From contig CAIYHO010000287.1 in the NCBI GenBank assembly GCA_903925955.1, positions 1-61,339 on the forward strand: 61,339 nucleotides of DNA, in the 5' to 3' direction. Positions 1-61,339 of the stretch are shown here, one piece after another (positions within the stretch are counted from its first letter, which is position 1; the number at the start of each line of letters is the position of its first letter). Under the pieces are notes generated by a model. The model was given only the letters and a program-made list of their open reading frames with translations. It did not search any database and had not been told where the DNA came from. The stretch is from an uncultured Chloroflexota bacterium. Lineage in GTDB: Bacteria > Chloroflexota > Limnocylindria > Limnocylindrales > CSP1-4. Both the position numbers and the translations under genes were made by a program.

Positions 1-909
1 CATGTCGCCCTCGTAGAACCCATCGGGGGTGAGCCGGTGGGCAGACCAGCGCGTGGGGCCGCCGTCCGCATAGGAGGACTCGTGGAGCGTTGCGTACATG
101 GGGTTGCGCTCCCAGCGCAGCGCCCCCTCAACGTCCGCGAGGAACGCGGCCGAGCCAAACGGCAGTTCCAGCACGTGGTGGAGGTACTCGAAGCCCGCGC
201 TGTCGCCCAGCCACATCCCCAACTGGCGGAACCGCCGGCTGGTGAGTCGATCGCCGTTGGGCAGGCGTACGTCCTCAGCGGCCAGACGCGTGTGGACGGC
301 CAGCGTTCGGGCGCGGTCATCGGGGTAGCGGTCGTAGTACCGCTGGTTCGCCTCGGCAACGCGCACCCAGGTGGCGCCGTACACATCGTCCGCCGGGCGG
401 TTGATCACAGGGGCCAGGCCACCGGTGATCAGCGCTGCGGTCAAGCCTTCGGGCGCAATCGAGAGGTAGGTCAGCGTGGTGAACCCGCCAAAGCTCTGGC
501 CAAGCGTGGTCCACGGCCCGGAGCCCAGTTGACCCCGGATGACCTCGCAGTCACGGACGATGGAGTCCGCGCGGAACAGGGTCAGGTAGGCGGCCTGCTC
601 AGCAGGGGTCTTGCCCGGGACCACGGGGCCAATGGGCGTGGAGCGCCCGGTGCCGCGCTGGTCCAGCAGCAGGATCCGGTACTCCTGCACAGCACGCGCC
701 ATCCAGCCGCTCAAGGGGCTTGTGGGTCGTGCGGCCTCAAAGCCGGGGCCGCCCTGGAGGAACACCAAGTACGGGCGGTCCGCGCCGTCTGGCGCCGCAA
801 CCTCCCGGGTGAACACGGTGATGGACCCGCGCGACGGATCTGCGTGGTCCAGCGGGACGGTGTGCTCGCGCTCGGTGAGGATGGCGCCGGCGATGGTGTA
901 ACTGCTCAT
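1..909 (-). CDS. Proline iminopeptidase / prolyl aminopeptidase (alpha/beta hydrolase, S33 family); C-terminal end runs off the window
   Basis: Absent from the ORF track because it is open to nt 1. My minus-strand translation from ATG at 909 reads MSSYTIAGAILTEREHTVPLDH..YLVFLQGGPGFE..LLLDQRGTGRST..GQSFGGFTTLTYL (GxSxG nucleophile elbow). The frame stays open for all 303 codons to position 1. Confidence 0.8.
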   Translation of the reverse strand, partial: MSSYTIAGAILTEREHTVPLDHADPSRGSITVFTREVAAPDGADRPYLVFLQGGPGFEAARPTSPLSGWMARAVQEYRILLLDQRGTGRSTPIGPVVPGKTPAEQAAYLTLFRADSIVRDCEVIRGQLGSGPWTTLGQSFGGFTTLTYLSIAPEGLTAALITGGLAPVINRPADDVYGATWVRVAEANQRYYDRYPDDRARTLAVHTRLAAEDVRLPNGDRLTSRRFRQLGMWLGDSAGFEYLHHVLELPFGSAAFLADVEGALRWERNPMYATLHESSYADGGPTRWSAHRLTPDGFYEGDM

Positions 910-980
910 CTGCGCACGATACCGCCGCGCATCACCGCCACGGATGGCGCATTCTGCAGCCCGCCCTCCAGATGTCCCTT

Positions 981-1192
981 CATCACCGCTCGTGATAATC
1001 GCCCGCTAGTTCCTGCTCGCGTCGCGTCTTCGGGCGCCGGCCGACCGCTCTCGCCACCGGAAGCCACCCTGAAAGAAGCGCCGTATTACGAGCGGTGATA
1101 ATCCGGGCCTTTCGGGCGTCCGCGGGCCCCGCTGCACCGCGGGCGGGCGGCGCGACCGCGCGAAGCGCTGGCGATTATCACGAGCGGTGATA
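981..1192. repeat. Three copies of a 17-bp palindrome (TATCAC-N5-GTGATA type); the outer copies form a 21/22-nt inverted repeat
   Basis: cATCACCGCTCGTGATA at 981-997, TATTACGAGCGGTGATA at 1084-1100, TATCACGAGCGGTGATA at 1176-1192. The sequence at 981-1002 is the reverse complement of 1171-1192 with one mismatch. Confidence 0.7.
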
Positions 1193-1257
1193 CGCCGGCA
1201 TGGGCGCGGCCAGGGGCGTCGGGCGCGGCCGATGCCCCGGCCAACGCATACGGCCAC

Positions 1258-2241
1258 CTACCAGCGCTGGTGCACCAACGGCTTGATGCGCGTGGCGTAG
1301 AGCTCGGCGATCCGCTCCATCGTGGCGGCCGGCAGCGGCGCCAGATCGGCGGCGGCGGCATTCAAACGAGCCTGCTCGGGCGACTTTGCGCCTGGGATCG
1401 TGGTGGTCACACCGTCATGCATGAGGATCCAGCGCAGCGCCATCTGCGCCATGGTCGCCCCCTGCGGCACCAGCTCGCGCAGCGCCTCGGCCACCTCAAG
1501 CCCCGTCTCGTAGTCCACGCCCGCAAACGTCTCGCCCACGTCAAAGGCCTCGCCGTGGCGGTTGTACTGCCGGTGGTCGTCAGCCCCAAACGCGGTGGCG
1601 CGCGTCAGCTTGCCGGTCAGCAGCCCGGAGGCCAGCGGCACACGGGCAAGCACGCCCACATCGTTGCGCAGCGCCTCGGCGAGGAACCGCTCCGCGGGAC
1701 GCTGGCGAAACGCGTTGAAGATGATCTGGACGGCGGCGACGCCCGGGTACGCAAGTGCCTTGAGCCCCTCCTCCACCTTCTCCACGCTTACGCCGTAGTT
1801 GGCGATGCGCCCCTCGGCCACCATGGCGTCAAGGTCCGCAAAGACCTCCGGCGTATAAAGCAGCTGCGTCGGCGGGCAGTGCAGCTGCACCAGGTCCAGC
1901 CGCTCAACGCCAAGGTTCTCGCGGCTGCGGTCATTCCAGGCGCGAAACGCGGCCGGGGTGAACTCGGCAGGGTCCTGGCGGACACGGCGGCCCATCTTGG
2001 TGGCCACAAAGAACGGCTCGCCGGCGCGCTCGCGCAGGAACTGGCCAACGATCCGCTCGCTGCGGCCGTCGCCGTAGACGTCTGCAGTGTCAATCAGATC
2101 CACGCCGGCATCGGCTGCCGCATGGAGCGCCCGGAGCGCCACCGCCTCGTCCACGCCGCCCCAGTCGCCGCCGATGGCCCACGCGCCAAAGCCGATGACG
2201 CTGACGGATCGACCGGTCTTGCCCAGCCTGCGGTGCTCCAT
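1258..2241 (-). CDS. Aldo/keto reductase family oxidoreductase
   Basis: 327-aa ORF. N-terminus MEHRRLGKTGRSVSVIGFGAWAIGG..DAGVDLIDTADVYGDGRSERIVGQFL is typical of the AKR family. Confidence 0.9.
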   Translation of the reverse strand: MEHRRLGKTGRSVSVIGFGAWAIGGDWGGVDEAVALRALHAAADAGVDLIDTADVYGDGRSERIVGQFLRERAGEPFFVATKMGRRVRQDPAEFTPAAFRAWNDRSRENLGVERLDLVQLHCPPTQLLYTPEVFADLDAMVAEGRIANYGVSVEKVEEGLKALAYPGVAAVQIIFNAFRQRPAERFLAEALRNDVGVLARVPLASGLLTGKLTRATAFGADDHRQYNRHGEAFDVGETFAGVDYETGLEVAEALRELVPQGATMAQMALRWILMHDGVTTTIPGAKSPEQARLNAAAADLAPLPAATMERIAELYATRIKPLVHQRW

Positions 2242-2402
2242 AAACCTGCTCCCGTGCCGCCGGCGGCCATGCCGCAGATCGTGATCCAGCGTAGCCCCGA
2301 TACCGAATGGGCCAACCGGCCCTATGCCGACGGACGCTGCAGGATGACCATGCCTCCTTTCCAGCCGCAGGCGTAACGCGGTATCAGGAGGACGAAACCC
2401 AA

Positions 2403-3527
2403 GTGGCCGATCTGTCCACGGTCTTCACGGGGATCCGGTTTGAGAACCCCTTCCTGCTGGCCTCGGCGCCGCCAACCGAGTCCGAGAGCAACATCCTGCG
2501 GGCCTTCGAGGCCGGCTGGGGCGGGGTGGTGACCAAGACCATCGGGCTCCATCCCGTGGTCAACGTGGCCGGGCCCAAGACCAAGTTTCTCCGCGCCGAC
2601 AATGGCGGCACACGCCTCTCCATGGCAAAGCGGCCCGACACCACCCTCATGGCGTCGTGGAACTGGGAGCTGATCAGCGACAAGCCTATGGACTGGTGGC
2701 TGCCGCAGATCGCCCGCATCAAGAAGGCGTTCCCAAGCCGCATCGTCGTGGCGTCAATCATGGCGGGCTCCGGCGACGACAAGGAGCTGCAGGCCTGGCA
2801 GACGCTTGCCCAAGGCGTGCAGGACGCCGGGGCCGATGCAATCGAGCTCAACTTCAGCTGTCCGCACATGGACCGCGTGGACATGGGCGCCAATGTTGGC
2901 AAGGACCCGGTCCTGTGCTCGGTGTCCACACAGGCCGTCAAGGCCGTCGCCAAGGTCCCGGTCTGGGTGAAGCTGACGCCCGCCACGGCCAACATCGTCG
3001 AGGAGGCCGAGGCCACGTTCCGCGGCGGCGCAGACGCCATCGTCTCGTCCAACACGTGGCCGGCCCTCCCGCCCATCGACCCCGACACGCTTGACTTTGA
3101 AGTCAACGTGGACGGCTACGTCAGCTCCGGCGGCATGGGCGGTCCGGCAATCCTGCCGCTGTCCCTTGCCAAGATGGCCCAGATGACGCAGGCCTTCCCG
3201 GACCGGCCGTTCAGCGGCATCGGCGGCATCAGCGACTGGGCGCAGGCGCTTGACTACTTCCTGCTTGGCTGCGGCACCACGCAAGTGGCAACGGCGGCCA
3301 TGCTGGACCACGCCATCGGCCCCAACGTCATCCGCAATCTCACGCAGGGCATGTCGGACTTCCTTGACCGCCACGCAGACCGCGGCTGGAAGACCCTGGA
3401 TGACTTCCGGGGGCTGCGGCGCGACCGCGTCGTGGCGCAGTCCGCGATCCGGCGACCCGACAATGCCGGGTATCACGGCGGCTACGACGACGCCGAGGGC
3501 TACGCGGCACCGGTGAACAACGCCTGA
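2403..3527 (+). CDS. Dihydropyrimidine/dihydroorotate dehydrogenase-family flavoprotein (PreA / DPD catalytic-domain-like), without an Fe-S tail
   Basis: ORF 2307..3527 trimmed to GTG 2403, 11 nt after AGGAGG at 2386-2391. Motifs: IRFENPFLLASAPP, ELNFSCPHM (active-site Cys loop of class 1 DHOD/DPD), GIGGI. No Cys-cluster ferredoxin domain at the C-terminus. Confidence 0.75.
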   Translation: MADLSTVFTGIRFENPFLLASAPPTESESNILRAFEAGWGGVVTKTIGLHPVVNVAGPKTKFLRADNGGTRLSMAKRPDTTLMASWNWELISDKPMDWWLPQIARIKKAFPSRIVVASIMAGSGDDKELQAWQTLAQGVQDAGADAIELNFSCPHMDRVDMGANVGKDPVLCSVSTQAVKAVAKVPVWVKLTPATANIVEEAEATFRGGADAIVSSNTWPALPPIDPDTLDFEVNVDGYVSSGGMGGPAILPLSLAKMAQMTQAFPDRPFSGIGGISDWAQALDYFLLGCGTTQVATAAMLDHAIGPNVIRNLTQGMSDFLDRHADRGWKTLDDFRGLRRDRVVAQSAIRRPDNAGYHGGYDDAEGYAAPVNNA

Positions 3528-3946
3528 GCCGACACGCCACGGCGCGTTGTCTGACGCCGGGACCCCTGCAGAACCGGCGAGACACGGGCACATCGGGCCG
3601 TGCAATATGGGCCATCACTCGCGACGCCCAGTCGTCGAGGTCAGCGATCGTGCCAAGGTGAACGTGCGCAACGTTTCGGCCGGCGCCATCCCATACAGGT
3701 CTGACTCAGTGTCGGACCGGGCGATCCGGTTGAACCGTGCCTGCCGCGCGCGTGTTCCCATCCCCAGCGCGATCTCCGGGCGACCTCGATGCCCATCCCC
3801 GCGGCGCGCCTCGTGCGCCGTCACCCGGTGCCACGCATGACGCCCAGTGTCATGCGCTTTGGAGGGAACCCGGGTATCGGAGGGCTGGAGCGTCCATCTG
3901 TCAAACGGCACGAGGCGCCGGCCATCACCCACTGGAGGGAGGCTCT

Positions 3947-5461
3947 ATGACAGCAGCGATGGAGCAAACCGTCCTGGCGGACGGGCGAGTCGAGTTGAAT
4001 GCCGGCGTCGACGCGTCGCTTGGCACCTCGTCGCTCCACAATGAGGATCTGGCGCCGGTTCCGGTCGCAAAGCGGACCTGGACCACCTACAACTACCTGG
4101 CCCTGTGGATCGGCATGGCCATCAACGTGCCGACGTGGCTGCTCGCCTCGGGCCTCATCGGTCTGGGCATGAGCTGGACGCAGGCGATCTTCACGATCTT
4201 CCTCGCCAACCTGATCGTCCTGGTCCCGATGCTGCTGATCAGCCATGCGGGCACCAAGTACGGCATTCCGTACCCGGTCTTCGCCCGAGCGTCCTTCGGC
4301 ACCCTCGGCGCCAACGTGCCGGCAATGATCCGCGCAGGCGTCGCCTGCGGCTGGTTTGGCATCCAGACCTGGATTGGCGGCGCGGCGCTGTTCGCCGTAG
4401 TCGGCGCTCTCCTGGGCAAGACCTCCTTCTGGATGACGGCCGGCGAGATGGCCGGCCACCCGTGGACCCTCTGGCTCAGCTTCGCAGTCTTCTGGGCCCT
4501 GAACATGGTCATCATCCTGTGGGGGATGGAGGCCATCAAGATCTTCGAGAACTGGGCGGCCCCGTTCTTGATCGTCGTGTTCCTTGGCCTCATGGTCATG
4601 CTGGTCATCCAGGCTGGCGGTCTTGGTCCGGTCGTCTCGACGCCCGGCACCAAGGAGGGCGAGTTCTGGGGCATGTTCCCGCTCTCGCTCATGGGCATGA
4701 TCGCCTTCTGGTCCACGCTCTCGCTCAACATGCCTGACTTCACCCGGTTTGGGCGGAGCCAGAAGGAGCAGGCCTACGGCCAGGCCCTGGGCCTGCCCAC
4801 CACGATGACCCTCTTCCCGCTCGTTGGCGTCATCACGACGTCGGCCACGGTCGTGGTCTTCCGCAAGGCCATCTGGGATCCGGTTGAGCTCACGGGCAAG
4901 TTGGACAACCCCATCCTGCTGCTCATCATGCTCGCCGCCCTCGCGCTCGCAACGCTGACCACCAACGTGGCCGCCAACGTCGTGAGCCCGTCCTACGACT
5001 TCTCAAACCTCTGGCCCAGCAAGATCACGTTCAAGATGGGCGGCATCATCACGGGTGTCCTTGGCATCCTCCTGCAGCCCTGGAACCTGCTCAGCGATCC
5101 CAACCAGTACATCTGGGTGTGGCTTGGCACGTACGGCGGCGCCACCGGCGCCATCGCGGGCGTCCTGATCGTGGACTACTGGTTCATCCGCAAGACCAAC
5201 CTCAAGCTGGCTGACCTGTACCGCAAGGACGGCGCCTACAAGTACGCGTCCGGCTTCAACTGGATCGCGATTGTCTCCCTGGTCGTGGGCATCTTCTTCG
5301 CCATCGGCGGCGCCCCCGTGCCGCCGATCCTGCCCAAGGGCTTGATCGACGTGGAACTGTTCCACCAGTTGGCGAACTACAGCTGGGTTGTCGGCCTGGT
5401 TGTCGCGGGCGCCCTGCACTACGTCCTGACCATGGCGCTCGGCAAGAAGAGCGTCGAGTAG
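3947..5461 (+). CDS. NCS1-family nucleobase/hydantoin/allantoin-type permease
   Basis: ORF 3737..5461 trimmed to ATG 3947, preceded by GGAGGGAGG. About 12 predicted TM segments. N-terminal LHNEDLAPVPVAKRTWTTYNYLALWIGMAINVPTW is characteristic of NCS1 transporters. Confidence 0.85.
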   Translation: MTAAMEQTVLADGRVELNAGVDASLGTSSLHNEDLAPVPVAKRTWTTYNYLALWIGMAINVPTWLLASGLIGLGMSWTQAIFTIFLANLIVLVPMLLISHAGTKYGIPYPVFARASFGTLGANVPAMIRAGVACGWFGIQTWIGGAALFAVVGALLGKTSFWMTAGEMAGHPWTLWLSFAVFWALNMVIILWGMEAIKIFENWAAPFLIVVFLGLMVMLVIQAGGLGPVVSTPGTKEGEFWGMFPLSLMGMIAFWSTLSLNMPDFTRFGRSQKEQAYGQALGLPTTMTLFPLVGVITTSATVVVFRKAIWDPVELTGKLDNPILLLIMLAALALATLTTNVAANVVSPSYDFSNLWPSKITFKMGGIITGVLGILLQPWNLLSDPNQYIWVWLGTYGGATGAIAGVLIVDYWFIRKTNLKLADLYRKDGAYKYASGFNWIAIVSLVVGIFFAIGGAPVPPILPKGLIDVELFHQLANYSWVVGLVVAGALHYVLTMALGKKSVE

Positions 5462-5522
5462 CCCCTGATCAGGCAACCGCCCGGCCGGGTCCCCCGGTTG
5501 GCACCCTGAACCTGGCGCGAGG

Positions 5523-5542
5523 CCCCTCCCTCACCGGAGGGG
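5523..5542. terminator. Short GC hairpin between convergent genes
   Basis: CCCCTCC (5523-5529), 6-nt loop, GGAGGGG (5536-5542). It lies between the NCS1 stop (5461) and the ArsB/NhaD stop (5563). No U-tract. Confidence 0.3.
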
Positions 5543-5562
5543 TCTCGTCATGTCCGAACCGG

Positions 5563-6834
5563 TCAGATCAGGTAGCGCACCCACAGATAGCCGGTGCAGA
5601 TGACCATCGAGGCCAGCACCACCACGGAGCCGTACTTCACAAACTCGGAGAACTTGATCGGCTCGCCGGCGCGCTCCGAGATGTTGGCCACCACAACGTT
5701 CGCCGACGCGCCCACGATGGTGAGGTTGCCGCCAAGACACGCGCCCAGCGACAACGCCCACCACATCGGCTCGGCCGGGATCCCGCTCAGGGCCAAGTGC
5801 TTCACGACGGGGATGGCCGTGGCCGTGTAGGGGATGTTGTCCACGATCGCGGACACGCCAGCCGAGATCCACAGGATCCCGATGGTGGCGACACCCGCAT
5901 TGCCGTTGGCAATCTTGCCCAGTTCCTCGGCAACGCCCTGAATGATCCCAACGTCAATCAGCGCCTCAACCAGAATGAACAGGCCCACGAAGAAGAAGAT
6001 CGTGGACCACTCAATCTCCTTGAGCGTCCGGTGCACGTTCAAGCCGCCAATCAGCATCAGGACGGCTGCGCCCAAAAGGGCAAGCGTGGCGGGCTCCACG
6101 TGGATAACCGAGTGCAGCAGAAAGCCAACGATTGTGAGGCCGGTCACGGCCAAGGCCCGGATCATCAGCGGGCGGTCCTTGATCGCCTTCTCCTCGGTCC
6201 GCTCCACGGCCAGGAGCCGCCGCTCATCGGGCACCCGGAGCTGGTGGCGGAACGAGAGCCACATGATCCCGGCAAACACGATGAAGACCAAGATGATGAC
6301 GGGCAACAGGTTCACGAGGAACGCGTCAAAGCCAAGCCCGGCGGCCGTGCCAATCAGGATGTTTGGCGGATCGCCGATGAGTGTGGCTGTGCCGCCGATA
6401 TTTGAGGCGAAGATCGACGAGATCAGGAAGGGCTTGGCCGAGAGGTCCAGCCGCCTGGCCACGGACAGCGTGACGGGCGTCATCAGCACCACGGTGGTGA
6501 CGTTGTCGATAAACGCGGAGACCACGGCCGTCACCACGGCCAGGATCAGCAGCAGGCGGATCGGGTGCCCATCCGAAAGGCGGACGGAGCGGATCGCCAG
6601 CCAGTCGAAGAAGCCCGTCTCCGCCAAGACCGCCGCCATGACCATCATCCCGACGAGCAGGAAGATGACGTTGAGGTCAACCGCGGCAAATGCCCGCTGC
6701 TGGCTCACGATGCCAAGCAGGACGGCCACGAGGCCGCCGATCATCGCGATCAGCGTCCGGTCCCACCGGTCCACCACGATCAGGCCGTAGACCACCACAA
6801 AGATTGCGGCGGTAACGAGGACATCCGTCGACAT
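5563..6834 (-). CDS. ArsB/NhaD-superfamily (SLC13/citrate-transporter-like) permease
   Basis: ORF 5563..6963 trimmed to ATG 6834 (MSTDVLVTAAIFVVVYGLIVVDRWDRTLIAMIGG..). Polytopic membrane protein with the typical ArsB/NhaD N-terminus and GGNLTIVGASANVV near the C-terminus. Confidence 0.8.
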   Translation of the reverse strand: MSTDVLVTAAIFVVVYGLIVVDRWDRTLIAMIGGLVAVLLGIVSQQRAFAAVDLNVIFLLVGMMVMAAVLAETGFFDWLAIRSVRLSDGHPIRLLLILAVVTAVVSAFIDNVTTVVLMTPVTLSVARRLDLSAKPFLISSIFASNIGGTATLIGDPPNILIGTAAGLGFDAFLVNLLPVIILVFIVFAGIMWLSFRHQLRVPDERRLLAVERTEEKAIKDRPLMIRALAVTGLTIVGFLLHSVIHVEPATLALLGAAVLMLIGGLNVHRTLKEIEWSTIFFFVGLFILVEALIDVGIIQGVAEELGKIANGNAGVATIGILWISAGVSAIVDNIPYTATAIPVVKHLALSGIPAEPMWWALSLGACLGGNLTIVGASANVVVANISERAGEPIKFSEFVKYGSVVVLASMVICTGYLWVRYLI

Positions 6835-6974
6835 GCGGCGCTCCACCTGGCAGTGCGGCGAATTGGGCAGGGGCTGGACGCCCGTCAGCATAACGGCCCG
6901 ACCAGTGCGGTTTCGCCCCGCGCCGGTGGCGTATCCTCCGGCTAGGAGCCCTTGCCGACACACGAGGAGACGCC

Positions 6975-7877
6975 GTGGCTGACAGCACCGCTGAACGGAT
7001 CCGCAGGCTGGCCAAGCCCATGCGCGTCGCGCCGGGCGAGAAGGTGAACCTCTCGTCCAAGCAGTGGGATCCGGGCGCCACCGCCGAGTTCCTCCAGAAG
7101 GGGGACGCCGACGAGGCGCTCGCCGAGGGCGTGGCGCTGATGGCCGAGTACCAGGCGCGCCTCGCGGCGCAGGACACCTGGAGCGTCCTGGTGATCCTCC
7201 AGGCGATGGACGCCGCCGGCAAGGACGGCACCATCAGCCACGTGATGAGCGGCGTCAACCCGCAGGGCGTGGAGGTGACGTCCTTCAAGGTGCCCTCAGC
7301 TCTGGAGCAGGACCACGACTACCTCTGGCGTGCGGCGCTGCGGCTCCCGGCCCGCGGGATGATCGGCATCTTCAACCGCTCCTACTACGAGGAGCTCCTG
7401 GTGGTCCGCGTCCACCCCGAGATCCTGGCAGGCGAGCGGATGCCCCCTGCGTCCAAGGGCCCTGACGTCTGGAAGCGCCGCTTCCGCGAGATCAACGACT
7501 GGGAGCGCTACCTCACGGACAACGGCACGAAGATCGTGAAGCTGTTCCTCCACGTGTCCAAGGACGAGCAGCGCAAGCGCTTTCTGGACCGAATTGAGGA
7601 GCCGGAGTCCAACTGGAAGTTCTCCGCGGCCGATGCGCGCGAGCGCAAGTACTGGGATGACTACCAGAACGCCTACGCGGACCTGCTGGAGAACACCTCG
7701 ACAGAGCGGGCGCCCTGGCACGTGATCCCCGCGGACCACAAGTGGTTTATGCGGGTGGCGGCGTCGTCGGTGATCCTGGATGCGCTGATGGACATCAACC
7801 CGCAGTACCCCGTTCCCTCGGCCGCGGCGAAGACCGAGATGGAGCAGGCGAAGGCGGAGCTGCTGGCCGGCGGCTGA
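6975..7877 (+). CDS. ppk2: Polyphosphate kinase 2 family (polyphosphate:nucleotide phosphotransferase)
   Basis: 300-aa ORF with a GTG start. Motifs: LVILQAMDAAGKDGTISHVMSGVNPQG (Walker A-like), DYLWRAALRLPARGMIGIFNRSYYE, WHVIPADHKW. Confidence 0.9.
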   Translation: MADSTAERIRRLAKPMRVAPGEKVNLSSKQWDPGATAEFLQKGDADEALAEGVALMAEYQARLAAQDTWSVLVILQAMDAAGKDGTISHVMSGVNPQGVEVTSFKVPSALEQDHDYLWRAALRLPARGMIGIFNRSYYEELLVVRVHPEILAGERMPPASKGPDVWKRRFREINDWERYLTDNGTKIVKLFLHVSKDEQRKRFLDRIEEPESNWKFSAADARERKYWDDYQNAYADLLENTSTERAPWHVIPADHKWFMRVAASSVILDALMDINPQYPVPSAAAKTEMEQAKAELLAGG

Positions 7878-7912
7878 TCGGCGGCGGGTGGGGTTGATGG
7901 CCGCCCAGCGGC

Positions 7913-8250
7913 GCGGCTCACCCGGTGAGTCATCGCGCGCAGTCGGGCATCGGCTGACCCACGGCGTGAGCAGTTGGCGCTGGAGACGGGCGTAGCGGCC
8001 GCGTCGAGATCCGCTTGGCTCACCGGGTGCCCAGAACGTGCTGGTGTGCGCGCGATGACCCACGCGGTGAGTCGCGGCTGGGGATCCTCGCACCTGCCCC
8101 GGCGCAAAGGACCTGCGCCGGTCAGTGATCGCTGTTGACCCAGCCCAGGGTCAAGGGGCCGGGTGGCGTGCACGGTTCATACGCCGGATCCGTGTTTCGG
8201 CGGCCGGACCGTGCAGCAGGCATGCGTTTCTGACCCAGAGCTGGGTCAGG
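7913..8250. repeat. Cluster of related short repeats and hairpins (TGACCCA family) in a convergent intergenic region
   Basis: TGACCCA occurs at 7956, 8057, 8137 and 8232 (spacings 101, 80, 95 bp). Hairpins: TTGACCC-AGCCCA-GGGTCAA (8136-8155) and CTGACCCA-GAGC-TGGGTCAG (8231-8250). A 12-nt perfect inverted repeat, TCATCGCGCGCA (7931-7942) / TGCGCGCGATGA (8048-8059), is flanked by CTCACC (7918-7923) / GGTGAG (8067-8072). Confidence 0.6.
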
Positions 8251-8298
8251 GCCGGGGAAGGGCGGACGCCCCCCAGCGGCTACCGGCACTGCCAGCGA

Positions 8299-9960
8299 CT
8301 ACCGCCCCAGACGCCACTGCCAGCGTCGGGCCGCCTGTAGCCGGGTCTGCAGCTGGGCGCCCGTGGCCTCGGTGACGCGCTTGATCCCGGCGGAGCGGTT
8401 CAGCTCCAGGTTCACGGACGCGTAGCTCAGGCCCGACACACGGGCGATGTCCTTGGCCGCCTCGGCGTTGGCGATGCGGAGGCGATCCTTCGCCTGACGC
8501 AGGGTCAGGCCGGCGGCGCCTTCGGGCGGCGCAACGAGCGGCGGCGGTGGGCCCAGCTCCCACTCAACCGAGAGATCGGCGCCGGTCTCCCACTCGTCGG
8601 GGAGCGGCTCGTGCCACGGCTCCGCAGCGGACGGATCGCTGCCCACGGCCACGGCCGACAGCGCAGCAAACAGGCTCATCTGCTCCCCCGCCGCCAGTTC
8701 GGCCGCCTCTGCGCGACGCAACGCCTCCGGGTCCTGTTCGTCGTCGGGCCGACGGTCGCGGCGGAGCGAGTGGCGGCGCGCCTCGGCAATCTCCGACGCT
8801 CGGATCCGCAGCCGCAGGTCATCGGGGATGAACAGCCACGCGCGCTGGTCGCGGATGCCGGGCACCCAGCGCACAAACCGGCCCACCGCCTGGCGGAAGA
8901 ACAGGTCCGTGGTGACCGTGGTGGCATACACGCCAACCCGCAGACGCGGGATGTCCACGCCCTCGCTCACCATGCGCACAGCCACCAGCCACGGCTCGCG
9001 CCCCACGGCAAAGGCGGAGATCTTTGACGATGCCTCCGGGTCATCGGAGGTGACCACCGTGGCCGACACGCCAATCTCGCGGCGGAGCAGCTGGGCAATC
9101 CCCTTGGCGTGATCCTGGTCAAGGGCAATCACAAGACCCCCGGCATCGGGCTGCTGGCGCCGGACCCGATCAAGCCGGTCGGCGGCCTCGCGGATCACGG
9201 CCGAGAGCCAGTCGCCGTCAAGCGAGAGCGCGGTCCGCAACCGCTGGTTGGCCAGCTGCATGGCCAGCTGGTCGTCAAAGGTGGCCGAGTGGATGGCCCC
9301 GTCCGGCGCGCTCCACTCCATCTCCCCGCCAATCCGCGGGAAGTACACGGGCCGCACCACACGCCCGTCGCGCAGTGCGTCGCCGTAGCCGTACTCAAAG
9401 TCCGGGACGGCCTCGTCTGCCTCATAACGCACAAAGGGGATGGCCCGCGTGTCGCTCCGGAACGGTGTTCCCGACAGGGCCAGCCGACGCGAGCTGCCGT
9501 TGAACGCCTCGCGGAGCGCCTCGCCCCAAGCCTGCTCCTCGCCGGCATGGTGGATCTCGTCAAGGACCACCACGGCGCCCATCGCCTCGGGGCGGATGGC
9601 GGCGGCCGACATCGCCACCTGCTGGTAGCTGGTCACCACGCCGTGCATGTCGGGCGGCATCGGCCCGTCAGCCGGCGACCACGCCGGATCCAGATGCAGA
9701 CCCAGCACGGACGCTGCGGCGGCCCACTGCAGCTTGAGGTGCGCGGTGGGGGCAACGACGATGACGCGGGCGGGCTTCTTGGCCAGCGCAGTCCGGAGGG
9801 CGGCCAGCGCAAATGTCGTCTTGCCGGCGCCGGGTGTGGCCACGGCAAGAAAGTCCGGGCGTGTCGAGGCGGCAAACCGCGCCAGTGCGGCGTGCTGCCA
9901 GGGGCGGAGACGGACGCTGCGAGACACGGAACCTCGTGGGCAGGGGGCGTCGGGGGCCAT
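8299..9960 (-). CDS. Superfamily-2 DEAD/DEAH-box (ResIII-type) helicase with a C-terminal helical tail
   Basis: 553-aa ORF. Walker A ATPGAGKTTFA, motif II VVLDEIHHAG, LSGTPFRSD (motif III-like), helicase C-domain motifs VSEGVDIPRL and QAVGRFVR. Confidence 0.8.
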   Translation of the reverse strand: MAPDAPCPRGSVSRSVRLRPWQHAALARFAASTRPDFLAVATPGAGKTTFALAALRTALAKKPARVIVVAPTAHLKLQWAAAASVLGLHLDPAWSPADGPMPPDMHGVVTSYQQVAMSAAAIRPEAMGAVVVLDEIHHAGEEQAWGEALREAFNGSSRRLALSGTPFRSDTRAIPFVRYEADEAVPDFEYGYGDALRDGRVVRPVYFPRIGGEMEWSAPDGAIHSATFDDQLAMQLANQRLRTALSLDGDWLSAVIREAADRLDRVRRQQPDAGGLVIALDQDHAKGIAQLLRREIGVSATVVTSDDPEASSKISAFAVGREPWLVAVRMVSEGVDIPRLRVGVYATTVTTDLFFRQAVGRFVRWVPGIRDQRAWLFIPDDLRLRIRASEIAEARRHSLRRDRRPDDEQDPEALRRAEAAELAAGEQMSLFAALSAVAVGSDPSAAEPWHEPLPDEWETGADLSVEWELGPPPPLVAPPEGAAGLTLRQAKDRLRIANAEAAKDIARVSGLSYASVNLELNRSAGIKRVTEATGAQLQTRLQAARRWQWRLGR

Positions 9961-10024
9961 GAGTTTCGCATGCCGGGCCGCAGCGCGCGTCTGCCGCGAA
10001 TCGCCCGGCAGCCCTCTGACCCGG

Positions 10025-10055
10025 TTGACTTGAACACTCTTTCATGTGCTAAAGT
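10025..10055 (+). promoter_or_regulatory. Candidate promoter of the arsR-sulP operon
   Basis: TTGACT (10025-10030), a 19-nt spacer, then TGC-TAAAGT (extended -10, 10047-10055) in a locally AT-rich stretch. GAGGAG RBS at 10066-10071 before ATG 10077. Called by pattern only. Confidence 0.3.
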
Positions 10056-10076
10056 CGGTACATTCGAGGAGTCCTG

Positions 10077-10463
10077 ATGCCCATCCCCCTGTACCAAGCT
10101 AAGGCCGAGTTCTTCCGGACGCTGGGCCACCCGGCCCGCATCCGCATTCTGGAGCTGCTCTCGGAGCGCGATCACGCGGTGCACGAGTTGCTGGCCGAGA
10201 TTGAGATTGAGCCCAGCAACCTCAGCCAGCAACTGGCCGTGCTGCGCCGGGCGGGCCTTGTCGCGCAGCGTCGCGAGGGCCACACGGTGCTCTACGCAAT
10301 CAGCGTCCCCGAGGTTCGCGACCTGCTGCTTGCCGCCCGAGGCATCCTCCGCGGCGTGCTGGACGACCAGGGGCTGCTGCGCGCCAGCCTGACCGATGCC
10401 GACGACGTCGAGGCAACAGCCGTCGCGCCGCTGACGTCCATGCTGGCCGGAGCCGCAGGGTGA
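10077..10463 (+). CDS. ArsR/SmtB-family transcriptional regulator
   Basis: 128 aa. AEFFRTLGHPARIRILELLSERDHAVHELLAEIEIEPSNLSQQLAVLRRAGLV is the canonical ArsR winged HTH. Confidence 0.9.
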   Translation: MPIPLYQAKAEFFRTLGHPARIRILELLSERDHAVHELLAEIEIEPSNLSQQLAVLRRAGLVAQRREGHTVLYAISVPEVRDLLLAARGILRGVLDDQGLLRASLTDADDVEATAVAPLTSMLAGAAG

Positions 10464-12178
10464 CGCTCACCGATCGCGCGGAACCGCTCGCCCGCCTCGC
10501 CATCGAGCGCACGCGAGCCCTGATGCCATCGCGGGCTGACTTCAAGACCATGCGCCGCCAGCCCCGCCGCGACATCGTGGCGGGCATCACCGTGGCGGTT
10601 GTGGCGCTGCCGCTGGCTCTTGCGTTTGGCCTCTCATCCGGGCGCGGCGCAGAGGCGGGCATCGTGACCGCGATCATCGCGGGCCTGCTCGCCGCGCTGT
10701 TTGGCGGCAGCAACCTCCAGATCAGCGGCCCCACCGGGGCGATGACCGTGGTCCTGGTCCCCATCGTCGCCCGCTTCGGCCCCGACGGAATCCTTGTCGT
10801 TGGCCTGATGGCGGGCATGATCCTGGTTGGCCTCGCCTATGCGCGGGCGGGTCGCTACATCCGCTACGTGCCGCTCCCAGTGGTGGAGGGGTTCACCGTG
10901 GGGATTGCCATCATCATCGCGCTCCAGCAGGTGCCTGCCGCGCTTGGCGTCCACGTGACGGACGACAAGGTGCTGGCCGCCACAATCAGCGCCGTGGCGG
11001 CATGGGCCGCGGCTCCGGACCTGCGTCCGGTGGCGGTCGCGGCCGCAGTGGCCGCTGCCATGCTGATCAGCGCCCGTCTCAAGCCTGGCCTACCTGTGTC
11101 CCTGGTTGCCGTTATCGTCGCAAGCGTGGCGGTGCTGGCGTCGGGTCTGGACGTTGCAACCATCGGGGCCATCCCCGCCGGCCTGCCCATGCCGTCGCTC
11201 CCGCCCATCAACGCAGGCCACCTGCCGGACCTCGTGGTGCCCGCCTTCGCGGTGGCGGCGCTCGCTGCGCTCGAGAGCCTGCTGTGTGCCACGGTGGCAG
11301 ATGGCATGAGCGTCGGCGAACAGCACGACCCGGACCGCGAGTTGTTTGGTCAGGGCGTCGCAAACCTCGTGGTGCCGCTGTTTGGCGGCATCCCGGCCAC
11401 GGCGGCCATTGCGCGAACGGCGGTGAACGTCCGCTCTGGCGCCCACTCGCGGCTCGCGGCGATCACGCAGTCAGGCGCCCTGCTGGTCGTGGTGGCCGTC
11501 GCCGCACAGCTGGTGGGCTTCATCCCGCTGGCGGCGCTCGCCGGGGTGCTCATCGCAACGGCCATCCAGATGGTTGAGGTGTCCAGCCTGCGAGCGCTGC
11601 TCGGCTCCACCCGAGGCGATGCGGCAGCCCTGCTGATCACCGCCGGGGCAACCATCCTGCTTGATCTGGTCTCGGCGGTGATCCTGGGCCTCATCGTGGC
11701 CGGCGCGTTTGCGCTTCAGCAGATGGCCCGCTCCGCGCGCCTGGACGAGATTGAGTTAGACCACGCGGATCACACGGTCGAGGAGCAGGAGCTCTTCGAG
11801 GAGCGCATCGTGGCGTACCGGCTGGACGGGCCCCTGTTCTTCGGCGTCGCCCACTCATTCCTGCTGGAGCTGACCGAGCTTTCGGAGGTCCGCGTCGTGG
11901 TGCTGCGGATGTCGCGGATCGCCACGCTTGATGCCTCGGGGGCATCGGTCCTCGCGGACACCATCCGCAAGCTGGAGGCAAAGGGCATCACGGTCATCCT
12001 CTCCGGCGTTCGGCCAGAGCATGTGTCGGTGCTGCAGCGCCTCGGCGTGTTTGCCGAGATGGGCGGTGACCGCCACGTGTTTGACCACACGCCCGAGGCC
12101 ATCGCCCACGCCCGCACGCACGCTCGGCGATCGGAAGCAGCTGCGGCACAAGCTCCCGGCGGACCCGCCGCCGCCTGA
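10460..12178 (+). CDS. SulP-family anion (sulfate/bicarbonate) permease with a C-terminal STAS domain
   Basis: 572 aa. The GTG start overlaps the arsR stop (GTGA). N-terminal DIVAGITVAVVALPLALAF, a polytopic core, and a C-terminal STAS-like segment (YRLDGPLFFGVAHSF..LDASGASVL). Confidence 0.9.
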   Translation: MTLTDRAEPLARLAIERTRALMPSRADFKTMRRQPRRDIVAGITVAVVALPLALAFGLSSGRGAEAGIVTAIIAGLLAALFGGSNLQISGPTGAMTVVLVPIVARFGPDGILVVGLMAGMILVGLAYARAGRYIRYVPLPVVEGFTVGIAIIIALQQVPAALGVHVTDDKVLAATISAVAAWAAAPDLRPVAVAAAVAAAMLISARLKPGLPVSLVAVIVASVAVLASGLDVATIGAIPAGLPMPSLPPINAGHLPDLVVPAFAVAALAALESLLCATVADGMSVGEQHDPDRELFGQGVANLVVPLFGGIPATAAIARTAVNVRSGAHSRLAAITQSGALLVVVAVAAQLVGFIPLAALAGVLIATAIQMVEVSSLRALLGSTRGDAAALLITAGATILLDLVSAVILGLIVAGAFALQQMARSARLDEIELDHADHTVEEQELFEERIVAYRLDGPLFFGVAHSFLLELTELSEVRVVVLRMSRIATLDASGASVLADTIRKLEAKGITVILSGVRPEHVSVLQRLGVFAEMGGDRHVFDHTPEAIAHARTHARRSEAAAAQAPGGPAAA

Positions 12179-12232
12179 CGCGCGCATCCTGCGAGACCGG
12201 CCCACGCGGCCCCCTGCAACACGGCACACTCC

Positions 12233-12673
12233 GTGCAGGAGGACGAGGGAATGGAGGATGAGCCGCAGCACGGTTTGCTGAGGGACGTGATTGCGTTCCT
12301 CGTGGTTGTGCTTGCCTGCCCAATTGCCGTCTGGGGCGGTTCCATGCTTGGCTGTGTTGGGCAGCCCGGCCAGTTCACGGCCTGTGCAATGAACGCGTTC
12401 TTCATCGGCCCGCCCATGCTCATGGTGGCGGGTGCAATCGCGGGGACGTCGTCACGCGGCTGGACAGGCCTTTTGATCACCGGCATCGCCACGCTGGTGG
12501 GCATGCTGTCAATCCTGGTGCTCGCGATGCTTGTGGGCAGGCCCGTGCCGATCGACTGGTTCTCGGCGGTGGTGTCAACCATCTGGTTCTCTGGGCCCAT
12601 CATCCTGGGCTACGGCCTGGCCCGCCTTGTGACCCACATCAGGCGCCGCTTCGGCTCCCGCCGCGCCAAATGA
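12233..12673 (+). CDS. Hypothetical 4-TM membrane protein (paralog A)
   Basis: 146-aa hydrophobic ORF. Clearly alignable with the next ORF (LLRD.., GG..LGC.GQ, TRGWTGLL, PVP.D.F, GYG.AR.). I recognise no family. Confidence 0.6.
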   Translation: MQEDEGMEDEPQHGLLRDVIAFLVVVLACPIAVWGGSMLGCVGQPGQFTACAMNAFFIGPPMLMVAGAIAGTSSRGWTGLLITGIATLVGMLSILVLAMLVGRPVPIDWFSAVVSTIWFSGPIILGYGLARLVTHIRRRFGSRRAK

Positions 12674-12732
12674 GTCCGGGTTGCGCGGAGCGCCCGGAAT
12701 TCGGGCATCATCGGTGGGCTTGGAGGTAGCTG

Positions 12733-13140
12733 ATGAACACCCACCGTTTCAGCCTGCTGCGTGATATCGCCGCCCTGATCGTGATCGCGCTGGTCTGCCC
12801 GGTCTCCGTCTTTGGCGGAGCGAACCTTGGGTGCATCGGCCAGGCCTCGTTCAGCGGGTCCTGCGCCCTGACCGTGATCGTCGTCTCCCCGCTGATCCTG
12901 CTGGCAGGCGGCGCGGTGGCCGGGATGCTCACGCGGGGCTGGACCGGGCTCCTGTGGGCGATGATCGGGATGGTTGGGGGAATGTTCCTCATCCTGGTCG
13001 TCTCGCAGATTGCCCATGACCCGGTGCCCGTGGACCTGTTTGCGGGCGCTATCGCGTCGTTCTTCTTCGGCTTCCCAATCGTGATTGGCTACGGGTTCGC
13101 GCGGGTGCTGGCCAAGCTCCTGGAGTCACGCCCGGCCTGA
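12733..13140 (+). CDS. Hypothetical 4-TM membrane protein (paralog B)
   Basis: 135-aa tandem paralog of 12233..12673 with the same hydrophobic pattern and shared motifs. Confidence 0.6.
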   Translation: MNTHRFSLLRDIAALIVIALVCPVSVFGGANLGCIGQASFSGSCALTVIVVSPLILLAGGAVAGMLTRGWTGLLWAMIGMVGGMFLILVVSQIAHDPVPVDLFAGAIASFFFGFPIVIGYGFARVLAKLLESRPA

Positions 13141-13157
13141 CAAGCCGCCTGCGCAGC

Positions 13158-13889
13158 TCAGATCCCTCGAAGCTGGGCCGCCGCGGCCTCGTCTGCAAAC
13201 ACCGTCAAGCGCGGGTGGCGCCGCAGGAGCGACGCGGGACACGCGGCGTCCTCGGGCCCTTCGAGCGCCTGACGCAGCACGGCCGCCTTCCGCTCTCCGG
13301 TGACCAGCAGCCAGACCTCCTGCGCCGCAAGGAGCCGTGCAAAGCCCACGGTCACCCCGCCGCTGGGCGCAGAGCGGGCGCCGTACTGGGCCGTGGCCGC
13401 GGTGATGGTGACAGGCTGCAGCGCGACAACCCGTGTGGCGCCCGATGGCGATGATCCGGGCTCGTTGAACCCGATGTGGCCGTTCATGCCCAGACCAACG
13501 ACCGCCAGGTCCAACCCAGCCGCGGCCGCATCGTGGCGTGCCACTGCGGCGGCCAGGTCCGCGGCATCCACCCCGATACGCACAAACGCGGGCGGTGTCT
13601 CGAGGTGGTCCAGCAGTTCGCCCTGCAAGCGGACGTCGCACCGTGCAGGATCGCCCGGCGCAAGACCCACCCACTCGTCAAGCAGCACCACCGTGGCTGC
13701 CGCCAGCGAGCAGCGGCCCGCACGCACAGCCTTGGCCAGGGCGGCGTAGACCGGCGTTGGCGTGCCGCCCGTTGGCAGGCACACGCGCAGCGACGGGCGC
13801 TCCACAAGACGCGCAGCCAGCTCAGCGGCCACGGCGGCGGCCCAGCCCACCTGCGGCACAACGAGGACTCGCGGCCCGTTTGCGCTCAT
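13158..13889 (-). CDS. Glucosamine-6-phosphate deaminase / 6-phosphogluconolactonase-family protein (NagB-like)
   Basis: ORF 13158..13931 trimmed to ATG 13889 (MSANGPRVLVV..). Motifs: LPTGGTPTPVY, LLDEW, VGLGMNGHIGFNEPGS. Confidence 0.8.
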   Translation of the reverse strand: MSANGPRVLVVPQVGWAAAVAAELAARLVERPSLRVCLPTGGTPTPVYAALAKAVRAGRCSLAAATVVLLDEWVGLAPGDPARCDVRLQGELLDHLETPPAFVRIGVDAADLAAAVARHDAAAAGLDLAVVGLGMNGHIGFNEPGSSPSGATRVVALQPVTITAATAQYGARSAPSGGVTVGFARLLAAQEVWLLVTGERKAAVLRQALEGPEDAACPASLLRRHPRLTVFADEAAAAQLRGI

Positions 13890-14068
13890 CTGCCGCTGAC
13901 CATGTTGGTGGCGCACTCCGAGATGCCCCACCGATCGCTAAACCCCTTGCCCCGGCCCTCGCTGCGCGCGTAGACAACCCGGTCCCGGCCGCGCTGGCCG
14001 TGCAGCGTCATGGTGTAGAAGTCGCCGATCAGCCCGGTGCCGAGCATCGTGATGGCGTGGGTCTGCAT
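13886..14068 (-). pseudogene. Truncated N-terminal remnant of a Gfo/Idh/MocA-family oxidoreductase
   Basis: MQTHAITMLGTGLIGDFYTMTLHGQRGRDRVVYARSEGRGKGFSDRWGI is a Rossmann N-terminus typical of Gfo/Idh/MocA. It then reads SECATNMVSGR-stop after only about 60 aa, and the stop overlaps the nagB-like start (ATGA). Confidence 0.45.
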
Positions 14069-14189
14069 TGCGGGAGTGGCTCCGAGGCGGACGAGGCGAC
14101 TTGGGCGGGGTCGCAGGCCCGGCAACTAACACCGCGGGGGGCCAATCGCGACGCACTTGTGGCGCGCGGACTGGCCGCACCGAACTGGG

Positions 14190-14819
14190 CTAGCGGTGGT
14201 GGATCCCCTCGAGTGCCCATTCCGGAAACGATACGCCTGCGTTTCCCAACTGGAGGCAGCGGAAGGTGGCCTCGGCCGCCTGCTCGAGGTTGAGCGCCCG
14301 TCGGTATGCCATCTCGACGGTGTCGCCCAGGGCCGAGCAGCCGTGATGGGCAAGGATGATGGCGTTGGCGTCCCGGGACGCCTCGGCTGCCGCCTCAGCA
14401 AGCTCGTCAGATCCGTTGTGGAAGAATGGGACGCGCTCGATCCTGCCCACGTAGAACGCGTGGTCGAGGGTTAGCAGCCGAACTGGATAGCCACAGGCGT
14501 CGAGGACGACCGCTACCTGTGGGTGCAGGTGGACGATCGCGTTGACGTCGGGGCGGACCTGATAGGTCCGCCAATGGAGTTTCCACTCACTCGATGGCCT
14601 TTTGTTGCCGCCTAAGACTGATCCCTGGAGATCGATGATCGAGAAGTCCTCGGGCACAAGCCGGTCCAACCAGGTGCCGGCGGCCGTGACCACAAAGGCA
14701 TCCTGGCCGGGGACCCGGGCGGACAGGTTGCCGCCGGACGCTACGACGAGCCCGCGTCCCACCGCATCCAGACCCGTCTTGGCCAGTTGTGCGATGAGCG
14801 CGGCGATGGGTTCAGCCAC
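14190..14819 (-). CDS. Class II aldolase/adducin-family protein (fuculose-1-P aldolase / ribulose-5-P 4-epimerase-like)
   Basis: 209 aa. Motifs: ASGGNLSARV, PSSEWKLHWRTY, AIVHLHP, HHGCSALG. Confidence 0.85.
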   Translation of the reverse strand: MAEPIAALIAQLAKTGLDAVGRGLVVASGGNLSARVPGQDAFVVTAAGTWLDRLVPEDFSIIDLQGSVLGGNKRPSSEWKLHWRTYQVRPDVNAIVHLHPQVAVVLDACGYPVRLLTLDHAFYVGRIERVPFFHNGSDELAEAAAEASRDANAIILAHHGCSALGDTVEMAYRRALNLEQAAEATFRCLQLGNAGVSFPEWALEGIHHR

Positions 14820-14911
14820 GGGTGGTGCTCCCTCAGTGGTCGCGGGCGCGAGTCTTGTGGGGTGCCGAGGCCAGCTCGTTCAGGAGCCCGGCACCCCCCT
14901 GCTGGTCAAGC

Positions 14912-15868
14912 CTAGAAGATCGCGATCGGGTTCCAAGGCGAGCCCGTCGCGCCAGGAAGGCGGAGTGGCAAACCCACGACCATAAACTCGAAGCGTTGCT
15001 CTTCTTCGCAGGCGCGGGCCAGATCCTCCAATTGGAGGCTGTCCGAGGTGCACATGCCCATTGCGACGATCTGCAACGCGTGGATCGGATAGAGCATCCC
15101 CTCCACATTGCTAGGGACGGTCTCTCCGTCACCATCGGGCAGGAACGCGGCCACCCCGCGCTCATGCATCCAGGGAATGGTGTCGACGTGGAGGCCGGGC
15201 TTGCCCTCTCCGGGGGCGTAGCCGTTGTCCCACGCCCCGAGGGCCAGCCGCCGCGCATGGTGGCCGGTACGGAAGACGAAGATGTCTCCCTCACCAACGT
15301 GCACGCCCTGCGCCTGCTCCACCGCCTCCAGTTCTGCGCGCGTGACGGCCTCGCCCGGCTCCAGCCAAGGTACGCCGCGGAAGCGTGGAACGTCGAGCAG
15401 CACCCCACGGCCCACCACCCCGTTGGCGAGATTGGCGATGTCGAGCGAGGTACCGCCCTTGGACGTCATCACCACGTTGGCTTGCCGGCCGTTGTAGACC
15501 TGTCCTCGGTAGGCAATGTGGTTGAGGGCGTCGATGTGGGTGTGGCAGTCGCCGTGGAATGCCATCCCCAAATAGTCGAGCGCGAACGTCAGACCGCTCG
15601 ATCCGATGTCGATGTCATGCGCCTGAGTGACGAAGTGCTGCGCCGGGTTGGGATTATCTGGGCCCGCGACTTTGTTGATTGGGATCGACATCGACACGCG
15701 GCGCCCGGACCGTACCAACGCTGCAGCGTCGGTGACACGTGCGGGAGTGATCAAGTTCAGGGTACCGAGTTGGTCGTCCGGTCCCCACCGGCCCCAGTTC
15801 CTGACGGCCTCGAACACTTCGTTGAACTCGGCCAGGGAGACCCTGGCAGGCGGCGTCATCTGCGCCAT
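14912..15868 (-). CDS. Cyclase-family metal hydrolase (kynurenine-formamidase-like, PF04199-type)
   Basis: ORF 14912..16003 trimmed to ATG 15868 (GAGGAGG RBS upstream). Motifs: WGRWGPDDQLGTLN and HGDCHTHIDALNH (the HxGTHxDxPxH-like metal motif). Confidence 0.8.
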   Translation of the reverse strand: MAQMTPPARVSLAEFNEVFEAVRNWGRWGPDDQLGTLNLITPARVTDAAALVRSGRRVSMSIPINKVAGPDNPNPAQHFVTQAHDIDIGSSGLTFALDYLGMAFHGDCHTHIDALNHIAYRGQVYNGRQANVVMTSKGGTSLDIANLANGVVGRGVLLDVPRFRGVPWLEPGEAVTRAELEAVEQAQGVHVGEGDIFVFRTGHHARRLALGAWDNGYAPGEGKPGLHVDTIPWMHERGVAAFLPDGDGETVPSNVEGMLYPIHALQIVAMGMCTSDSLQLEDLARACEEEQRFEFMVVGLPLRLPGATGSPWNPIAIF

Positions 15869-15896
15869 TGCGGTCGCCTCCTCATGCTGCCGGAGC

Positions 15897-17006
15897 TCAG
15901 AGATCGTTGCCGGGGATGGCCCGCACCCGCGCGTCGAAAGCATCGATCGCTGCGACGCCGTCAAGTGCGCCGACCTCGAGGTCGTACGAGCGGGTGGTGC
16001 CACGCTTGAGGATGATCAGCTCGCCGCGCTCACGCGCGTCGAAACGACCGGCATCACGGTTGGTGGCGGGCTCGAGAGCCATCGCGTACGTGTCCTCACC
16101 CATCATGCGCCACACCGTGTGGTGCGGAAGCTGAGAGATCTTGAACACCTGGTAGACGCCGAGGCCGATGGCGCGGTTCACTACGCCAACGGGCACCGAC
16201 CCGTCAGCCTCCGCCACCAGCTCGTGTTCGAAGCAGGCCTCGGTAAAGTCCGGGATCGGCGCGGACATCGTCCGGTAGCCATCAACGGGAACGCCGTAGC
16301 TTGTGGTGGTCTCGGACGCGGGGACGATCAACTGCGCCCCGGCGTCAAGGACGGGAAAGCCCACGTTGCAGTGGTATAGGAGCAGGTGGGCGACATCGGT
16401 GTGGCCTACGTTCTCCACTTCGTCGTGGATGGTGAAGTGGGACTCGCCCACCTTGGCCTCGACGCGGCGGCGCAACAGCAGATGCTCCGCAAAGACGCTG
16501 GACTGGAGCACCTCGCCCTCGGCCCACAACACGCACTCGTCCCCATCCCAACGCTCGCCGTAGCCCACGAGGCGCGCCGGGAGGCCGCCGATGCGCCCGT
16601 GTACGCCGAAATTCACTGTCGACCCAAGATGGGTCTGGTTGAAGGGCGCGGCAGTGTCCTCGCCGGCCATCCCGAGGTGGTCGAGGCCGACGGTCACGAC
16701 CATGCCGCCGCCCCAGGCCCGGAACCAGCCCATGCCCTCGGCCTCGTAGTACCACGGGGCGACAATGCCGGCATTCGACGTCCAGTTCAGCGGGCGCCCG
16801 CCAAGCTCACAGCGGCCGATGTCGAAGCTCCGGTCCACCACAATGTCAAAACTGAAGCCGGTCCCCGTCCGGAATTCGAGAAGGCGGACGTCGCGCCCAA
16901 GCCCGTCGCCGAGCGTCACCTGCCGTACGCCCGCCACCTGGTCCAGACGGCCAACACGGGCCAGCAGCTCCGACCGCGAGTACTGGGATCCGAACAGCTT
17001 GGGCAT
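15897..17006 (-). CDS. DUF4432 / aldose-1-epimerase-fold protein (function unknown)
   Basis: 369-aa ORF with good coding character. The N-terminus LFGSQYSRSELLARVGRLDQVAGVRQVTLGDG..RLLEFRTGTGFSFDIVVDRSFDIG matches my memory of DUF4432 (mutarotase-like). The family call is less certain than the gene call. Confidence 0.65.
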   Translation of the reverse strand: MPKLFGSQYSRSELLARVGRLDQVAGVRQVTLGDGLGRDVRLLEFRTGTGFSFDIVVDRSFDIGRCELGGRPLNWTSNAGIVAPWYYEAEGMGWFRAWGGGMVVTVGLDHLGMAGEDTAAPFNQTHLGSTVNFGVHGRIGGLPARLVGYGERWDGDECVLWAEGEVLQSSVFAEHLLLRRRVEAKVGESHFTIHDEVENVGHTDVAHLLLYHCNVGFPVLDAGAQLIVPASETTTSYGVPVDGYRTMSAPIPDFTEACFEHELVAEADGSVPVGVVNRAIGLGVYQVFKISQLPHHTVWRMMGEDTYAMALEPATNRDAGRFDARERGELIILKRGTTRSYDLEVGALDGVAAIDAFDARVRAIPGNDL

Positions 17007-17063
17007 GTCAGCTCCTTTGATTCGTCGGCAACCGGTGGTCCGGCGCCGTGGTCCGCGTCCACG

Positions 17064-18251
17064 TCATGGGGTGGCGCCCGTTGTGGACGCCGCGTCGATG
17101 ACGGCCCTGATCGCGCGTGCGCCGGCCACCGCACCCTGCGGATGGCCTTGAATGGCTCCCCCCACCCCGAGCATCACGTTGATCCCTGCGTGGGCGACAA
17201 GCGGCCCAATCATGTCGGCCGTCACACCACCAGCCAGCATCGGCATCGACGGGCGGAGCTCGCCGCGCTCCTCAAGCAGCCACGTGATGGTCTGCTCATA
17301 GGCCGCCCGACTGAGGGGCCGGCGACCGTGCGGGGTGCTGGTGAACACGGCATCGGCCCCGGCGAGCCGCAGCAGCTTGCCGAATAGAACAGCCTGCCCG
17401 ATGCCGGTGCCTGAGCCCCCCGTGAGTACCTCTGACGTGGTGGTATGGGCGAGGATCGGCACGCCAAGCCCAGACTCCGCGAGGTCCGCAAGGGCGTCGA
17501 GGCCAAGGGCCAGGGCATTGACCATGACCGCATCCGCGCCGGCGTCCACGGCCGAGTGCGCCGTGGCAACCACCCGCGTCGCCCGATCCGTGATGTTGGC
17601 CACATAGCGGGCACGGTGGCCCGTCTCCGCAGCCACGAGGTCAAGCCGCTGCCGATAGGCGCGGGCGCGATCCGCCACGCGGTTGAACGGCGTATCGGCG
17701 AGCAGTTCGTCGTCCTTGATGAGGTCCGCCCCGCCCCGGGCCACCTGCTCTGCAAGGTCAGCCCCTACCTTGGGCGAATACCCGGTGCACGGCTTGATCA
17801 TGTTCAGGAGCAGCGGCCGACCCCACGTGCCGGTCAAGTGCCGCCAGCCATCCGCGCCATACTGCGGCCCGGGAAACGCCGCCGCGAACCCGGGCGGGAG
17901 GTCCACGTCCACGAGCCTCGCGGTCAGCGACGTGGACGGGTCGTTGCCCACCAGAGTCGTGAGGAGCATCGGGAACTGCGCGCCAAAGTTGACCGTAGGG
18001 AAGCCCACACGCAGGACGCGGCGCGCGCCCACCGGCTCGCCGCCAACGTGGCCGTCAGCAGGTTCGTCTCGGATCTCGATCACGCGGGCACCGTGCAGAC
18101 GCTGCATGCGAGAGGTGATGCCAGGCACAGGCACCCAGGTGCCAATGCTCTGCCCGGTCGCGAACGCCTCCGCAACCGATCCCGCATCATCGGACGGCAA
18201 TTCGGCGAGGTACGTCGCCACGAGCTCCTCGCGCCGGGGAACCAAGGTCAT
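17064..18251 (-). CDS. RuBisCO-like protein (form IV RuBisCO large-subunit homolog)
   Basis: ORF 17064..18323 trimmed to ATG 18251 (MTLVPRREEL). GRPLLLNMIKPCTGYSPKVGADLAEQVARGGADLIKDDELLADTPF aligns with RuBisCO GRPLLGCTIKPKLGLS..LRGGLDFTKDDENVNSQPF. Later PMLAGGV and MLGVGGAIQGHP also align. Confidence 0.9.
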   Translation of the reverse strand: MTLVPRREELVATYLAELPSDDAGSVAEAFATGQSIGTWVPVPGITSRMQRLHGARVIEIRDEPADGHVGGEPVGARRVLRVGFPTVNFGAQFPMLLTTLVGNDPSTSLTARLVDVDLPPGFAAAFPGPQYGADGWRHLTGTWGRPLLLNMIKPCTGYSPKVGADLAEQVARGGADLIKDDELLADTPFNRVADRARAYRQRLDLVAAETGHRARYVANITDRATRVVATAHSAVDAGADAVMVNALALGLDALADLAESGLGVPILAHTTTSEVLTGGSGTGIGQAVLFGKLLRLAGADAVFTSTPHGRRPLSRAAYEQTITWLLEERGELRPSMPMLAGGVTADMIGPLVAHAGINVMLGVGGAIQGHPQGAVAGARAIRAVIDAASTTGATP

Positions 18252-18303
18252 CGCGTGCTCAATGGTGTAGGGCGACGTGCGCCCCTGGTCAACACGGTCA
18301 GCC

Positions 18304-19062
18304 CTAGTGCATGCCGCGTCCACCGGCGACGATCAGCAGCTCGCCGGTGATGAAGGCGGCGTCATCGGACGCCAGGAAGGCCGCGGACGCCGCAACGTCA
18401 CCGGGCGTGCCCCAGCGGGCGAGCGCGGTCTCCTCGAGGATCCGCTGGTGCACTTCAGGATCGATGTCCTCCATCATGTCCGTGCGGATCCAGCCGGGAC
18501 AGATGGCGTTGACCCGTACCTGCGGACCCAGGGCAAGCGCCATGGCCTTCGTCAGGCCGTTCATGCCTGCCTTGGACACCACGTACTCGGTGAAGCGCAT
18601 GGCCGACGGGTGGTACAAGCCGGAGTTGGACGAGATATTGATGATCGTCCCGCCGCCCTGCGCAACCATCACCGGCGCCACGGCCTTGGAGCACAGATAG
18701 GCGCCCTTGAGGTTCACGTCAATCGTGCGGTCCCAGTCGTCCTCGTCGGTCTCCATGAGGCTCTTGGTGATCATGATCCCCGCGTTGTTGACGAGGATGT
18801 CGATGCGCCCAAAGTGGTCCAGGGTGGACTGCACCATGGTGGCAACGTCGCTGCCCCGCGATACGTCAGCCTGCAGCGCCACGGCGCGCCCGCCTGCCAG
18901 CACAATCCCGGCCACGGCCGCGTCGGCCTCGGCTTCACGGGCAACGTAGTTCACGACGACCGCAGCGCCCTCGTCGGCCAGGCGACGTGCGACCGCCAGG
19001 CCGATCCCCCGCGAGGAGCCCGTGACGATGGCGACCCTACCGGACAGCCGTTGCTCACCCAT
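18304..19062 (-). CDS. SDR-family oxidoreductase (FabG-like)
   Basis: 252 aa. Motifs: VAIVTGSSRGIG, NNAG, YVVSKAG (YxxxK). Confidence 0.9.
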   Translation of the reverse strand: MGEQRLSGRVAIVTGSSRGIGLAVARRLADEGAAVVVNYVAREAEADAAVAGIVLAGGRAVALQADVSRGSDVATMVQSTLDHFGRIDILVNNAGIMITKSLMETDEDDWDRTIDVNLKGAYLCSKAVAPVMVAQGGGTIINISSNSGLYHPSAMRFTEYVVSKAGMNGLTKAMALALGPQVRVNAICPGWIRTDMMEDIDPEVHQRILEETALARWGTPGDVAASAAFLASDDAAFITGELLIVAGGRGMH

Positions 19063-19065
19063 GCC

Positions 19066-20052
19066 TCACGACCGCGCTGACGCTGTCGCGCCGACAGCGG
19101 TTCGGACGCCCGCCACGATGTCGTCCACCTGCGGCACCGAGGCCTTCTCGAGCGCTAGGTTGAAGGGGATCGTCGTGTTGTAGCCGGCCACGCGGATGAT
19201 GGGCGCCCGGAGGGCATCGAACGCGCGCTCGGCCACGATAGCGGCCACGTCGCTCGCCACGCCGCCGCGCTTGACAGCTTCCTGGGCTATCACCAGACGG
19301 CCGGTCTTGCGCACGGAGTCCAATATTGAGTCCACGTCCATGGGCACCAGCGTCCGGAGGTCGATGACCTCTACAGAGATCCCTTCGGCCGCAAGGATCT
19401 CGGCCGCCCGCAGACTCTTGAGGACCATATGCGACCACGCGACGAGGGTCACGTCGGACCCGCTGCGCTTGATGTCGGCGCGCCCCAGCGGGATCACGTA
19501 CTCGCCGTCTGGGACTTCTCCGTCCGTCATGTAGAGCAACTTGTGCTCGATGAAGATGACGGGGTCCTCGTCGCGGATTGCGGCCGTGAGCAGACCCTTT
19601 GCGTCGGCCGGGGTGGCCGGCATGACCACCTTCAGGCCGGGCACGTGGTAGTAGAGCGCCTCGAGGCTCTGCGAATGCTGCCCCGCAAGGGAGTTGCCCG
19701 TCCCGCCCTGCGTGCGGATGACCATGGGCACAGTGCCCTCACCGCCGGACATGAAGTGATACTTGGCGGCCTGGTTGATCACCTGGTCCATGGCCAGGAG
19801 CAGGAAGTCAACGAAGAGGATCTCCACCACCGGCCGCCGCCCCGCGATGGCCGCCCCCACGCCAAGCCCGACGAACCCGGCCTCGCTCAGCGGCGTGTCG
19901 ATGACGCGCCCGGCGCCATACTTGGTAATGAGCCCTTCGGTGACCTTATAGGACCCTCCGCGCTCGCCGATCCCCTCGCCAAGGCAGAACACGCGCTCGT
20001 CGCGTCCCATCTCCTCGTCGAGGGCCGCCCTGAGGGCTTCGCGGTACTTCAT
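19066..20052 (-). CDS. TPP-dependent 2-oxoacid/acetoin dehydrogenase E1 component, beta subunit
   Basis: 328 aa. MKYREALRAALDEEMGRDERVFCLGEGIGERGG..VIDTPLSEAGFVGLGVGAA is the canonical E1-beta (transketolase pyrimidine-binding plus C-terminal domains). Confidence 0.9.
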   Translation of the reverse strand: MKYREALRAALDEEMGRDERVFCLGEGIGERGGSYKVTEGLITKYGAGRVIDTPLSEAGFVGLGVGAAIAGRRPVVEILFVDFLLLAMDQVINQAAKYHFMSGGEGTVPMVIRTQGGTGNSLAGQHSQSLEALYYHVPGLKVVMPATPADAKGLLTAAIRDEDPVIFIEHKLLYMTDGEVPDGEYVIPLGRADIKRSGSDVTLVAWSHMVLKSLRAAEILAAEGISVEVIDLRTLVPMDVDSILDSVRKTGRLVIAQEAVKRGGVASDVAAIVAERAFDALRAPIIRVAGYNTTIPFNLALEKASVPQVDDIVAGVRTAVGATASARS

Positions 20053-20131
20053 CGTGCGGAGTGTCCTTCCCGGTGCTGCTGGCCGGCGAGCCGGCGTCGA
20101 TCTTCGGTGCGGGTGCTGAGTGAGATCCGGC

Positions 20132-21094
20132 CTACTGCGAAGAGACCTCGGCGAGGAACGCTTCTACCGATGGATTGGGGCTTGCGTTTGCCACGTCGAC
20201 CGCCTCGTCCATCACCTGCTCGACACGCTCGTCGACGGCGGCGATAGCTGCATCGCGCACGCCCGCCTCCGTCAATCGCGCGCGGAGCACGATGAGTGGG
20301 TCCCGTTCCTTCCACCGTCGGAGTTCGTCCTGCGGGAGGTAGAGGCCCGGATCGTTCACGTGGTGGCCGCCGTGGCGGAACGTCATGCACTCGATGAGCG
20401 ACGGCCCTTCGCCGGCCCGGGCCTTGCGGAGCGGTTCGGTCATCGCCTCCAAGACCACGACCGCGTCGTTGCCATCAACGGTCACCCCGGGCATCCCATA
20501 GGCAGCCGCGCGGTCCGACAGCCGGTCCACGCGCGCACTGTCACGGATGGGAGTGGAGACAGCGTACTGGTTGTTCTCCAAGACGAAGATGACCGGCAGG
20601 TCCCATATGGCCGAGAGGTTCATGGCCTCATGCCAGATGCCGTTGGCCGTAGACCCGTCGCTGCAGAACGCGACTACCACCTCGGTACCGCCCCGCTGCT
20701 TGATTGCCATCCCGGCGCCGGCCGCGATTGCCAGCCCGCCACCGACGATCCCGTTGGCCCCAAGGTTTCGGATCGACCGGCTTGCCACGTGCATGGAGCC
20801 GCCGCGGCCGCGGCAATACCCATCTTCCTTCCCGAACAGTTCGGCCATCATCCTGCGTGGGTCATGGCCCTTGGCGATGGCGTGCCCGTGGCCCCGATGT
20901 GTGCTGACGATGTAGTCGTCCGGCTCCAGAGCCGCGATCGCCCCCACTGCGATGGCCTCCTCCCCGAGGTAGGGGTGGAGATAGCCACGGATGTTCCCGA
21001 GGCGATACTGCTCGATGGCGCGCTGCTCAAACCGGCGGATGGTGGCCGCGGTCTCGTACATCGCCAAGAGCCCAAGCGCGTCGGTGACAGTCAT
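20132..21094 (-). CDS. TPP-dependent 2-oxoacid/acetoin dehydrogenase E1 component, alpha subunit
   Basis: 320 aa. Motifs: HPYLGEEAIAVG, STHRGHGHAIAKG, and the TPP motif GDGSTANGIWHEAMNLSAIWDLPVIFVLENNQYA. Confidence 0.9.
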   Translation of the reverse strand: MTVTDALGLLAMYETAATIRRFEQRAIEQYRLGNIRGYLHPYLGEEAIAVGAIAALEPDDYIVSTHRGHGHAIAKGHDPRRMMAELFGKEDGYCRGRGGSMHVASRSIRNLGANGIVGGGLAIAAGAGMAIKQRGGTEVVVAFCSDGSTANGIWHEAMNLSAIWDLPVIFVLENNQYAVSTPIRDSARVDRLSDRAAAYGMPGVTVDGNDAVVVLEAMTEPLRKARAGEGPSLIECMTFRHGGHHVNDPGLYLPQDELRRWKERDPLIVLRARLTEAGVRDAAIAAVDERVEQVMDEAVDVANASPNPSVEAFLAEVSSQ

Positions 21095-21129
21095 AGGTTC
21101 GCGGCTCTCCGTAGGGGCATCAAGTTGAC

Positions 21130-22080
21130 TCAGTACTCGGGGACGACGCGTCCGGCCATCACATCCATCTGGATCTGCTCAAGCTCTGCCCCGTCCAGGA
21201 ACGACATGATGGCCCCCAAAGAGGCGGCATCGGTCGATCGCCCAACGAGGGCCGCCCGCGTGTCCCGATCACCGACCTGGTCGCGGACGGTCTCTGAGAG
21301 CGGGCGGTCAAGCACGCCGTCCGGCCAGCGAACGCGCATCTCGTCGATGGTCCAGACCGCTGCGTCGCCGCGCCCGTCGGCGAGCAGCCGAGCAATCTGC
21401 ACACCCATCGCCGGGACGAGTTCCACCTCCTCGCCGGCAAACTCCAGCGCCGTCAGCAGCTGCTGATCGGCTGAGTGCCGGTCGATGATGACGCGCAGCG
21501 GTCCGCGGGCGTCCTCCGGCGACGTGTAGAAGACCCGGTGGCCCGTGTTGTAGGTCAGCGCCGGAAGCTCTGCCATCACCGAATCACCGCTGTCGCAGAG
21601 CTGCGATGCCGCGAAGCTCGACATCACCGCGAGATGGCAGCGGCCCTCGCGCACCGCCTGGAGGCGCTGGCGTGAACCGCGGACGAAGATGAGGAAGACA
21701 TCCGTCGTCACCACGCTAAGCAACTGCTTCAGGGATGTCGCCAGCGCCTCGTACCGGGGCGACGACGCAAGGGGCAGAGCGATCACGAGGGGCCGCCCGT
21801 TCTCGGCGATTGTCCACAGCCGCCCAACCGACCGTCCCACCATGAAGGCGCCTTGGCGACCGCGCATCTCAATGCCCACCGCCTCGGCCTCGATGAGCCG
21901 TGAAATCGCGGCGTGAACTGACGACGGACTTGACTGGTGCTGCTGGGCAAGCTCACGGACCGTCGGCAGGCGAGCTGGCGGGGCAGGACTGCCCAAGAAC
22001 CGGCGGGCAAGCACTGGCACGAGATCGGCCACGGCACGAGCGCGATTGCGTTCGCGGTTTTCAAACATGAAACGGATCAT
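21130..22080 (-). CDS. YhfZ-family putative transcriptional regulator (GntR-like wHTH plus YhfZ C-terminal domain)
   Basis: ORF 21130..22491 trimmed to ATG 22080 (MIRFMFENR). Segments LVIALPLASSPRYEALATSLKQ, VRGSRQRLQAVREGRCHLAVMSSFAAS and VIIDRHSADQQLLTALEFAGEEVELVP parallel E. coli YhfZ as I remember it. Confidence 0.8.
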   Translation of the reverse strand: MIRFMFENRERNRARAVADLVPVLARRFLGSPAPPARLPTVRELAQQHQSSPSSVHAAISRLIEAEAVGIEMRGRQGAFMVGRSVGRLWTIAENGRPLVIALPLASSPRYEALATSLKQLLSVVTTDVFLIFVRGSRQRLQAVREGRCHLAVMSSFAASQLCDSGDSVMAELPALTYNTGHRVFYTSPEDARGPLRVIIDRHSADQQLLTALEFAGEEVELVPAMGVQIARLLADGRGDAAVWTIDEMRVRWPDGVLDRPLSETVRDQVGDRDTRAALVGRSTDAASLGAIMSFLDGAELEQIQMDVMAGRVVPEY

Positions 22081-22251
22081 ATCGCCCCGCGTCCGCGCTT
22101 CGCAACGCGTCTCAGCGGACCTTCCACGGTGGACGCGGCATGCACTTGGCAGGTCCTTGCCGCACAACCGAGGCTGGCGAGCGCCGGTCCGCCGTCCGGG
22201 GACGCCCAGCCGCGCGGCCGTGATGCGGGCTTTGACACGGGCGGTAGTCTG

Positions 22252-22285
22252 TGATTGTTCTGTGTACTCGCACAAAGAACAATCA
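22252..22285. promoter_or_regulatory. AT-rich inverted repeat in the divergent yhfZ-like / permease control region (candidate operator)
   Basis: TGATTGTTCT (22252-22261) and AGAACAATCA (22276-22285) are perfect 10-bp arms around 14 nt. It is the most AT-rich spot of the 461-bp divergent intergenic region. Confidence 0.4.
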
Positions 22286-22541
22286 GGTCGACAGAGATAT
22301 GAGAGGAGGATCTCGCCGAGGAAAGACATGATCCGGCTGGGCAGGGAGGCTGGATCCGGTGACTCGGCGGTCACACGTCCCCGGGAACCGCGCGCATGCG
22401 GCGCCTCATCGACGCTGCCGTCTGGCGCGACCTGGCTTGTACCAGTTACGCGGGCAAGGCCCGCACCCCAAAGGCGGCCCAACCCGAGCATCTGCCGCCC
22501 ACAGATTGATGGCTACCTGAACTGGTGAAGGAGCGACCTCT

Positions 22542-24002
22542 ATGACCGAGGCGACGGCCAAGCCCCCGGCCGCATTGCACTCAGACCTCGAACGCAACGC
22601 GATCGGGGCGCTCGGCGCCACGATGCAGGCAATCACGCACATCTCGCCGGCAATTGCTGCGTTCTTCTACACGCAGTTCGTGGTCTCGCTCGCCGGGATC
22701 ACGGCCCCCATTGCGTACCTGATTGGCTTCCTGCTGGTGCTGATGCTGGGCAACAGCCTCGTGCAGCTGTCGAAGCACCTGCCGTCCGCCGGCAGCTACT
22801 ACACGTACGTGAGCCGCGCGATCCATCCCCGGATCGGCTTCCTCACTTCATGGATGTACGTCCTGTACTCCCCGCTCTGCGGCGGCCCGATCTACGGGTT
22901 CTTCGGCTTCATCGCCGCGGGCGCCCTGAAGAGCTACTACAACATCGACGTGCCCTGGCTGTGGTGGGTGTGCATCGCGGTGGGCGCCCCGCTCGTCGCA
23001 TTCCTCCAGCACAAAGGGATCAAGATCTCCACCAAGGCCATGCTGGTCCTCGGCGCGTTCGAGATCGGCATCGTCTTCCTGCTTGCTCTCTCGGGGTTCC
23101 TCCATCCGGGCGCTGGCGGCATCTCGCTGGCCGTGTTCAACCCGGCCAACATGCTCAAGGACAGCGGCGGCGCACTCGCTATCTCCGGCTTCACGCTGGC
23201 GATCGTGTTCTCCGTCCAGGGCCTGACCGGCTGGGAGGCCGCGGCCCCGCTCGCCGAAGAAACTCAGAACCCGCGCCGGAACGTCCCGATCTCGGTGATC
23301 GCGTCGATCACCCTGATTGGCGCCTTCCTTGTGTTCGTGTTCTGGGGAATCATCACCTACTTCGGCGTGGACAGCATCGGCAACCTGATCAACTCCAAGG
23401 AACTGCCCGCCCTGGCAATGGCCCAGGACCTGTGGGGCGGGTTCTGGCTGCTGCTCCTGTTCGCGTTCCTCAACAGCGTGATCGCCGTCTGCCTTGCCAC
23501 CGCCAACGTCGGCACCCGCATGTGGTACGCGATGGCGCGCAGCGGATCCTTCCCCAAGGCACTCGCCAAGGTCGAGCCCAAGAGGAAGACTCCGACCAAC
23601 GCGATCCTGCTTCAGATGGTCCTCTCGCTCGTAGCGGGCATCGGCGTTGGGTTCTGGTTCGGCGCCGACGTGTCGTTCTTCCTGATCGACGGCCTGATCC
23701 TCGTGATCGGCGTGACCGTCGTCTACCTGTTCGCGAACCTCTCCGTGTTCATGTTCTACCGAGGCGAGAAGAAGGCGGAGTTCAACGTGCTGCTGCACGT
23801 GGTGTTCCCGCTCCTCTCGTCGTTGGTGCTCATCTACGCGGTTGTCCAGTCGTTCAACCCCGCACCAGCGGAGCCGTACAGCTGGGCGCCAGTCATCGAC
23901 GGTGTCTGGTTCCTGGCCGGCGTGGTCATCCTGGTCTGGATGCGCGCTCGCGGTCGCGAGGACTGGCTCCTCAACGCCGGTGAGGCCATCGCCGAGGCCT
24001 AA
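22542..24002 (+). CDS. APC-superfamily amino acid/polyamine permease
   Basis: 486 aa, 12 TM. GAAGGAG RBS 8 nt upstream of the ATG. Typical APC N-terminal region (LERNAIGALGATMQAITHISPA..). Confidence 0.9.
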   Translation: MTEATAKPPAALHSDLERNAIGALGATMQAITHISPAIAAFFYTQFVVSLAGITAPIAYLIGFLLVLMLGNSLVQLSKHLPSAGSYYTYVSRAIHPRIGFLTSWMYVLYSPLCGGPIYGFFGFIAAGALKSYYNIDVPWLWWVCIAVGAPLVAFLQHKGIKISTKAMLVLGAFEIGIVFLLALSGFLHPGAGGISLAVFNPANMLKDSGGALAISGFTLAIVFSVQGLTGWEAAAPLAEETQNPRRNVPISVIASITLIGAFLVFVFWGIITYFGVDSIGNLINSKELPALAMAQDLWGGFWLLLLFAFLNSVIAVCLATANVGTRMWYAMARSGSFPKALAKVEPKRKTPTNAILLQMVLSLVAGIGVGFWFGADVSFFLIDGLILVIGVTVVYLFANLSVFMFYRGEKKAEFNVLLHVVFPLLSSLVLIYAVVQSFNPAPAEPYSWAPVIDGVWFLAGVVILVWMRARGREDWLLNAGEAIAEA

Positions 24003-24032
24003 TCGGCCCCGCTTACGAAACCTTCCAAGGCA

Positions 24033-24062
24033 CCCCGGCGGCCGCTTCGGCGGCCGCCGGGG
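24033..24062 (+). terminator. Strong GC hairpin after the permease gene
   Basis: CCCCGGCGGCCGC-TTCG-GCGGCCGCCGGGG: a perfect 13-bp stem with a TTCG tetraloop, 31 nt after the stop. No U-tract, which is common in high-GC actinobacteria. Confidence 0.55.
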
Positions 24063-24166
24063 AACTCTGGGCCCGGGGCACCCAACGTCGCGCTCCGCAC
24101 GAGCCGTCGGTGCCAGACCCACCCACCACCGGGCACGAAACAGTGGCATCAAGGAGTTTGAGTAGG

Positions 24167-24934
24167 ATGGAAAAGCGGTTCGTCGGCAAGGTTGCGCTGG
24201 TGACCGGCGCGACAAGCGGCATCGGACAAGCAACGGCTGTCCGGCTGGCGGCCGAAGGTGCGGTCGTTGCGGTGAACGCGCGACCAACCGGTGACGCCAC
24301 CGAGACGCTCGGCAAGATCAAGGAGGTAGGCGGCGAGGGCTTCGCGGTTGTCGCCGACATGCGCGACCCCGCTCAAGTCGTGGCAATGGTCCAGGAGACG
24401 GCGCAGCGGGGCGGCCGCCTCGACTACCTCGTGTCCAACGCCGCCATCAACCCGTTCAGGCCCTGGGACACAACGACCGTCGAGGATTGGAACGACCTCT
24501 CCGAGACAAACCTACGAGGCACGTGGGTGGTGACAACCGAGGCCGCCAAACAGATGATCAAGGAGGGGCACGGAGGGGCGATCTGCTGCACGAGCTCCAT
24601 CTCGGCGCACGTTGGCTCCCCGTTCCAGACGGCGTATTGCGCCACCAAAGCCGGCATCTCGATGTGGGTCAAGGCGTTCGGCTCCGTGGTGGGCACGCAC
24701 GGGATCCGCGTCAACGCGGTTGAGCCCGGCTGGATCCTCACCAAGATGGCCGCACCGATGTTTGACGACCCCGCCGCGGTGAAGTACTACGAAGAGCGAA
24801 TCGCGCTGCATCGGCCGGGCGAGCCCACCGAACTGGCCGGGGCCATCGCGTTCCTGCTGTCTGACGATGCCAGCTACGTGACCTCCGCCACCCTGCTGGT
24901 GGACGGCGGGTTCATCGTCAACGCCGAGCTGTAG
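24167..24934 (+). CDS. SDR-family oxidoreductase
   Basis: ORF 24110..24934 trimmed to ATG 24167 (AAGGAG RBS at 24151). Motifs: VALVTGATSGIG, NAAI, YCATKAG (YxxxK). Confidence 0.9.
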   Translation: MEKRFVGKVALVTGATSGIGQATAVRLAAEGAVVAVNARPTGDATETLGKIKEVGGEGFAVVADMRDPAQVVAMVQETAQRGGRLDYLVSNAAINPFRPWDTTTVEDWNDLSETNLRGTWVVTTEAAKQMIKEGHGGAICCTSSISAHVGSPFQTAYCATKAGISMWVKAFGSVVGTHGIRVNAVEPGWILTKMAAPMFDDPAAVKYYEERIALHRPGEPTELAGAIAFLLSDDASYVTSATLLVDGGFIVNAEL

Positions 24935-24963
24935 GCCCTACAGGGTCAAGAGGAGGGATCGAC

Positions 24964-25227
24964 GTGGCCGTGCGCGTGGTGATGCCCCAAGCGGGCCAGG
25001 ACCTGGAGACAGGGACGGTCCGGCAGTGGCTCAAGGCCGAGGGTGACGCCGTGATCAAGGGCGAGCCGCTGGTCCAGATCGACACCGAGAAGATCTCTGT
25101 TGAGGTGGAAGCACCGGCGTCCGGGACCCTGCTCCGGATCCTGGTCCCAAACGAGACGGACACCGCAATCCTCTCGACGATCGCCATCATCGGCAACCCC
25201 GGTGAGGACATCTCCGGCATCGAATGA
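24964..25227 (+). CDS. Stand-alone biotinyl/lipoyl-attachment domain protein (87 aa)
   Basis: MAVRVVMPQAGQDLETGTVRQWLKAEGDAVIKGEPLVQIDTEKISVEVEAPASGTLLRI is an E2-type lipoyl domain with a candidate acceptor Lys in DTEK. No E2 catalytic domain follows. Confidence 0.8.
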   Translation: MAVRVVMPQAGQDLETGTVRQWLKAEGDAVIKGEPLVQIDTEKISVEVEAPASGTLLRILVPNETDTAILSTIAIIGNPGEDISGIE

Positions 25228-25290
25228 ACGGTGGACAAGTCCCCCGCCCGCTCGCGCAGGCGGTGGGATTTGCTCCACGGAGCAGCCACA

Positions 25291-26757
25291 ATGAGCCTCA
25301 TCGGTATCGATCTCGGGACCAGCGCGATCAAGGTGGTCGCGTACTCGACCGACGGTACTGTGCTGGCGCAATCCAGCAGTACCGTGCCCGCGTACCGTCC
25401 ACAGCCTGGCCATTGGGAAGTTGACGTCAGCGAGTCTCGGGCGGCCTTCGATGCCGCCCTCTCGGCCGTTGCCGGCGACCCGGCCGTCCGGCAGGACCCA
25501 CCCGTTGCCTTGTCCTTCAGTTCATCTGGCCGCGAGGTCTTCCCGGTGGCGGAGGACGGCACTCCGCTGGGGCGCTGCCTGATGACGCCGGATGTCCGAG
25601 GCGACGACGTGGCCGCCGAGACCGCGGCTCGCCGATCACCCGAGGACTGGTTTCGCCTGACTGGTCACGTGCCACGGCGGATGGACCCAGTCAACCGGGC
25701 CCTCTGGTGGCGCAAGAGCCATCCCGAGGTGGCCGCGAAGGCGCGGTGGTTCATGAACTGGCACGAGTACTACGCTCTGCTGCTCAGCGGACGCCCGGTG
25801 GTGGACTGGAGCGACGCTGGGACTTGGGCAACCTATGACGTGGCCACGGCGGGCTGGTCCGCTGAACGCATTGCCGAGACCGGGATCGACCCGCGCTGGT
25901 TGCCGGAGATCCGACCCAACGGTGACCCGATAGGCCAGATCCTGCCGGAGGCGGCCCGGCGCTATGGCCTGCCCGCTGACATGTTGGTAGTGACCGGCGC
26001 ATACGATGCCTATGCCGCATCGGTTGGCGCTGGCGCGGTGGACTCGGGGTTTGTCGCGCTCGCCTGCGGGACCTGGAACAGCTTCAATACGCCGGTCCTG
26101 CCCGGCTGGCCCGAGGGGCTGGTCAATGACGGGATGAATGTGTTCCCGCACCCAGGTCCCACGGGCTTCGGAATCCTGGTCACGAACCCCAACGGGATGA
26201 GCGTGGTGGATTGGGCTCGCGGCCTTCTGCACCTGTCAATTGAGGACCTGGAGACGGGCCTCGCCGCAGCCGGCCCTGGTCCGGGCTACGTGTTCGCCGA
26301 TGCGGCATTCACGCCCCTACCTCACGTCGTCGCGGACGAGGGCTTCGGCTGCACCTTCTCGGGAGTGACGCTCGCGTCCACCGGCGTCGACATCGTTCGA
26401 TCGCTGCTCGAGGCTATTGCCTGCGAGTTCTCGCTGAGCCTAGACACGCTGCGATCACACGGAGTCGAACCCGTTTTGGTACGGGCGACCGGCGGTGGCT
26501 CGCGGAATGGCTGGTGGCTCCAGTTGATCGCAGACGTGTCTGGCGTCCCCGTTGAAGTGGTGGCGCAGGAACAGCCGGGGGCGTTCGGCGCTGCGATCCT
26601 CGCTGGCGTCGGAGCAGGCGTCTACCCGTCGGTCTCCGAGGCGATCGGGCGCCTTGTGCGGGTTGCGCGCCGGTTCGAGCCAGAGGCAGCGCGGGGACGC
26701 CGCTACGACGGTGTCCGCAGTCGCCTGGCCGAGCGCGGCGGGAGTGGGCGGCCATGA
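25291..26757 (+). CDS. FGGY-family carbohydrate kinase (xylulokinase-like)
   Basis: ORF 25231..26757 trimmed to ATG 25291 (MSLIGIDLGTSAIKVVAYSTDG..). C-terminal GGGSRNGWWLQLIADVSG and GAAILAGVGAG motifs. Confidence 0.85.
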   Translation: MSLIGIDLGTSAIKVVAYSTDGTVLAQSSSTVPAYRPQPGHWEVDVSESRAAFDAALSAVAGDPAVRQDPPVALSFSSSGREVFPVAEDGTPLGRCLMTPDVRGDDVAAETAARRSPEDWFRLTGHVPRRMDPVNRALWWRKSHPEVAAKARWFMNWHEYYALLLSGRPVVDWSDAGTWATYDVATAGWSAERIAETGIDPRWLPEIRPNGDPIGQILPEAARRYGLPADMLVVTGAYDAYAASVGAGAVDSGFVALACGTWNSFNTPVLPGWPEGLVNDGMNVFPHPGPTGFGILVTNPNGMSVVDWARGLLHLSIEDLETGLAAAGPGPGYVFADAAFTPLPHVVADEGFGCTFSGVTLASTGVDIVRSLLEAIACEFSLSLDTLRSHGVEPVLVRATGGGSRNGWWLQLIADVSGVPVEVVAQEQPGAFGAAILAGVGAGVYPSVSEAIGRLVRVARRFEPEAARGRRYDGVRSRLAERGGSGRP

Positions 26758-27839
26758 CCTCCACCACACCGCTGTCGGCGATGTCCGCCTCGATGGCGCT
26801 CTCCACGCCTGCCCTCGTCGTTGACCTTGACGTACTCGACGCGAACGTCGCCGCAATGGCAAGACTCCTCATCGGGACGGGCAAGACCATCCGTCCACAC
26901 ATCAAGACCCACCGGACCCCGGAACTGGCCCGCCGCCAGCTCGGCGGGGCTGCGGTGGGGCTCACGTGCGCCACCGTGGGCGAGGCGGAGGCCATGGTTC
27001 ACGCCGGCTTCACGGACGTGCTCATCGCCAACGAGGTGGTGGACCCGGCCAAGATCGCTCGCCTCGCAGCCCTGGCTCATCGCGCTGATGTCACGGTCGC
27101 CGTTGACGACCCAGAGCCGATCGGCGCCCTGTCGCGGGCGGCAATTGGCGCCGGCGTCACGGTAGGCGTACTCATCGACGTGGACATCCTGTTGCACCGG
27201 TGCGGCGTGGGATCCGCTACCGACGCCGTGGGCCTGGCGCAGGTCATCAGCCGCTCCCCAGGGCTGCACTTGCAGGGGATCATGGGCTATGAGGGGCGCG
27301 TCCGGCTGACCGAGCCACACCGCGACCAGCAGATCTCGGGTGCGTACGCGGCCCTCAGTGCGGCCGCGGCGGCCATCCGCGATGCGGGCTTCAGCGTGGA
27401 GACCGTGTCCGCCGCCGGCACGTCAACCATCGCGGAGGCACTCGCACACCCTGAGATCACGGAGATCCAGGCCGGGGTGTACGCGCTGATGGAGCCGGAG
27501 TTGCTGATCATGGACCTGCCGTTCCGGTGCGCGGTCACGTTGCGCGGCACCGTCATCAGCCGTCACCCCGGGCGGATCGTGCTGGACACCGGCCGCCGCG
27601 TCGTTGGGATGGAGTACGGCCCACCGACCCCCGTTGGGTTTGCCGTCCACGGGATCGCGATGGGCGACGAGCACGCAACGCTCACGATGGATGACCCATT
27701 GCCGGCTCTGGGCAGCCAACTGGACCTGACACCCGGCCAGGTCCGCACAACCTTCAACCTCCACGACCATGTCTGGGTCAGCCGCGGGGGCCACATCGTT
27801 GATTGCTGGCCGATCACCGCACGCGGCAGCTCGCAGTAG
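26754..27839 (+). CDS. DSD1-family fold-type III PLP enzyme (D-serine dehydratase / D-threonine aldolase-like), paralog 1
   Basis: 361 aa. The start overlaps the kinase stop (ATGA). STPALVVDLDVLDANVAAMA..IRPHIKTHRTPELARRQL (PLP lysine in HxKTH), then GYEGR and a C-terminal DEHA motif. Confidence 0.8.
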   Translation: MTSTTPLSAMSASMALSTPALVVDLDVLDANVAAMARLLIGTGKTIRPHIKTHRTPELARRQLGGAAVGLTCATVGEAEAMVHAGFTDVLIANEVVDPAKIARLAALAHRADVTVAVDDPEPIGALSRAAIGAGVTVGVLIDVDILLHRCGVGSATDAVGLAQVISRSPGLHLQGIMGYEGRVRLTEPHRDQQISGAYAALSAAAAAIRDAGFSVETVSAAGTSTIAEALAHPEITEIQAGVYALMEPELLIMDLPFRCAVTLRGTVISRHPGRIVLDTGRRVVGMEYGPPTPVGFAVHGIAMGDEHATLTMDDPLPALGSQLDLTPGQVRTTFNLHDHVWVSRGGHIVDCWPITARGSSQ

Positions 27840-27866
27840 CAACCGCCCGCACAGGAGAGCGCAATC

Positions 27867-29030
27867 ATGCTGGACCCCAAGCCGCTCATAACTGCGGCCC
27901 ACGATCGGGTGCTGGAGCTGTATCGACCGGATCTTGGGCGCCTGCGCGAGGAGCTCGCCACGCCCACCCTGCTCCTCGACTTGGCCGTGTTGCGCGCCAA
28001 TCTCGCGTTCATGGGCGACAACATGCGCGACGTGCCCACAGCCTTGCGCGCGCACGTCAAGGTCCACAAGAGCCCCCATATCGCGCGCCTCCAGATGGAG
28101 TACGGCGCGACCGGCGTAGGCTGTGCGACGGTATGGGAGGCCATCGTGATGGCCCGCGCCGGGATCGACGACGTGTTCGTCATCAACGAGGTCGTTGGTG
28201 CGGAGCGGGTCCGAGCGCTCGCACTTCTGGCTCGTGAGGCAAGCGTCAAGACAGCCGTGGACGACGTCGCGCAGGTGGACGCCCTGTCGCGGGCCGCCGT
28301 CGCCGCGGGCAGCACCATCGGGATCCTCGTGGACGTTGACGAGGGTATGCACCGGTGCGGCGTCGCATCGCCGGATGAGGCGCTCATCGTTGCCCGGCGC
28401 GCGGCCGACGCCCCTGGCCTGCAGTTCCTGGGGCTCACGGGGTACGAGGGGCACTGCTCGCTGGAGTTTGACGCGACCAAGCGGACCGCCATGGCGCGCG
28501 AGGCGATGGCCTACTTCACGGGAGTCGCCGAGCACTTGGCGGCCAACGGGCTCCCAAGCGAGATCGTGACCGCCGCCGGGACAGGGACCTGGGAGGTCAC
28601 CTCGCGCTACCCCGGGATCACCGAGATCCAGCCTGGGTCGTACGCGACGATGGACGGTCACCACCGAGGCCTAGACGCCCGCTTCGGCTGGGCGGTCACG
28701 GTGCTGGCCACGGTGATCAGCCGTCGGTCTGACCGCGTCGTCCTCGACGCTGGCAGCAAGACGGTTGGCGCGTCCCACGGCGTCCTCGCCGCTCCGCCCC
28801 TCGCGACATACCGCTTCGACGAGGAGCACTCGACCTTCCTCGCGGACAGCTCCTGCGCCCTACGAGTGGGCGACACGGTGGAGATCCGCTGCAACTACAC
28901 CCCCTTCGCGATCAGCTACTTCGAGGCGTACCACGTCATCGAAGGCGGGCGTGTGGTGGACATCTGGCCGGTCCTACCGCGCGGGCCGGAGTCGCGGTGG
29001 CTGCTCGACATGCTGGAGCGGGGCGAGTGA
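27867..29030 (+). CDS. DSD1-family fold-type III PLP enzyme, paralog 2
   Basis: 387 aa. Motifs: TPTLLLDLAVLRANLAFM, RAHVKVHKSPHIARLQMEYGATG, GYEGHCS, FDEEHSTF. Confidence 0.8.
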   Translation: MLDPKPLITAAHDRVLELYRPDLGRLREELATPTLLLDLAVLRANLAFMGDNMRDVPTALRAHVKVHKSPHIARLQMEYGATGVGCATVWEAIVMARAGIDDVFVINEVVGAERVRALALLAREASVKTAVDDVAQVDALSRAAVAAGSTIGILVDVDEGMHRCGVASPDEALIVARRAADAPGLQFLGLTGYEGHCSLEFDATKRTAMAREAMAYFTGVAEHLAANGLPSEIVTAAGTGTWEVTSRYPGITEIQPGSYATMDGHHRGLDARFGWAVTVLATVISRRSDRVVLDAGSKTVGASHGVLAAPPLATYRFDEEHSTFLADSSCALRVGDTVEIRCNYTPFAISYFEAYHVIEGGRVVDIWPVLPRGPESRWLLDMLERGE

Positions 29031-29070
29031 GGTCCGGCGCCAGTCCGGCCGCGTGAAGGAGCACCGCAAG

Positions 29071-30258
29071 ATGCGAGATCCGGCGCCGCTCATAGTCGAG
29101 GCGCACAACCGCGCGCGCGACCTGTACGGGTCCGCCATCGGGCGGAGCCGGTTCGACGTCTGCACCCCTGCCCTGGTGGTGGACCTCGGGGTACTGCGCG
29201 GCAACCTCGCGTACATGCAGAGCCGTCTGCCAGCGCTGCACGCGCGCCTGCGCGGCCACGTGAAGAACCACAAGAGCCCGCATATCGCCAGGATGCAGCT
29301 GGAGTACGGCGCGTTTGGCCTGTGCGCGGCGACCGTGTGGGAGGCCATCGTCATGGTCCGCGCGGGCGCTGACGACGTGCTGATCGCCAACCAGCTCGTT
29401 GATCCGGTCAAGCGACGGGCGGCCGCGCTGCTCGCCCGCGAGGCCAACGTCCTCGTAAACGTCGACGACGTGGGCGACGCCCAGGCGCTGTCGGCAGCAG
29501 CCGTCGCCGCAGGCTCCACTATCGGCGTGCTGCTCGAGGTGGACACCGGCATGCACCGCTCGGGCGTGGACAGCGCCGAGGAGGCGGTCAGGGTCGTCAG
29601 CGGGATTGTAAACCTGCCGGGAATACGGTTCGACGGCCTGTCCGGCTACGAGGGCCACTGCTCAATGGAGATGGACCACGAGGCCCGGCACGCCAAGCAA
29701 CAGGCGGCAATCGCCTACTTCGTGGAGGTCGCGGATCAGTTGGCCGAGGCCGGTCTGCCGTGCAGGATCCTGTCAGCGGCCGGCACCGCCACCGCGTTCT
29801 GGACGGGCTCCAACCCGCGCATTACCGAGCTCCAACTGGGCTCGTACGCGGCCATGGACGACTACCACTACCTCATGGAGCCGCGCTTCCGGAAGGCGAC
29901 CTCCGCCGTGGTCACCGTCATCAGCCGGCGCGAGGATCGGCTGGTGCTCAATCTTGGCAAAAAGACATTCGGGTCGGCCGACGTGGGCGGGATACCCGCA
30001 TACCCGCGGATCATGGGTTTCGAGGACCTGCCGCCCTATCGCTTCGACGAGGAGCACGCGACGTATGTCGTGGACGATTCGTGTCCCCTCAAGGTGGGCG
30101 ACGTCGTGGACTTCCACCTGGGCTATACGCCATTCGCAGTCAACTACTTCGACGCGTACCACGTTGTCGAAGACGGCAAGGTGGTGGACATCTGGCCGAT
30201 CATGCCCCGCGGTCCCCTCCACGGTGGACTCTTGGGCGAACTCGAACCACGGATCTGA
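29071..30258 (+). CDS. DSD1-family fold-type III PLP enzyme, paralog 3
   Basis: ORF 28765..30258 trimmed to ATG 29071 (GAAGGAG RBS). Motifs: TPALVVDLGVLRGNLAYM, RGHVKNHKSPHIARMQLEYGAFG, GYEGHCS, FDEEHATY. By eye closest to paralog 2. Confidence 0.8.
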   Translation: MRDPAPLIVEAHNRARDLYGSAIGRSRFDVCTPALVVDLGVLRGNLAYMQSRLPALHARLRGHVKNHKSPHIARMQLEYGAFGLCAATVWEAIVMVRAGADDVLIANQLVDPVKRRAAALLAREANVLVNVDDVGDAQALSAAAVAAGSTIGVLLEVDTGMHRSGVDSAEEAVRVVSGIVNLPGIRFDGLSGYEGHCSMEMDHEARHAKQQAAIAYFVEVADQLAEAGLPCRILSAAGTATAFWTGSNPRITELQLGSYAAMDDYHYLMEPRFRKATSAVVTVISRREDRLVLNLGKKTFGSADVGGIPAYPRIMGFEDLPPYRFDEEHATYVVDDSCPLKVGDVVDFHLGYTPFAVNYFDAYHVVEDGKVVDIWPIMPRGPLHGGLLGELEPRI

Positions 30259-30323
30259 TCGACCGGACGTGCGCGGCTGGCGCCACGCTTACCCCAATCC
30301 CCCATCACCAGAAGGAGAGGCTG

Positions 30324-30707
30324 ATGCGCACCGCGCGCGAGGTCGCAGAATCGTACTGGTCGGCGGAATGCCGACGGGACATCGACGCGATCATGGCCCA
30401 CTACCAGCCCAACGCCACGTACCAAGACGGGGCGGGCTTCCTTGAGGGCTACGACGCCATCCGGGGCTACTACGAGGCGTCCATCCGGGACTTTCCGGCC
30501 CTGGAGGTGACGATCCGGCGCGAATTCGCGGGGTCGCCGGACTCGTCCGCGCTCGAGGTCCACGCAGTGCTCACGGACCACACGGGCAACCGTTCCGTCA
30601 TCGAGGGCCTGATCGCCATCACCGTGCGCGACGGCAGGCTCGACCACATCCGCTGCTACGAGGACCCCCTCAGGCCCGAGCCAGCGGCAGGCCAGAAGGT
30701 CCCATGA
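30324..30707 (+). CDS. SnoaL-like / NTF2-fold small protein
   Basis: ORF 29760..30707 trimmed to ATG 30324 (GAAGGAGAGG RBS). The 127-aa sequence MRTAREVAESYWSAECRRDIDAIMAHYQPNATYQD.. is a typical SnoaL/NTF2-like opening. Confidence 0.65.
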   Translation: MRTAREVAESYWSAECRRDIDAIMAHYQPNATYQDGAGFLEGYDAIRGYYEASIRDFPALEVTIRREFAGSPDSSALEVHAVLTDHTGNRSVIEGLIAITVRDGRLDHIRCYEDPLRPEPAAGQKVP

Positions 30708-30719
30708 CGGATCGCCGCC

Positions 30720-31742
30720 TCAGCCTCCAGGGGCCAGGTCCCGCTGGATCCGGCCGGTAAGCGGGTACTCCGGGTCGTAGTAGCCGTGGGTTGACGCGCT
30801 GCCCGGCGGGACCAGGCGGTCCACAAAGGCTGCGTCATCGGCGTTGAAGCCGTGCTCGAAGGCGCCCAAGTACTCAAGCATCTGGTCTGCGGTTCTCGGT
30901 CCCACGAGCACCGACGTGATGTGTGCGTTCGCCCGCTGCCAGTTGACCGCGAAGTGCACGGGCGTCATGCCGCGCTCCCGGGCGCGCTCTGCCATCGCGG
31001 CAGCGACGACCATCGACTCGTCGCGCCACTCGCGGCCAAGGATCTCCCTGTCGGCACGCGCCGCGCGCGACCCGTGCGGTGGCGGCTCGCCGGGACGGTA
31101 CTTGCCTGTGAGCATGCCCCGTGCGATGGGGCTGTAGGGCACCACCGCAAGCCCAAAGTGCGTTGCTGCTGGGAGCAACTCCACCTCTGGCCGTCGGTTG
31201 AGCGCGTGGTAGTACGGCTGGACGACGACGGGCGGCGCCACACCGAGGCTGCGGGCGATGCCCACCGCCTCGGCCATGCGCCAACTCCAGAAGTTGGACA
31301 CACCCCAGTAGAGCGCCTTGCCCTGGTGGACTGCGTCACCCATGGCGCGGACTGACTCTTCGAGAGGGGTGATCGGGTCGTCGAGGTGAAGGTAGAAGAC
31401 GTCCACGCGGTCCGTGCCCAGACGCCGGAGACTCCGCTCGAGCGAGAGCTGGACATGCCGTCGCGCGGTCCCGATCTGGTTCGGCCCGTCTCCAGTGGGC
31501 GGACCCACCTTGGTAGCGACAACCCAGTCATCGCGGTGCGGCGCAACGAGGCGACCAACGATCTCCTCACCCTGGCCGAGCGCGTAGCTCGCGGCGGTGT
31601 CAATGAAGTTGACGCCCGCGTCATAGGCGATCCCGACGATCGCGGCGGCCTCAGACTCCGTGGTGGCCTTGCCAAACATCATCGTCCCGAGACAGAGCGG
31701 CGAGACCATGAGGCCGCTGGCGCCGAGGGGTCGGTACTCCAT
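30720..31742 (-). CDS. Aldo/keto reductase family oxidoreductase
   Basis: ORF 30720..31946 trimmed to ATG 31742 (GGAGGA RBS). MEYRPLGASGLMVSPLCLGTMMFG..AGVNFIDTAASYALGQGEEIVG. Confidence 0.9.
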   Translation of the reverse strand: MEYRPLGASGLMVSPLCLGTMMFGKATTESEAAAIVGIAYDAGVNFIDTAASYALGQGEEIVGRLVAPHRDDWVVATKVGPPTGDGPNQIGTARRHVQLSLERSLRRLGTDRVDVFYLHLDDPITPLEESVRAMGDAVHQGKALYWGVSNFWSWRMAEAVGIARSLGVAPPVVVQPYYHALNRRPEVELLPAATHFGLAVVPYSPIARGMLTGKYRPGEPPPHGSRAARADREILGREWRDESMVVAAAMAERARERGMTPVHFAVNWQRANAHITSVLVGPRTADQMLEYLGAFEHGFNADDAAFVDRLVPPGSASTHGYYDPEYPLTGRIQRDLAPGG

Positions 31743-31768
31743 GGTGGGTCCTCCAGTATGGGCGGCCG

Positions 31769-32548
31769 TCAGCCCGCGAGGCACGCCTCGAGGTCGGCGA
31801 GGGCGATGAACGGCCCGGGGTGTGCCCCGGCACGGTTCGCGAGGATGTGCGCCTCGGGTCCGCCGGGCTCGCCCAGCGAGGACACGACGAGCGCGGCCTC
31901 GGCGAAGCCCTCGGCCTCCGTGTAGCCGTTGACCGTCACGAGGCACCGCAGGCCGGCGGCGGTCGCCGCCTCGAGCCCGTTGCGGGAGTCCTCCACGACG
32001 ACCACGTCGGCCGGGTCCGCGCCGAGCCGCCTGAGCGCGAGCAGGTAGATGTCCGGCGCGGGCTTCTTCCGGGCCACGACGTCCCCCGCGAGCACCGCGT
32101 CAAACCGCGCCGCCCGCTCGTGCCCCGCGGCCATGTCCAGGATCGCCCGGACGGACGCCTCGGCCGAAGTGGACGCCACGGCGAGCCTCCAGCCGGCGTC
32201 CTGCGCCTCCGCGATCAGCCGGGAGACGCCCGGGCGCGGCGGCAGCCGTCCCGCCCGCGCCATCTCCGTGTAGATCTCGGTCTTGCGCCTGTGCCACGCG
32301 GCCACGTGCGCCGCCAGGGCGGCCGGGTCGTCGGGCAGGCCCGCGGCGCGGATGACGTCGGGCGTGAGGGCGCTGGCCATCCGCTCCTTGCCGCCCGCGA
32401 TCCTGAGGCGCTCGCCGTACTCCTCCTCGGACCACCGCAGCGGCAGCCCGAACTCGGCGAACACGGCGTTGAACGCGGGCAGGTGCCCGTACCGCTCGGT
32501 GTCCGCGAGGACCCCGTCGCAGTCGAAGACGACGGCCCTCACTGCCAT
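31769..32548 (-). CDS. HAD-superfamily phosphatase, CbbY-like
   Basis: 259 aa. VVFDCDGVLADTE (DxDG), GGKERM, KKPAPDIY, EDSRNGLEAATAAGLRCLVT. It aligns along its length with my memory of Rhodobacter CbbY. The start overlaps the aldolase stop by 10 nt. Confidence 0.8.
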   Translation of the reverse strand: MAVRAVVFDCDGVLADTERYGHLPAFNAVFAEFGLPLRWSEEEYGERLRIAGGKERMASALTPDVIRAAGLPDDPAALAAHVAAWHRRKTEIYTEMARAGRLPPRPGVSRLIAEAQDAGWRLAVASTSAEASVRAILDMAAGHERAARFDAVLAGDVVARKKPAPDIYLLALRRLGADPADVVVVEDSRNGLEAATAAGLRCLVTVNGYTEAEGFAEAALVVSSLGEPGGPEAHILANRAGAHPGPFIALADLEACLAG

Positions 32549-33393
32549 GCCCTCCCCTCCGAGCCGAACATCCGGATGTGGCGCTCCGCCATGTCCTTGA
32601 CGGCCGCGCGCTGGGCCGCGAAGACCTTTGGCGGGTCGAACTCGCCCGGGTGCGCCGTCAGGTAGTCGAACCCGGCCGAGAGGTAGGCGACCTTGAGCGC
32701 AGTGGAGATGTTGACCTTGGCGCAGCCGCGCGAGATGAGGTCCGCGAACTGGCCGGCGCTCATCCCGGTGCCGCCGTGGAGGGCGACGGGCTTGCCGGTG
32801 GCCGCCACGATGTCCGTCACGCGCCCGGCGTCGAGCCGCGGCGCGGTCCTGTAGGTGCCGTGGGCGTTGCCGATCGCCGGGGCAAAGACGTCAACGCCGG
32901 TGGCGCCCACGAAGCGGACCACGGTCTCGAGCGACTGCACGTCCTCGGCCTCGCCGCCGGTCATCTCCTCGGTCCGCTTGAAGCCCTCGATCTCGCCCTC
33001 GACCAGGGCGCCGTAGCGCCGCGCCTCCTCCACCACCTCGATGCACTGGCGCTGGTTCTCCTCGACGCTCAGCCTGGACGCGTCGAACAGCACCGAGTTC
33101 CAGCCCCTCGCGAGGCAGTCGCTGATCACCTTGCGGTCCGGGCAGTGGTCGAGGTGGAGCGCGGCGGGCACCGACGCCTTCGAGGCATAGGCGACCCACA
33201 TCGCGTACGTCGCGTCGATCCCGGTCATCTGCACGTGCTTCACCGAGGTCTGGACGATGACGGGCGCCCGCAGCTCCTCGGCCGCCGCGAGCACCGCCTC
33301 CATCGAGAGGTCGTTGATGACGTTGATGGCCGCCACCCCGTAGCGGTCGCGGAAGGCCCGGGCGAGGATCTCCTGGGTGGGCACGATGGGCAT
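32539..33393 (-). CDS. Class II fructose/tagatose-bisphosphate aldolase-family protein
   Basis: 284 aa. MPIVPTQEILARAFRDRYGVAAINVINDLSMEAVLAAAEELRAPVIVQTS, then LHLDH, GNAHG, LHGGTG. Confidence 0.85.
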   Translation of the reverse strand: MPIVPTQEILARAFRDRYGVAAINVINDLSMEAVLAAAEELRAPVIVQTSVKHVQMTGIDATYAMWVAYASKASVPAALHLDHCPDRKVISDCLARGWNSVLFDASRLSVEENQRQCIEVVEEARRYGALVEGEIEGFKRTEEMTGGEAEDVQSLETVVRFVGATGVDVFAPAIGNAHGTYRTAPRLDAGRVTDIVAATGKPVALHGGTGMSAGQFADLISRGCAKVNISTALKVAYLSAGFDYLTAHPGEFDPPKVFAAQRAAVKDMAERHIRMFGSEGRAWQ

Positions 33394-33397
33394 CGGA

Positions 33398-34396
33398 CTA
33401 CCTCCTTGCGGGTGTTGCGGCGGCGGGGGCCGGCGGCGCGCCGGCGGCGAGGTCGAGGACGGCGCGCGCGTTGGCCGGGTCGACGATCAGCACGTCGACC
33501 ACGCCGGAGCGCAGGGTGCCGAGGATCGCCATGGGCTTCTCGGGCTCGCTGGCGACCGCGACCACGAGGCCGATGCGGCGCAGCTCGTCGAGCGACAGGG
33601 CCACGAGCCGGTCGCGGTGGGCCGACTCGACCGGCCGGCCCTCGGCATTGACGTAGTTGCCCGCGAGGTCGCCGACCGCGCCCCGCTCACGCAGGCCCGC
33701 CACCTCGGCCACCGACAGGCAGCCGCTGCGGACCATCGTGGCGCCGTCGTCCGTGCCGCCGATGCCCGCGAGCGCCATGTCCGCCCGCGCCGCGAGGCCC
33801 AGCGCGTGCGCGACGGCCTCCTGGCCCACCAGCGAGTCGCGCGCCTCGCGGCTCTCGAGGTACGCCGGGGCGAACAGCGGGACGAACCGCCCCCCGCACC
33901 GCTCGGCGAGGGCGCGGGCGATCTCGCCGGGGTTGGTGGGCGCCTCCACGTGCGGCGAGCCGCCCATCGCCGGGACGAAGGTTGCCGCCACCGGGCGCCG
34001 CGGCCGGAAGTGGGGCGGCACGCGCCCCGCGCCGCGCCCGTGGCCCACCGCCACGACCATGCCGTCCGCGAGGCGCCGCTCGAGGTACTGGGCCGCGACC
34101 CGGGCGACCGCGTCGCGCTGGTCGCCGGGGTCGGCGTGCTCCGGCGCGACGATGGCCTCCGCGAGGCCGAAGGCGCTGCGCAGGTCGCGCTCGAGGTCGA
34201 GGCGGAGCCACGGCGGCGTCTGGACGCGGATCTCCACGATCCCCGCGGCGCGGGCGCGGTCCAGGAGCCGCTGGACCTTGGGCCGCGACAGGGCGAACTC
34301 CCGCGCGACCTCCTCCTGGGTCAGCTCGTCCACCCAGTACCGGTGGGCGATGCGGACCAGGAGGTCGGCGTCGTGGCGTCGCGTGTCGTCGGGCAT
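33398..34396 (-). CDS. SorC/DeoR-type sugar-binding transcriptional regulator (the family that includes LsrR)
   Basis: 332 aa. N-terminal HTH LLVRIAHRYWVDELTQEEVAREFALSRPKVQRLLDRARAAGIVEIRV, followed by a sugar-phosphate-binding domain. Confidence 0.85.
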   Translation of the reverse strand: MPDDTRRHDADLLVRIAHRYWVDELTQEEVAREFALSRPKVQRLLDRARAAGIVEIRVQTPPWLRLDLERDLRSAFGLAEAIVAPEHADPGDQRDAVARVAAQYLERRLADGMVVAVGHGRGAGRVPPHFRPRRPVAATFVPAMGGSPHVEAPTNPGEIARALAERCGGRFVPLFAPAYLESREARDSLVGQEAVAHALGLAARADMALAGIGGTDDGATMVRSGCLSVAEVAGLRERGAVGDLAGNYVNAEGRPVESAHRDRLVALSLDELRRIGLVVAVASEPEKPMAILGTLRSGVVDVLIVDPANARAVLDLAAGAPPAPAAATPARR

Positions 34397-34485
34397 GGTC
34401 GCTGGCCCCTAGTGGAGTGAGCAATTGCGCAGACATGGGCAACTGATCGGCACCAGTGTACCCCGGGTGCCTGCCGGGACCATGC

Positions 34486-35214
34486 CTAAGCGCGCCCGGC
34501 CGCCGTCCGCACTGCGTCGAGCATGAATGCGGCGTTCTCGGCGGCCGCCTTCCCGTCGAAGACCGCGCTGCCGGTCACGATGAGGTCCACGCCGAGTCCC
34601 GCGATCTGCGCAATGTTGGCTCGGGTGACTCCACCGTCCACGCCGAGGAGGATCTCGCGGCCGGACGCGGCGATCAGCTCGCGAGCGTGAGCGAGCCGCG
34701 TCTCGGTGGACGCGATGAACGCCTGACCGCCCCAGCCTGGGTTGACGGCGAGGATCTGGACAAACTCCACCTCGTCGAGCAGCGGGGTGATCACCTCCAC
34801 CGGCGTGCCCGGGTTGATCGAGATGCCGCGAATGATCCCGCGCTCGGGATCGTTGGCGTTGACGGCTTTGGCCAGGACCTGGAGGGCCCGGTGCGGGTGG
34901 CGCGTCCCCTCCGGGTGGATCGCGATGATGTCCGCCCCGGCGGCGACAAAGGCCTCAACCTTGTCCTCGGGCGCCATCACCATGAGGTGCGCGTCCTTGA
35001 GCAGGGTTGTGCGCTGGGCCTTCACGATTGGCGCCCCTAGGGTGAGTCCGGGGCAGAAGACCCCGTCCATGACGTCGGTGTGGACGATCTCCGCACCTGC
35101 GTGCTCAAGCAGCGCCAGCTCTGCGCCCAGCAGCATCAGGTCTGCGGTGAGGATGCCGATGCTGAGGTGAGGACCGTCCCGGCGGAGACGGGCGACAAGC
35201 TCCGAGGCGGCCAT
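34486..35214 (-). CDS. Ribulose-phosphate 3-epimerase-family protein (Rpe / LsrE-like)
   Basis: 242 aa. Motifs: [36 protein letters not shown]. Confidence 0.9.
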
Positions 35215-35226
35215 GATGCCCTCCGG

Positions 35227-36126
35227 TCAGGCGGGGGCGAGGCCGGCAGGATCCTCGCGACGGAGCGTCTCGAAGAGCTCCAGCGCGTGGTCCGGCCGCA
35301 TGTTCTCGTGGACTACTTTGCGGACGGCCTTGAGCATCGCGATGGGCGAGTCGCTCTGGAAGATGTTGCGGCCCATGTCCACGCCGGCGGCACCCGCCTG
35401 CACGGCGTTGTAGGCCATCTTGAGCGCGTCGAGCTCCGCCAGCTTCTTGCCCCCGGCCATCACCACCGGGACCGGGCATGCAGCCGTCACGGTGTCGAAG
35501 TCCTCCTCGCAGTAGTAGGTCTTGACCACCTGTGCGCCCAACTCCGCGATGATCCGGCAGGCCAGCCCCAGGTAGCGAGCATCACGTGTCAACTCCCGGC
35601 CAACGGCGGTCACGCCCAGGACCGGCACGCCGTAGCGCAGGCCCTGGTCCACAAGGCGGGTCATGTTGTGGACAGTCTGAGTCTCGTGCTCGCCGCCGAT
35701 GAAGACCTGGACGCCGACGCCCACCGCATTGAGCCGTAACACGTCGTCGATGTCCACGGCGATCTGCTCGTCGGACAGATCCTTGAGGATGGACGGGCCG
35801 CCGCTGGCCCGGAGCCAGATGGGCGCCCGGGTTGCCGCCGGGACCACCGAGCGCACGATGCCGCGCGTCACAAACAGGGAGTCCACGTACGGGACGAGTG
35901 GCAGGATATTGACGTCTATACGCTCAAGGCCCGTGGTAGGGCCCTGGAAGTAGCCGTGGTCGATGGCGAGCATGACCGCTCGCCCGCTGTCAGGCGCAAA
36001 GACCCGGGCGAGCCGGTTCTGCATGCCCCAGTCGTAGGCGCCGGACCCCTTGAGGAAGAACGCGGTGTTCCGCTGCGGGATGTCCTGGTGGTAGAGCTTG
36101 GCTTCGGTTGCGTCGGCCTCGGGCAT
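35227..36126 (-). CDS. lsrF: LsrF-like class I (DhnA/DeoC-fold) aldolase/thiolase (3-hydroxy-5-phosphonooxypentane-2,4-dione thiolase homolog)
   Basis: ORF 35227..36216 trimmed to ATG 36126. [70 protein letters not shown] matches E. coli LsrF (remembered) over the whole length. Confidence 0.85.
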
Positions 36127-36194
36127 CGGAGGAGTCCCTTCGTGGGGTTCGGGGCGTCGGCGACCCCGTGGGCAGGTGACAGATGTGGCGTAGG

Positions 36195-37751
36195 TTAGGT
36201 CCCAGCTGCCCGCCAAAGCGGCTGGAGCAGCCCAGCCTCAGACAGCTCCAACTGGCGGGCGTAGACCGCGGACCAGCGCTCGAAGAGGCCGCGGTAGGCC
36301 TCGTGGGCGGCGGGATCCGGCTCGACCGTGCGCTCGATGCGGACTACACGCCTCGCCTGGACCTCGATGCTCGGGAACAGGCCGGCGCCCACGCCCGCGC
36401 AGATCGCGGCGCCGAGCGCCGTGGACTCCTTGACCATGGGGATGGAGACCGGCACGCCCAGGGTGTCCGCCAGGATGCGGGGCCACAGCGTCCCCTTGGC
36501 GCTGCCGCCGGTGAACACGACGCCAGAGACCGTCTGCCCCACGAGGTCCTCGATGATGCCGAGGTGACCGCGAGCCACGTAGGCGGCGCTCTCCTCGATC
36601 GCCCGAATGGCCGCCACCCGGTTGGATCGGGCCGGATCATCTACGTTGAACTGCAAGAACGACGGCGAGGCGTGAACCCAGCGCTTGGCGTCCATGAAGT
36701 TGGAGAAGATCCCCAGCACTCCGTTGGCTCCCGGCGGGATCGCAGCCGCCGCCTCCTCCATGACCACGTAGGGGTCCACGCCGCGCTCACGAGCTTGCAG
36801 TTTCTCAAGCTCGCAGAACGCGTCGCGGTACCAGCGCATGGTGATGCCGCAGTAGAAGCCGATGCCCTCCACCATCCAGCGATTCGGGACCACGTGGCAG
36901 AGAGTCCGGAGGCGGGCCTGGGGATCCACGAGGGGACGATCCACAACTACCGTGGTCTGCCAGAAGCTGCCGCCCACGATCGTCACGCGGCCGGGGTCGG
37001 TCACGCCGATGCCGAGCAGCCCCATCTGGGTGTCCGCACCGCCAACCACCACGAGCGTGGAGGGCGAAAGGCCGGTCTGGCGGCTGGCCTCCGGCGTCAC
37101 CGTGCCGATCACGGTCCCACACTCACGAACCGGCGGGAAGACGTCCACTGGAAACTCGCACAGCTCGATGATCTCGCGCGACCAGGTTCGTGCTGCCAGA
37201 TCGAACATCCCGGAACTGGACCCGCAGGACGGGTCCGTGACGAATTCGCCCGACAGCCGCGCCAACACCCAGTCGCTGAGCATCGTCACGTGGGCGACCC
37301 GGCGACGGACCTCCGGGTCATGGGCAGTGATCCAGAGAAGGCGCGCCGGCGAGGTGATCGACACCCAGTCGCCGCCCGTGTCGAAGATCCGCCGCGCGTC
37401 GCCGCGAGATACCAGCAGTCCGGCCTCGGCCACCGCCCGGGAGTCCACGTTGGGGCAGGCCCAAATCTCCGCGCCGTCCCGGTCGTAGAGAACGATGCCC
37501 TCGCGCATACTCGCGCTGCTCACAGCGGCAATCCCACCAGGCCCCACCCCCGAGGCCGCGACCGCCTCCCGGATGCACTCGCAGATCAGCGCCCAGTTCG
37601 CGCGAGTGTCAAATACCTGCGAGCCGGGGAAGCCGGGCAGGCTAGCGTGGCGCCACTCCCGCTGGCCCGCCGCAAGTTGGTTGCCGTCCGTGTCGAAAAT
37701 GATTGCCCGACAGCTACCGGTGCCCAGGTCGATCGCCAGCGTCGCGCTCAT
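36195..37751 (-). CDS. lsrK: LsrK-like FGGY kinase (autoinducer-2 / DPD kinase homolog)
   Basis: 518 aa. [89 protein letters not shown] parallels E. coli LsrK (remembered) from end to end. Confidence 0.85.
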
Positions 37752-38803
37752 CGCCCCCGCCGCTCGGCCAGCGATACCCCGTTTGCCGTGCTGCGCAGCG
37801 GTTCTCCGCTGGCAAAGCGCTCAACCTCCGCGGCCGCCATTTCGCCGCCGCGCCTGAGGGTCTCGAGCGTGGAGCCGCCGATGTGGTTGAGGACCATCGT
37901 GTTGGGCGTGGCGAGGATCCGGCGCGGGCCGCCGGCGGGCGACGGGCAAGCAATGTCCAGCGCAGCTCCACCAAGATGTCCAGACTCGAGCGCGTCGCAC
38001 AGCGCGTCCTCGTCCACCAGTTCCGCCCGGGCGGCATTGATGAACATGGCGCCTCGCTTCATTGCCGCCAGGCGGACAGCCCCGAACATGCCGCGGTTCT
38101 CGGGCGTCAGACGGGCGTGCAGGGACACGTAGTCGGACGCCGCGAGGAGGGTGTCAAGGTCCACTCTCGTTACGCCGGGCGCAGTGATGGAGGCTGCGTC
38201 CACGAACGGGTCGTACACAAGCACAGACATCCCAAACGCAAGAGCCCGCGTAGCGACACGACTGCCAACTTGGCCGTAGCCCACCAACCCCAAGACATGG
38301 CCGTCGAGGTCGTGGCCAAACCATCTGGCACCCTCGTAGTTGTCTACGGCGTAGTCGCCGCCCGCGTCCACGTGGCGCATCGACCCCGCCACGCGACGCC
38401 CCAGCATGACCATGAGCCCGAGTGTGAGCTCGGCTACGGCCACGGCGTTCTTGCCGGGCGTGATGGCCACCGGGATCCCGCGCTCCGTGGCTGCGGCAAC
38501 GTCCACGTTCACCGGCCCGCCGCGAGCAACGCATACGAGCCCCAGAGGCGCCGCATCGAGGACAGCATCCGAGACGGGCGCCCCCTGAACAACGAGGACG
38601 TCGTGCCCGCGGAGCTGTGAAATCACCCGGCCGGGACTGCCCAAGAACTCCCTGAGGCGAAGTTCGGACGGGCTCGCCGGCCGCCAGTCCGGCTCGTCGG
38701 GCAGATCGTAGAAGGTAACGTCGTGGTTCGAGCGGAGCCGCAGGAACGGCTCGCCGAACGCGCTCGTCGGGCAGTAGGAGTCACCGACGACGAGGATCTT
38801 CAT
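37748..38803 (-). CDS. D-isomer-specific 2-hydroxyacid dehydrogenase family (PGDH-like)
   Basis: ORF 37748..38821 trimmed to the seventh codon ATG (MKILVVGD..). NAD motif GLVGYGQVGSRVA and catalytic-domain motifs (ARGGPVNVD, DVLVVQGAP). The stop overlaps the lsrK start (ATGA). Confidence 0.85.
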   Translation of the reverse strand: MKILVVGDSYCPTSAFGEPFLRLRSNHDVTFYDLPDEPDWRPASPSELRLREFLGSPGRVISQLRGHDVLVVQGAPVSDAVLDAAPLGLVCVARGGPVNVDVAAATERGIPVAITPGKNAVAVAELTLGLMVMLGRRVAGSMRHVDAGGDYAVDNYEGARWFGHDLDGHVLGLVGYGQVGSRVATRALAFGMSVLVYDPFVDAASITAPGVTRVDLDTLLAASDYVSLHARLTPENRGMFGAVRLAAMKRGAMFINAARAELVDEDALCDALESGHLGGAALDIACPSPAGGPRRILATPNTMVLNHIGGSTLETLRRGGEMAAAEVERFASGEPLRSTANGVSLAERRGR

Positions 38804-38851
38804 CGACCGACCTTCAGGCAATCTGGCGAGCCGGGCGAGCCGGCGATTGGA

Positions 38852-39349
38852 TTACGGGTACTGACGGACGGGCGTGAGCTCGATCGCATGCCCGCTGCCG
38901 GACTCCGCGACGAAGTGCACAGCCGGCATCGTGTCCACATAGTAGAACTCGATGGTCTCGCCGATTCGGCCGCCCATCAGGACCTCGTGGCCAGCGTCCT
39001 TGAAACGCTGCTTGAACTCGTCCGACTCTTCCTGGGTGTGGTGCATCATCGCGATGTGCTGGACGCCCTCGCCGTATGTGGCGAGGTGCTCCTTGTAGAT
39101 CGAGTCACCCTCGAGCGGCTGGATGAGTTCGAACACGAGTCCGGGCTGGATCTCGCACTCGGCGCCGATCATCGAGTAGTGCGCCGGCTGGCCGTGCAGA
39201 TGCTGATCGTGGAGTTTTGGCTCAACGTGCTCGTAGACGTTCCACGGCCCCCAGCCGAAGAGCTCGTGGTAGGACTTCATGGCGGCGTCGATGTCCTTTA
39301 CCACCACCGCAATCTGCGAGATCCGGTAGGGCGTGGCAGGCGGTTCCAT
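38852..39349 (-). CDS. VOC-superfamily (glyoxalase / methylmalonyl-CoA epimerase-like) protein
   Basis: 165 aa. RISQIAVVVKDIDAAMKSYHELFGWGPW..ELIQPLEGDSIYKEHLATYGEGVQHIAMM. Confidence 0.75.
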   Translation of the reverse strand: MEPPATPYRISQIAVVVKDIDAAMKSYHELFGWGPWNVYEHVEPKLHDQHLHGQPAHYSMIGAECEIQPGLVFELIQPLEGDSIYKEHLATYGEGVQHIAMMHHTQEESDEFKQRFKDAGHEVLMGGRIGETIEFYYVDTMPAVHFVAESGSGHAIELTPVRQYP

Positions 39350-39398
39350 GGTCCCTCCAGGGACATCGATGCGACGTAGACGGATATCCGAACAACTG

Positions 39399-39412
39399 TG
39401 ACAGCGCTGTCA
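39399..39412. promoter_or_regulatory. Perfect 14-bp palindrome TGACAGCGCTGTCA, 50 bp upstream of the VOC gene (candidate operator)
   Basis: Read directly at 39399-39412. It sits in the locally AT-richer stretch ccgaacaacTGTGACAGCGCTGTCAaatcc at the head of the long minus-strand operon. Confidence 0.4.
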
Positions 39413-39998
39413 AATCCGCGCCATGTCGCCTCCTCACCGGGCGTCGGCCAGTTGGCCTCAGGGCGGGCCTGGCCAAGGAGGGCGATGGCTCTGGAGCCGT
39501 GCGTGACTGGAACGCCTGCTTCGCGAGCCGAGGCCGCCTCGAGCCACCTGCATCGATCGGCATCGGCTGACCTGCAAGTCAACCTGCAAACTCCACGGGC
39601 GTGCTCTCGGGTACGGCACCCGGGATGAGCGACTGAGCGACCGCTATCGGCGTCTCGTCCGGCTCTAGGCAGATGCCCGACCGGAGCAGGCCAGCGACAG
39701 CCCAGATGCAGTCACCACGACATGCCTGGGATCTAGGTCGAGCCAGCTAACCACCCGATCAAAACCGAACAAGCCCTATGTCTCTTGCCTGCTTGAGGCG
39801 ACGTGGTGCCGGCGGCCGCCGGGGGGGGCTCGCCGCGGGCTCAGCCCTTGTGGTGGAACGAACGGCCACATCCGTCAATGCATGGGCGTCCCGGGCACAC
39901 CAATGCCCAGTAGCCGCAGCCGACTTGTCACGTCGCATGCCTCCCGCCGGGGCGTGCGACGTGATGCCGGTCATCTCCCGGCCTCGCGGCTTCTGCCA

Positions 39999-40460
39999 TC
40001 AGCCGTTCCGGCGTGATCGGTACAGCTCGTCCACGGCGATCATCTTGGCCACCTTGGGCGCCGAGCGGCCGCCGGCGTCTTCCGAGCGCAGGTAGGCGTC
40101 CACGAGGAGCTTGGCTGTCTCCACGCCCACGGTCTGGGCGCCCAGCGTCACAATCTGCGCGTCGTTGCTCTTGGCCGCCCGTTCCGCGGAGTAGGGGTCA
40201 GCAATCTGCGCCGCGCGGATGCCGGGCACCTTGTTGGCGGTGATGGCCATGCCGATGCCGGTCCCGCAGACCAGGATGCCCCGCTCATGCCCGCCGCCGG
40301 CCACGTCCTCCGCCACTGCCTGCGCCACGTCGGGATAGTCCACCGGGTCATCGCTGTTGGCGCCGGCGTCATCCACGTCGTGGCCCTGCGCGCGCAAATG
40401 GACGAGCAGGGCGTCCTTGAGTGGGCGACCAAAGTGGTCGCTGCCGACGATCAGGCGCAT
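39999..40460 (-). CDS. rpiB: RpiB/LacA/LacB-family sugar-phosphate isomerase
   Basis: 153 aa. MRLIVGSDHFG..GILVCGTGIGMAITANKVPGIRAA. The start overlaps the stop of the TIM-like gene. Confidence 0.9.
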   Translation of the reverse strand: MRLIVGSDHFGRPLKDALLVHLRAQGHDVDDAGANSDDPVDYPDVAQAVAEDVAGGGHERGILVCGTGIGMAITANKVPGIRAAQIADPYSAERAAKSNDAQIVTLGAQTVGVETAKLLVDAYLRSEDAGGRSAPKVAKMIAVDELYRSRRNG

Positions 40461-41254
40461 CAGGCGTGCCTCCCTGGGCTGGGCGGAGCGTCCCTGTCAC
40501 CGGCCATCCGGGCGGCCAGAAACGCGATGGTTGCAAGGTTGGCTGGATCAAGCGCGGAGCGGCCCACAAACACGCCGTCCACGCCGCCGCGGGACAGGAT
40601 CCCGGGTGCGCTTGCGGGATCCACGCTCCCGCCGTAGATGACGCGCCCAACCGACGGGCGGTCTGCGAGGCAGTCAAGTTCAGCGTGGATTGCCAGGTGG
40701 ACCGCCTCCACGTGGGCGGGGTCCGCCGGCACGGCGCCAATGCCGATGGCCCAGACGGGCTCGTAGGCCACGATGACATGTGCGATGGCTGCGGGGTCAA
40801 GCCTCGCCAGCCCGGCCCGCACTTGGCCCGTCACGAATGCCGCCGCAGCCGCAGTCTCGCCGGCCGCCGGTTCGCCAACGCACATGATGGGGATCATGCC
40901 GTGCGCCACGATGCGCTCCACCTTGGCGGCAACCACGTCATCGGTCTCGCCGTGGTCGCGGCGGCGCTCAGAGTGGCCGCACGCCACAAACCGACAGCCA
41001 AGGTCCGCAAGCATGGCCGCTGAGACATCGCCGGTATGGGCGCCCCCCTCTGCTGCGTGGACGTCTTGGGCGCCCCACGCGATGCCGCTGCCCGCCAGCT
41101 CCGCGCGAGCCACCCAGATGGACGTGAAGGGCGGCAGCACAAACAGGTCCACGCCGTCCAGACCAGCGGCGTGTTCCCGGAGCGCCGTGAAGTACGCGGC
41201 GGCCTCGCTGCTGGTGAGGTTCATCTTGGTGCTGGTGCCCACCAGCGGCCTCAC
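40460..41254 (-). CDS. Triosephosphate-isomerase-family protein (non-canonical paralog)
   Basis: ORF 40460..41641 trimmed to GTG 41254 (GGAGG RBS; GTGA overlap with the dak stop). VGTSTKMNL (TIM has GNWKMN), CGHSERR, AYEPVWAIGIG, IYGGSV. Confidence 0.8.
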   Translation of the reverse strand: MRPLVGTSTKMNLTSSEAAAYFTALREHAAGLDGVDLFVLPPFTSIWVARAELAGSGIAWGAQDVHAAEGGAHTGDVSAAMLADLGCRFVACGHSERRRDHGETDDVVAAKVERIVAHGMIPIMCVGEPAAGETAAAAAFVTGQVRAGLARLDPAAIAHVIVAYEPVWAIGIGAVPADPAHVEAVHLAIHAELDCLADRPSVGRVIYGGSVDPASAPGILSRGGVDGVFVGRSALDPANLATIAFLAARMAGDRDAPPSPGRHA

Positions 41255-42993
41255 CTCGCGGCCTCCAGGACGCGGCCCACGGCGCCGGCGCAGATCACAA
41301 ACGACACGGCGCCCGCGTCCCGGTGTCCAAGACTCCGCTCGGCAAGCGGACGCGCCCGGCCAATCCGCGGCAGGAGACCCGCCGTGGCCTCTGCCGCAAC
41401 CGAGGCGGCCGATACCGCGCGTCCCCAAGCGTCTGGGAGCTCCGCCCCCGCCAGAATCGCCGCCTCGAGCGCGTCTGCAAACGGGACCATCGCGTCCACC
41501 ATCGTCTTGTCGCCAAGGACTGCCCCGCCCGTGCGGCGTACAGCGTCCACGGCGGCGCGGGCTCCAGAGGCTGTGGCGGCTGCCGTGACAATCGCCGCGT
41601 CGCTGTACGCCGCAGCCCACGCGTTGAGCGCCACGCCCCACAGCGCGCCAGACGTGCCGCCGCCGCGGTCAGCCCAGGCGTCTGCCGCGGCGGCAAGCGC
41701 GCTTCTGGCACCGGCACCCGCCCCTGCGGCCGCATCTGCCGCTGCGACGGCAGCGCCGAGGCCCCGGACCATCCCGCGGCCGTGGTCGCCGTCTCCGGCC
41801 TCCGCGTCCAGGCGCCCAAGCGCTTCCTCAGCCTCACGGACGTCCGTGAGGGCTGCCGCGAGACAGCGGGCGATGAGCGCGGCGCCGTCCCTTGATCCGG
41901 ACGTGGACGGGGGCCACGCCACAGGAGCGGCGGGCGCTGGCGCCGCCGTCGGCCCCGGCGCCTCGACGCGTCCCTCGGCCGACACACCAGCGCCAACCGC
42001 ATCACCCCGGCGGAAGGCCGGAGCATGTGCGGGCGCCAGCCAGAGCCGCTCCAGCTCCTCGTCCAGCCAGGTGATGGTCAGCGAGCATCCGGCCATGTCC
42101 AGACTGGTGACAAACTCGCCCACCTGTGGGGCCACCAGCGTCAGCCCGGCGGCGCAGAGCATCGGGGCCACGAAGCGCCACAGGACAAACAGCTCTTCAT
42201 GCTTGGTGGCGCCAAGGCCATTGAGGATGACCGCCACGCGCAAACCGCCGTTGGCCGGCGCCTCAGCCAGAAGCCTATCCACCAGCAGCCGCGCAAGATC
42301 CTCCGCCGGGACGATTGGCGCGTCGGACACACCGGGCTCCCCGTGGATCCCCATCCCCACGCCCATCATCCCGGGCGGCAGCGTGAACAGCGGCGCCGAT
42401 GCCCCGGGCAGCGTGCAGCCGGCAAAGGCCAGCCCAAGCGACCTCGTCCGCTCGTTGGCACGGGCGGCGATGCCTGTCACGACCTCAAGGTTGGCGCCTG
42501 CCTCCGCCGCGGCGCCAGCCACCTTGAACACAACCACGCCCCCGGCCACGCCCCTGCGGCGGTAAGGCTCGTTGGGCGGCGCGCTCGCCACGTCATCCGT
42601 CACCAGGACAATCCGCGTGTCGATACCCAGCGTGCGGAGGGCATCGGCGGCTGCGCTGAAGTTGAGGACGTCGCCCGCGTAGTTGCCAAACGTGAGGAGG
42701 ACGCCGCCGCCCCGAGAGGCGACAGTTGCCACGTCAATCACGGCGCGCGATGAGGGAGACGCAAACACGTCGCCCATGACGGCCGCATCGGCCAGCCCGG
42801 CGCCCACATAGCCCGCAAACAGCGGGTAGTGGCCGGAGCCGCCGCCGGTGACGACGGCCACCTTGCCCGCAGGCGTTGCGGTGGCGCGGATGACACCGCC
42901 CTGCACCGCCCGCACAAGGTCCGCGTACGCGTCCACAAACCCTGCGGCAGCGTCCGCCGAAAACAAGCCAGGCGTGGCGACGATGTGCGTCAT
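41251..42993 (-). CDS. Dihydroxyacetone-kinase-family protein, fused DhaK-DhaL (ATP-dependent type)
   Basis: ORF 41251..43092 trimmed to ATG 42993 (MTHIVATPGLF..). DhaK motifs VVTGGGSGHYPLFAGYVG and GIHGEPG, an Ala/Pro-rich linker, then a DhaL domain (DGDHG, GGTSGALWG). Confidence 0.85.
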   Translation of the reverse strand: MTHIVATPGLFSADAAAGFVDAYADLVRAVQGGVIRATATPAGKVAVVTGGGSGHYPLFAGYVGAGLADAAVMGDVFASPSSRAVIDVATVASRGGGVLLTFGNYAGDVLNFSAAADALRTLGIDTRIVLVTDDVASAPPNEPYRRRGVAGGVVVFKVAGAAAEAGANLEVVTGIAARANERTRSLGLAFAGCTLPGASAPLFTLPPGMMGVGMGIHGEPGVSDAPIVPAEDLARLLVDRLLAEAPANGGLRVAVILNGLGATKHEELFVLWRFVAPMLCAAGLTLVAPQVGEFVTSLDMAGCSLTITWLDEELERLWLAPAHAPAFRRGDAVGAGVSAEGRVEAPGPTAAPAPAAPVAWPPSTSGSRDGAALIARCLAAALTDVREAEEALGRLDAEAGDGDHGRGMVRGLGAAVAAADAAAGAGAGARSALAAAADAWADRGGGTSGALWGVALNAWAAAYSDAAIVTAAATASGARAAVDAVRRTGGAVLGDKTMVDAMVPFADALEAAILAGAELPDAWGRAVSAASVAAEATAGLLPRIGRARPLAERSLGHRDAGAVSFVICAGAVGRVLEAAR

Positions 42994-43160
42994 CAGCGGC
43001 GGCTGGCCGGGGCGTGACGGGACATGCGGGTACGGCTCCTCTTCGGGGCGCCCATGCCCGGCAGGCCAGATCAGGACTACGACCACCGGCACGAGGGCAT
43101 AGGCATTATCGCCTGCGCCAGCGGCAGCCAGCCGAGCGCGCCGCAGACCCGCGCGCCGCG

Positions 43161-44239
43161 TCAGCAGATGCGGGGCAGCTGCTCCCCCACAAGCATGTCC
43201 ACGATCCGCTCACTGCCGACGATCGTGCGGATGGTGACCATGCCGGGATGATCTGCCACGACCTCGCCAATCCGCGCGGCGCCGTCCCCCTCGGGCAGCG
43301 CGTGCATGGCTGCCAGGACGGCATCCGCGGACGCCGCGGGCACAATCGCCACAAGCTTGCCCTCGTTGGCCACGTGGAGCGGATCCAGCCCCAGGAACTC
43401 GCACGCGGCCCGCACAGCCCCCGGGATGGGGATGGACGGCTCGTCAAGGACCATCCCCACGCGGGAGGACTGGGCGATCTCGTTGAGCGCGGACGACAGG
43501 CCGCCACGCGTGGGGTCGCGCAGAACGTGGATGTCGGGCTCAACGGCGGTCATCGCCGCCACCAACCCGGCAAGCGACTGCGTGTCGGACTGGATCTCCA
43601 CTTCAAACTCCAGCCCCTCGCGCACGCTCATGATCGCCACGCCGTGCAGACCGATGGGCCCCGACAGGATCACCACGTCGCCGGGCTGGGCCCGGTCCGC
43701 CGCCGGCGCCACGCCGTCTCGGATGAGGCCGATGCCCGCCGTGTTGACGAAAAGCTTGTCCGCGGCCCCGCGACCCACCACCTTGGTGTCGCCGGTGACA
43801 ATCTTGGCGCCGGCCTTCACTGCGGCTGCAGCCGCGGACATCGTGATGATCCGCAGCTCCTCGAGCGGCAGCCCTCCTCGATGACATACGCCAGCGAGAT
43901 GGCCAACGGGGTGGCCCCCATCATGGCAAGGTCGTTGATGGTGCCGTTCACCGCAAGCTCGCCGATGTCGCCGCCCGGAAACCGGATGGGCGACACGACA
44001 TACGAGTCCGTGGTGAACGCGAGGCGCGCACCGGCAACCTCCACCACGGCGGCATCGTTGAGCACGCCCCCGGGTGACGCCGAGGCAATGGCTGGCCCAA
44101 TCAGGTCGCGCATGAGCGCAGCCGAGAGCTGTCCGCCTGAGCCGTGGCCCAGGATGACGCGCTGGTCCTCGGGGATGGGGGCGGGGCAGTACACCCCGTC
44201 CGCGTCAATCGTGACGATCTTCTGGCCTTCGGTGGTCAT
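43161..44239 (-). pseudogene. hypE: hypE (hydrogenase maturation carbamoyl dehydratase) interrupted by a 1-nt frameshift near 43871
   Basis: The N-terminal part is ORF 43817..44239 (..GHGSGG..LAISLAYVIEEG then garbage). The C-terminal part is ORF 43161..43841 (..VTGDTKVV..PRIC). Reading GGC(C)TG with one extra C restores ..VIEEGLPLEELRIITMSAAAA.. across the junction. Confidence 0.8.
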
Positions 44240-45405
44240 CGCCCAGCCTCCCCGGCAGCGCCACCGACGCCGCCCATGTGGATGAGCGGCATTGCGCCCG
44301 TAAAGCCGCCCGTGGCGTTGAGCCCGCGGCCAGCGGAGAAGAACGCTGCACAGGTGCCCTCGGAGCTCACCATCGGCGCGCCCAGCGGCTTCTGCGGCGA
44401 GCAGAGCGTGCCGTACGCCGTGCAGTCAAGCGGCACCTTGTCGCCGGTCAGGATGGCGCCGGCGATGCAGGCCGGATGCTCGTTTGTGTGGATGTCGCCA
44501 ACGTCAAACTTGGCCTCGGCGTCAAAACGCGCGTACTCGGGGCGGAGCCGGTATCCGGACATCGGGATCTCGCCCACGCCGCGCCACTTGCGGTCACCCA
44601 CCTCAAAGATGGCCAGCACCTGCTTCTGGGCCAGCGGCACGCCCTCCCGGGTCACCGCGCGCGAGTACTGGTTCTCCACCTCGTATCGGCCGTCCTCAAG
44701 CTGGCGGATGGCCATGTAGATGCCCTCAAGCAGGTCGAGGGGCTCAAAGCCCGTCACCACGATGGGCACCTTGTATTTGGCAGCGATGGGCTCGTACTCG
44801 GTCCAGCCCATGATGGCGCAGACATGGCCGGCGGCCAGGAACGACTGCACCTTGTTGGTGGGCGAGTCAAGGAGCGCGGTCATCGCCGGCGGCACCAGCA
44901 CGTGGGAGACCAGCACGCTGTAGTTGTCGATGCCGCGACGGGCAGCCTCGGCAACCGACATGGCGTTGGCGGGCGCCGTGGTCTCAAAGCCCACCGCAAA
45001 GAACACAACCTGCTTGGACGGGTTGGCGATGGCGATCTTGAGCGCGTCAAGCGGGCTGTACACAATCCGCACATCGGCGCCGCGGGCCTTGAGGGCAAGG
45101 AGGTCCGTGGTGGAGCCGGGGACGCGGAGCATGTCGCCGTAGCTGGTGAAGATGACGTCGGGGCGGGCGGCAATGGCGAGAGCCTTGTCCACCTGCTCCA
45201 GCGGCGTCACGCAGACCGGGCAGCCGGGGCCGTGGATCATGCGCACGCCCTCGGGAAGGGCCTCGTCGATCCCCTGCTTGACGATGGTGTGCGTCTGCCC
45301 GCCGCAGACCTCCATCAGCGTCCAGGGGCGGGTGGTGATGCGGTGGATCTCAGCGAGCAGCTTCTTGGCGAGGACGGGATCGCGGTACTCGTCAAGGTAT
45401 TTCAC
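44236..45405 (-). CDS. hypD: Hydrogenase maturation protein HypD
   Basis: 389 aa. [31 protein letters not shown]..; the GTG start overlaps the hypC stop (GTGA). Confidence 0.95.
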
Positions 45406-45752
45406 GAGCGGTGATCCCCCATCGTTGCCGGCGGCAGCGCGGGGTTGAACACCACAAACGCGGGATCGTCGTCGCTGACCACGGCAGGCTCATCCATGCC
45501 CGGACCCATCGTCATCAGCTCGGGCGTCATGACGCCCATCTCGTCGAGGATCTGGAGCGTCTTGAGCGCCTCCGCCTCGTCAACCTTGCTGATGGCAAAG
45601 CCGACATGGATGATTACGTAATCGCCAAGCTGCGCCTCGGGCAGGTACGCGAGGCAGGCGTCCTTGCGCACGCCGCCAAAGTCCACCTTGCCCATGGCCA
45701 GCCCGGCCTCGTCGCGGATCTCCGTGATCCGCCCCGGAATTCCCAGACACAT
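45402..45752 (-). CDS. hypC: Hydrogenase maturation chaperone HypC/HupF family, with an extended C-terminus
   Basis: ORF 45402..45827 trimmed to ATG 45752 so that the protein begins MCLGIPG (essential Cys2). 116 aa, compared with the roughly 75-95 aa I would expect. Confidence 0.85.
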
Positions 45753-45756
45753 CGTG

Positions 45757-48180
45757 CTAGCCCTCCTCCATCCGCGCCCCGTCGGCGCTTGCCGCAAGCC
45801 GTGCTGCGGCAATCGCAGCCTGACCATAACTCACCCCGCCGTCGTTGACGGGGACTTGCCGATTGATAAACGGGGCAAACCCGTCGCCCGCAAGGGCGCG
45901 CAGCAGGTCTGACGCCAGGCGCCGGTTCTGGAACACGCCACCCGACAGGCAGACCGTCTCCACCCGAGTCCGCGCGTGGGCGTCCGCGAGCAGTTCTCGG
46001 GTGACCTCCACGATGGTGGCCTGGAAGCGGCCCGCCAGCACCCCAGACGTCTCGCCACCGGCCAGGATGGCCGCCAGCGTGGGGCGCGGGTCGTAGACCA
46101 GCAGGTCGTCACGGTAGACCAGGCGGTACGGCAGCGGCGCTGCGGCCCGGTCCCCCGCGGCCAGCTCCAAGTCAATCGCCGCCTGGGCTTCAAACTCCGC
46201 AACGTCCCGGATGCCCAGCAGCGCGGACGCCGCGTCAAACAGGCGGCCCGCCGACGACGCCACCGGCGCGTTGAGGCTCCGGGAGATCTGCGTCCGGACC
46301 ACGGAGACCTCGGTGGGGTCCAGACGCGCGAGGAACGCGCCCGCCGCTTCGGCCGCTTCCGCGCCAAGCCCCGCCGTGCCGCCCAGCCCCGCCGTGTCGC
46401 CGTCGCCGAGCGCCTCCGCCCCAAAGAGGTAGCCCAGCGCCATGCGGTACGGGCGCTTCACGGCGAGTGCCCCGCCCGGGAGCGGCGCCCGGCCAAAGCG
46501 CGCCAGCCGCCGATACCCGCGCAGATCGGCCAGCAGCACCTCACCGCCCCACAGCGTTCCGTCGTCGCCCATGCCCAGCCCGTCATACGCCACGCCGAGG
46601 AACGGCCCGGCGATCCCGTGCTCCGCCGCACACGAGGCGACGTGCGCGTGGTGGTGCTGAACGGCGATGCGGCGCTCCACCGGGAACGACGCCACGGCGT
46701 ACTTGGTGGAGAGGTACTCCGGGTGCAGGTCGTGGACAACGTACTCCGGCTCCAGCGCCAGAAGCCGCGAGAGGTGGGCCAGACCGTCCGTGAAGGCGCG
46801 GTGGGTGGCCAGATCCTCCAGATCCCCGTTGTGCGGCGCAACGTGGGCGCGGGTCCCGCGGGCAAGCGTGAAGGTGTGCTTGAGCTCGGCGCCCACGGCC
46901 AGCAGCGGGGAAGGCGTGGCGATGGGCAGCGGCATGGGCTCCGGCGCGTAGCCGCGCGCCCGTCTGACCACAGACTCGCGACCGGCGACCACGCGCGTCA
47001 CTGAATCGTCGTAGCGCGCACGGATCTCGCGGTCGTGGGAGAGGAACCCGTCCGCGAGCCCGGCCAGACGCGTGCGGGCGTCCTCGTCATCGGTGGCCAG
47101 GGGCTCATCGGTGAGGTTGCCCGACGTGAGCACCAGCGGCGCGTCCAGCGCAGCGAGCAGCAGGTGGTGGAGCGGCGTGTACGGCAGGAACACGCCAAGC
47201 CTCCGATTGCCAGCGGCCACCGATGGCGCGATGGCGCGACGCGCAACCGCACGCGCCTCAAGCAGCACGATGGGGCGGGCGGGGCCGGTCAGCAGCCGCC
47301 GCTCGAGTGCGCCCAGATGGCACAGGGCCTCCGCTGCAGCCAGATCCCGCGTCATCACCGCAAGCGGCTTGGCCCAGCGCCGCTTCCGATCCCGGAGCCG
47401 GCGCACGGCGGCCTCATTGGAGGCGTCGCACGCGAGGTGGTACCCGCCAAGCCCCTTGACCGCCACGATCTCGCCCGCACGCAGCGCCGCCACGGCAGCG
47501 CCCAGCGCGGCCTCTGCCACAGCCGTGGGGCCCGCAGCTCCCACAGTTCGCCAGGCCAGCGATGGGCCGCAGACTGCACAGGCAACGGGTTCCGCGTGGA
47601 ACCGGCGGTTGCGCGGGTCGCGGTACTCAGCCTCACAGGCACCGCAGAGCGGGAATGGCCGCATGGTGGTCTTGGCGCGGTCGTACGGAAGTTCCTCGAT
47701 GATGGTCGCCCGGGGTCCGCAGTTGGTGCAGTTGGTGAACGGGTAGCGATAGCGGCGGTCCGCCGGGTCAAACAGCTCGCGCAGACAGTCGTCACAGGTG
47801 GCGATGTCCGGCGGGAACAGCCGGTCAGGCGACGCCGAGACCACGCTCTCGTCAATCTCAAACGGCAGGGGCAACGGCAACGCATCGGCTGCCGCCTCAA
47901 GGGCCAGCACGGTGACGCGCTCAACGCGGGCGCGCGGCGGGGCGTCGGTGCGCAGCCGCCGGGCAAACTCGTCAAGGACGGCCGCTGGTGCGGCTGCCTC
48001 AATCTCCACCCGGCCCGCGGCGTTGCGCACACGGCCAGCCAGACCCAGCTCCGTGGCCAGACGCCAGACGAAGGGGCGGAAGCCGACGCCCTGAACCACG
48101 CCCTCGACATGGAGAGCGCGCAAGACACGTGGCTGCTCGGCGGCCGGGACGCGGTCGCCCTGACGGACGGCTGCTGCCAT
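45757..48180 (-). CDS. hypF: Carbamoyltransferase HypF
   Basis: 807 aa. Acylphosphatase domain (VQGVGFRPFV), two CxxC-x18-CxxC zinc fingers (CDDC..CTNC, CGAC..CAVC), YrdC-like and Kae1-like domains. Confidence 0.95.
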   Translation of the reverse strand: MAAAVRQGDRVPAAEQPRVLRALHVEGVVQGVGFRPFVWRLATELGLAGRVRNAAGRVEIEAAAPAAVLDEFARRLRTDAPPRARVERVTVLALEAAADALPLPLPFEIDESVVSASPDRLFPPDIATCDDCLRELFDPADRRYRYPFTNCTNCGPRATIIEELPYDRAKTTMRPFPLCGACEAEYRDPRNRRFHAEPVACAVCGPSLAWRTVGAAGPTAVAEAALGAAVAALRAGEIVAVKGLGGYHLACDASNEAAVRRLRDRKRRWAKPLAVMTRDLAAAEALCHLGALERRLLTGPARPIVLLEARAVARRAIAPSVAAGNRRLGVFLPYTPLHHLLLAALDAPLVLTSGNLTDEPLATDDEDARTRLAGLADGFLSHDREIRARYDDSVTRVVAGRESVVRRARGYAPEPMPLPIATPSPLLAVGAELKHTFTLARGTRAHVAPHNGDLEDLATHRAFTDGLAHLSRLLALEPEYVVHDLHPEYLSTKYAVASFPVERRIAVQHHHAHVASCAAEHGIAGPFLGVAYDGLGMGDDGTLWGGEVLLADLRGYRRLARFGRAPLPGGALAVKRPYRMALGYLFGAEALGDGDTAGLGGTAGLGAEAAEAAGAFLARLDPTEVSVVRTQISRSLNAPVASSAGRLFDAASALLGIRDVAEFEAQAAIDLELAAGDRAAAPLPYRLVYRDDLLVYDPRPTLAAILAGGETSGVLAGRFQATIVEVTRELLADAHARTRVETVCLSGGVFQNRRLASDLLRALAGDGFAPFINRQVPVNDGGVSYGQAAIAAARLAASADGARMEEG

Positions 48181-48258
48181 AGCCGTTAGGGTCGCGATTG
48201 GCGCCTTATGGCGCGCGTGCCGAACGGCCCGAAACGCAGCGACTGGGCCACCAGCGGC

Positions 48259-48888
48259 TCAGTCCAGGAGCCCGTGCTCCAAGGCGTAGCGCGTGAGATC
48301 CGCGTTCCGCTCAACGCCCATCTTGGCGAGAACGCGGCTGCGGTACGTGGACACGCTCTTGACGGACACGCCCAGTGCCTCTGCGATCTCGCTGGGCCCC
48401 TGGCCGCGCGCCAGCCGGTTGAACACCTCAAGCTCACGGACCGAGAGCCGCTGGTGCGCCTCGTCGGGTCCGCCGCCCACAACCCGGTCCGCAAGGATCG
48501 CAGCAACCTGCTCGCTCACGTAGCGGCGGCCCGCTGCAACAGCACGCACGGCAACGGGGATCTCTTCGGGCGGGCAACTCTTGCCAAGGAACCCGGCGGC
48601 ACCCAGCGAGAGCACCTTGAGGGCCATCTGCTCGGGCCGCTGCATGGTGAAGACGAGGATGCGCAGGCGTGGCCGGAGTTCGCGGATCTGCGCCACGAGA
48701 TCAGGGCCGCCCCCTGCGATCCCGAGGTCCAGAATGCAGACGTCGGCCTCAGTTGCAGCAGCCAGGGCAAGCGCTTCATCGGCATCGGCCGCTTGGCCAA
48801 CGACAACCATGTCTGCGCCTGACTCAAGCAGACGCTCGACACCCTGTCGCACGACAGCGTGGTCGTCTACCAGGAGCACACGGATCAA
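48259..48888 (-). CDS. NarL/FixJ (LuxR-type HTH) response regulator, paralog 1
   Basis: ORF 48259..49149 trimmed to TTG 48888 (GAGGGGA upstream). Receiver motifs VLLVDDH, ILDLGIAGG (phospho-Asp), VFTM, FLGK. LuxR HTH LSVRELEVFNRLARGQGPSEIAEALGVSVKSVSTYRSRVLAK. Confidence 0.85.
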   Translation of the reverse strand: MIRVLLVDDHAVVRQGVERLLESGADMVVVGQAADADEALALAAATEADVCILDLGIAGGGPDLVAQIRELRPRLRILVFTMQRPEQMALKVLSLGAAGFLGKSCPPEEIPVAVRAVAAGRRYVSEQVAAILADRVVGGGPDEAHQRLSVRELEVFNRLARGQGPSEIAEALGVSVKSVSTYRSRVLAKMGVERNADLTRYALEHGLLD

Positions 48889-49261
48889 CGGGACGTTCCC
48901 CTCTGGAAAGAGTGCGCACAACGCACCGGCAGCGTACCGCAGACGGGGCGATATGACACCGGCAAACGCGCACGGCGACCGTGCACGCGCAGAGGAACGC
49001 GGGGCAAGGAAAGACCCGGTGCAGCAACGGCCGGGCGGGGAGTACCCGTCCCGCCAGCCGTTCTCGGTGCCGCACCGGGTATCACAGCCAGAGCCCCGGG
49101 GGGGAGGAAGACTCCGGCCGTGTCGCCCCACCTCTCGGCGGGTTCGCATTGCGAGTGTGGCGCAACGGCCGTGCGAGTCCTATCGGAACGACGACCGACA
49201 TGCCGCTGGAATTGTGTGGTGCCACGTAGTCATTGTCCTACGGGCCGCCACGACTCCTCGA

Positions 49262-49897
49262 TCAGTCGAGGAGCCCGTGCTCCATCGCGTAGCGCGTGAG
49301 GTCCGCATTGCGGGCCAGGTGGAGCTTCTCCAGCACGCGTGAACGGTACGTGCTGACGCTCTTCACCGAGAGCCCCAGGGCGTCCGCAATCTCGCCGGAG
49401 CTCTCCCCGCCAGCCAGGCGGCGGAACACCTCGTACTCGCGGTTTGAGAGCCGCTCGTGCGGCCGGTCCCGCGGCCCGTCAAGGACGTAGGACGCAAGCA
49501 CGTCGGCGACGGCCTCGCTGATGTAGCGCCTGCCATCAGCCACCGTGCGCACGGCTTCCAGGAGCTGTGCGGGTGCGCAGCCCTTTGAGACATACCCCGA
49601 TGCGCCCGCGGTGAGACAGCGGACGGCGTACTCCTGCTCGGAGTGCATGCTGTAGACCAGCACTCGAAGGTCAGGGCGCAGTTCGCGGAGCCGAGCCACA
49701 AGGTCAAGCCCGCCCCCCGGCATCGCAAGATCCAGCAGGGCGACACTTGGACGCAGCCCGCCAAGCACAAGGCCCACCACTTCATCGCCGGTTCCGGCAG
49801 AGCCAGCGACGCTGACTTCTGGGTCGTCGGAGAGGATGCGGATCACGCCCTCACGGACAACCGCGTGGTCGTCCGCAACCAAGACTGTGATGCTCAC
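49262..49897 (-). CDS. NarL/FixJ (LuxR-type HTH) response regulator, paralog 2
   Basis: 211 aa, GTG start. VLVADDH, LLDLAMPGG, VYSMH, YVSK. HTH LSNREYEVFRRLAGGESSGEIADALGLSVKSVSTYRSRVLEK. Same C-terminal NADLTRYA.EHGLLD as paralog 1. Confidence 0.9.
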   Translation of the reverse strand: MSITVLVADDHAVVREGVIRILSDDPEVSVAGSAGTGDEVVGLVLGGLRPSVALLDLAMPGGGLDLVARLRELRPDLRVLVYSMHSEQEYAVRCLTAGASGYVSKGCAPAQLLEAVRTVADGRRYISEAVADVLASYVLDGPRDRPHERLSNREYEVFRRLAGGESSGEIADALGLSVKSVSTYRSRVLEKLHLARNADLTRYAMEHGLLD

Positions 49898-49921
49898 CGG
49901 TGGGGCTCGACTTGCATCTGT

Positions 49922-51124
49922 CTACGGTAGCGCGGCTGCGGCCTGTTCGGCCAGTGTTGTGTCAGCGGTAGTGATAACTAGTACGTGGCCATCCGCCGTC
50001 AAGACGTAGTCTCGTTTCCCTTCGTCACCGTAGTCAAATTGGGCGAAGGAGTGTCCCCCGAGCGTGACATCGGTTGTTGCCACGCCTGAGCCGGAGGCGG
50101 CCAGCCACGAATCGAGCACAAGTTGGCGCATCGTGGCAATGGCCATGCCCTTCACCTCAACCACAAGGATGGTGATGTCGGAGGCACCGGTCTCGTCGTA
50201 GGCCTGCGCGATGCGCAACGCATCCGCTGTCAGATTGACGTGACGAAGCGCGGCCAAGATTGCACGGCTCCCCTGGTCCTCGCCAAGGATGTCCGGGCCA
50301 AGCGCGCTCTGGATGGTCAGTGTGACGGCGCCCACCTTTGCGGGCAGCAACCGCTCAAGGTCGCCGGCGGGGGGCGTACCGCTTGGGACAGCGTCACTCG
50401 CCCCGGGATCCAAGGAGTCCGGCGGGAACGTGTCCTCTGCCGACGGGAGGCCATCGCTGCCGACAGGCAGCACCGCCGTAGGATTGGCCACGTCTGTGCC
50501 GCCCTGTCCGCCGAGCGCGAGATCAAAGGCTGAGGCCACCTGGTCCACTTCGTCCTGGCTCACGGTGCCAGAGAAGGCGAGGTACACAACCAGACTGCCG
50601 CGGCGGATGTTGGCGAAGAATGAGCCGGAGCTGTCCTCGCTGCTCCACGCCTGGTCGCCAAGATCGGGGCGATCGGAGACGGCCTGGCCTGCGTTGGTTG
50701 CAGCGAGACGCGACCGCGTGACGGAGTCAGCCGCACCCTCGGGGTAACACGTGATGGTTGCCAGGGACATCGCCTGTGTGGTGGAGCTGTCAACCGGCTC
50801 CGGACCCAGCAATGAGATGGATCGACGGCCCACGTCGTAGGTGGAGGCACGGAGGGACCAATCGCCCGGCAACTGGTCCTCGGCGGGGGTCACATTCCAG
50901 GCTGCGGTCTGGCAGCTTGACGCACGCGTGACCATGGCGACGGTCTGCCACGTGCCAAGACCCAGGGCAACCAGGGCGATCACCAGCGCAAAGACGGCGA
51001 TCCTGCGCGTGGAGCGCACATCGGCCGCAATCAGCGCCCGCTCATCGGAAGGCCGAATACGCGGCTGCACTGGGCCCGTGGGGGGTGCTGTCTGGAGGTT
51101 TCGTGGGGCGGTCATGATCAACAA
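49922..51124 (-). CDS. Hypothetical single-pass membrane protein with a large extracytoplasmic region
   Basis: 400-aa ORF (TTG 51124, or ATG 51115). One TM segment, IAVFALVIALVALGLGTWQTVAMV. Two globular-looking halves joined by a Pro/Asp/Ser-rich linker. I recognise no family. It ends 24 nt before response regulator 2. Confidence 0.6.
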   Translation of the reverse strand: MLIMTAPRNLQTAPPTGPVQPRIRPSDERALIAADVRSTRRIAVFALVIALVALGLGTWQTVAMVTRASSCQTAAWNVTPAEDQLPGDWSLRASTYDVGRRSISLLGPEPVDSSTTQAMSLATITCYPEGAADSVTRSRLAATNAGQAVSDRPDLGDQAWSSEDSSGSFFANIRRGSLVVYLAFSGTVSQDEVDQVASAFDLALGGQGGTDVANPTAVLPVGSDGLPSAEDTFPPDSLDPGASDAVPSGTPPAGDLERLLPAKVGAVTLTIQSALGPDILGEDQGSRAILAALRHVNLTADALRIAQAYDETGASDITILVVEVKGMAIATMRQLVLDSWLAASGSGVATTDVTLGGHSFAQFDYGDEGKRDYVLTADGHVLVITTADTTLAEQAAAALP

Positions 51125-51175
51125 GGATGCCCTGTGTCGAGGTTCGGTGCGCGGCGGGGCGCACGGTACGATCTG

Positions 51176-51946
51176 ATGATGTTCCCCGATCGGCAGCTGA
51201 AGCTCTTGGCCATCGCCTGCGACGTCGTGGCGAGACCCGTCTACCTGTGCGCCGCGCGTTCACCACACGTGGTGGACATCGCGCTCTTTGGGCGCGGTCT
51301 CCACAGCGAACCGCCGCTCCTGCGCCAGCGCCTCCAGAGGGCAATCGACGAGGCGCCCGCTGGCTATGACGCCATCGTGCTTGGCTACGGGCTGTGCGGG
51401 GGCGCCACCGCCGGCATTGAGGCGCGCGCCATCCCTGTGGTCCTACCCCGCGCCCATGACTGCATCACGCTGTTCTTGGGGGCCCGCGAACGCTACGAGG
51501 CCCAGGTCCGCGACACGCCTGCAACGTACTGGTATGTGGCGGACCAGCTGGAGCGCCGAGACGGCTACCGACCGGGCGGGGGGATTGGCCTGGGCGTTGG
51601 AGGCGACTCCGACGACGACATCGAGGCGGTCCGCGCCGAATACGTGGAGAAGTACGGCGAGGACAACGCGGACTACCTGATGGAGGTCATGGGCGCCTGG
51701 AAGACCCACTACCAGCGCGCCGCCTTTGTGGGCATGGGCGTTGGCGACGAGACTGCATCACGAGCCTTTGCGCAGGAGCAGGCCGATCGCCGCGGCTGGG
51801 AGTTTGAGGCCATGGAGGGCAGCATGGTGCTGCTCCGACGGCTGATTGACGCGGAGTGGGACAACGACGTCCTTGTGCTGCAGCCCGGCGAGCGGCTCGC
51901 GATGAGCTACGACGAGGACGTTGTCAAGGCGGTCCCGGCCACCTGA
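51176..51946 (+). CDS. DUF1638-family protein (unknown function; a family typically linked to corrinoid methyltransferase genes)
   Basis: ORF 51134..51946 trimmed to ATG 51176 (MMFPDRQLKLLAIACDV..). GLHSEPPLLRQRLQRAIDEAPAGYDAIVLGYGLCGG..PRAHDCITLFLG fits my memory of DUF1638. Confidence 0.6.
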   Translation: MMFPDRQLKLLAIACDVVARPVYLCAARSPHVVDIALFGRGLHSEPPLLRQRLQRAIDEAPAGYDAIVLGYGLCGGATAGIEARAIPVVLPRAHDCITLFLGARERYEAQVRDTPATYWYVADQLERRDGYRPGGGIGLGVGGDSDDDIEAVRAEYVEKYGEDNADYLMEVMGAWKTHYQRAAFVGMGVGDETASRAFAQEQADRRGWEFEAMEGSMVLLRRLIDAEWDNDVLVLQPGERLAMSYDEDVVKAVPAT

Positions 51947-51974
51947 CGGCAAGCCGGCAAAGCTGCGCCCGCGG

Positions 51975-53012
51975 CTACTCCTCGGCGAGTCGCCCCTCGC
52001 GGAACGCCATCACGTAGTCCATACCGCCAAGATCCCGGCCCTCAAGCACGTCCGCCGCCAGACCAAACGAGTCCACGCTGCGCGATGCGCTGAAGACGCG
52101 GGCAAGGTCCGACGCGACGGGGTCGATGATCCCGCTGTCGATGCCGGCCTCGGCGGCAAGGTCAATGAAGGCGTCATTGATGAACTTGCGGCCGGGCATG
52201 CCAAACGAGACGTTGGAGAGGCCGCCCGTGAGGTGGATGTCGTCGCCGTACTCGATGCGCAGCTGGCGGGCCGCCTCAAGCACATGCGCGGGGGCGTCGG
52301 GCGCCGCCGCAACCGGCAGCACCAGCGGATCGACGTAGAGGAAATCGGCCGGGATCAGGTGGGCAAGCGCCAGCTCCACAATGGCGATGGCGTTGTGAAT
52401 GCGGTCGTCCACGCCTGACGGCATCCCGCTGGCGCCGCTTGCAGCGAGCACCACGGCGCAGTTGGATGCCGCCGCGATCTCCAGGACCTCAGGGCGCTCC
52501 AGGGACGCGGAGTTGAGCAGGAGCGTGCCGCGCAACTGGCGGGAGGCAGAGACGCCAGCGGCAAGCACTGCCACATCGGACGAGTCAATTGCCACAGGGA
52601 TCTTGGCCGTTGCCTCAACCGTGCTGACAAGCCAGGCCATGGCCCGGGCGCGCGTGTCGGAATCGTGCGAGATCTCGTCCGCATTCAGATCCAGCCAGTC
52701 GGCGCCTGCCGCCTCTTGGCGCGCCGCCAGCACGCGGATGTACGCGGCCGCCGTTGCGGCGTGCTCGCCGCCATCCATGCCCCAGCGGACCGCACTCGCG
52801 ACATGCTTGATCCGGCCCTTGGCAAAGTCCGAGGCCGCAGCCAGCACGGGGTGGACCGGCAGGACGAGGCGCTCCCCGTCAAGCTCAAACCCAATGCCGA
52901 TGGTGCCGTCCGGCAGTTCAACGGCGTGCTTGCCCGTGCGCTTGAGCACGCGGGTGGCGTGGATGTTCTCGCCGATGATCCGGAACGGGGTGCCGTTGCG
53001 GTCGAGCCTCAC
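51975..53012 (-). CDS. Pterin-binding methyltransferase (methyl-corrinoid:tetrahydrofolate methyltransferase, MtgA/MeTr-like)
   Basis: ORF 51975..53330 trimmed to GTG 53012, which overlaps the upstream stop (GTGA). FRIIGENIHATR, DWLDLNAD, AIDSS, LLNSAS, GLSNVSFG: the dihydropteroate-synthase-like pterin-binding barrel. Confidence 0.8.
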   Translation of the reverse strand: MRLDRNGTPFRIIGENIHATRVLKRTGKHAVELPDGTIGIGFELDGERLVLPVHPVLAAASDFAKGRIKHVASAVRWGMDGGEHAATAAAYIRVLAARQEAAGADWLDLNADEISHDSDTRARAMAWLVSTVEATAKIPVAIDSSDVAVLAAGVSASRQLRGTLLLNSASLERPEVLEIAAASNCAVVLAASGASGMPSGVDDRIHNAIAIVELALAHLIPADFLYVDPLVLPVAAAPDAPAHVLEAARQLRIEYGDDIHLTGGLSNVSFGMPGRKFINDAFIDLAAEAGIDSGIIDPVASDLARVFSASRSVDSFGLAADVLEGRDLGGMDYVMAFREGRLAEE

Positions 53013-54670
53013 GAGTGGATGTCCTTTCGCGTCTGGTTGGGAGTTGCGGTCTCGGCGGCACCGCTTGTCGCGGCACCGCGTGTCGCGGCACCGCGTGTCG
53101 CGGCATGGTCTCGGCCCAGGAAGGTATTGGCCCAGGCGCTCGTGCGCTGAAGCGTGTTGTCGGTCACCACGGGCTCGCGGTTCAGCATCGTGCGCTCTTC
53201 GCCGTACGGCTTGAGCCGCGCGTACGCGTCTGCCCAGACGCACGTGTGCCCGGGGACCTCGCACTGGCCGTCGGTGGCGCCGCCGCACGGGCCGTTGCGC
53301 TGGTTCTTCTGGCAGTGGCTCTCGGGGCACAGGTACGCGATGTCGGGCAGCGAGCAGTCACCGCAGTCGCGGCAGTCAAACATCGGGATCTTGACCGCGT
53401 TCTCCAGCACGTGGAGCGGCTTCTCGATGTGGGCCTTCTCAACGGTGGCGTAGAGCTTGGACCAGACCTTGAAGCCCGCAGACCCGGGCTCAAACACCCG
53501 GGTGTGCAGGGTGCGGTTGAACTTGTAGAACGCGGAGACCTTGCCGCGCGCCGCGTGTCGGGCGGCGTCGGTGAGGCTGGCGGCATATGCGGCCGACAGC
53601 TCGTCGGTGGCAAGCCCCGCGCCGTCGCTCTCAAACGGCTGGAAGGCACCGGGCTGGCCAAAGCTCACGTCCGCAACAAGCGAGCGCCAGTCATCGGCCG
53701 GATGCGCATCGGCCATCTCCAGCACGCGGGCAAGTTCCAAGGCATCACGGTGGCCCGAGATGTAGATGCCCTTGTAGCCGAGGCCGCGCGAGACCACCAG
53801 CTGCTTGGCGGCAAACTCAAGGAAGAACGCGCGGCCCTTGTCGGGCGCCTTGGCCTGCTCTTCGGCAACCGCGAGCAGCGCATCGGGGACCACGCAGCCC
53901 GGGACCTTGCCGGCGTTGAACGCGCGGGCCACCGGGGCGGAGAGGATGTACGCGTTGGCGATGACGGGAATGGCGAGCCCCTCGCGGCGCATCCAGCGCA
54001 GGAGCTGGTCTTGGCGGTGCGCGTCGTAGCCCACCTGGGTGATCGCGTAGTCCGCACCGGACCGCGCCTTGAGTTCAAGCTTCAGGAACTGCGGGATCAG
54101 GTCGCGCTCAAGCCGCTTGAACGGGTCGATGGCGCAGCCGAGGTAGAAGCCCTCCACGGCCTCGGGGGTGCCATCGGTGGCCGCCTTGGCGACCGCCTCG
54201 CCGCCCATCTGGCGCAGCAGCGCAAGCAGCGCCACGGAGTCAATGTCAAAGACCGGACGCGGGCCGCCGCCATGACCGGGCGCGGGATAGTCGCCAGTGA
54301 GCGCGAGGACCGTGGTGAGCCCGCGCGACAGCAGGTTCCAGCCAAGGCTCTGCATGCCGTTGCGGTTGCGGTCGCGGCAGGCCACGTGGACGATCGTGTC
54401 GTGGCCAAGGGTCTTGGCCTGCTCGCCCAGCACTTCTGGCGGCAGCTTCGCAAAACCGCCCGCGTTGTCCGTGATGGAGATGGACGTGATCCGCGGGTTG
54501 CCCGCAAGATCGGCGGCCATCTTCATGGGCTTTGTGCCCTTGGCGTCCTGCAGGGCGCCGGCCCACGGCACCAGCTCCACAACGGTGGCAAAGCCCGCCG
54601 GGTCCGCGAGCGCACGGCGGAGCGCACCGGGGCCGGGAACGGTGGGGGTTGTGGCGCTTGCGGATGACAT
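53009..54670 (-). CDS. Methylenetetrahydrofolate reductase fused to a Cys-rich MTHFR C-terminal (MetV-like) domain
   Basis: 553 aa. N-terminal MTHFR barrel (VVELVPW.., ISITDNAGG, VHVACRDRN, VLALTGDYP). C-terminal FDCRDCGDCSLPDIAYLCPESHCQKNQRNGPCGGATDGQCEVPGHTCVW (9 Cys). Confidence 0.8.
   Translation of the reverse strand: MSSASATTPTVPGPGALRRALADPAGFATVVELVPWAGALQDAKGTKPMKMAADLAGNPRITSISITDNAGGFAKLPPEVLGEQAKTLGHDTIVHVACRDRNRNGMQSLGWNLLSRGLTTVLALTGDYPAPGHGGGPRPVFDIDSVALLALLRQMGGEAVAKAATDGTPEAVEGFYLGCAIDPFKRLERDLIPQFLKLELKARSGADYAITQVGYDAHRQDQLLRWMRREGLAIPVIANAYILSAPVARAFNAGKVPGCVVPDALLAVAEEQAKAPDKGRAFFLEFAAKQLVVSRGLGYKGIYISGHRDALELARVLEMADAHPADDWRSLVADVSFGQPGAFQPFESDGAGLATDELSAAYAASLTDAARHAARGKVSAFYKFNRTLHTRVFEPGSAGFKVWSKLYATVEKAHIEKPLHVLENAVKIPMFDCRDCGDCSLPDIAYLCPESHCQKNQRNGPCGGATDGQCEVPGHTCVWADAYARLKPYGEERTMLNREPVVTDNTLQRTSAWANTFLGRDHAATRGAATRGAATSGAAETATPNQTRKDIHS
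53057..53105. repeat. 15-bp in-frame tandem repeat (3 full units plus a 4-nt start of a fourth) in the 3' tail of the MetF-MetV gene
   Basis: GGCACCGCTTGTCGC / GGCACCGCGTGTCGC / GGCACCGCGTGTCGC / GGCA.. It encodes ATRGA-ATRGA-ATSGA on the minus strand. Confidence 0.85.
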
Positions 54671-54679
54671 CTGAGGTCC

Positions 54680-56305
54680 TCAGGCGGTGATGGGTTCGAA
54701 GAGACAGCCGTCGGTGAAGAGGTCGAAGAAATCGGGTTCGGTTTCCAGTTCAACGTGCTCGATGCGCCCCACAAGCTCCTGGAGCTCGGTGCGGCGACGG
54801 CGGGAGAGCAGGAGCGCGCGAGCCCCGGCGATTGAAGCGTTGCCCGCCTTGATGATGCCCCCTCGGGGTGCATCAATGAGCAGGCCGATGGCGATGGCGG
54901 CCTCCACGTCAAGCGCGTTGGCAAAGCCGCCGGCGAGGTAGACCCGATCAACCTGGTCAACACGCAGGCCCAGACGCCGCAGGAGCACACGCTGGCCAAC
55001 GGCCGTGGCAGCCTTGGCAACCGCGAGGTGGCCCACATCGGCCCGCGAGAGCGTGATCCGCGGTGCGGCGGTCACCACCATCTCGGGGATCCCGGGGCCA
55101 AAGCCGCCACGGTTGCTCATGATGTCGGCGCCGCGCGCCTGAGCCAGGAGCTCCACCAGACCCGAGCCGCAGATTCCCTCGGGCTGCGCGTCGCCGATCA
55201 CCTTGACCACCCAGCGGTCCCCTGCCCAGCGAGCGCCCTCGATGGCGCCATCGGCACCCGGCATGCCGTACCGGACGCCGCCGCCTTCAAACGCGGGGCC
55301 AGCCGGGCTGGACGCCGCCACAACGCGCGTCCCGTCGCCCGCGATGATCTCGCTGTTGGTCCCGATGTCCACCAGCAGGAACGAGCCGCCGCGCGCAACG
55401 GCCTCAACAGCAATCAGGTCTGCCGCCGCATCAGCGCCAACAGGGCAGGCGATGAGCGGGGCTCCCCAGACGCTGGCCTGCGGGTTGAGCAGGAGCCCCG
55501 CATCGTGCGCGCGGCGCGTCACGGCGGTGGTGGCGGCAGTCCCCTCCCGCTGGGCAGTCTCGGTGACGGAGCGGTACGGCAACCGGCCAAGCGGCGACAC
55601 GTCCAGCCCCAGCGCCAGGTCGCGCATCGTGGGGTTGCCCACGATGACCGCGTCCACCAGACGGCGGCGCTCGATACCGGTCTCGCGGCACAGGCGCTTG
55701 AGTTCATGGTTCAGCGCCCGCCGCAGGGCCGCACGCAGCTCGCCCGGGACCTCCTCCTCGTACGAGATCCGGGTCATGACGTCGCTGCCGCCAAAGCGCT
55801 GCGGGTTCTCGATGGCGCTGACCGCCAGCAGCGCACCGGTCTGCAGGTCCACCAGCTCCACAACGATCGTGGTGGTGCCGATGTCAAACGCGACGCCAAC
55901 CGGCACTCCGCCAATCACCCCAAGGTCCGCGCCGTCATCGGCTCTCGCCCGTCCGTCCTCCCCGACGGTGACCAGGGGGTCAAGCGCTGACGGCGCGGCG
56001 CCGTCGCCATCGGGCGCCAGCAGGATGCGCAGCCGGCGCCGGAGGATCACAAACTCAACGTCGCGCTCAGCCCGCTCCACGTGCGCCTGACAGGCAAGGC
56101 GGAACGCGGGCCCAAGGAAGCCCTCCTCGGCGGTCCGCGGCGACAGCTGGTCCGCACCTGCACGCACCTCCACAACGCACTCATGGCAGCGCCCGGTGCG
56201 GCGGCAGGACGCGGGCACCACCGAGCCCAGCTCCGCCGCGGCGTCGTACAGGGAGTGGCCGGGCGCAAGCGGTTTGCGCTCGGACCCGTGGACAAGATTG
56301 GGCAT
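54680..56305 (-). CDS. RACo-type reductive activator of corrinoid proteins ([2Fe-2S] ferredoxin domain plus ASKHA ATPase, COG3894/DUF4445-like)
   Basis: 541 aa. N-terminal ferredoxin-like SCRRTGRCHEC..C, then VAFDIGTTTIVVELVD (ASKHA phosphate-1), VDIGTNSEI, LAGGFAN. Confidence 0.8.
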   Translation of the reverse strand: MPNLVHGSERKPLAPGHSLYDAAAELGSVVPASCRRTGRCHECVVEVRAGADQLSPRTAEEGFLGPAFRLACQAHVERAERDVEFVILRRRLRILLAPDGDGAAPSALDPLVTVGEDGRARADDGADLGVIGGVPVGVAFDIGTTTIVVELVDLQTGALLAVSAIENPQRFGGSDVMTRISYEEEVPGELRAALRRALNHELKRLCRETGIERRRLVDAVIVGNPTMRDLALGLDVSPLGRLPYRSVTETAQREGTAATTAVTRRAHDAGLLLNPQASVWGAPLIACPVGADAAADLIAVEAVARGGSFLLVDIGTNSEIIAGDGTRVVAASSPAGPAFEGGGVRYGMPGADGAIEGARWAGDRWVVKVIGDAQPEGICGSGLVELLAQARGADIMSNRGGFGPGIPEMVVTAAPRITLSRADVGHLAVAKAATAVGQRVLLRRLGLRVDQVDRVYLAGGFANALDVEAAIAIGLLIDAPRGGIIKAGNASIAGARALLLSRRRRTELQELVGRIEHVELETEPDFFDLFTDGCLFEPITA

Positions 56306-56378
56306 CGGCGTGGAGTGTCCTCGACGTCCTCAATCAGCGCAAGGCCGGACGGCCCAAACGACCGAACGAACGCAACCA

Positions 56379-56394
56379 ATGTAATCGATTGCAT
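56379..56394. promoter_or_regulatory. AT-rich near-palindrome ATGTAATCGATTGCAT in the divergent activator / corrinoid-protein control region
   Basis: Seven of eight arm positions are symmetric around the central CG. It is the only AT-rich element in the 188-bp divergent intergenic region 56306-56493. Confidence 0.35.
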
Positions 56395-56493
56395 GCGGAA
56401 CGGGGCGGCAGGGGCGCCTGACGGGTGCGACGATCCTGTCCAACACCAGAGGCGTCCCCACGCCAGTCCCCATTCACAGGAGGTTTCCCGCTC

Positions 56494-57144
56494 ATGCATG
56501 AGGAGCTCTTCGAGGCGATGCGCCAGTCCGTCATCGACGGCGACACGGCTGCAGCCTCGTCCCTTGCCGAACAGGTACTTGCAACTGGCGTCCCGCCGAT
56601 CGACGCCATCGACCTTGGGTTCGTGCCTGGGCTCTCACATGTGGGCAAGCTGTTTGGCGAGGGCGAGCTGTTCCTGCCCGACATGATGCTGGCAGCCCGG
56701 GCGATGCAGAAGGCGCTTGCGATCCTTGAGCCGGAGCTCAAGCGCCTCGCCACCGCGCGCGTGGTGGTTGGCCGCGTGGTCATGGGCACCGTCAAGGGCG
56801 ACATCCACGAGATTGGCAAGAACCTCGTGGGCATGATGCTTGCCACGTCCGGATTTGAGGTCACGGACCTTGGCGTGGACGTGGCGCCGGAGCGCTTTGT
56901 TGAGGCTGCCCGGGAGCACAACGCGGACATCGTGGGCGTGTCGGCGCTGCTGACCACCACCATGGCCGGCCAGCGGACCGTCGTGGAGGCGCTGGCCGCC
57001 GCCGGACTGCGCCCGCAGACTCGGGTCATCGTGGGCGGAGCGCCCGCGAGCGCTGCATGGGCCGCCGAGATTGGCGCCGACGGGTACAGCGAGGACGCCA
57101 TTGGCGCCGTTGCCCTGGCACGCCAGCTGATGGGGGCTGCGTGA
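56494..57144 (+). CDS. Corrinoid (cobalamin-binding) protein, MtgC/MttC-like
   Basis: ORF 56425..57144 trimmed to ATG 56494 (CAGGAGG RBS). B12-binding cap helix bundle, then the Rossmann domain with GDIHEIG (DxHxxG), SALL (SxL) and VGGAP (GG). Confidence 0.9.
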   Translation: MHEELFEAMRQSVIDGDTAAASSLAEQVLATGVPPIDAIDLGFVPGLSHVGKLFGEGELFLPDMMLAARAMQKALAILEPELKRLATARVVVGRVVMGTVKGDIHEIGKNLVGMMLATSGFEVTDLGVDVAPERFVEAAREHNADIVGVSALLTTTMAGQRTVVEALAAAGLRPQTRVIVGGAPASAAWAAEIGADGYSEDAIGAVALARQLMGAA

Positions 57145-58598
57145 TGCGACCCCGCTTCGAGCTCCTGGAGCCCGCGCTGATCGACCGGATCGTTGATGAG
57201 GCGCTCCAGCTCCTGATGGAGCCCGGCATCAAGGTTGAGGAGCCCGAGGCCGTCGCGCTGCTGCGCGGTGCCGGTGCGGTGATCGACGGCGATCGGGCGC
57301 GCATCCCCGAGGCTGCGGTCCGCCGCGCGCTGGACACGGTTCCCCGCCAGTTCTCGCTGTACAACCGGGCTGGCGTTGAGGCCGTGCGATACGGCTCGGG
57401 CAACGTGCACTTTGACCCCGGGTCCTCGGGTGTGTCGGTGCTTGATCCCGAGACGCTTGAGGCGCGCCACTCCCAGGCCGCGGACCTCCAGCGGATTGTC
57501 CGCGTGGCAGACTCGCTTGGCTCGTACGACGCGGTGTCCACGTCCGTCGTCTGCCACGACATCCCAACGGAAATCGGCGATCTGTACCGGCTGTTCGTCT
57601 GCCTGATGAACTCCGGCAAGCCCATCGTGACGGGCGCCTTCTCGCCGCGCGGCTCCGGGATCATGCTGGACCTGCTGGCGATCGATGCCGGCGGACACGC
57701 CGCACTGGCCGAGAAGCCGCGCGCGGTGTTTGACGTCTGCCCGTCGCCGCCGCTCACGTGGTCCGAGTTTGCCTGCCGCAACATCATCGACCTTGGCCGT
57801 GCGCATGTGCCGTCCGAGATGGTGTCGATGCCGCTGGCGGGCGTGGCTGCGCCCATCACGCTCGTGGCGTGCATCGTCCAGCATGCGGCAGAGTGTCTGG
57901 CCGGCATCGTCCTGAACCAGCTGGCCCAGCCCGGCGCACCAATCGTCTGGGGCGGCGCACCGGCCATCGTGGACATGCGGACGGGCTCCACGCCGATGGG
58001 CGCGATTGAGACCGCCATGATCGACGCGGGCTACGCGGCCGTTGGCAAGTCCCTTGGGCTGCCGACGCACGCGTATCTGGGCGCCACGGACTCCAAGGTG
58101 ATTGACGCGCAGGCCGGTCTTGAGACCGGGATGACCGCGCTTGTTGGCGCGCTTGCGGGGATCGACATGATCTCCGGCGCCGGCATGCTGGACTTCCTCC
58201 TGGCGCAGAGCCCGGAGAAGCTGGTCATTGACGCTGAGGCCATCGGCATGGCGCAGCGCCTGCTCCGCGGGATCAGCACGCCGCAGACCACGCTGGCCAC
58301 GGGCTCCTTTGCGGCGGCCGGTCTTGAGGGCCGCTTCCTTGAGCTGCCCGAGACGCGGGCGCTGTTCAAGCACGAGCAGTTCCTGCCCACCAAGATCATC
58401 GACCGCACGTCGCGCCGGGCCTGGCTTGACGCGGGCGGGCTTGATGCGTTTGGGCGAGCCCGTGTCCGCGTGGACGAGTTGGTCGCGAGGCCGGTCTCAG
58501 CACCTGACCCGGAGATCGCCGCTGCCCTGGCCGAATGCGTCCGGTCCGCGGGTGCGCCATTCGGACTGTCGGCCGATGGAGTGCTGCCGGGGGTGTGA
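57144..58598 (+). CDS. MttB-superfamily (trimethylamine methyltransferase-like, COG5598) substrate:corrinoid methyltransferase, non-pyrrolysine type
   Basis: ORF 57057..58598 trimmed to ATG 57144, which overlaps the corrinoid-protein stop (TGATG). 484 aa. LEPALIDRIVDEALQLLMEPGIKVE.., ..DVCPSPPLTWSE.., ..PLAGVAAPITL... Continuous frame with no in-frame TAG. Confidence 0.9.
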   Translation: MRPRFELLEPALIDRIVDEALQLLMEPGIKVEEPEAVALLRGAGAVIDGDRARIPEAAVRRALDTVPRQFSLYNRAGVEAVRYGSGNVHFDPGSSGVSVLDPETLEARHSQAADLQRIVRVADSLGSYDAVSTSVVCHDIPTEIGDLYRLFVCLMNSGKPIVTGAFSPRGSGIMLDLLAIDAGGHAALAEKPRAVFDVCPSPPLTWSEFACRNIIDLGRAHVPSEMVSMPLAGVAAPITLVACIVQHAAECLAGIVLNQLAQPGAPIVWGGAPAIVDMRTGSTPMGAIETAMIDAGYAAVGKSLGLPTHAYLGATDSKVIDAQAGLETGMTALVGALAGIDMISGAGMLDFLLAQSPEKLVIDAEAIGMAQRLLRGISTPQTTLATGSFAAAGLEGRFLELPETRALFKHEQFLPTKIIDRTSRRAWLDAGGLDAFGRARVRVDELVARPVSAPDPEIAAALAECVRSAGAPFGLSADGVLPGV

Positions 58599-58632
58599 GC
58601 CTTGGGCTCGGCGGGCGCGGCGGGCGCCCGAT

Positions 58633-58670
58633 CTGTCGGGGCCGACACGCCATCGAGGCACGGCCCCGAC
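58633..58670 (+). terminator. GC hairpin 35 nt after the MttB-family gene
   Basis: TGTCGGGGCCG (58633-58643), 16-nt loop, CGGCCCCGACA (58660-58670). 11-bp perfect stem, no U-tract. Confidence 0.4.
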
Positions 58671-59016
58671 ACCGCTTCTCACGGCACGTGCGGCGTCCAC
58701 CGCGCGCTTCGCGTGCTTGCGGCTGCCCGTATTCACCCCATGTTTGGCCACGGGGCATGCTCACCCTCTTGGGGGCCGCGGGGCGGGACCGGGCTCTCCG
58801 TGATGCCCCCGGCCGCGCCCGTATGCGCTCCGGCATGCACCGCACGCATAGGGGCAGGGGCACGGGCTGCGCCCAGCCGCGTGGGACACGTCGCCACCGC
58901 GGCGCCGACTCACTATCCACGCGCTTGCCCTGCGGGCAGCCATGGGTTGCATACGGCGGGGATCATGGGCGAGCAACACTCGCGAAGCCGCGGGCGGGGC
59001 AGCCAGCGCCGCGGGA

Positions 59017-61337
<2,321 letters not shown>

Positions 61338-61339
61338 TA

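Follow-up and report, generated by a model that had tools for sequence, protein, structure and literature searches.

The question raised by this locus is what reaction is catalysed by a RuBisCO-like protein (RLP) encoded in a gene cluster that differs from those of the known RLP pathways. In the window, by which we mean the whole 61,339-nucleotide stretch of DNA that was analysed, the RLP gene runs on the minus strand from an ATG at 18251 to a stop at 17064 (395 aa); the original prediction gave it no strand. An alternative longer GTG start at 18323 would run into the upstream SDR gene, and the lengths of homologues and of database gene calls fall between 391 and 398 aa. The protein matched Pfam RuBisCO_large (PF00016) with an E value of 1.6e-34 as well as RuBisCO_large_N (PF02788), and a search of PDB sequences matched MtnW 2zvi at E 6e-62. 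A Foldseek comparison using the AlphaFold model (pLDDT 89.3, pTM 0.90) gave a TM score of 0.88 to MtnW 2zvi, and scores to RLP and RuBisCO structures ranged from 0.82 to 0.88. The window RLP is a member of the RuBisCO large-subunit superfamily, with an N-terminal alpha/beta domain and a C-terminal TIM barrel.

Active-site residues were mapped by MAFFT alignment and numbered according to spinach RbcL, the sequence of which is identical to 8RUC. The catalytic residues K175, K201, D203, E204 and H294 are kept as K153, K179, D181, E182 and H269, and N123 (N103), T65/W66 (T38/W39) and the phosphate-binding glycines G380/G381 (G341/G342) and G403/G404 (G364/G365) are also retained. Replacements were found at E60 (G33), K177 (C155), R295 (T270), H298 (S273), H327 (F303), K334 (R310), L335 (R311) and S379 (A340). 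The original prediction had claimed that the K201/D203/E204 triad, K175, a His near position 294 and the AGG and GVGG phosphate-binding glycine motifs were kept, that K177 was changed to Cys, that R295 was gone and that the GKLEG loop bearing K334 was replaced by TPHGRRP. All of these residue calls were reproduced in the MAFFT alignment, which pairs TPHGRRP with VVGKLEG and in which the quoted string pairs IKPCTG/IKPKLG, GGADLIKDDE/GGLDFTKDDE and PILAHTTTSE/LLHIHRAMHA match. Among 120 relatives picked by homology, K153, K179, D181, E182 and H269 are present in every sequence, N103 in 119 and C155 in 118, and R311 of loop 6 is invariant; positions 295, 327, 334, 335 and 379 vary from one sub-clade to another, so that function may not carry over between sub-clades. 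A Cys at position 177 was considered as a trait unique to this family and rejected, as KPC motifs are common to many RLP clades.

Judged from the alignment, the window RLP retains a carbamylatable Lys, the Asp/Glu metal ligands and the proximal (P1) phosphate site (T65/W66, G380/G381, G403/G404), and no longer has the distal phosphate site (R295, H298, H327), K177, E60 or the loop-6 Lys. The residues K175, K201, D203 and E204 expected of a form IV RLP are kept with the carboxylation-specific residues absent, and the full catalytic set of bona fide RuBisCO (forms I-III) is broken by E60G, K177C, R295T, H298S, H327F, K334R and S379A. On sequence grounds this is a genuine form IV RLP that does not fix CO2, and the original assignment to form IV is supported by the residue map, by the failed MtnW and OiaX thresholds, by the tree and by the neighbourhood. 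RuBP carboxylation, which the original prediction had also discounted, is not expected of a protein with no distal phosphate site, K177, K334 or E60; a true carboxylase was rejected on account of the replaced residues, and a type III RuBisCO model scored the protein at 188 bits against a cut-off of 497. The intact triad and N123 would suit an oxygenase or other C-C-cleaving RLP (cf. the D-hamamelose pathway), or even a genuine carboxylase. However, the replacement of K177, R295, H327, K334 and E60 together makes RuBP carboxylation very unlikely, and the distal phosphate site is missing, though the substrate of the hamamelose RLP is a bisphosphate. Oxygenation is among the known RLP chemistries (PMC10176493), and even so we regard this group of reactions as highly improbable here.

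MtnW, the DK-MTP-1-P enolase of methionine salvage, gave the top sequence and structure matches, and JGI automatic annotation assigns this name to relatives of the window RLP. That the window RLP is itself this enolase is nevertheless extremely unlikely. Identity to MtnW is just 34%, and scores against the MtnW equivalog models were 261 bits against a cut-off of 409 (NF007095) and 233 bits against 514 (TIGR03332). The position of Lys98 in the Geobacillus kaustophilus enzyme, a residue whose catalytic role was reportedly described by Imker et al. in 2007, is N103 in the window RLP and Asn in all but one of the 120 relatives, and this retained N123 sets the window RLP apart from MtnW. In a tree built by neighbour joining (NJ) only, with the reference clades other than YkrW named from their signatures, the window RLP fell outside the YkrW clade (76% bootstrap); the Chloroflexota core was supported at 99% and the whole G/N/K/C clade at 50%. 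No methionine-salvage (mtn) genes came to light in the window or the related loci, and the MtnW assignment was rejected on the curated score cut-offs, the absent Lys98 equivalent, the tree position and the gene context. In the PDB search 3qfw, presumably a DeepYkr-type structure, scored 105 bits compared with 213 for MtnW, and the Photo-type RLPs 1ykw and 2qyg scored 150 and 142 bits, also below MtnW. The window RLP was far in the NJ tree from a group of ~375-aa proteins with the signature 'ENK-KDHH', which is presumably DeepYkr. In the phylogenetic placement that the original prediction had proposed, together with the neighbourhood comparison, no tight cluster was found with a characterised isofunctional clade sharing this neighbourhood.

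The genes around the RLP include all of the neighbours originally named (DUF4432, cyclase-family hydrolase, SDR, E1 alpha/beta and FGGY kinase). A gene for a small lipoyl protein, at 24964-25227, had gone unmentioned. The features are as follows.

14190..14819, minus strand: class II aldolase family protein, fuculose-1-phosphate-aldolase-like, under every equivalog cut-off
14912..15868, minus strand: cyclase-family (PF04199) metal hydrolase, 318 aa
15897..17006, minus strand: DUF4432 protein, mutarotase-like (PDB 3ty1, 'hypothetical aldose 1-epimerase')
17064..18251, minus strand: form IV RLP, 395 aa, with predicted carbamyl-Lys K179, metal ligands D181/E182, and K153, C155, N103 and H269
18304..19062, minus strand: SDR oxidoreductase (SDR1), between E1beta and RLP
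19066..20052, minus strand: TPP-dependent dehydrogenase E1 beta subunit (PDH/acetoin type), scoring 407 bits against a subfamily cut-off of 321
20132..21094, minus strand: TPP-dependent dehydrogenase E1 alpha subunit
21130..22080, minus strand: YhfZ-type GntR-like regulator, first gene of the operon (ORF reaches 22491; homologues 294-318 aa)
22542..24002, plus strand: APC-family amino-acid permease, divergently transcribed
24110..24934, plus strand: second SDR, nearest model L-rhamnose 1-dehydrogenase, under cut-off
24964..25227, plus strand: free-standing lipoyl-carrier protein, 87 aa
25231..26757, plus strand: FGGY sugar kinase (FGGY1), xylulokinase-like, under cut-off
26754..27839, plus strand: D-threonine-aldolase/D-serine-dehydratase-like PLP enzyme 1
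27867..29030, plus strand: D-threonine-aldolase-like PLP enzyme 2 (PDB D-threonine aldolases 7dib/4v15, E about 1e-49)
29071..30258, plus strand: D-threonine-aldolase-like PLP enzyme 3, AAGGAG upstream of ATG
30720..43092, minus strand: sugar-phosphate module, probably linked, on the same strand after the RLP in relative L005

The module at the end of this list encodes an aldo-keto reductase, a HAD protein, a class II FBP aldolase, a SorC regulator, an RPE-like protein, LsrF and LsrK equivalogs, a 2-hydroxyacid dehydrogenase, a glyoxalase-fold protein, RpiB, TIM and a Dak1/Dak2 kinase.

The cluster is kept in 10 more independent loci (L002, L005, L006, L012, L085, L086 and L088-L091), the RLPs of which are 62-72% identical. 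The gene order shared by these close Chloroflexota relatives is YhfZ-E1a-E1b-RLP-(E2 core)-cyclase-DUF4432, in which the E2 core is usual and not universal, with a divergent arm of APC permease-lipoyl-FGGY-3x D-Thr-aldolase-like. The start of the RLP gene overlaps the stop of E1b in L002, L086, L089 and L090, and the start of the E2 core overlaps the RLP stop in L086, L089 and L090. The window has no E2 core of the kind found in most close relatives; the position of SDR1 is vacant in most relatives, where an E2 catalytic-domain gene comes after the RLP, and the class II aldolase family gene of the window is absent from most of the close relatives. The 87-aa lipoyl protein has a counterpart of 75-88% identity in the cluster of every close relative, and in L086 glycine-cleavage genes adjoin the cluster. 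The view that this neighbourhood is unlike those of the characterised RLP functions was borne out across close relatives, and no precedent for an RLP within a dehydrogenase-complex operon was found among the RLP contexts considered or in the literature searches.

Beyond Chloroflexota, the signature G60, N123, K175, C177, K201, D203, E204 and H294 defines a clade. The G60/N123/C177 clade occurs in at least 528 species genomes, among them those of cultured gut Clostridia/Firmicutes and Actinomycetota, and is a widespread RLP clade without an assigned function in the literature searched. The searches also gave no function for RLP combinations with E1, FGGY, YhfZ or DUF4432; an RLP adjoining a c4013-type epimerase domain has been noted, with epimerase activity guessed (PMC7325909). 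Contexts in the wider clade are heterogeneous, comprising glycerol-kinase/GlpD clusters, PTS polyol clusters and UPF0261 plus metallo-lactamase clusters. In 52 of 84 clade loci a TIM or RpiB gene maps no more than 10 kb from the RLP, and FGGY kinase is one of the most frequent neighbours; this association suggests neutral ketose phosphates as substrates. An Actinomycetota locus, L025, resembles the erythritol locus in combining the RLP with an ABC transporter, a GlpD-like protein, DeoR, TIM, RpiB and FGGY, and no EryC-type gene was found when one was looked for in it. The RLP as a general EryC analogue fits such Actinomycetota loci, but loci L029 and L044 contain glycerol-kinase paralogues and the window cluster is not ery-like, and this candidate was set aside.

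Every characterised RLP reaction starts with the enolisation of a RuBP-related substrate (review PMC10176493). From the residues and gene context we infer that the window RLP would enolise a phosphorylated keto sugar, and we put the probability that it is a non-carboxylating, enolising RLP in a new pathway at about three in four. Mg2+ would be bound on carbamylated K179, and the substrate would be a monophosphorylated alpha-hydroxy-ketone or ketose phosphate produced by the adjacent FGGY kinase. Re-protonation of the enediolate would give an epimer or a carbonyl-shifted isomer through proton transfer of the 1,1-, 1,2- or 1,3-type; such an isomerase or epimerase outcome is plausible at somewhat less than even odds, and any one particular substrate is quite unlikely to be the right one. 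The next stop for the product would be the module of the same operon, with its TPP-dependent E1alpha/E1beta, lipoyl protein and E2; isomerases of the TIM/RpiB type and ketose-1-phosphate aldolases may also receive it. Overall, the genes look like a pathway that breaks down a hydroxylated (D-)amino acid or amino-sugar acid. The APC permease would import this compound, the three D-threonine-aldolase-like enzymes would split it into glycine and a sugar aldehyde, and the YhfZ-type regulator would control the pathway. Taken as a whole, the best explanation is a clade RLP that enolises a monophosphorylated ketose and feeds its product to the TPP/lipoyl module, a reading that we consider evenly poised.

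Decarboxylation is already known as RLP chemistry (PMC10176493), and the window RLP could, like the apionate-pathway RLPs, be a decarboxylase (or transcarboxylase/hydrolase) of beta-keto-acid phosphates, with a 3-oxo acid-sugar phosphate formed from the imported amino acid or aldonate as its substrate. The neighbours lend this some weight, as they include SDRs resembling aldose 1-dehydrogenases, the mutarotase-like DUF4432, a metal hydrolase that is a possible lactonase, and a class II aldolase family member weakly similar to 3-oxo-tetronate-4-P decarboxylase (92 bits); the invariant R311 of loop 6 could moreover hold a carboxylate group, and a keto-acid substrate would then be favoured. On the other hand, the OiaX NCBIfam equivalog gave 144 bits against a cut-off of 700, a score that excludes OiaX-type membership, the kinase is FGGY and not the DUF1537 type of the known acid-sugar pathways, and the clade-wide association with TIM, RpiB and FGGY points to neutral substrates, so that we consider decarboxylation unlikely. 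The RLP might also stand in for LsrG, with phospho-DPD (phosphorylated autoinducer-2) or a related 1-deoxy-diulose phosphate as the compound isomerised and LsrF thiolase and/or the E1 module receiving the product. LsrK and LsrF equivalogs are present in the window (628 bits against a cut-off of 528, and 472 against 297) and no ABM-type LsrG was found there, the order RLP-TIM-...-LsrK-LsrF-RPE is co-directional in L005, and MtnW likewise uses a 2,3-diketone phosphate. This reading is downgraded, however: of about 11 close loci only 3 have LsrK and LsrF alongside the RLP, and the conserved glyoxalase-fold protein that goes with them could replace LsrG just as well. At its core the RLP is partnered by E1ab, the lipoyl protein, FGGY1 and the PLP enzymes, and we regard the LsrG role as improbable.

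Enolisation of a monophosphorylated ketose can be extended to a joint reading, possible although doubtful, in which the RLP belongs integrally to a TPP/lipoyl dehydrogenase operon (E1alpha-E1beta-RLP-E2core), is translationally coupled within it, and represents a new RLP reaction, an unrecognised pathway and a new isomerase/epimerase class. A kinase-made ketose-1-phosphate, for example, would be converted to an acyloin phosphate that E1 would cleave oxidatively to acyl-CoA and a triose or tetrose phosphate. By this route soil Chloroflexota would turn D-beta-hydroxy-amino acids or amino-sugar acids into glycine and a sugar, and some G60/N123/C177 members elsewhere would replace EryC in tetritol catabolism. 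If so, this clade would be a new functional class of RLP isomerases/epimerases. The reaction is known for only a handful of RLPs (enolase, 1,3-isomerase, decarboxylase or transcarboxylase, oxygenase), and each newly solved one exposed a new pathway and informed the evolution of RuBisCO chemistry. An unassigned clade in a conserved cluster unlike known RLP pathways is a good lead to a new reaction, and the cluster offers a concrete set of partner enzymes for substrate finding. Some pipelines wrongly label the G60/N123/C177 clade as the methionine-salvage enolase, so that its correction would fix a widespread mis-annotation. This is not a new kind of enzyme or system, since the fold, the catalytic core and the logic of kinase, RLP and cleavage are familiar.

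Among known systems, MtnW/YkrW of Bacillus and Geobacillus (2zvi, 2oek) is the closest protein. It shares with the window RLP the carbamyl-Lys/Asp/Glu triad, K175, H294 and a single proximal phosphate site, and both have lost R295, H298, H327 and K334; it differs in having a Lys (K98) as catalytic base where the window RLP has Asn and Val/Met where the window RLP has Cys at position 177, and the window RLP falls under the curated cut-offs, in its own clade and outside a methionine-salvage context. The apionate-pathway RLPs (OiaX/OiaC decarboxylase, transcarboxylase/hydrolase) are likewise catabolic, downstream of a kinase and active on a phosphorylated oxo compound, but have another kinase family and other neighbours, in addition to the OiaX score given above. 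Acetoin and pyruvate dehydrogenase operons are similar in that E1alpha, E1beta and a lipoyl domain all come from the RLP operon, as does an E2 core in most relatives; here, however, E2 is divided between the 87-aa lipoyl protein and a separate core 222-246 aa long, the RLP gene lies between E1beta and the E2 core in relatives, and the window version lacks the core. The likeness to EryC, the L-3-tetrulose-4-phosphate racemase that acts with EryH/TpiA2 and EryI/RpiB in the Brucella erythritol pathway, is one of function by analogy only, based on the many clade RLPs that adjoin TIM and RpiB paralogues, FGGY kinase and a GlpD-like dehydrogenase, and on L025 with its lack of an EryC-type gene. EryC has an unrelated fold and the window cluster consists of E1ab, lipoyl protein and PLP enzymes, and the analogy is retained solely as possible support for isomerase/epimerase chemistry in the clade. 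The mechanistic model that we favour for the window RLP is the 'DeepYkr' RLP of R. rubrum (5-methylthio-D-ribulose-1-phosphate 1,3-isomerase); although more distant in sequence than MtnW and unlike the window RLP in signature and context, it acts on a monophosphorylated ketose-1-phosphate to give a 1-substituted xylulose-5-phosphate, a product of the acyloin type that a TPP-dependent E1 could cleave.

The gene that the original prediction had placed at 17064-18251 was borne out as a genuine open reading frame on the minus strand, running from an ATG at 18251 to a stop at 17064 and encoding a RuBisCO-like protein (RLP) of 395 aa. An alternative GTG start at 18323 would add 24 residues and run into the stop codon (18304-18306) of the SDR gene upstream; because both homologues and the gene calls in databases span 391-398 aa, the ATG was taken as the start. 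The product matched the Pfam families RuBisCO_large (E 1.6e-34) and RuBisCO_large_N, and its best PDB sequence matches were the MtnW (DK-MTP-1-P) enolases 2zvi (E 6e-62) and 2oek (E 1.5e-60). An AlphaFold model, built with 41 relatives as input, had a mean pLDDT of 89.3 and a pTM of 0.90, and superposed with a TM-score of 0.88 on 2zvi and of 0.83-0.88 on RLP and form III structures. The protein nonetheless fell below every NCBI curated equivalog cut-off, scoring 261 and 233 bits against the MtnW models (cut-offs 409 and 514), 188 bits against the type III RuBisCO model (cut-off 497) and 144 bits against that for OiaX, the 3-oxo-isoapionate-4-phosphate decarboxylase (cut-off 700).

Alignment with spinach RbcL (identical to 8RUC), two MtnW sequences and approximately 120 relatives reproduced all of the residue assignments originally made by eye. 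Residues kept, in spinach numbering with the window RLP position in brackets, were K175 (K153), K201, D203 and E204 (K179, D181, E182), H294 (H269), G380/G381 (G341/G342), G403/G404 (G364/G365), T65/W66 (T38/W39) and N123 (N103), while those replaced were K177 (C155), R295 (T270), H298 (S273), H327 (F303), K334 (R310), E60 (G33) and S379 (A340). In RuBisCO structures this pattern corresponds to a retained metal/carbamate centre and proximal (C1) phosphate cup, without the distal phosphate site or the residues stabilising the carboxylation step. The alignment shows a predicted active site in which the carbamate/Mg site is intact, one phosphate site, the proximal one, remains and the carboxylation residues are lost. 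The position of N103 is occupied in G. kaustophilus MtnW by Lys98, which we take to be the catalytic base of the enolase. Among 120 relatives chosen by homology, K153, K179, D181, E182 and H269 were invariant, C155 (118/120), N103 (119/120) and R311 (119/120) nearly so, and Q368 was conserved in 119/119. Cys at 177 was rejected as a mark unique to the family, since many RLP groups have 'KPC' motifs.

A search among 1.8 billion cluster representatives returned 186 matches at E <= 1e-30. A neighbour-joining tree computed from 127 full-length sequences grouped the window RLP with sequences that all carry G, N, K and C at 60, 123, 175 and 177, separately from the G-K-K-(V/M) YkrW group in which both MtnW references fell. 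The Chloroflexota core had a bootstrap value of 99%, the pairing of the window RLP with a 69%-identical relative 97%, YkrW 76% and the entire G/N/K/C group 50%. The group neighbouring it in the tree (loci L068, L070, L074, L078, L083 and L084; representatives P0131, P0127, P0132 and others) carries E60, N123, C177 and K334, residues that place its active site nearer to true RuBisCO, and some of its genes adjoin UPF0261, PEP_hydrolase-like and ComB-like genes. A motif-seeded scan, run on a single genome for each species, located relatives of the window RLP in at least 528 genomes, at 53-72% identity in Chloroflexota/Limnocylindrales and 40-47% in cultured Bacillota and Actinomycetota, the cultured carriers including Enterocloster lavalensis, Clostridium lamae, Muricomes intestini, Lactonifactor longoviformis, Agrococcus jejuensis and Cnuibacter. 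NCBI gives these relatives only a domain name, and the JGI pipeline calls many or most of them 'DK-MTP-1-P enolase', which is probably a systematic mis-annotation, because the catalytic Lys and a methionine-salvage context are both absent. With its scores below the cut-offs, Asn at the Lys98 position and a place outside the YkrW group, we consider an MtnW function for the window RLP refuted.

The RLP gene lies in one of two divergent operons.

Genes of the RLP operon and the divergent operon (window coordinates, strand)
21130-22080 (region to 22491), minus: YhfZ-type regulator, RLP operon
20132-21094, minus: E1alpha, RLP operon
19066-20052, minus: E1beta, RLP operon
18304-19062, minus: SDR, RLP operon
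17064-18251, minus: RLP, RLP operon
15897-17006, minus: DUF4432 protein, RLP operon
14912-15868, minus: cyclase-family hydrolase, RLP operon
14190-14819, minus: class II aldolase, fuculose-phosphate-aldolase-like, RLP operon
22542-24002, plus: APC amino-acid permease, divergent operon
24110-24934, plus: SDR, divergent operon
24964-25227, plus: free-standing lipoyl protein (87 aa), divergent operon
25231-26757, plus: FGGY kinase, divergent operon
26754-27839, 27867-29030 and 29071-30258, plus: three tandem D-threonine-aldolase/D-serine-dehydratase-like PLP enzymes, divergent operon

Ten more independent loci, with RLPs 62-72% identical to that of the window, shared this architecture wherever the locus reached far enough. 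In the commonest form the divergent arm runs from the permease through an SDR (not always present), the lipoyl protein and the FGGY kinase to three D-threonine-aldolase-like genes, and the RLP arm from YhfZ through E1alpha, E1beta, RLP and an E2 catalytic core (222-246 aa) to, further on, the cyclase and DUF4432. In the relatives' loci L002, L086, L089 and L090 the E1beta stop and the RLP start overlap, and in the last three of these there is a further overlap, of 4-8 nt, between the RLP stop and the E2-core start; the RLP is therefore embedded in a dehydrogenase-complex operon. The E2 of this complex is split into the free lipoyl protein on the divergent strand and the separate core 3' of the RLP (L002, L086, L089-L091). 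The window is a variant, with an SDR between E1beta and RLP and an extra class II aldolase, and no E2 core was detected across its 61 kb, though the lipoyl protein is present. The D-threonine-aldolase-like trio is kept in relatives, with a fourth copy in L090, and in L086 the gene call fuses one copy to the FGGY kinase. In L086 glycine-cleavage T, H and P genes also adjoin the RLP cluster, which fits aldolase-type glycine release by the PLP enzymes. The YhfZ-type regulator (21130-22491, minus) is paired with Ala_racemase_N-fold PLP enzymes, as in the uncharacterised E. coli yhfX-yhfZ cluster; this suggests a recurring regulator-enzyme partnership for some amino compound.

A second module occupies 30720-43092 on the minus strand and encodes an aldo-keto reductase, a HAD hydrolase, a class II FBP aldolase, a SorC regulator, an RPE-like protein, a 2-hydroxyacid dehydrogenase, a glyoxalase-fold protein, RpiB, TIM and a Dak1/Dak2 kinase. 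LsrK (autoinducer-2 kinase; 628 bits, cut-off 528) and LsrF (P-HPD thiolase; 472 bits, cut-off 297) both exceed the NCBI equivalog cut-offs in this apparently Chloroflexota genome and are located at 34486-37820 (minus) with the RPE/LsrE-like gene and the SorC regulator. No ABM-type LsrG accompanies this set in the window, and its place may be taken by the conserved glyoxalase-fold gene (38852-39349). The Dak1/Dak2 kinase, TIM paralogue and RpiB, in series at 39999-43092 (minus), look like a tetrulose/erythrulose phosphate module, the RpiB reaching 156 bits with the D-erythrulose-4-phosphate isomerase model, whose cut-off is 240. Because two relatives' loci join RLP with module genes, the RLP cluster and this module are probably a single catabolic island: L005 has TIM, dehydrogenase, LsrK, LsrF and RPE genes 3' of RLP on the same strand, and L085 has TIM directly 3' of RLP, with DUF4432 and cyclase behind LsrF-like and RPE-like genes. 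LsrK and LsrF, however, are found with the RLP at no more than 3 of the close loci. Elsewhere in the window, 44236-48258 (minus) and 50921-56329 encode HypD and HypF (hydrogenase maturation), a DUF1638 protein, an MTHFR-like protein with a DUF5981 C-terminal domain and a RACo-type corrinoid activase, a set that hints at corrinoid-dependent methyl transfer or C1 metabolism.

Going beyond the fold, the sites, the lost residues and the conserved operon partnership, we infer a reaction and a pathway for the RLP. Judging by the permease and the three D-threonine-aldolase-like enzymes, the nutrient may be a hydroxylated D-amino acid or an amino-sugar acid. These enzymes would split it into glycine and a sugar aldehyde, to be processed by the DUF4432 mutarotase-like protein, SDRs and cyclase-family hydrolase. 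The FGGY kinase would yield a monophosphorylated ketose or acyloin phosphate, which the RLP would enolise and re-protonate to an epimer or carbonyl-shifted isomer. The closest known mechanistic precedent is the R. rubrum RLP, which converts a ketose-1-phosphate to a 1-substituted xylulose-5-phosphate, a DXP-like acyloin. The product would pass to the TPP-dependent E1 and lipoyl/E2 module for oxidative cleavage of the acyloin or 2-oxo type, yielding an acyl-CoA, with TIM/RpiB isomerases and ketose-1-phosphate aldolases as possible further recipients.

Three other reactions compete with this enolisation and re-protonation. The RLP could decarboxylate a beta-keto-acid phosphate, as apionate RLPs do, in which case the invariant R311 (119/120) could bind the carboxylate. 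It could substitute for LsrG, the phospho-DPD isomerase, but LsrK and LsrF accompany RLP in 3 close loci only. An oxygenase is the third rival; enolase, isomerase, decarboxylase and oxygenase are the only RLP functions listed in a 2023 review (PMC10176493). No function for this clade or its gene combinations was found by full-text literature searches, key older RLP papers lying outside their coverage, and the clade may already bear a name. One genome paper describes an RLP beside a c4013-type (DUF4432-like) epimerase domain and a DeoR regulator, and guessed at an epimerase (PMC7325909). We regard the subfamily as solid, widespread and mis-annotated, with an unusual conserved operon, and as a good target for function discovery, though no surprise in kind.

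Across the wider clade, TIM or RpiB lay within 8-10 kb of RLP in 52 of 84 loci, and FGGY kinases, class II aldolases, UPF0261, GlpD-like dehydrogenases and PTS/ABC sugar transporters were also frequent at this distance. Active-site positions 295, 327, 334, 335 and 379 vary among sub-clades, which probably differ in substrate and have their core chemistry in common. The gut Clostridia Enterocloster lavalensis (L042) and Clostridium lamae (L037) show the order PTS-EIIC(GAT)-RpiB-TIM-RLP, in which the PTS is of galactitol type (EIIA/EIIB/EIIC-GAT); both are cultured hosts in which the function of the clade could be probed. Locus L025, from an uncultured Actinomycetota MAG (1682-13286), reads ABC transporter-GlpD-like-DeoR-TIM-RLP-RpiB-FGGY and also has a DUF2291 lipoprotein; L029 and L044 have glycerol-kinase paralogues instead. 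No EryC-type (AP_endonuc_2-type) gene was found at L025. The gene set of this locus mirrors that of the Brucella erythritol locus, with the RLP at the site expected for EryC, the L-3-tetrulose-4-phosphate racemase.

Follow-up and report, generated by a model that had tools for sequence, protein, structure and literature searches.

Substrate channelling by means of a tethered swinging arm has its textbook case in the 2-oxoacid and acetoin dehydrogenases. Their E1 enzymes require a cognate lipoyl domain, while E2 cores and E3 are tolerant. In the glycine cleavage system, the H protein is loaded by a decarboxylase and the L protein (E3) is common to other systems. Corynebacterial and mycobacterial OdhA (KGD) lacks its own lipoyl domain and relies on those of the PDH E2. 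In QncN/QncL/QncM (quinocarcin) and SclQ1-4 (scleric acid), an E1-like ThDP enzyme is described that moves a C2 unit from a ketose phosphate to lipoyl (PMC6335953). Our full-text literature search, with subscription journals outside its coverage, returned only GcvH/LbpA-type carriers and the Qnc/Scl systems as free lipoyl carriers or precedents, and no description of an E1 whose partner is a lipoyl-only protein. An earlier note on the DNA analyzed here gave an E1 that uses a dedicated mini carrier as an arrangement not known to be characterised. The layout, a stripped-down variant of the textbook system, is apparently undescribed.

The locus is an island of sugar and amino-acid breakdown genes from a soil Chloroflexota, with a sugar kinase, a RuBisCO-like protein, an aldolase and a phosphatase. 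It lies on contig C287 of a 308-contig MAG; the whole contig (61 kb) was analyzed and is called the window below. The following features are referred to in the text.

14912-17006, minus strand: DUF4432 and cyclase-family genes (PF14486, PF04199)
17064-18323, minus strand: RuBisCO-like protein, E1 operon (PF00016)
18304-19062, minus strand: SDR1, short-chain dehydrogenase 3 nt after E1 beta (PF13561, 216 bits)
19066-20052, minus strand: E1 beta, 328 aa (PF02779, 144 bits; PF02780, 130 bits)
20132-21094, minus strand: E1 alpha, ThDP-binding subunit, 320 aa (PF00676, 267 bits)
21130-22491, minus strand: YhfZ-type GntR regulator, divergent from the carrier operon (PF14503, NF041241)
22542-24002, plus strand: APC-family amino-acid permease, first gene of the carrier operon (PF00324, PF13520)
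24110-24934, plus strand: SDR2, short-chain dehydrogenase directly upstream of the carrier (PF13561, PF00106)
24964-25227, plus strand: free-standing lipoyl carrier protein, 87 aa, predicted acceptor Lys43 (PF00364, 54 bits)
25231-26757, plus strand: FGGY sugar kinase, downstream of the carrier (PF00370, PF02782)
26754-30258, plus strand: three tandem D-serine-dehydratase/D-threonine-aldolase-like PLP enzymes (PF01168 and PF14031 in all three)

The carrier and E1 thus sit in separate operons on opposite strands, each next to a short-chain dehydrogenase (SDR2 and SDR1, respectively). Several neighbours resemble known enzymes at scores below the model cut-offs: the FGGY kinase is XylB-like (196 bits), the RuBisCO-like protein is MtnW-like (261 bits, cut-off 409) and the three PLP enzymes are BhcC-like, far under the BhcC cut-off. 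The carrier gene starts with GTG, has the Shine-Dalgarno sequence GAGGAGGG 6 nt 5' of the start, and is tightly packed, with gaps of 29 nt to SDR2 and about 3-4 nt to the FGGY kinase.

The free-standing lipoyl domain seen in the earlier note proved to be a real gene, PF00364 matching the 87-aa ORF at 54 bits (cut-off 22). The protein aligns along its full length with E2 lipoyl domains, and its Lys43 aligns with the lipoyl-lysine of those that have been solved. A structure model (mean pLDDT 63.5, a moderate confidence due to the shallow alignment, and used for topology alone) is all-beta and places Lys43 in the hairpin turn between strands 35-40 and 45-49; in a fold search with this model, E2 lipoyl domains were the top matches, at a TM of about 0.7. 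The motif reads TEKI, without the (A/V)MKM biotinyl motif, and all NCBIfam and PDB sequence matches are lipoyl proteins; the true biotin carriers of the genome read EAMKM and EAMKL. The acceptor motif DTEK reported before is indeed present (IDTEK). The weight given to it was misplaced, since full-length sister E2s of 452-456 aa share TEK; DTEK as a special acceptor motif is ruled out, as TEK is found in many full-length E2s, the sister group included.

A protein search with the carrier gave 400 matches, and the best 120 of these 400 have 86-89 aa (nearly all 87) and 74-87% identity, a conservation well above what chance would give. Free-standing carriers of 84-91 aa (61-87% identity) with a shared stop position occur in about 60 independent loci, within the same island; TEK is invariant, and so are K43 and its flanks among carriers. 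As judged from these alignments, the carrier is under strong purifying selection, and it has every predicted hallmark of a lipoyl domain recognised by E1.

The E1 alpha and E1 beta genes were also correctly recognized before, their Pfam scores (267, 144 and 130 bits) being far above the cut-offs. Of the TPP motif then given as GDG..NN, the NN part holds; E1 alpha reads SDG...ENN, and this G-to-S change is fixed across the whole clade. E1 alpha matches TIGR03182 (PDH_E1_alph_y) at 332 bits, under the cut-off of 394, and E1 beta matches NF006667 at 407 bits, over the cut-off of 321. The best solved relative of E1 alpha is human PDH E1 alpha; those of E1 beta are archaeal and Thermus 2-oxoacid-dehydrogenase E1 beta and Geobacillus PDH E1 beta. 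E1 alpha retains the Asp and both Asn of the ThDP motif and the loop His H244 (GGHH). E1 beta retains the Glu of DTPLSEAG, and its His126 matches index 128 of PDB chain 1w85_B in the alignment. The roles of the alpha loop His, the beta His and the beta Glu are presumably those of the Geobacillus and human enzymes. E1 is thus predicted to be catalytically complete, with the ThDP-binding D/NN motif, H244, His126 and the cofactor-activating Glu. Eight substitutions in E1 alpha are clade-specific; four (F144C, G145S, N150A, F154W) fall in the ThDP-binding motif, and R253L removes the conserved Arg after the loop Tyr. Together these changes hint at a chemistry other than pyruvate decarboxylation.

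According to whole-genome HMM searches, C287 has no match to PF00198, PF02852 or PF02817, which confirms the earlier statement that no E2 core and no E3 lie within the 61 kb. Matches to these families are confined to C46 and C181, plus C43, whose PF02852 match is non-Lpd. The chain joining lipoyl, peripheral-subunit-binding and catalytic core domains is absent here: the carrier stops after its lipoyl domain, and there is no E3-binding domain (PF02817/PSBD) on the 61-kb contig. E2 cores and E3, used as tblastn queries against the window (E<=10), gave noise alone. The AcoC-type E2 model (NF011457) matches C287 in its lipoyl part alone (positions 4-101, 67 bits), and its hydrolase part is absent. 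No acyltransferase and no ACP (PF00550) were found in the window; genome matches to the latter are limited to C224 and C116. The island has no dedicated or co-located E3, and none was found in any orthologous locus fetched. The genome as a whole encodes two complete E1/E2/E3 sets, all on contigs other than C287. Of the refuting cases named in the earlier note, none that could be checked here was borne out. Both housekeeping E2s have E3_binding/PSBD docking domains and the genome has two Lpd-type E3s, a LipA (C46) and a LplA/LipB-type catalytic domain (C248). Besides the carrier and the two full E2s, the whole-genome search found no lipoyl protein.

E1 and an orphan lipoyl domain also co-occur elsewhere. 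The carrier is found in 6/301 genomes of the class, and E1 alpha in the same six, on the same contig and 5-7 kb away; one further genome of the 301 has E1 alpha at a contig edge. In a tree of E1 alpha and beta, all orphan-carrier loci form one clade (support 100); its sister group consists of E1-E1-E2 operons of Desulfobacteraceae, with an E2 that combines lipoyl, docking and catalytic domains. In the orphan clade, the first lineage to branch off has an 84-aa carrier directly after E1 beta, which is the E2 position. Gene neighbourhoods are largely kept: SDR2 adjoins the carrier in most related loci, the order carrier then FGGY is found in most loci, and SDR1 adjoins E1 beta in most of those covering that side, though its strand is sometimes the other one. 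Every long-flanked, genome-derived locus (L014-L024) encodes a RuBisCO-like protein of one of two types. An E1 with a free carrier, lacking E2 core and E3, is a real and conserved layout.

This layout differs from each of the described systems. It shares with the acetoin dehydrogenase system (AcoA/AcoB, AcoC, AcoL) a heterotetramer-type ThDP E1 alpha/beta, a lipoyl acceptor, an adjoining short-chain (butanediol-type) dehydrogenase and a catabolic rather than central setting. However, the island has no AcoL and no AcoC (no alpha/beta-hydrolase, 2-oxoacid_dh or docking domain), and its 87-aa lipoyl protein is encoded apart from E1, in a different operon. The nearest annotated E1s belong to rhizobial sugar clusters; for E1 alpha, these relatives (50% identity, on a Shinella plasmid) adjoin an AcoC-type E2 and LpdA, and this Shinella sugar cluster shares a class II aldolase and HAD pair with the island. 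Acetoin is almost certainly not the substrate of the island E1. PDH (Geobacillus, human) and BCKDH have the same E1 fold and catalytic residues and the same lipoyl domain sequence and fold, but the island parts are untethered because E2 core and PSBD are absent, and E1 alpha departs from PDH by its sub-threshold equivalog score (332 vs 394 bits) and its eight substitutions. The glycine cleavage system resembles the island solely in how it works, with a small free lipoyl protein that feeds non-tethered enzymes and an E3 that is shared; its H protein belongs to PF01597, its loading enzyme depends on PLP, not ThDP, and its cargo is aminomethyl, not acyl. The Qnc/Scl glycolyl-unit systems set a precedent for an E1 and lipoyl pair that cleaves a sugar phosphate, yet they are biosynthetic clusters in which lipoyl is fused to an acyltransferase domain and a dedicated ACP is the acceptor, whereas the island is catabolic and its window holds neither. 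OdhA likewise shows 2-oxoacid dehydrogenase parts serving one another in trans, in the opposite direction: it is a core without a carrier, and the island has a carrier without a core.

In the sister genus g10 (L018 and L174, from genomes G103 and G150), a 268-aa ORF consists of the PF00198 catalytic domain only (220 bits). This acetyltransferase-like core has the DHRLLDG motif, lacks lipoyl and docking domains, and closes an operon of the order E1a-E1b-SDR-RLP-E2cat. These two loci are the only ones, of the orthologous loci fetched, with an E2 core near the cluster; the majority of cluster-bearing genomes, that of the window included, have no dedicated core. Since the bare core lies in the E1 operon, E2-type acyl transfer is the expected next step, and its presence points to ordinary acyl-lipoyl to CoA chemistry. 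The core itself may be a late recruit rather than the original design; it branches inside the tree's crown, and its nearest E2s are from Dehalococcoidia (42% identity), not the sister E2s. An origin of carrier and g10 core by splitting of one E2 is unsupported, the carrier being nearest to Desulfobacteraceae E2s and the core to those of Dehalococcoidia.

We favour, at a probability of roughly one half, an untethered ("disassembled") pyruvate/acetoin-dehydrogenase-type system within a sugar/amino-polyol catabolic island. Going by its intact catalytic residues, an alpha2beta2 E1 would cleave its substrate via ThDP. This could be a 2-oxo acid or, likelier by context, an alpha-ketol or diketo sugar phosphate that the dehydrogenases, the kinase and the RuBisCO-like enzyme encoded nearby would supply; the probable substrate is a keto-sugar or ketol phosphate. 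E1 would then reductively acylate the Lys43-bound lipoyl group of its private carrier, as their strict co-occurrence suggests, and the carrier would diffuse freely like the H protein of glycine cleavage. An E2-type core would hand the acyl group to CoA: the dedicated bare core in g10, and one of the two housekeeping E2s, in trans, in the window genome. By established biochemistry, a housekeeping dihydrolipoyl dehydrogenase would reoxidise the carrier. Because E1 is choosy while E2 core and E3 are tolerant, a new specificity needs just E1 and a matching carrier.

Both explanations offered in the earlier note survive. Service in trans by housekeeping E2/E3 gains from the two full sets elsewhere in the genome and from the bare core in the g10 E1 operon; acyloin or ketose cleavage with a dedicated mini-carrier gains from the SDR neighbours, the sugar-type island genes and the AcoC-type E1 relatives. 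The two options are non-exclusive. If the untethered system is real, the glycine cleavage system is not alone in using a lipoyl arm that diffuses freely, here without tether, core or E3 of its own, and a new ThDP-dependent oxidative cleavage is gained via two small genetic parts, the E1 genes and the matching carrier gene. The E1/carrier pair also flags a catabolic island that is so far uncharacterised, with its RuBisCO-like protein, FGGY kinase and three PLP enzymes of the D-amino-acid type, and the acyl group on the carrier would offer a direct clue to the substrate of that island.

An unlikely reading dispenses with the core altogether: E1 loads the carrier, which an island enzyme other than an E2 unloads, by hydrolysis to the free acid or onto another acceptor, so that no CoA ester is formed and only E3 is borrowed from housekeeping. 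It draws on the restriction of nearby E2 cores to the two g10 loci, and on the DUF4432 and cyclase-family (metal hydrolase-like) genes, which in the window and in L021 occupy the g10 position of E2cat and the HAD phosphatase. The E2 "business end" is also interchangeable in relatives: L026 and L179 have a 2-oxoacid_dh core there, and the Shinella cluster has an alpha/beta-hydrolase of the AcoC type. However, the positional swap may be coincidence because the DUF4432 and cyclase-family genes lie elsewhere in the operon in most relatives, and the genuine E2 core recruited in g10 speaks for CoA transfer. To our knowledge, only E2-type domains hydrolyse or use acyl-dihydrolipoyl proteins, which counts against this reading.

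Unlikely too is the more specific proposal that the carrier is the hub of a complex-free shuttle. Here E1 would cleave a keto-sugar phosphate (for example a tetrulose or 1-deoxy-ketose phosphate formed with the help of the RuBisCO-like enzyme) and place a C2 unit, acetyl or glycolyl, on the carrier for unloading by a non-E2 island enzyme. If true, this would be a glycine-cleavage-like architecture for carbohydrate C-C cleavage without E2.

It is improbable that E1 instead binds the docking domain of a housekeeping E2 and relies on the tethered lipoyl domains of that E2, leaving the carrier an accessory part (redox buffer, regulator or E1 chaperone). The docking domains of both housekeeping E2s would permit this. 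A comparison of 19 orphan-clade with 69 full-complex E1 beta sequences gave no obvious sign of docking-surface loss, just three columns being conserved in both groups yet differing between them. However, the strict co-occurrence of carrier and E1 within a few kb, the E2 position of the carrier in the earliest-branching locus and its full set of hallmarks of E1 recognition argue against it, as do, weakly, the variable C-terminal tails of 5-12 residues on orphan-clade E1 betas, which are absent from the sister full-complex ones.

That the 87-aa ORF is the remnant of an E2 gene that broke or was mis-assembled, with a leftover E1, which the 308-contig MAG and the usual N-terminal place of lipoyl domains in E2s might suggest and which the earlier note had raised, is ruled out for practical purposes by the same stop in about 60 loci of independent assemblies (including contigs of 1.5-3.5 Mb), the 74-87% identity of the best 120 of 400 matches with invariant functional residues, the lack of any E2 relic in the window at E<=10 and the tight packing between SDR2 and FGGY.

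As a speculation, the conserved class II aldolase and HAD pair could salvage a phospho-aldehyde product of the cleavage. Finally, in the GntR regulator the PF14503 and NF041241 matches begin at residue 160 of the ORF and similarity to relatives begins at residue 136; its true start is probably near codon 136-160 of the annotated ORF.

C287 belongs to a 3.64-Mb MAG of 308 contigs, estimated to be 92.5% complete, and the window spans all of this contig. The main genes studied here are as follows, those for E1 and the carrier lying in two divergent operons:

20132-21094, minus strand: E1 alpha, in the minus-strand operon
19066-20052, minus strand: E1 beta, after E1 alpha
24964-25227, plus strand: 87-aa lipoyl carrier, in the second, divergent operon
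31949-33393: class II aldolase and HAD pair, which also accompanies the island in relatives

After E1 beta, the minus-strand operon continues, tightly spaced, with genes for a short-chain dehydrogenase (SDR1), a RuBisCO-like protein, a DUF4432 protein, a cyclase-family protein and a class II aldolase. The plus-strand operon encodes an APC permease, a second short-chain dehydrogenase (SDR2), the carrier, an FGGY kinase and three D-serine-dehydratase-like PLP enzymes. Between the two operons, and divergent from the plus-strand one, is a YhfZ-type regulator (21130-22491, minus strand). Its ORF has 453 aa, and since homology to the family and to orthologs begins only at residue 136-160, its start is probably annotated too far upstream. 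The carrier gene lies 29 nt 3' of the dehydrogenase gene and 3 nt 5' of the kinase ORF, and is preceded by a strong Shine-Dalgarno sequence.

A protein search limited to 47-153 aa returned 400 relatives of the carrier. The best 120 of these 400 are 86-89 aa long (nearly all 87), are 74-87% identical to the carrier and share the invariant segments MPQAGQDLETG, TEK and VEAP. Genome and metagenome contigs yielded about 60 loci at 61% identity or higher, some on contigs of 1.5, 2.2 and 3.5 Mb, and in all of them the frame ends after 84-91 residues. Matches below about 60% identity are N-terminal lipoyl domains of ordinary E2s of 380-580 aa. These comparisons show that the 87-aa protein is the product of a real, separate gene. 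That the ORF is a piece of a mis-assembled E2 is ruled out by this common stop and by a relaxed tblastn of the window, which found no E2 or E3 relic. The DTEK acceptor motif had been singled out earlier as unusual; TEK is in fact also found in those full-length E2s, the closest of which (Desulfobacteraceae, 452-456 aa) share it, and is therefore no mark of the orphan state.

E1 alpha, E1 beta and the small lipoyl protein, as first identified from the sequence alone, all score far over the cut-offs of their family HMMs. Aligned end to end with the lipoyl domains of solved E2s, the carrier places Lys43 on the lipoyl-lysine. In a fold model of moderate confidence only, the protein is all-beta and Lys43 sits in a hairpin turn; a search with this model returned E2 lipoyl domains as the first matches. 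The catalytic residues of E1 are intact (the Mg/ThDP-binding Asp, the Asn-Asn pair, the alpha loop His, the beta active-site His and the cofactor-activating Glu), so the enzyme looks able to acylate a lipoyl group reductively. The ThDP motif of E1 alpha, given as GDG in the earlier note, reads SDG, a change found throughout the clade of E1s with such a carrier. Eight E1 alpha positions (105, 109, 144, 145, 150, 154, 221 and 253) are fixed in this orphan-carrier clade and differ from the residue otherwise conserved among the E1 alphas of full complexes (66 compared). The ThDP-binding motif contains four of these positions, and R253L costs E1 alpha a conserved Arg that follows the loop Tyr. These substitutions are consistent with an altered substrate.

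The absence of an E2 core and an E3 from the 61 kb, proposed from the sequence alone, was borne out by whole-genome HMM searches as well as by the relaxed tblastn: E2 catalytic domains, docking domains and E3 are absent from C287 and were found only on other contigs. The window also lacks an ACP and an AcoC-type hydrolase domain. Contig C46 encodes an E1 alpha, an E2 with lipoyl, docking and catalytic domains, LipA and an E3, and an LplA/LipB-type enzyme is encoded on C248. A housekeeping-type set on C181 (about 1500-6130, minus strand) comprises a fused E1 alpha-beta of 794 aa and a 912-aa open frame in which E2 (lipoyl, docking and catalytic domains) reads into E3 without a stop; this frame represents either a fusion of E2 with E3 or two genes that share a reading frame. 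All other PF00364 matches belong to biotin carriers or to proteins of unrelated kinds. This leaves the genome with exactly three lipoyl domains, two of them part of the housekeeping E2s and the third being the orphan carrier.

Co-occurrence of the carrier and E1 alpha was scored in a single draw of 301 genomes of the class, Limnocylindria (Chloroflexota), to which the window's genome is assigned. Six have a carrier ortholog, and the same six have an E1 alpha ortholog on the same contig, each time 5-7 kb away; one further genome has an E1 alpha ortholog, there at a contig edge. The island occurs patchily, in 3-4 of 57 genera, in keeping with an accessory catabolic trait. According to the locus maps, its constant core is E1 alpha, E1 beta, the carrier, one of two RuBisCO-like types and a YhfZ or DeoR regulator, and most loci add both dehydrogenases, the FGGY kinase and one to three PLP enzymes. 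The smallest island, L022, consists of DeoR, E1b-E1a, then the carrier, the RuBisCO-like gene, UPF0261 and a PEP-hydrolase-like gene. The E1 genes of L019 (Candidatus Limnocylindria) and of genome G299 of the same class are identical.

In a quick maximum-likelihood tree of E1 alpha and beta, all orphan-carrier loci fall in a single clade (support 100). Its sister group is formed by Desulfobacteraceae E1a-E1b-E2 operons, in which E2 combines a lipoyl domain and a catalytic core with two docking domains. In the earliest branch of the orphan clade, locus L142 (L141 is similar), an 84-aa carrier directly follows E1 beta, the usual place of E2. The simplest history would be that an E2 was cut down to its lipoyl domain, and that the carrier was then relocated beside the dehydrogenase and kinase genes.

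Two loci of genus g10, in the family of the window's genome (L018, from G103, and L174, from G150), have an operon E1a-E1b-SDR-RuBisCO-like-E2cat-HAD. The E2cat ORF (268 aa; 917-1723 in L018) has the 2-oxoacid_dh catalytic domain only (220 bits, DHRLLDG), lacks lipoyl and docking domains and is closest to acetyltransferase models. In the window and in L021, which share this operon type, the DUF4432 and cyclase-family genes occupy the E2cat place, and outside g10 no core was found near the island in genus g29 or any other locus mapped. The g10 pair is nested within the crown of the E1 tree, and its core is only 42% identical to its nearest E2s, from Dehalococcoidia (33-37% to the window genome's own E2s). 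An ancestral origin of this core is less likely than later recruitment. Recruit or ancestral alike, a bare core in this operon indicates that E2-type acyl transfer fits downstream of the carrier. Co-occurrence, conservation, gene content and intact catalytic residues are seen in the sequences, and each chemical step that follows is inferred from there. E1 would cleave its substrate on ThDP and reductively acylate the lipoyl group on Lys43 of the free carrier. Acyl transfer to CoA would follow on an E2 core supplied in trans, by a housekeeping E2 in this genome and by the dedicated core in g10, and the housekeeping E3 would reoxidize the carrier. The main rival to this scheme is that an enzyme other than an E2 discharges the acyl-carrier. 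In a lesser rival, E1 would dock on one of the housekeeping E2s and the small protein would be an accessory.

Rhizobial plasmids encode the nearest annotated relatives of E1 alpha, at 50% identity. In Shinella (L178; plasmid NZ_CP093338.1, 59946-78863), a complete AcoC-type E1/E2/E3 operon encodes E1a, E1b, a transaldolase-family protein, an AcoC-type E2 (lipoyl, docking and alpha/beta-hydrolase domains) and LpdA. It is flanked by a polyol-type, DUF2160-containing ABC transporter, a class II aldolase, HAD phosphatases, a TIM-barrel gene and triose-phosphate isomerase, and looks like an uncharacterized sugar-phosphate-cleaving relative. In Sinorhizobium meliloti, E1a, E1b, E2, LpdA and LipA adjoin a sugar transporter and a sugar kinase. 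The E2 business end thus varies in this E1 lineage, being a core, a hydrolase or none. The shared class II aldolase and HAD pair and the rhizobial sugar clusters indicate that the lineage works in sugar or polyol catabolism. This context and the flanking dehydrogenases favor, by analogy, cleavage of an alpha-ketol or diketo sugar phosphate over that of a classical 2-oxo acid. E1 would then resemble acetoin dehydrogenase, which cleaves acetoin, acting here on a sugar-phosphate substrate.

Each part belongs to a known family. Taken together, E1 and carrier depart in defining features from an assembled 2-oxoacid dehydrogenase complex, from the acetoin dehydrogenase system and from Qnc-type systems. 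The pair would work most like an acetoin or pyruvate dehydrogenase in which the swinging arm is a carrier free to diffuse, the principle of the glycine cleavage system. A literature search of limited coverage found no paper on an E1 with a free lipoyl carrier and without E2 and E3.

The island varies further among relatives. Each has one RuBisCO-like type or the other; the second (L015:14099-15250, and at the same position in L016, L017, L019, L020, L022-L024 and L094) is only 38-41% identical to the window's and is found either 3' of the PLP genes or immediately behind the carrier. The window-type gene of L014 lies apart, on the opposite strand. The UPF0261 and PEP-hydrolase-like (PF09370) pair of L022 (11635-13920) replaces the FGGY kinase and PLP enzymes, and UPF0261 is fused to an ABC ATPase near a sister E1-E1-E2 operon in L026. 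Beside the carrier in L018 (8378-9106), L019, L023, L024 and L174-L177 is a conserved protein of about 240 aa without a Pfam match, often accompanied by a SnoaL-like gene; the window has no homologue of this protein and has a SnoaL-like gene at 30324-30680. A local duplication in the metagenome contig L140 (about 8000-10300) gives two dehydrogenase-carrier pairs in the order SDR2-Lip-SDR2-SDR2-Lip. Genome G227 has two island copies, on its contigs C4 and C6 (L176). In the C6 copy, E1 alpha (57% identity) has three in-frame TGA codons and E1 beta is fragmented; the copy is either decaying or a product of long-read errors. Other lineages, too, encode free-standing lipoyl proteins of their own, 81-88 aa long and with E(T/S)AKA motifs (L156:5203-5430, L159, L172 and L083). 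In L083 (Gammaproteobacteria), E1 alpha/beta lie near the free lipoyl protein and no core was detected. In L156 and L172, a match to the E2 catalytic domain starts 40-50 nt past the lipoyl match, an arrangement that looks like a split E2.

Follow-up and report, generated by a model that had tools for sequence, protein, structure and literature searches.

LsrK- and LsrF-type genes of a Chloroflexota contig in a possible nutrient-breakdown cluster with a candidate amino-acid-type importer of its own

Introduction

Genes resembling those of AI-2 (DPD) processing raise the question of what they do where the Lsr importer is missing. The window analyzed here, a 61,339-nt stretch of DNA, carries such a set. 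The original prediction placed nine genes, among them relatives of lsrK, lsrF, lsrE and lsrR, in one minus-strand transcription unit of a ‘high-GC actinobacterium’, and proposed that they either detoxify endogenous phospho-DPD or catabolize a different pentulose. The assignment to an actinobacterium is probably wrong: the nearest relatives and the cluster mates with at least 90% identity are Chloroflexota MAGs, making Chloroflexota the most likely source. Our literature search found no characterized pathway or paper for this cluster.

Results

Locus structure and related loci

The nine genes lie on the minus strand at or close to their predicted positions, with their families checked against Pfam and NCBIfam. 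The distances between them vary between -10 and +89 nt and most have a GGAGG-like ribosome-binding site in front of them, supporting the proposed single transcription unit. The first gene of the minus-strand operon is a DhaK-DhaL fusion. The genes form part of a locus of about 29 kb arranged as convergent operons (about 14.2-43.1 kb of the window; Table 1). We tentatively regard this locus as catabolic, with the nine genes as its lower half, rejecting AI-2 quorum-sensing uptake; the reading that we prefer, at less than even confidence, is the breakdown of an imported amine-bearing, sugar-like compound to DHAP and acetyl-CoA. Hydrogenase maturation genes are also found near the locus.

Table 1. 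Features of the locus, with the number of the best 80 related loci that carry a homologue.
Feature	Coordinates	Strand	Length (aa)	Family evidence	Best 80 loci
Class II aldolase/adducin-family protein	14190-14819	-		Pfam Aldolase_II, 145 bits	16 (related genes)
PF04199 ‘cyclase’-family metal hydrolase, lactonase/amidase candidate	14912-15841	-		75% identity to Pfam-typed L007 copy	32-33
DUF4432, mutarotase-like	15897-17006	-		62% identity to Pfam-typed L007 copy	27
RuBisCO-like protein, form IV type, nearest MtnW	17064-18323	-		Pfam RuBisCO_large, 120 bits; MtnW model, 261 bits (cut-off 409); PDB 2ZVI, 213 bits	5
Second SDR	18304-19062	-		Glucose 1-dehydrogenase subfamily model NF005559, 255 bits (cut-off 215)	
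ThDP-dependent E1 beta	19066-20052	-		Pyruvate/acetoin dehydrogenase type	8 (E1 alpha/beta)
ThDP-dependent E1 alpha	20132-21094	-		Pyruvate/acetoin dehydrogenase type	8 (E1 alpha/beta)
YhfZ-type GntR regulator, divergent from APC operon	21130-22491	-		Pfam YhfZ_C + GntR; NF041241, 189 bits, below cut-off	5
APC-family permease, candidate importer	22542-24002	+	486	Pfam AA_permease	36
SDR oxidoreductase	24110-24934	+		Pfam adh_short_C2	57 (SDRs)
Second FGGY kinase, XylB-like	25231-26757	+		Below all cut-offs	
Three paralogous fold-type-III PLP enzymes	26754-27839, 27867-29030, about 29071-30258	+		Pfam Ala_racemase_N, D-ser_dehydrat	
Aldo-keto reductase (AKR)	30720-31742	-	340	Pfam Aldo_ket_red, 213 bits	4
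HAD-IA phosphatase-family protein	31769-32548	-	259	Pfam HAD families; passes HAD-IA subfamily model only	2
Class II ketose-bisphosphate aldolase (FBA)	32539-33393	-	284	Pfam F_bP_aldolase; all NCBIfam equivalogs below cut-off	2
SorC/DeoR-type sugar-phosphate-sensing regulator	33398-34396	-	332	Pfam Sugar-bind, 208 bits	36
Rpe/LsrE-like 3-epimerase	34486-35214	-	242	Pfam Ribul_P_3_epim	40
LsrF-clade class I aldolase-fold enzyme, putative P-HPD thiolase	35227-36126	-	299	NF006081, 472 bits (cut-off 297)	52
LsrK-clade FGGY kinase	36195-37751	-	518	NF008187, 627 bits (cut-off 528)	
D-2-hydroxyacid dehydrogenase family enzyme (HADH)	37748-38803	-	351	Pfam 2-Hacid_dh + 2-Hacid_dh_C	63
VOC (glyoxalase-I-like) protein, proposed LsrG analogue	38852-39349	-	165	Pfam Glyoxalase_4	65
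RpiB/LacAB-type sugar-phosphate isomerase	39999-40460	-	153	Pfam LacAB_rpiB, 162 bits	10
Triose-phosphate-isomerase-family protein (TIM)	40460-41254	-	264	Pfam TIM, 222 bits; TIGR00419 above cut-off	11
Fused DhaK-DhaL dihydroxyacetone/triose(tetrulose)-kinase-family protein	41251-43092	-		Pfam Dak1 + Dak2; NF011049, 696 bits (cut-off 492)	11

A scan of species-representative genomes returned more than 600 matching stretches, and we examined the best 80. The cluster is found again in numerous soil bacteria and in some archaea: these loci come from Chloroflexota, Actinomycetota, Dormibacterota, Bathyarchaeia and Nitrososphaerales, together with one Alphaproteobacteria MAG, one ‘Ca. Acidiferrales’ MAG and one Bacillota isolate. 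The order VOC-HADH-kinase-LsrF-Rpe is repeated in dozens of the 80 loci and in several phyla, which is far beyond chance. When the count was limited to the 50 full-flank loci (at least 6 kb on both sides), VOC was present in 46, HADH in 44, at least one PLP enzyme of the kind seen here in 43 and LsrF in 37. Loci L038, L049 and L059 carry one-strand operons such as SorC-APC-DUF4432-PLP-SDR-cyclase-VOC-HADH-kinase, and every partner in these operons is also found in the window.

Searches of the window by tblastn with E. coli LsrA, LsrB, LsrC, LsrD and LsrG gave no match at E<0.01. LsrG queries from E. coli and S. meliloti returned nothing credible in the window at E≤1, no LsrG-like ORF was detected at that threshold in any of the best 80 loci, and E. 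coli LuxS likewise had no credible match in the window. The predicted lack of the LsrACDB importer and of LsrG in the window was confirmed. The view that the genes do not make up an ordinary lsr locus for quorum sensing was likewise supported.

Kinase, LsrF homologue, epimerase and regulator

The kinase belongs to the LsrK family, as predicted: it passes the NCBIfam equivalog cut-off for LsrK and is 46% identical to E. coli K-12 LsrK over its full length. In a neighbor-joining tree (no bootstrap, one outgroup) its clade is the sister of canonical LsrK and does not nest inside it. With 46% identity its specificity may thus differ from that of LsrK, which counts against our preferred reading. 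The DhnA-fold enzyme was also correctly recognized as an LsrF relative: it is above the equivalog cut-off, 57% identical to E. coli K-12 LsrF over its full length, and retains all the residues that Diaz et al. 2009 (PMC2728841) assigned to the active site, namely D57, H58, K203, G226, G227, D251, G253 and R254, with the strand-end active-site segments nearly unchanged from E. coli LsrF. Roughly one in four of the full-flank loci has no LsrF gene less than 10 kb from the kinase, a further point against the preferred reading.

The Rpe-like gene, which comes after LsrF in 40 of the best 80 loci, encodes a protein 42% identical to E. coli Rpe and 37% identical to Salmonella LsrE. It was proposed as the LsrE counterpart; it has motifs in common with LsrE and scores below the cut-off of the LsrE-type model. 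Salmonella LsrE is closer to the window protein (37%) than to E. coli Rpe (25%), suggesting that the kinase, LsrF and epimerase share a history with lsr. The regulator, 30% identical to E. coli K-12 LsrR over its full length, is of the SorC type as predicted, but missed the LsrR cut-off (116 against 486 bits).

VOC protein and hydroxyacid dehydrogenase

Residues Q12, E64, H98 and E149 of the VOC protein are conserved in 40 homologues and make up a glyoxalase-I-like Q/E/H/E metal site. A single VOC subfamily, archaeal and Firmicute versions included, is found together with this kinase clade in 65 of the best 80 loci. With this site and this recurrence, and with no LsrG-like ORF in any of the 80, a VOC protein is the likeliest replacement for LsrG, as originally proposed. 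The subfamily is retained where HADH and LsrF are replaced. In such loci, from Bathyarchaeia and Pseudogracilibacillus, genes for E1 alpha, E1 beta and E2 directly follow the kinase, and the Pseudogracilibacillus locus (L045) adds E3. Acting on 1-deoxypentulose-5-P, an E1-E2 complex would give acetyl-CoA, triose-P and NADH, the same kind of products that we expect from HADH followed by LsrF. A VOC protein kept alongside an E1E2 back end, with no obvious need for a P-DPD to P-HPD isomerase, counts against the preferred reading.

In 63 of the best 80 loci the HADH gene directly precedes the kinase gene, and in the window the end of HADH and the beginning of the kinase gene share 4 nt. Its nearest solved structures are of the PGDH type (144 bits). 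R259 and H307 are conserved. The usual catalytic Glu of the 2-HADH family is not evident, which weakens the preferred reading. Enzymes of this family normally require a carboxylate beside the oxidized carbon; an acid-sugar substrate would therefore fit better than a methyl ketone, again to the detriment of that reading.

Importer and upper genes

The description of the module as transporter-less did not hold, since the APC permease is a conserved partner (36 of the best 80 loci) that often shares an operon with the kinase; in two archaeal loci divergent APC permeases were recognized by Pfam and undetected by tblastn. APC permeases typically transport organic cations and amino acids rather than furanosyl compounds without charge. 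The three PLP enzymes belong to the D-Thr aldolase/D-Ser dehydratase family (nearest PDB entry a D-threonine aldolase, 173 bits) and lack the H-x-D/C-P metal motif of their nearest characterized relatives, a further weakness of the preferred reading. The second FGGY kinase is common to loci L012 and L090. A 660-aa partner protein in the survey resembles the D-apionate lactonase ApnL and the structure match of DUF4432 is PDB 3TY1, a ‘hypothetical aldose 1-epimerase’; both fit an aldose-type precursor. The SorC repressor and the YhfZ/GntR regulator imply induction by a substrate, and the close association of the pathway with an importer, with PLP enzymes and with sugar dehydrogenases and lactonase-like hydrolases suggests that a compound taken up from outside is catabolized.

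Discussion

Proposed pathway

We infer the identity of the substrate, the direction of flux and the roles of the VOC, HADH and PLP enzymes as follows. The APC permease would import a small amine-bearing, sugar-like compound, which DUF4432, the SDRs, the lactonase/amidase-like hydrolases and the PLP enzymes without a metal site, joined in the lineage of the window by the second FGGY kinase, would rework to a methyl-keto sugar with five carbons, of the same type as DPD or a 1-deoxypentulose. The LsrK-clade kinase would phosphorylate its terminal CH2OH, and the VOC protein would then carry out the enediolate carbonyl shift that is the task of LsrG in enterics. The translationally coupled HADH may adjust the oxidation state beside the acetyl carbonyl to give 3-hydroxy-2,4-pentanedione-5-phosphate (P-HPD), with the configuration at C3 presumably set by the Rpe/LsrE-like enzyme. 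With its conserved lysine engaged in a Schiff base, the LsrF-clade enzyme would finally transfer the acetyl group to CoA, yielding DHAP and acetyl-CoA. The SorC regulator probably detects a phosphorylated intermediate, and Dak, TIM and RpiB, together with FBA, HAD and AKR, may be lineage-specific accessories for triose or tetrose by-products.

Alternative explanations

The strongest competitor, which we nevertheless consider unlikely, is a tetronate-type pathway for a C4 acid sugar. An SDR and a lactonase would oxidize an amino sugar to a 2-amino-2-deoxy-aldonate, the PLP enzyme would cleave this to glycine and a tetrose or 2-oxoaldehyde, and the glyoxalase-like VOC protein with HADH would produce 2-oxo-tetronate (HOOC-CO-CHOH-CH2OH), which is isosteric with DPD (CH3CO-CO-CHOH-CH2OH). 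The LsrK-like kinase would form the 4-phosphate, an enediol isomerase (VOC or Rpe-like) 3-oxo-tetronate-4-P, and an LsrF-like or OtnC-like class II aldolase-family enzyme would decarboxylate it to DHAP and CO2, with Dak, TIM and RpiB, present in the window and about 11 of the best 80 loci, converting erythrulose to erythrose-4-P in a parallel branch. Every conserved partner would then perform chemistry typical of its family (2-hydroxy acid for 2-HADH, 2-oxo acid for E1E2E3), an oxidative aldose route suits the SDR, the ApnL-like lactonase and the mutarotase-like protein, and the known tetronate pathway of dehydrogenase, OtnI, OtnK and OtnC likewise ends in DHAP (PMC12994016). The 3-oxo-tetronate-4-P decarboxylase model does match the two class II aldolase-family proteins tested, from the window (92 bits) and from the archaeal locus L037 (82 bits), but far under its cut-off of 250, and the archaeal protein scores 188 bits on L-ribulose-5-P 4-epimerase models, an activity with no place on a C4 acid. 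A switch from CoA-dependent acetyl transfer to decarboxylation should also have left more trace in LsrF than 57% identity with nearly unchanged active-site segments, the kinase exceeds the LsrK equivalog cut-off, and the metal site with which D-Thr aldolases carry out retro-aldol cleavage is missing from the PLP enzymes.

Scavenging or quenching of AI-2 is slightly less probable still. Exogenous DPD would be imported by the APC permease in most lineages and by an ABC system in Bacillota, phosphorylated by a true LsrK, and the P-DPD degraded by VOC (for LsrG) and then LsrF, leaving the PLP, SDR and hydrolase genes to a separate neighboring pathway. The equivalog-level LsrK and LsrF scores and the conserved LsrF residues are in accord with this, as is the VOC protein as invariant partner where LsrG is absent throughout (window and best 80 loci). 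L045 couples the kinase clade and tandem VOC genes to a ribose-type binding protein and an ABC transporter, with no PLP enzyme found at the locus, but its binding protein is just 23% identical to E. coli LsrB. Opposed to this explanation are the separation of the kinase clade from canonical LsrK, the usual cargo of APC permeases, the PLP enzyme in 43 of the 50 full-flank loci, often in the same operon between permease and VOC, and HADH, conserved and coupled to the kinase, which has no role in the conversion of DPD to P-DPD to P-HPD.

Importer-independent repair, the main idea of the original prediction, in which diketo-pentoses formed spontaneously from ribulose-5-P in the cell would be phosphorylated and destroyed, with FBA, the CbbY-like HAD and Rpe as the link to pentose-phosphate or Calvin-cycle side products, is improbable: the lack of LsrACDB, the derivation of VOC and HADH from the two families of methylglyoxal detoxification enzymes, and the nearby hydrogenase maturation genes and RuBisCO-like protein speak for it, but the conserved partners form a catabolic signature under apparent substrate induction, FBA, HAD and AKR are each in at most 4 of the best 80 loci, the RuBisCO homologue (5 of 80) is form-IV-like and nearest MtnW rather than a carboxylase, and no phosphoribulokinase was found among the scanned window ORFs. 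The premise that phospho-DPD arises from ribulose-5-P was also mistaken, as the spontaneous product is DPD, the phosphate being eliminated. The second original proposal, read as catabolism of a different pentulose-like compound, is closer to the evidence.

The rarity of FBA, HAD and AKR marks them as lineage-specific additions and not core genes, and the ‘CbbY-like’ label had no support beyond HAD-IA family membership. Of the two nearest relatives checked, only L090 has the FBA-HAD-AKR block as in the window; the RpiB-type isomerase is found in both L088 and L090.

Organization of the lsr-like locus

Gene content was established by ORF listing, GC3 analysis and Pfam and NCBIfam scans. The lsr-like genes form a compact operon of nine genes on the minus strand, with intergenic spacing of -10 to +89 nt and a GGAGG-type ribosome-binding site ahead of most of the genes. 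The whole set of partners found in related loci (see below) is present in the window, where the locus spans about 14.2-43.1 kb.

Features of the extended locus and of unrelated genes at the left of the window
Feature	Coordinates	Strand	Position	Model match
VOC (glyoxalase-I-like)	39349-38852	-	first gene of nine-gene operon	Pfam Glyoxalase_4
HADH (D-2-hydroxyacid dehydrogenase family)	38803-37748	-	second	both Pfam 2-HADH domains
FGGY kinase	37751-36195	-	third	NF008187
DhnA-fold enzyme (LsrF homologue)	36126-35227	-	fourth	NF006081
Rpe-family epimerase	35214-34486	-	fifth	
SorC regulator	34396-33398	-	sixth	Pfam Sugar-bind
Class II ketose-bisphosphate aldolase (FBA)	33393-32539	-	seventh	
HAD-IA hydrolase	32548-31769	-	eighth	
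AKR	31742-30720	-	ninth, last	
Fused Dak kinase	43092-41251	-	upstream of VOC operon, same strand	
TIM-family gene	41254-40460	-	between Dak and RpiB	
RpiB gene	40460-39999	-	separated from VOC by 649-nt gap	
APC permease	22542-24002	+	converges from left on lsr-like operon	
SDR	24110-24934	+	downstream of APC permease	
Second FGGY kinase	25231-26757	+		
Three PLP paralogues	26754-30258	+		
SnoaL-like ORF		+	same left-hand convergent group	
YhfZ/GntR regulator	22491-21130	-	divergent from APC operon	
E1 alpha and E1 beta (ThDP)	19066-21094	-	left of YhfZ/GntR regulator	
Second SDR		-	left of YhfZ/GntR regulator, among E1, RuBisCO-like and DUF4432 genes	
RuBisCO-like protein	17064-18323	-		form-IV type, nearest MtnW
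DUF4432, cyclase-family hydrolase, class II aldolase-family gene		-	left end of locus	
Second AKR	1258-2424		unrelated to locus	
DHO_dh-like gene	2295-3527		unrelated to locus	
NCS1 permease	3734-5461		unrelated to locus	
CitMHS transporter	5563-7233		unrelated to locus	
PPK2	6894-7877		unrelated to locus	
Helicase	8299-10041		unrelated to locus	
SulP-STAS transporter	10211-12178		unrelated to locus	

No family reached its gathering score in an Rfam scan of the entire window, and a promoter/terminator scan of 30-43.5 kb gave no excess over the shuffle background. Repeats in the gap between RpiB and VOC were considered as operators and rejected as short and unconvincing. This non-coding gap (39350-39998) is occupied by an extra SorC-family gene in two related loci (L088 and L090), of which no remnant is detectable in the window. 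One candidate family (C19) turned out to be a shadow ORF lying opposite the APC permease gene on the other strand and was discarded. The genes at 1258-12178 have transport and other functions. Directly upstream of the locus lie hypE, hypD, hypC and hypF (43161-48180, minus strand), with a LuxR-type response regulator at 48259-49149. Farther along the window are a corrinoid methyltransferase set at 53009-58598 (MTHFR-like protein, RACo-type reductive activator, B12-binding protein and MttB-family methyltransferase) and, at its end, a beta-eliminating lyase and enoyl-CoA hydratase (59017-61337).

Similarity to Lsr proteins

The original prediction had matched the kinase and the DhnA-fold enzyme to E. 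coli LsrK and LsrF, and both matches held. The kinase scored 627 bits against the LsrK equivalog NF008187 (cut-off 528; the runner-up, a XylB model, 212 bits) and is 46% identical to E. coli LsrK over its full length (residues 15-529), while the LsrF homologue scored 472 bits against NF006081 (equivalog cut-off 297) and is 57% identical to E. coli LsrF, the E. coli K-12 reference proteins being taken from the annotated lsr locus. The LsrF residues reported by Diaz et al. as catalytic or phosphate-binding, D57, H58, K203, G226, G227, D251, G253 and R254, which include the Schiff-base lysine (K203) and the phosphate-binding H58, G226, G227, G253 and R254 (PMC2728841), are all identical in the window protein by pairwise alignment, and the segments flanking them are nearly unchanged. 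The LsrK modelling paper gives no substrate-contact residues for a similar comparison of the kinase.

Two further assignments, of the regulator to the LsrR family and of the Rpe-family gene as the LsrE counterpart, stood only in part. The regulator belongs to the SorC family (Pfam Sugar-bind, 208 bits) and is 30% identical to E. coli LsrR, which supports family membership only: it scored 116 bits against the LsrR model NF011947, far below the cut-off of 486, and was outscored by a B. subtilis-type DeoR model (142 bits). With Salmonella LsrE the epimerase shares 37% identity and the FCP and IRGIS motifs, and with E. coli Rpe 42% identity (LsrE and Rpe are 25% identical to each other); its score against the LsrE-type model PRK14057 was 133 bits (cut-off 530), whereas it passed NF004076, a model of the Rpe subfamily, at 166.8 bits (cut-off 165). 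Judged by these models and alignments, true family-level likeness to Lsr proteins holds for two proteins, the kinase and the DhnA-fold enzyme.

Among the accessory genes, the HAD-IA hydrolase passed a generic HAD-IA model only, its best match, a beta-phosphoglucomutase-family hydrolase, being below cut-off; these scores place the suggested CbbY-like phosphatase in the HAD-IA family and no more narrowly. The RuBisCO-like protein scored 261 bits (cut-off 409) and 234 bits (cut-off 514) against MtnW models and, by these scores, is classed as a form-IV-like RuBisCO-like protein and not as MtnW. A Calvin-cycle (cbb) reading of the FBA, HAD and Rpe genes was rejected, given the form-IV-like RuBisCO homologue and the presence of HAD and FBA each in only two of the best 80 related loci.

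The reported absence of an LsrACDB importer and of LsrG was confirmed: tblastn with E. coli LsrA, LsrB, LsrC, LsrD and LsrG gave no match in the window at E<0.01, and E. coli and S. meliloti LsrG queries gave no credible match in the window or in 80 related loci at E<=1. We found no LsrG-like ORF in about 1.4 Mb of related loci and no match to LuxS in the window.

Conservation and distribution of the module

We scanned one genome per GTDB species with a pattern search; more than 600 stretches matched, and the best 80 loci, with kinases 52-68% identical to the window kinase, were examined. These 80 come mainly from Chloroflexota, Actinomycetota (Thermoleophilia, Acidimicrobiia and Streptosporangiaceae) and Dormibacterota, with a few from Bathyarchaeia, from Nitrososphaerales, from single MAGs of Alphaproteobacteria and 'Ca. 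Acidiferrales' and from a single Bacillota isolate. Among the matches listed, the system is found mainly in uncultured soil lineages. To count partners, these loci were searched by tblastn with the window proteins, and every flanking ORF was clustered de novo. In the best 80 of more than 600 loci, the kinase was accompanied by VOC in 65, HADH in 63, SDR in 57, LsrF in 52, Rpe in 40 and SorC in 36, and by a fold-type-III PLP enzyme (36, 18 and 6 by best-matching paralogue), a PF04199 'cyclase' hydrolase (33), DUF4432 (27), a PMI-like cupin (17), a class II aldolase-family protein (16) and a protein of 660 aa similar to ApnL, the D-apionate lactonase (13). Less frequent in the same 80 were Dak (11), TIM (11), RpiB (10), E1 alpha/beta (8), AKR (4), FBA (2) and HAD (2). 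RuBisCO-like homologues adjoin the kinase in five of the best 80, including one Bathyarchaeia MAG. Restricting the count to the 50 loci flanked on each side by 6 kb or more gave VOC 46, HADH 44, PLP 43, LsrF 37, Rpe 31 and APC 30.

The locus had been described as transporter-less, which we do not sustain, since the APC permease is a conserved partner present in 36 of the best 80 of more than 600 loci, an undercount in view of divergent APC permeases that Pfam detected in two archaeal loci and tblastn missed. A ribose-type ABC system lies beside the kinase in only one of these 80, that of a Pseudogracilibacillus isolate (L045). The partners occur in one-strand operons, for example SorC-APC-DUF4432-PLP-SDR-cyclase-VOC-HADH-kinase (L038, L049 and L059) and kinase-LsrF-Rpe-PLP-SDR-cyclase-APC-DUF4432-cupin-VOC (L011, L023, L026 and L052), showing that all of them form one system. 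The PMI-like cupin of these clusters is larger than the small cupin-domain protein encoded directly 3' of lsrK in the canonical loci of Salmonella and Deinococcus (L085:11565-11915 and L082:10557-10955).

Of the relatives whose flanks are long enough, L090 is the closest (84% kinase identity); it matches the window in its Dak-TIM-RpiB...FBA-HAD-AKR layout and also has the convergent three PLP genes and second kinase; L088 (77%) matches the upstream half, its contig stopping just past the kinase. The host had been taken for an actinobacterium, which is unlikely: the closest kinase relatives are Chloroflexota or Dormibacterota MAGs (the 80% match is from Chloroflexota), the VOC and permease proteins fall in 90%-identity clusters with 'Chloroflexota bacterium' proteins, and a Chloroflexota MAG (L007) has additional synteny with the window at 72-86% identity.

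In a neighbor-joining tree, built without bootstrap and rooted with the second FGGY kinase of the window as single outgroup, the window kinase and 70 related-locus kinases formed a clade sister to that of canonical LsrK from E. coli, S. meliloti, Deinococcus and Bacillus N5. In this tree, of the kind proposed in the original prediction, the kinase is placed outside the clade of kinases from canonical lsr operons. Identity inside the window-type clade is 52-88%, and the homologues in the plasmid collection are all canonical LsrKs, 43-48% identical to the window kinase.

Clues to mechanism from the VOC, HADH and PLP enzymes

The proposal that VOC stands in LsrG's place gained support, since no LsrG-like ORF was found in the related loci and one VOC subfamily nearly always accompanies the kinase clade (best 80 of more than 600 loci). 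The protein matches Pfam Glyoxalase_4 and is a VOC/glyoxalase-I-like metalloenzyme by its four candidate ligands, Q12, E64, H98 and E149, which were assigned by motif position and are conserved at 97% or more in 40 homologues. This Q/E/H/E set is the ligand set of zinc-type glyoxalase I. Glyoxalase I moves a carbonyl to the neighboring carbon through a metal-bound enediolate; the reaction of LsrG on phospho-DPD (P-DPD) is of this type, making VOC a candidate for that step. The S. meliloti lsr operon also has a VOC gene nearby, which was examined as a link and rejected as unrelated to the window VOC.

The end of the HADH gene and the beginning of the kinase gene share 4 nt, suggesting that the two enzymes catalyze consecutive steps. 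HADH retains R259 and H307; the usual Glu of the D-x-x-x-x-E-P motif is not evident. The PLP enzymes share the domain architecture of the D-threonine aldolase/D-serine dehydratase family, their nearest PDB matches being D-threonine aldolases, and two of the three window paralogues carry the PLP-lysine motif HxKxHK. They differ from that family in the H-x-D/C-P metal-binding motif, which is missing from all three window paralogues (QVRTT, NYTPF and GYTPF at this position) and from 52 of 52 homologues in related loci (L002-L081). The cluster PLP enzymes appear to be an uncharacterized subfamily, and without the family metal site their reaction is probably new. The APC permease and PLP enzymes together suggest an amine in the substrate. 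An aldose-type precursor is suggested by DUF4432, which is mutarotase-like in matching a structure annotated as 'hypothetical aldose 1-epimerase', by SDRs resembling sugar 1-dehydrogenases, and by the ApnL-like lactonase.

An alternative E1-E2 back end

Four Bathyarchaeia loci (L013, L037, L044 and L048) and the Pseudogracilibacillus locus are without HADH and LsrF. In all five, genes for E1 alpha, E1 beta and a lipoyl E2 come directly after the kinase, with E3 also in L045; most of the five have, ahead of the kinase, VOC and an AraD-like gene of the class II aldolase family. The HADH-LsrF and E1-E2 back ends look interchangeable, because an acetoin-dehydrogenase-type complex acting on 1-deoxypentulose-5-phosphate would yield acetyl-CoA, triose phosphate and NADH, and similar products would result if HADH and then LsrF acted on that compound. 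The window itself shares E1 alpha and E1 beta with acetoin/2-oxoacid dehydrogenase complexes and differs from them in that no E2 or E3 was identified beside the E1 genes; the connection of such complexes to a phosphorylated C5 acyloin is one that we infer.

Comparison with known systems and possible function

With the enterobacterial lsr system of AI-2 uptake and phospho-DPD degradation, the locus shares the kinase and class-I-aldolase-fold families, the LsrF catalytic Lys and Asp and phosphate-binding residues, a Rpe-family gene with LsrE-like motifs after LsrF and a SorC-family regulator. It differs in its sister-clade kinase, in a regulator and epimerase under the LsrR and LsrE cut-offs, in its conserved VOC, 2-HADH, PLP enzymes, SDRs, hydrolases and APC permease, in its carriers (soil Chloroflexota, Actinomycetota, Dormibacterota and some archaea) and in being without LsrACDB and LsrG, both of which the canonical S. 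meliloti and Salmonella examples have. What is new here is the occurrence of Lsr-family enzymes in a distinct, conserved and far larger system, with another importer, another isomerase candidate and added steps. We found no description of this cluster in the literature; Quan and Bentley (2012) covered only proteobacterial and Firmicute lsr variants.

The locus very probably serves catabolism and not quorum sensing, and we conclude that it is inducible and breaks down an imported, sugar-like compound that bears an amine. The lower half of the pathway would use Lsr-type chemistry to yield DHAP and acetyl-CoA, with VOC acting in the role of LsrG and HADH setting the oxidation state. The specific C5 methyl-ketone scheme for these steps is put forward tentatively, and it may well prove wrong.

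The leading alternative is a C4 acid-sugar route, where 2-oxo-tetronate, an isostere of DPD, would be the substrate of the kinase. It offers textbook chemistry for HADH, E1E2E3 and the class II aldolase-family proteins and accounts for Dak, TIM and RpiB, but it fits poorly with the near-identical LsrF active-site segments. The L-threonate/D-erythronate pathway runs through Ltn2D or DenD, OtnI, OtnK and OtnC to DHAP (PMC12994016). The shared logic is dehydrogenase, enediol isomerase, kinase and a C-C cleavage leaving DHAP, and class II aldolase-family proteins are common to both (16 of the best 80 of more than 600 loci). Here, however, the kinase is of the FGGY/LsrK type instead of DUF1537, the candidate isomerase has the VOC fold instead of being OtnI, and the cleaving enzyme is LsrF-type, OtnC-model scores being far under cut-off. 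The Dak-TIM-RpiB trio, which heads the window operon and occurs in about 11 of the best 80 loci, is accessory and not core. Tetrose and tetritol pathways with a Dak-like kinase and TIM-like and RpiB-like isomerases operate in M. smegmatis (DerK/DerI1/DerI2) and Brucella (EryH/EryI); unlike in these, no erythritol or threitol dehydrogenase/kinase signature was found here. Plain AI-2 scavenging is a weaker reading, as is the earlier suggestion that the module detoxifies endogenous diketo-pentose phosphates, which we rank below catabolism of an imported compound.

A broader reading, which we consider unlikely, is that the soil-wide VOC-HADH-kinase-LsrF-epimerase module represents the ancestral context of the Lsr enzymes and the lower half of an undescribed pathway, in which metal-less D-Ser-dehydratase-fold PLP enzymes would act on an imported amino sugar or polyol (for example an aminopentose), phosphorylated beforehand or not, and change its HOCH2-CH(NH2)- terminus to CH3-CO-. 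If this were true, DPD- or 1-deoxypentulose-type compounds would be made enzymatically without LuxS, enteric 'AI-2 processing' would have arisen later through recruitment of an ancient catabolic module, and many 'autoinducer-2 kinase' labels in soil metagenomes would be uninformative on quorum sensing. 

Public pipelines annotate this kinase as 'autoinducer-2 kinase' in soil, peat and sediment MAGs among the matches listed, and if the clade serves catabolism with its own importer and without LsrB or LsrG, inferences of AI-2 sensing or quenching in soil communities would be unsafe.

The system suggests an origin for the Lsr degradation enzymes and provides a natural experiment for enzymology, with one kinase/VOC pair followed by either HADH and LsrF or a ThDP E1-E2 complex. 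Also of interest are the PLP subfamily minus its metal site, the candidate non-ABM P-DPD isomerase and several conserved uncharacterized proteins, including DUF4432 and PF04199, and each step is open to test with purified proteins and commercial or synthetic C4/C5 substrates.

In Pseudogracilibacillus sp. SO30301A (L045), the sole cultured isolate represented among the best 80 of more than 600 loci and a possible experimental entry point, the VOC partner (L045:8937-9914) consists of two copies fused in tandem, which share 44-47% identity with the window VOC, and adjoins the kinase, a ribose-type binding protein and the ABC transporter.
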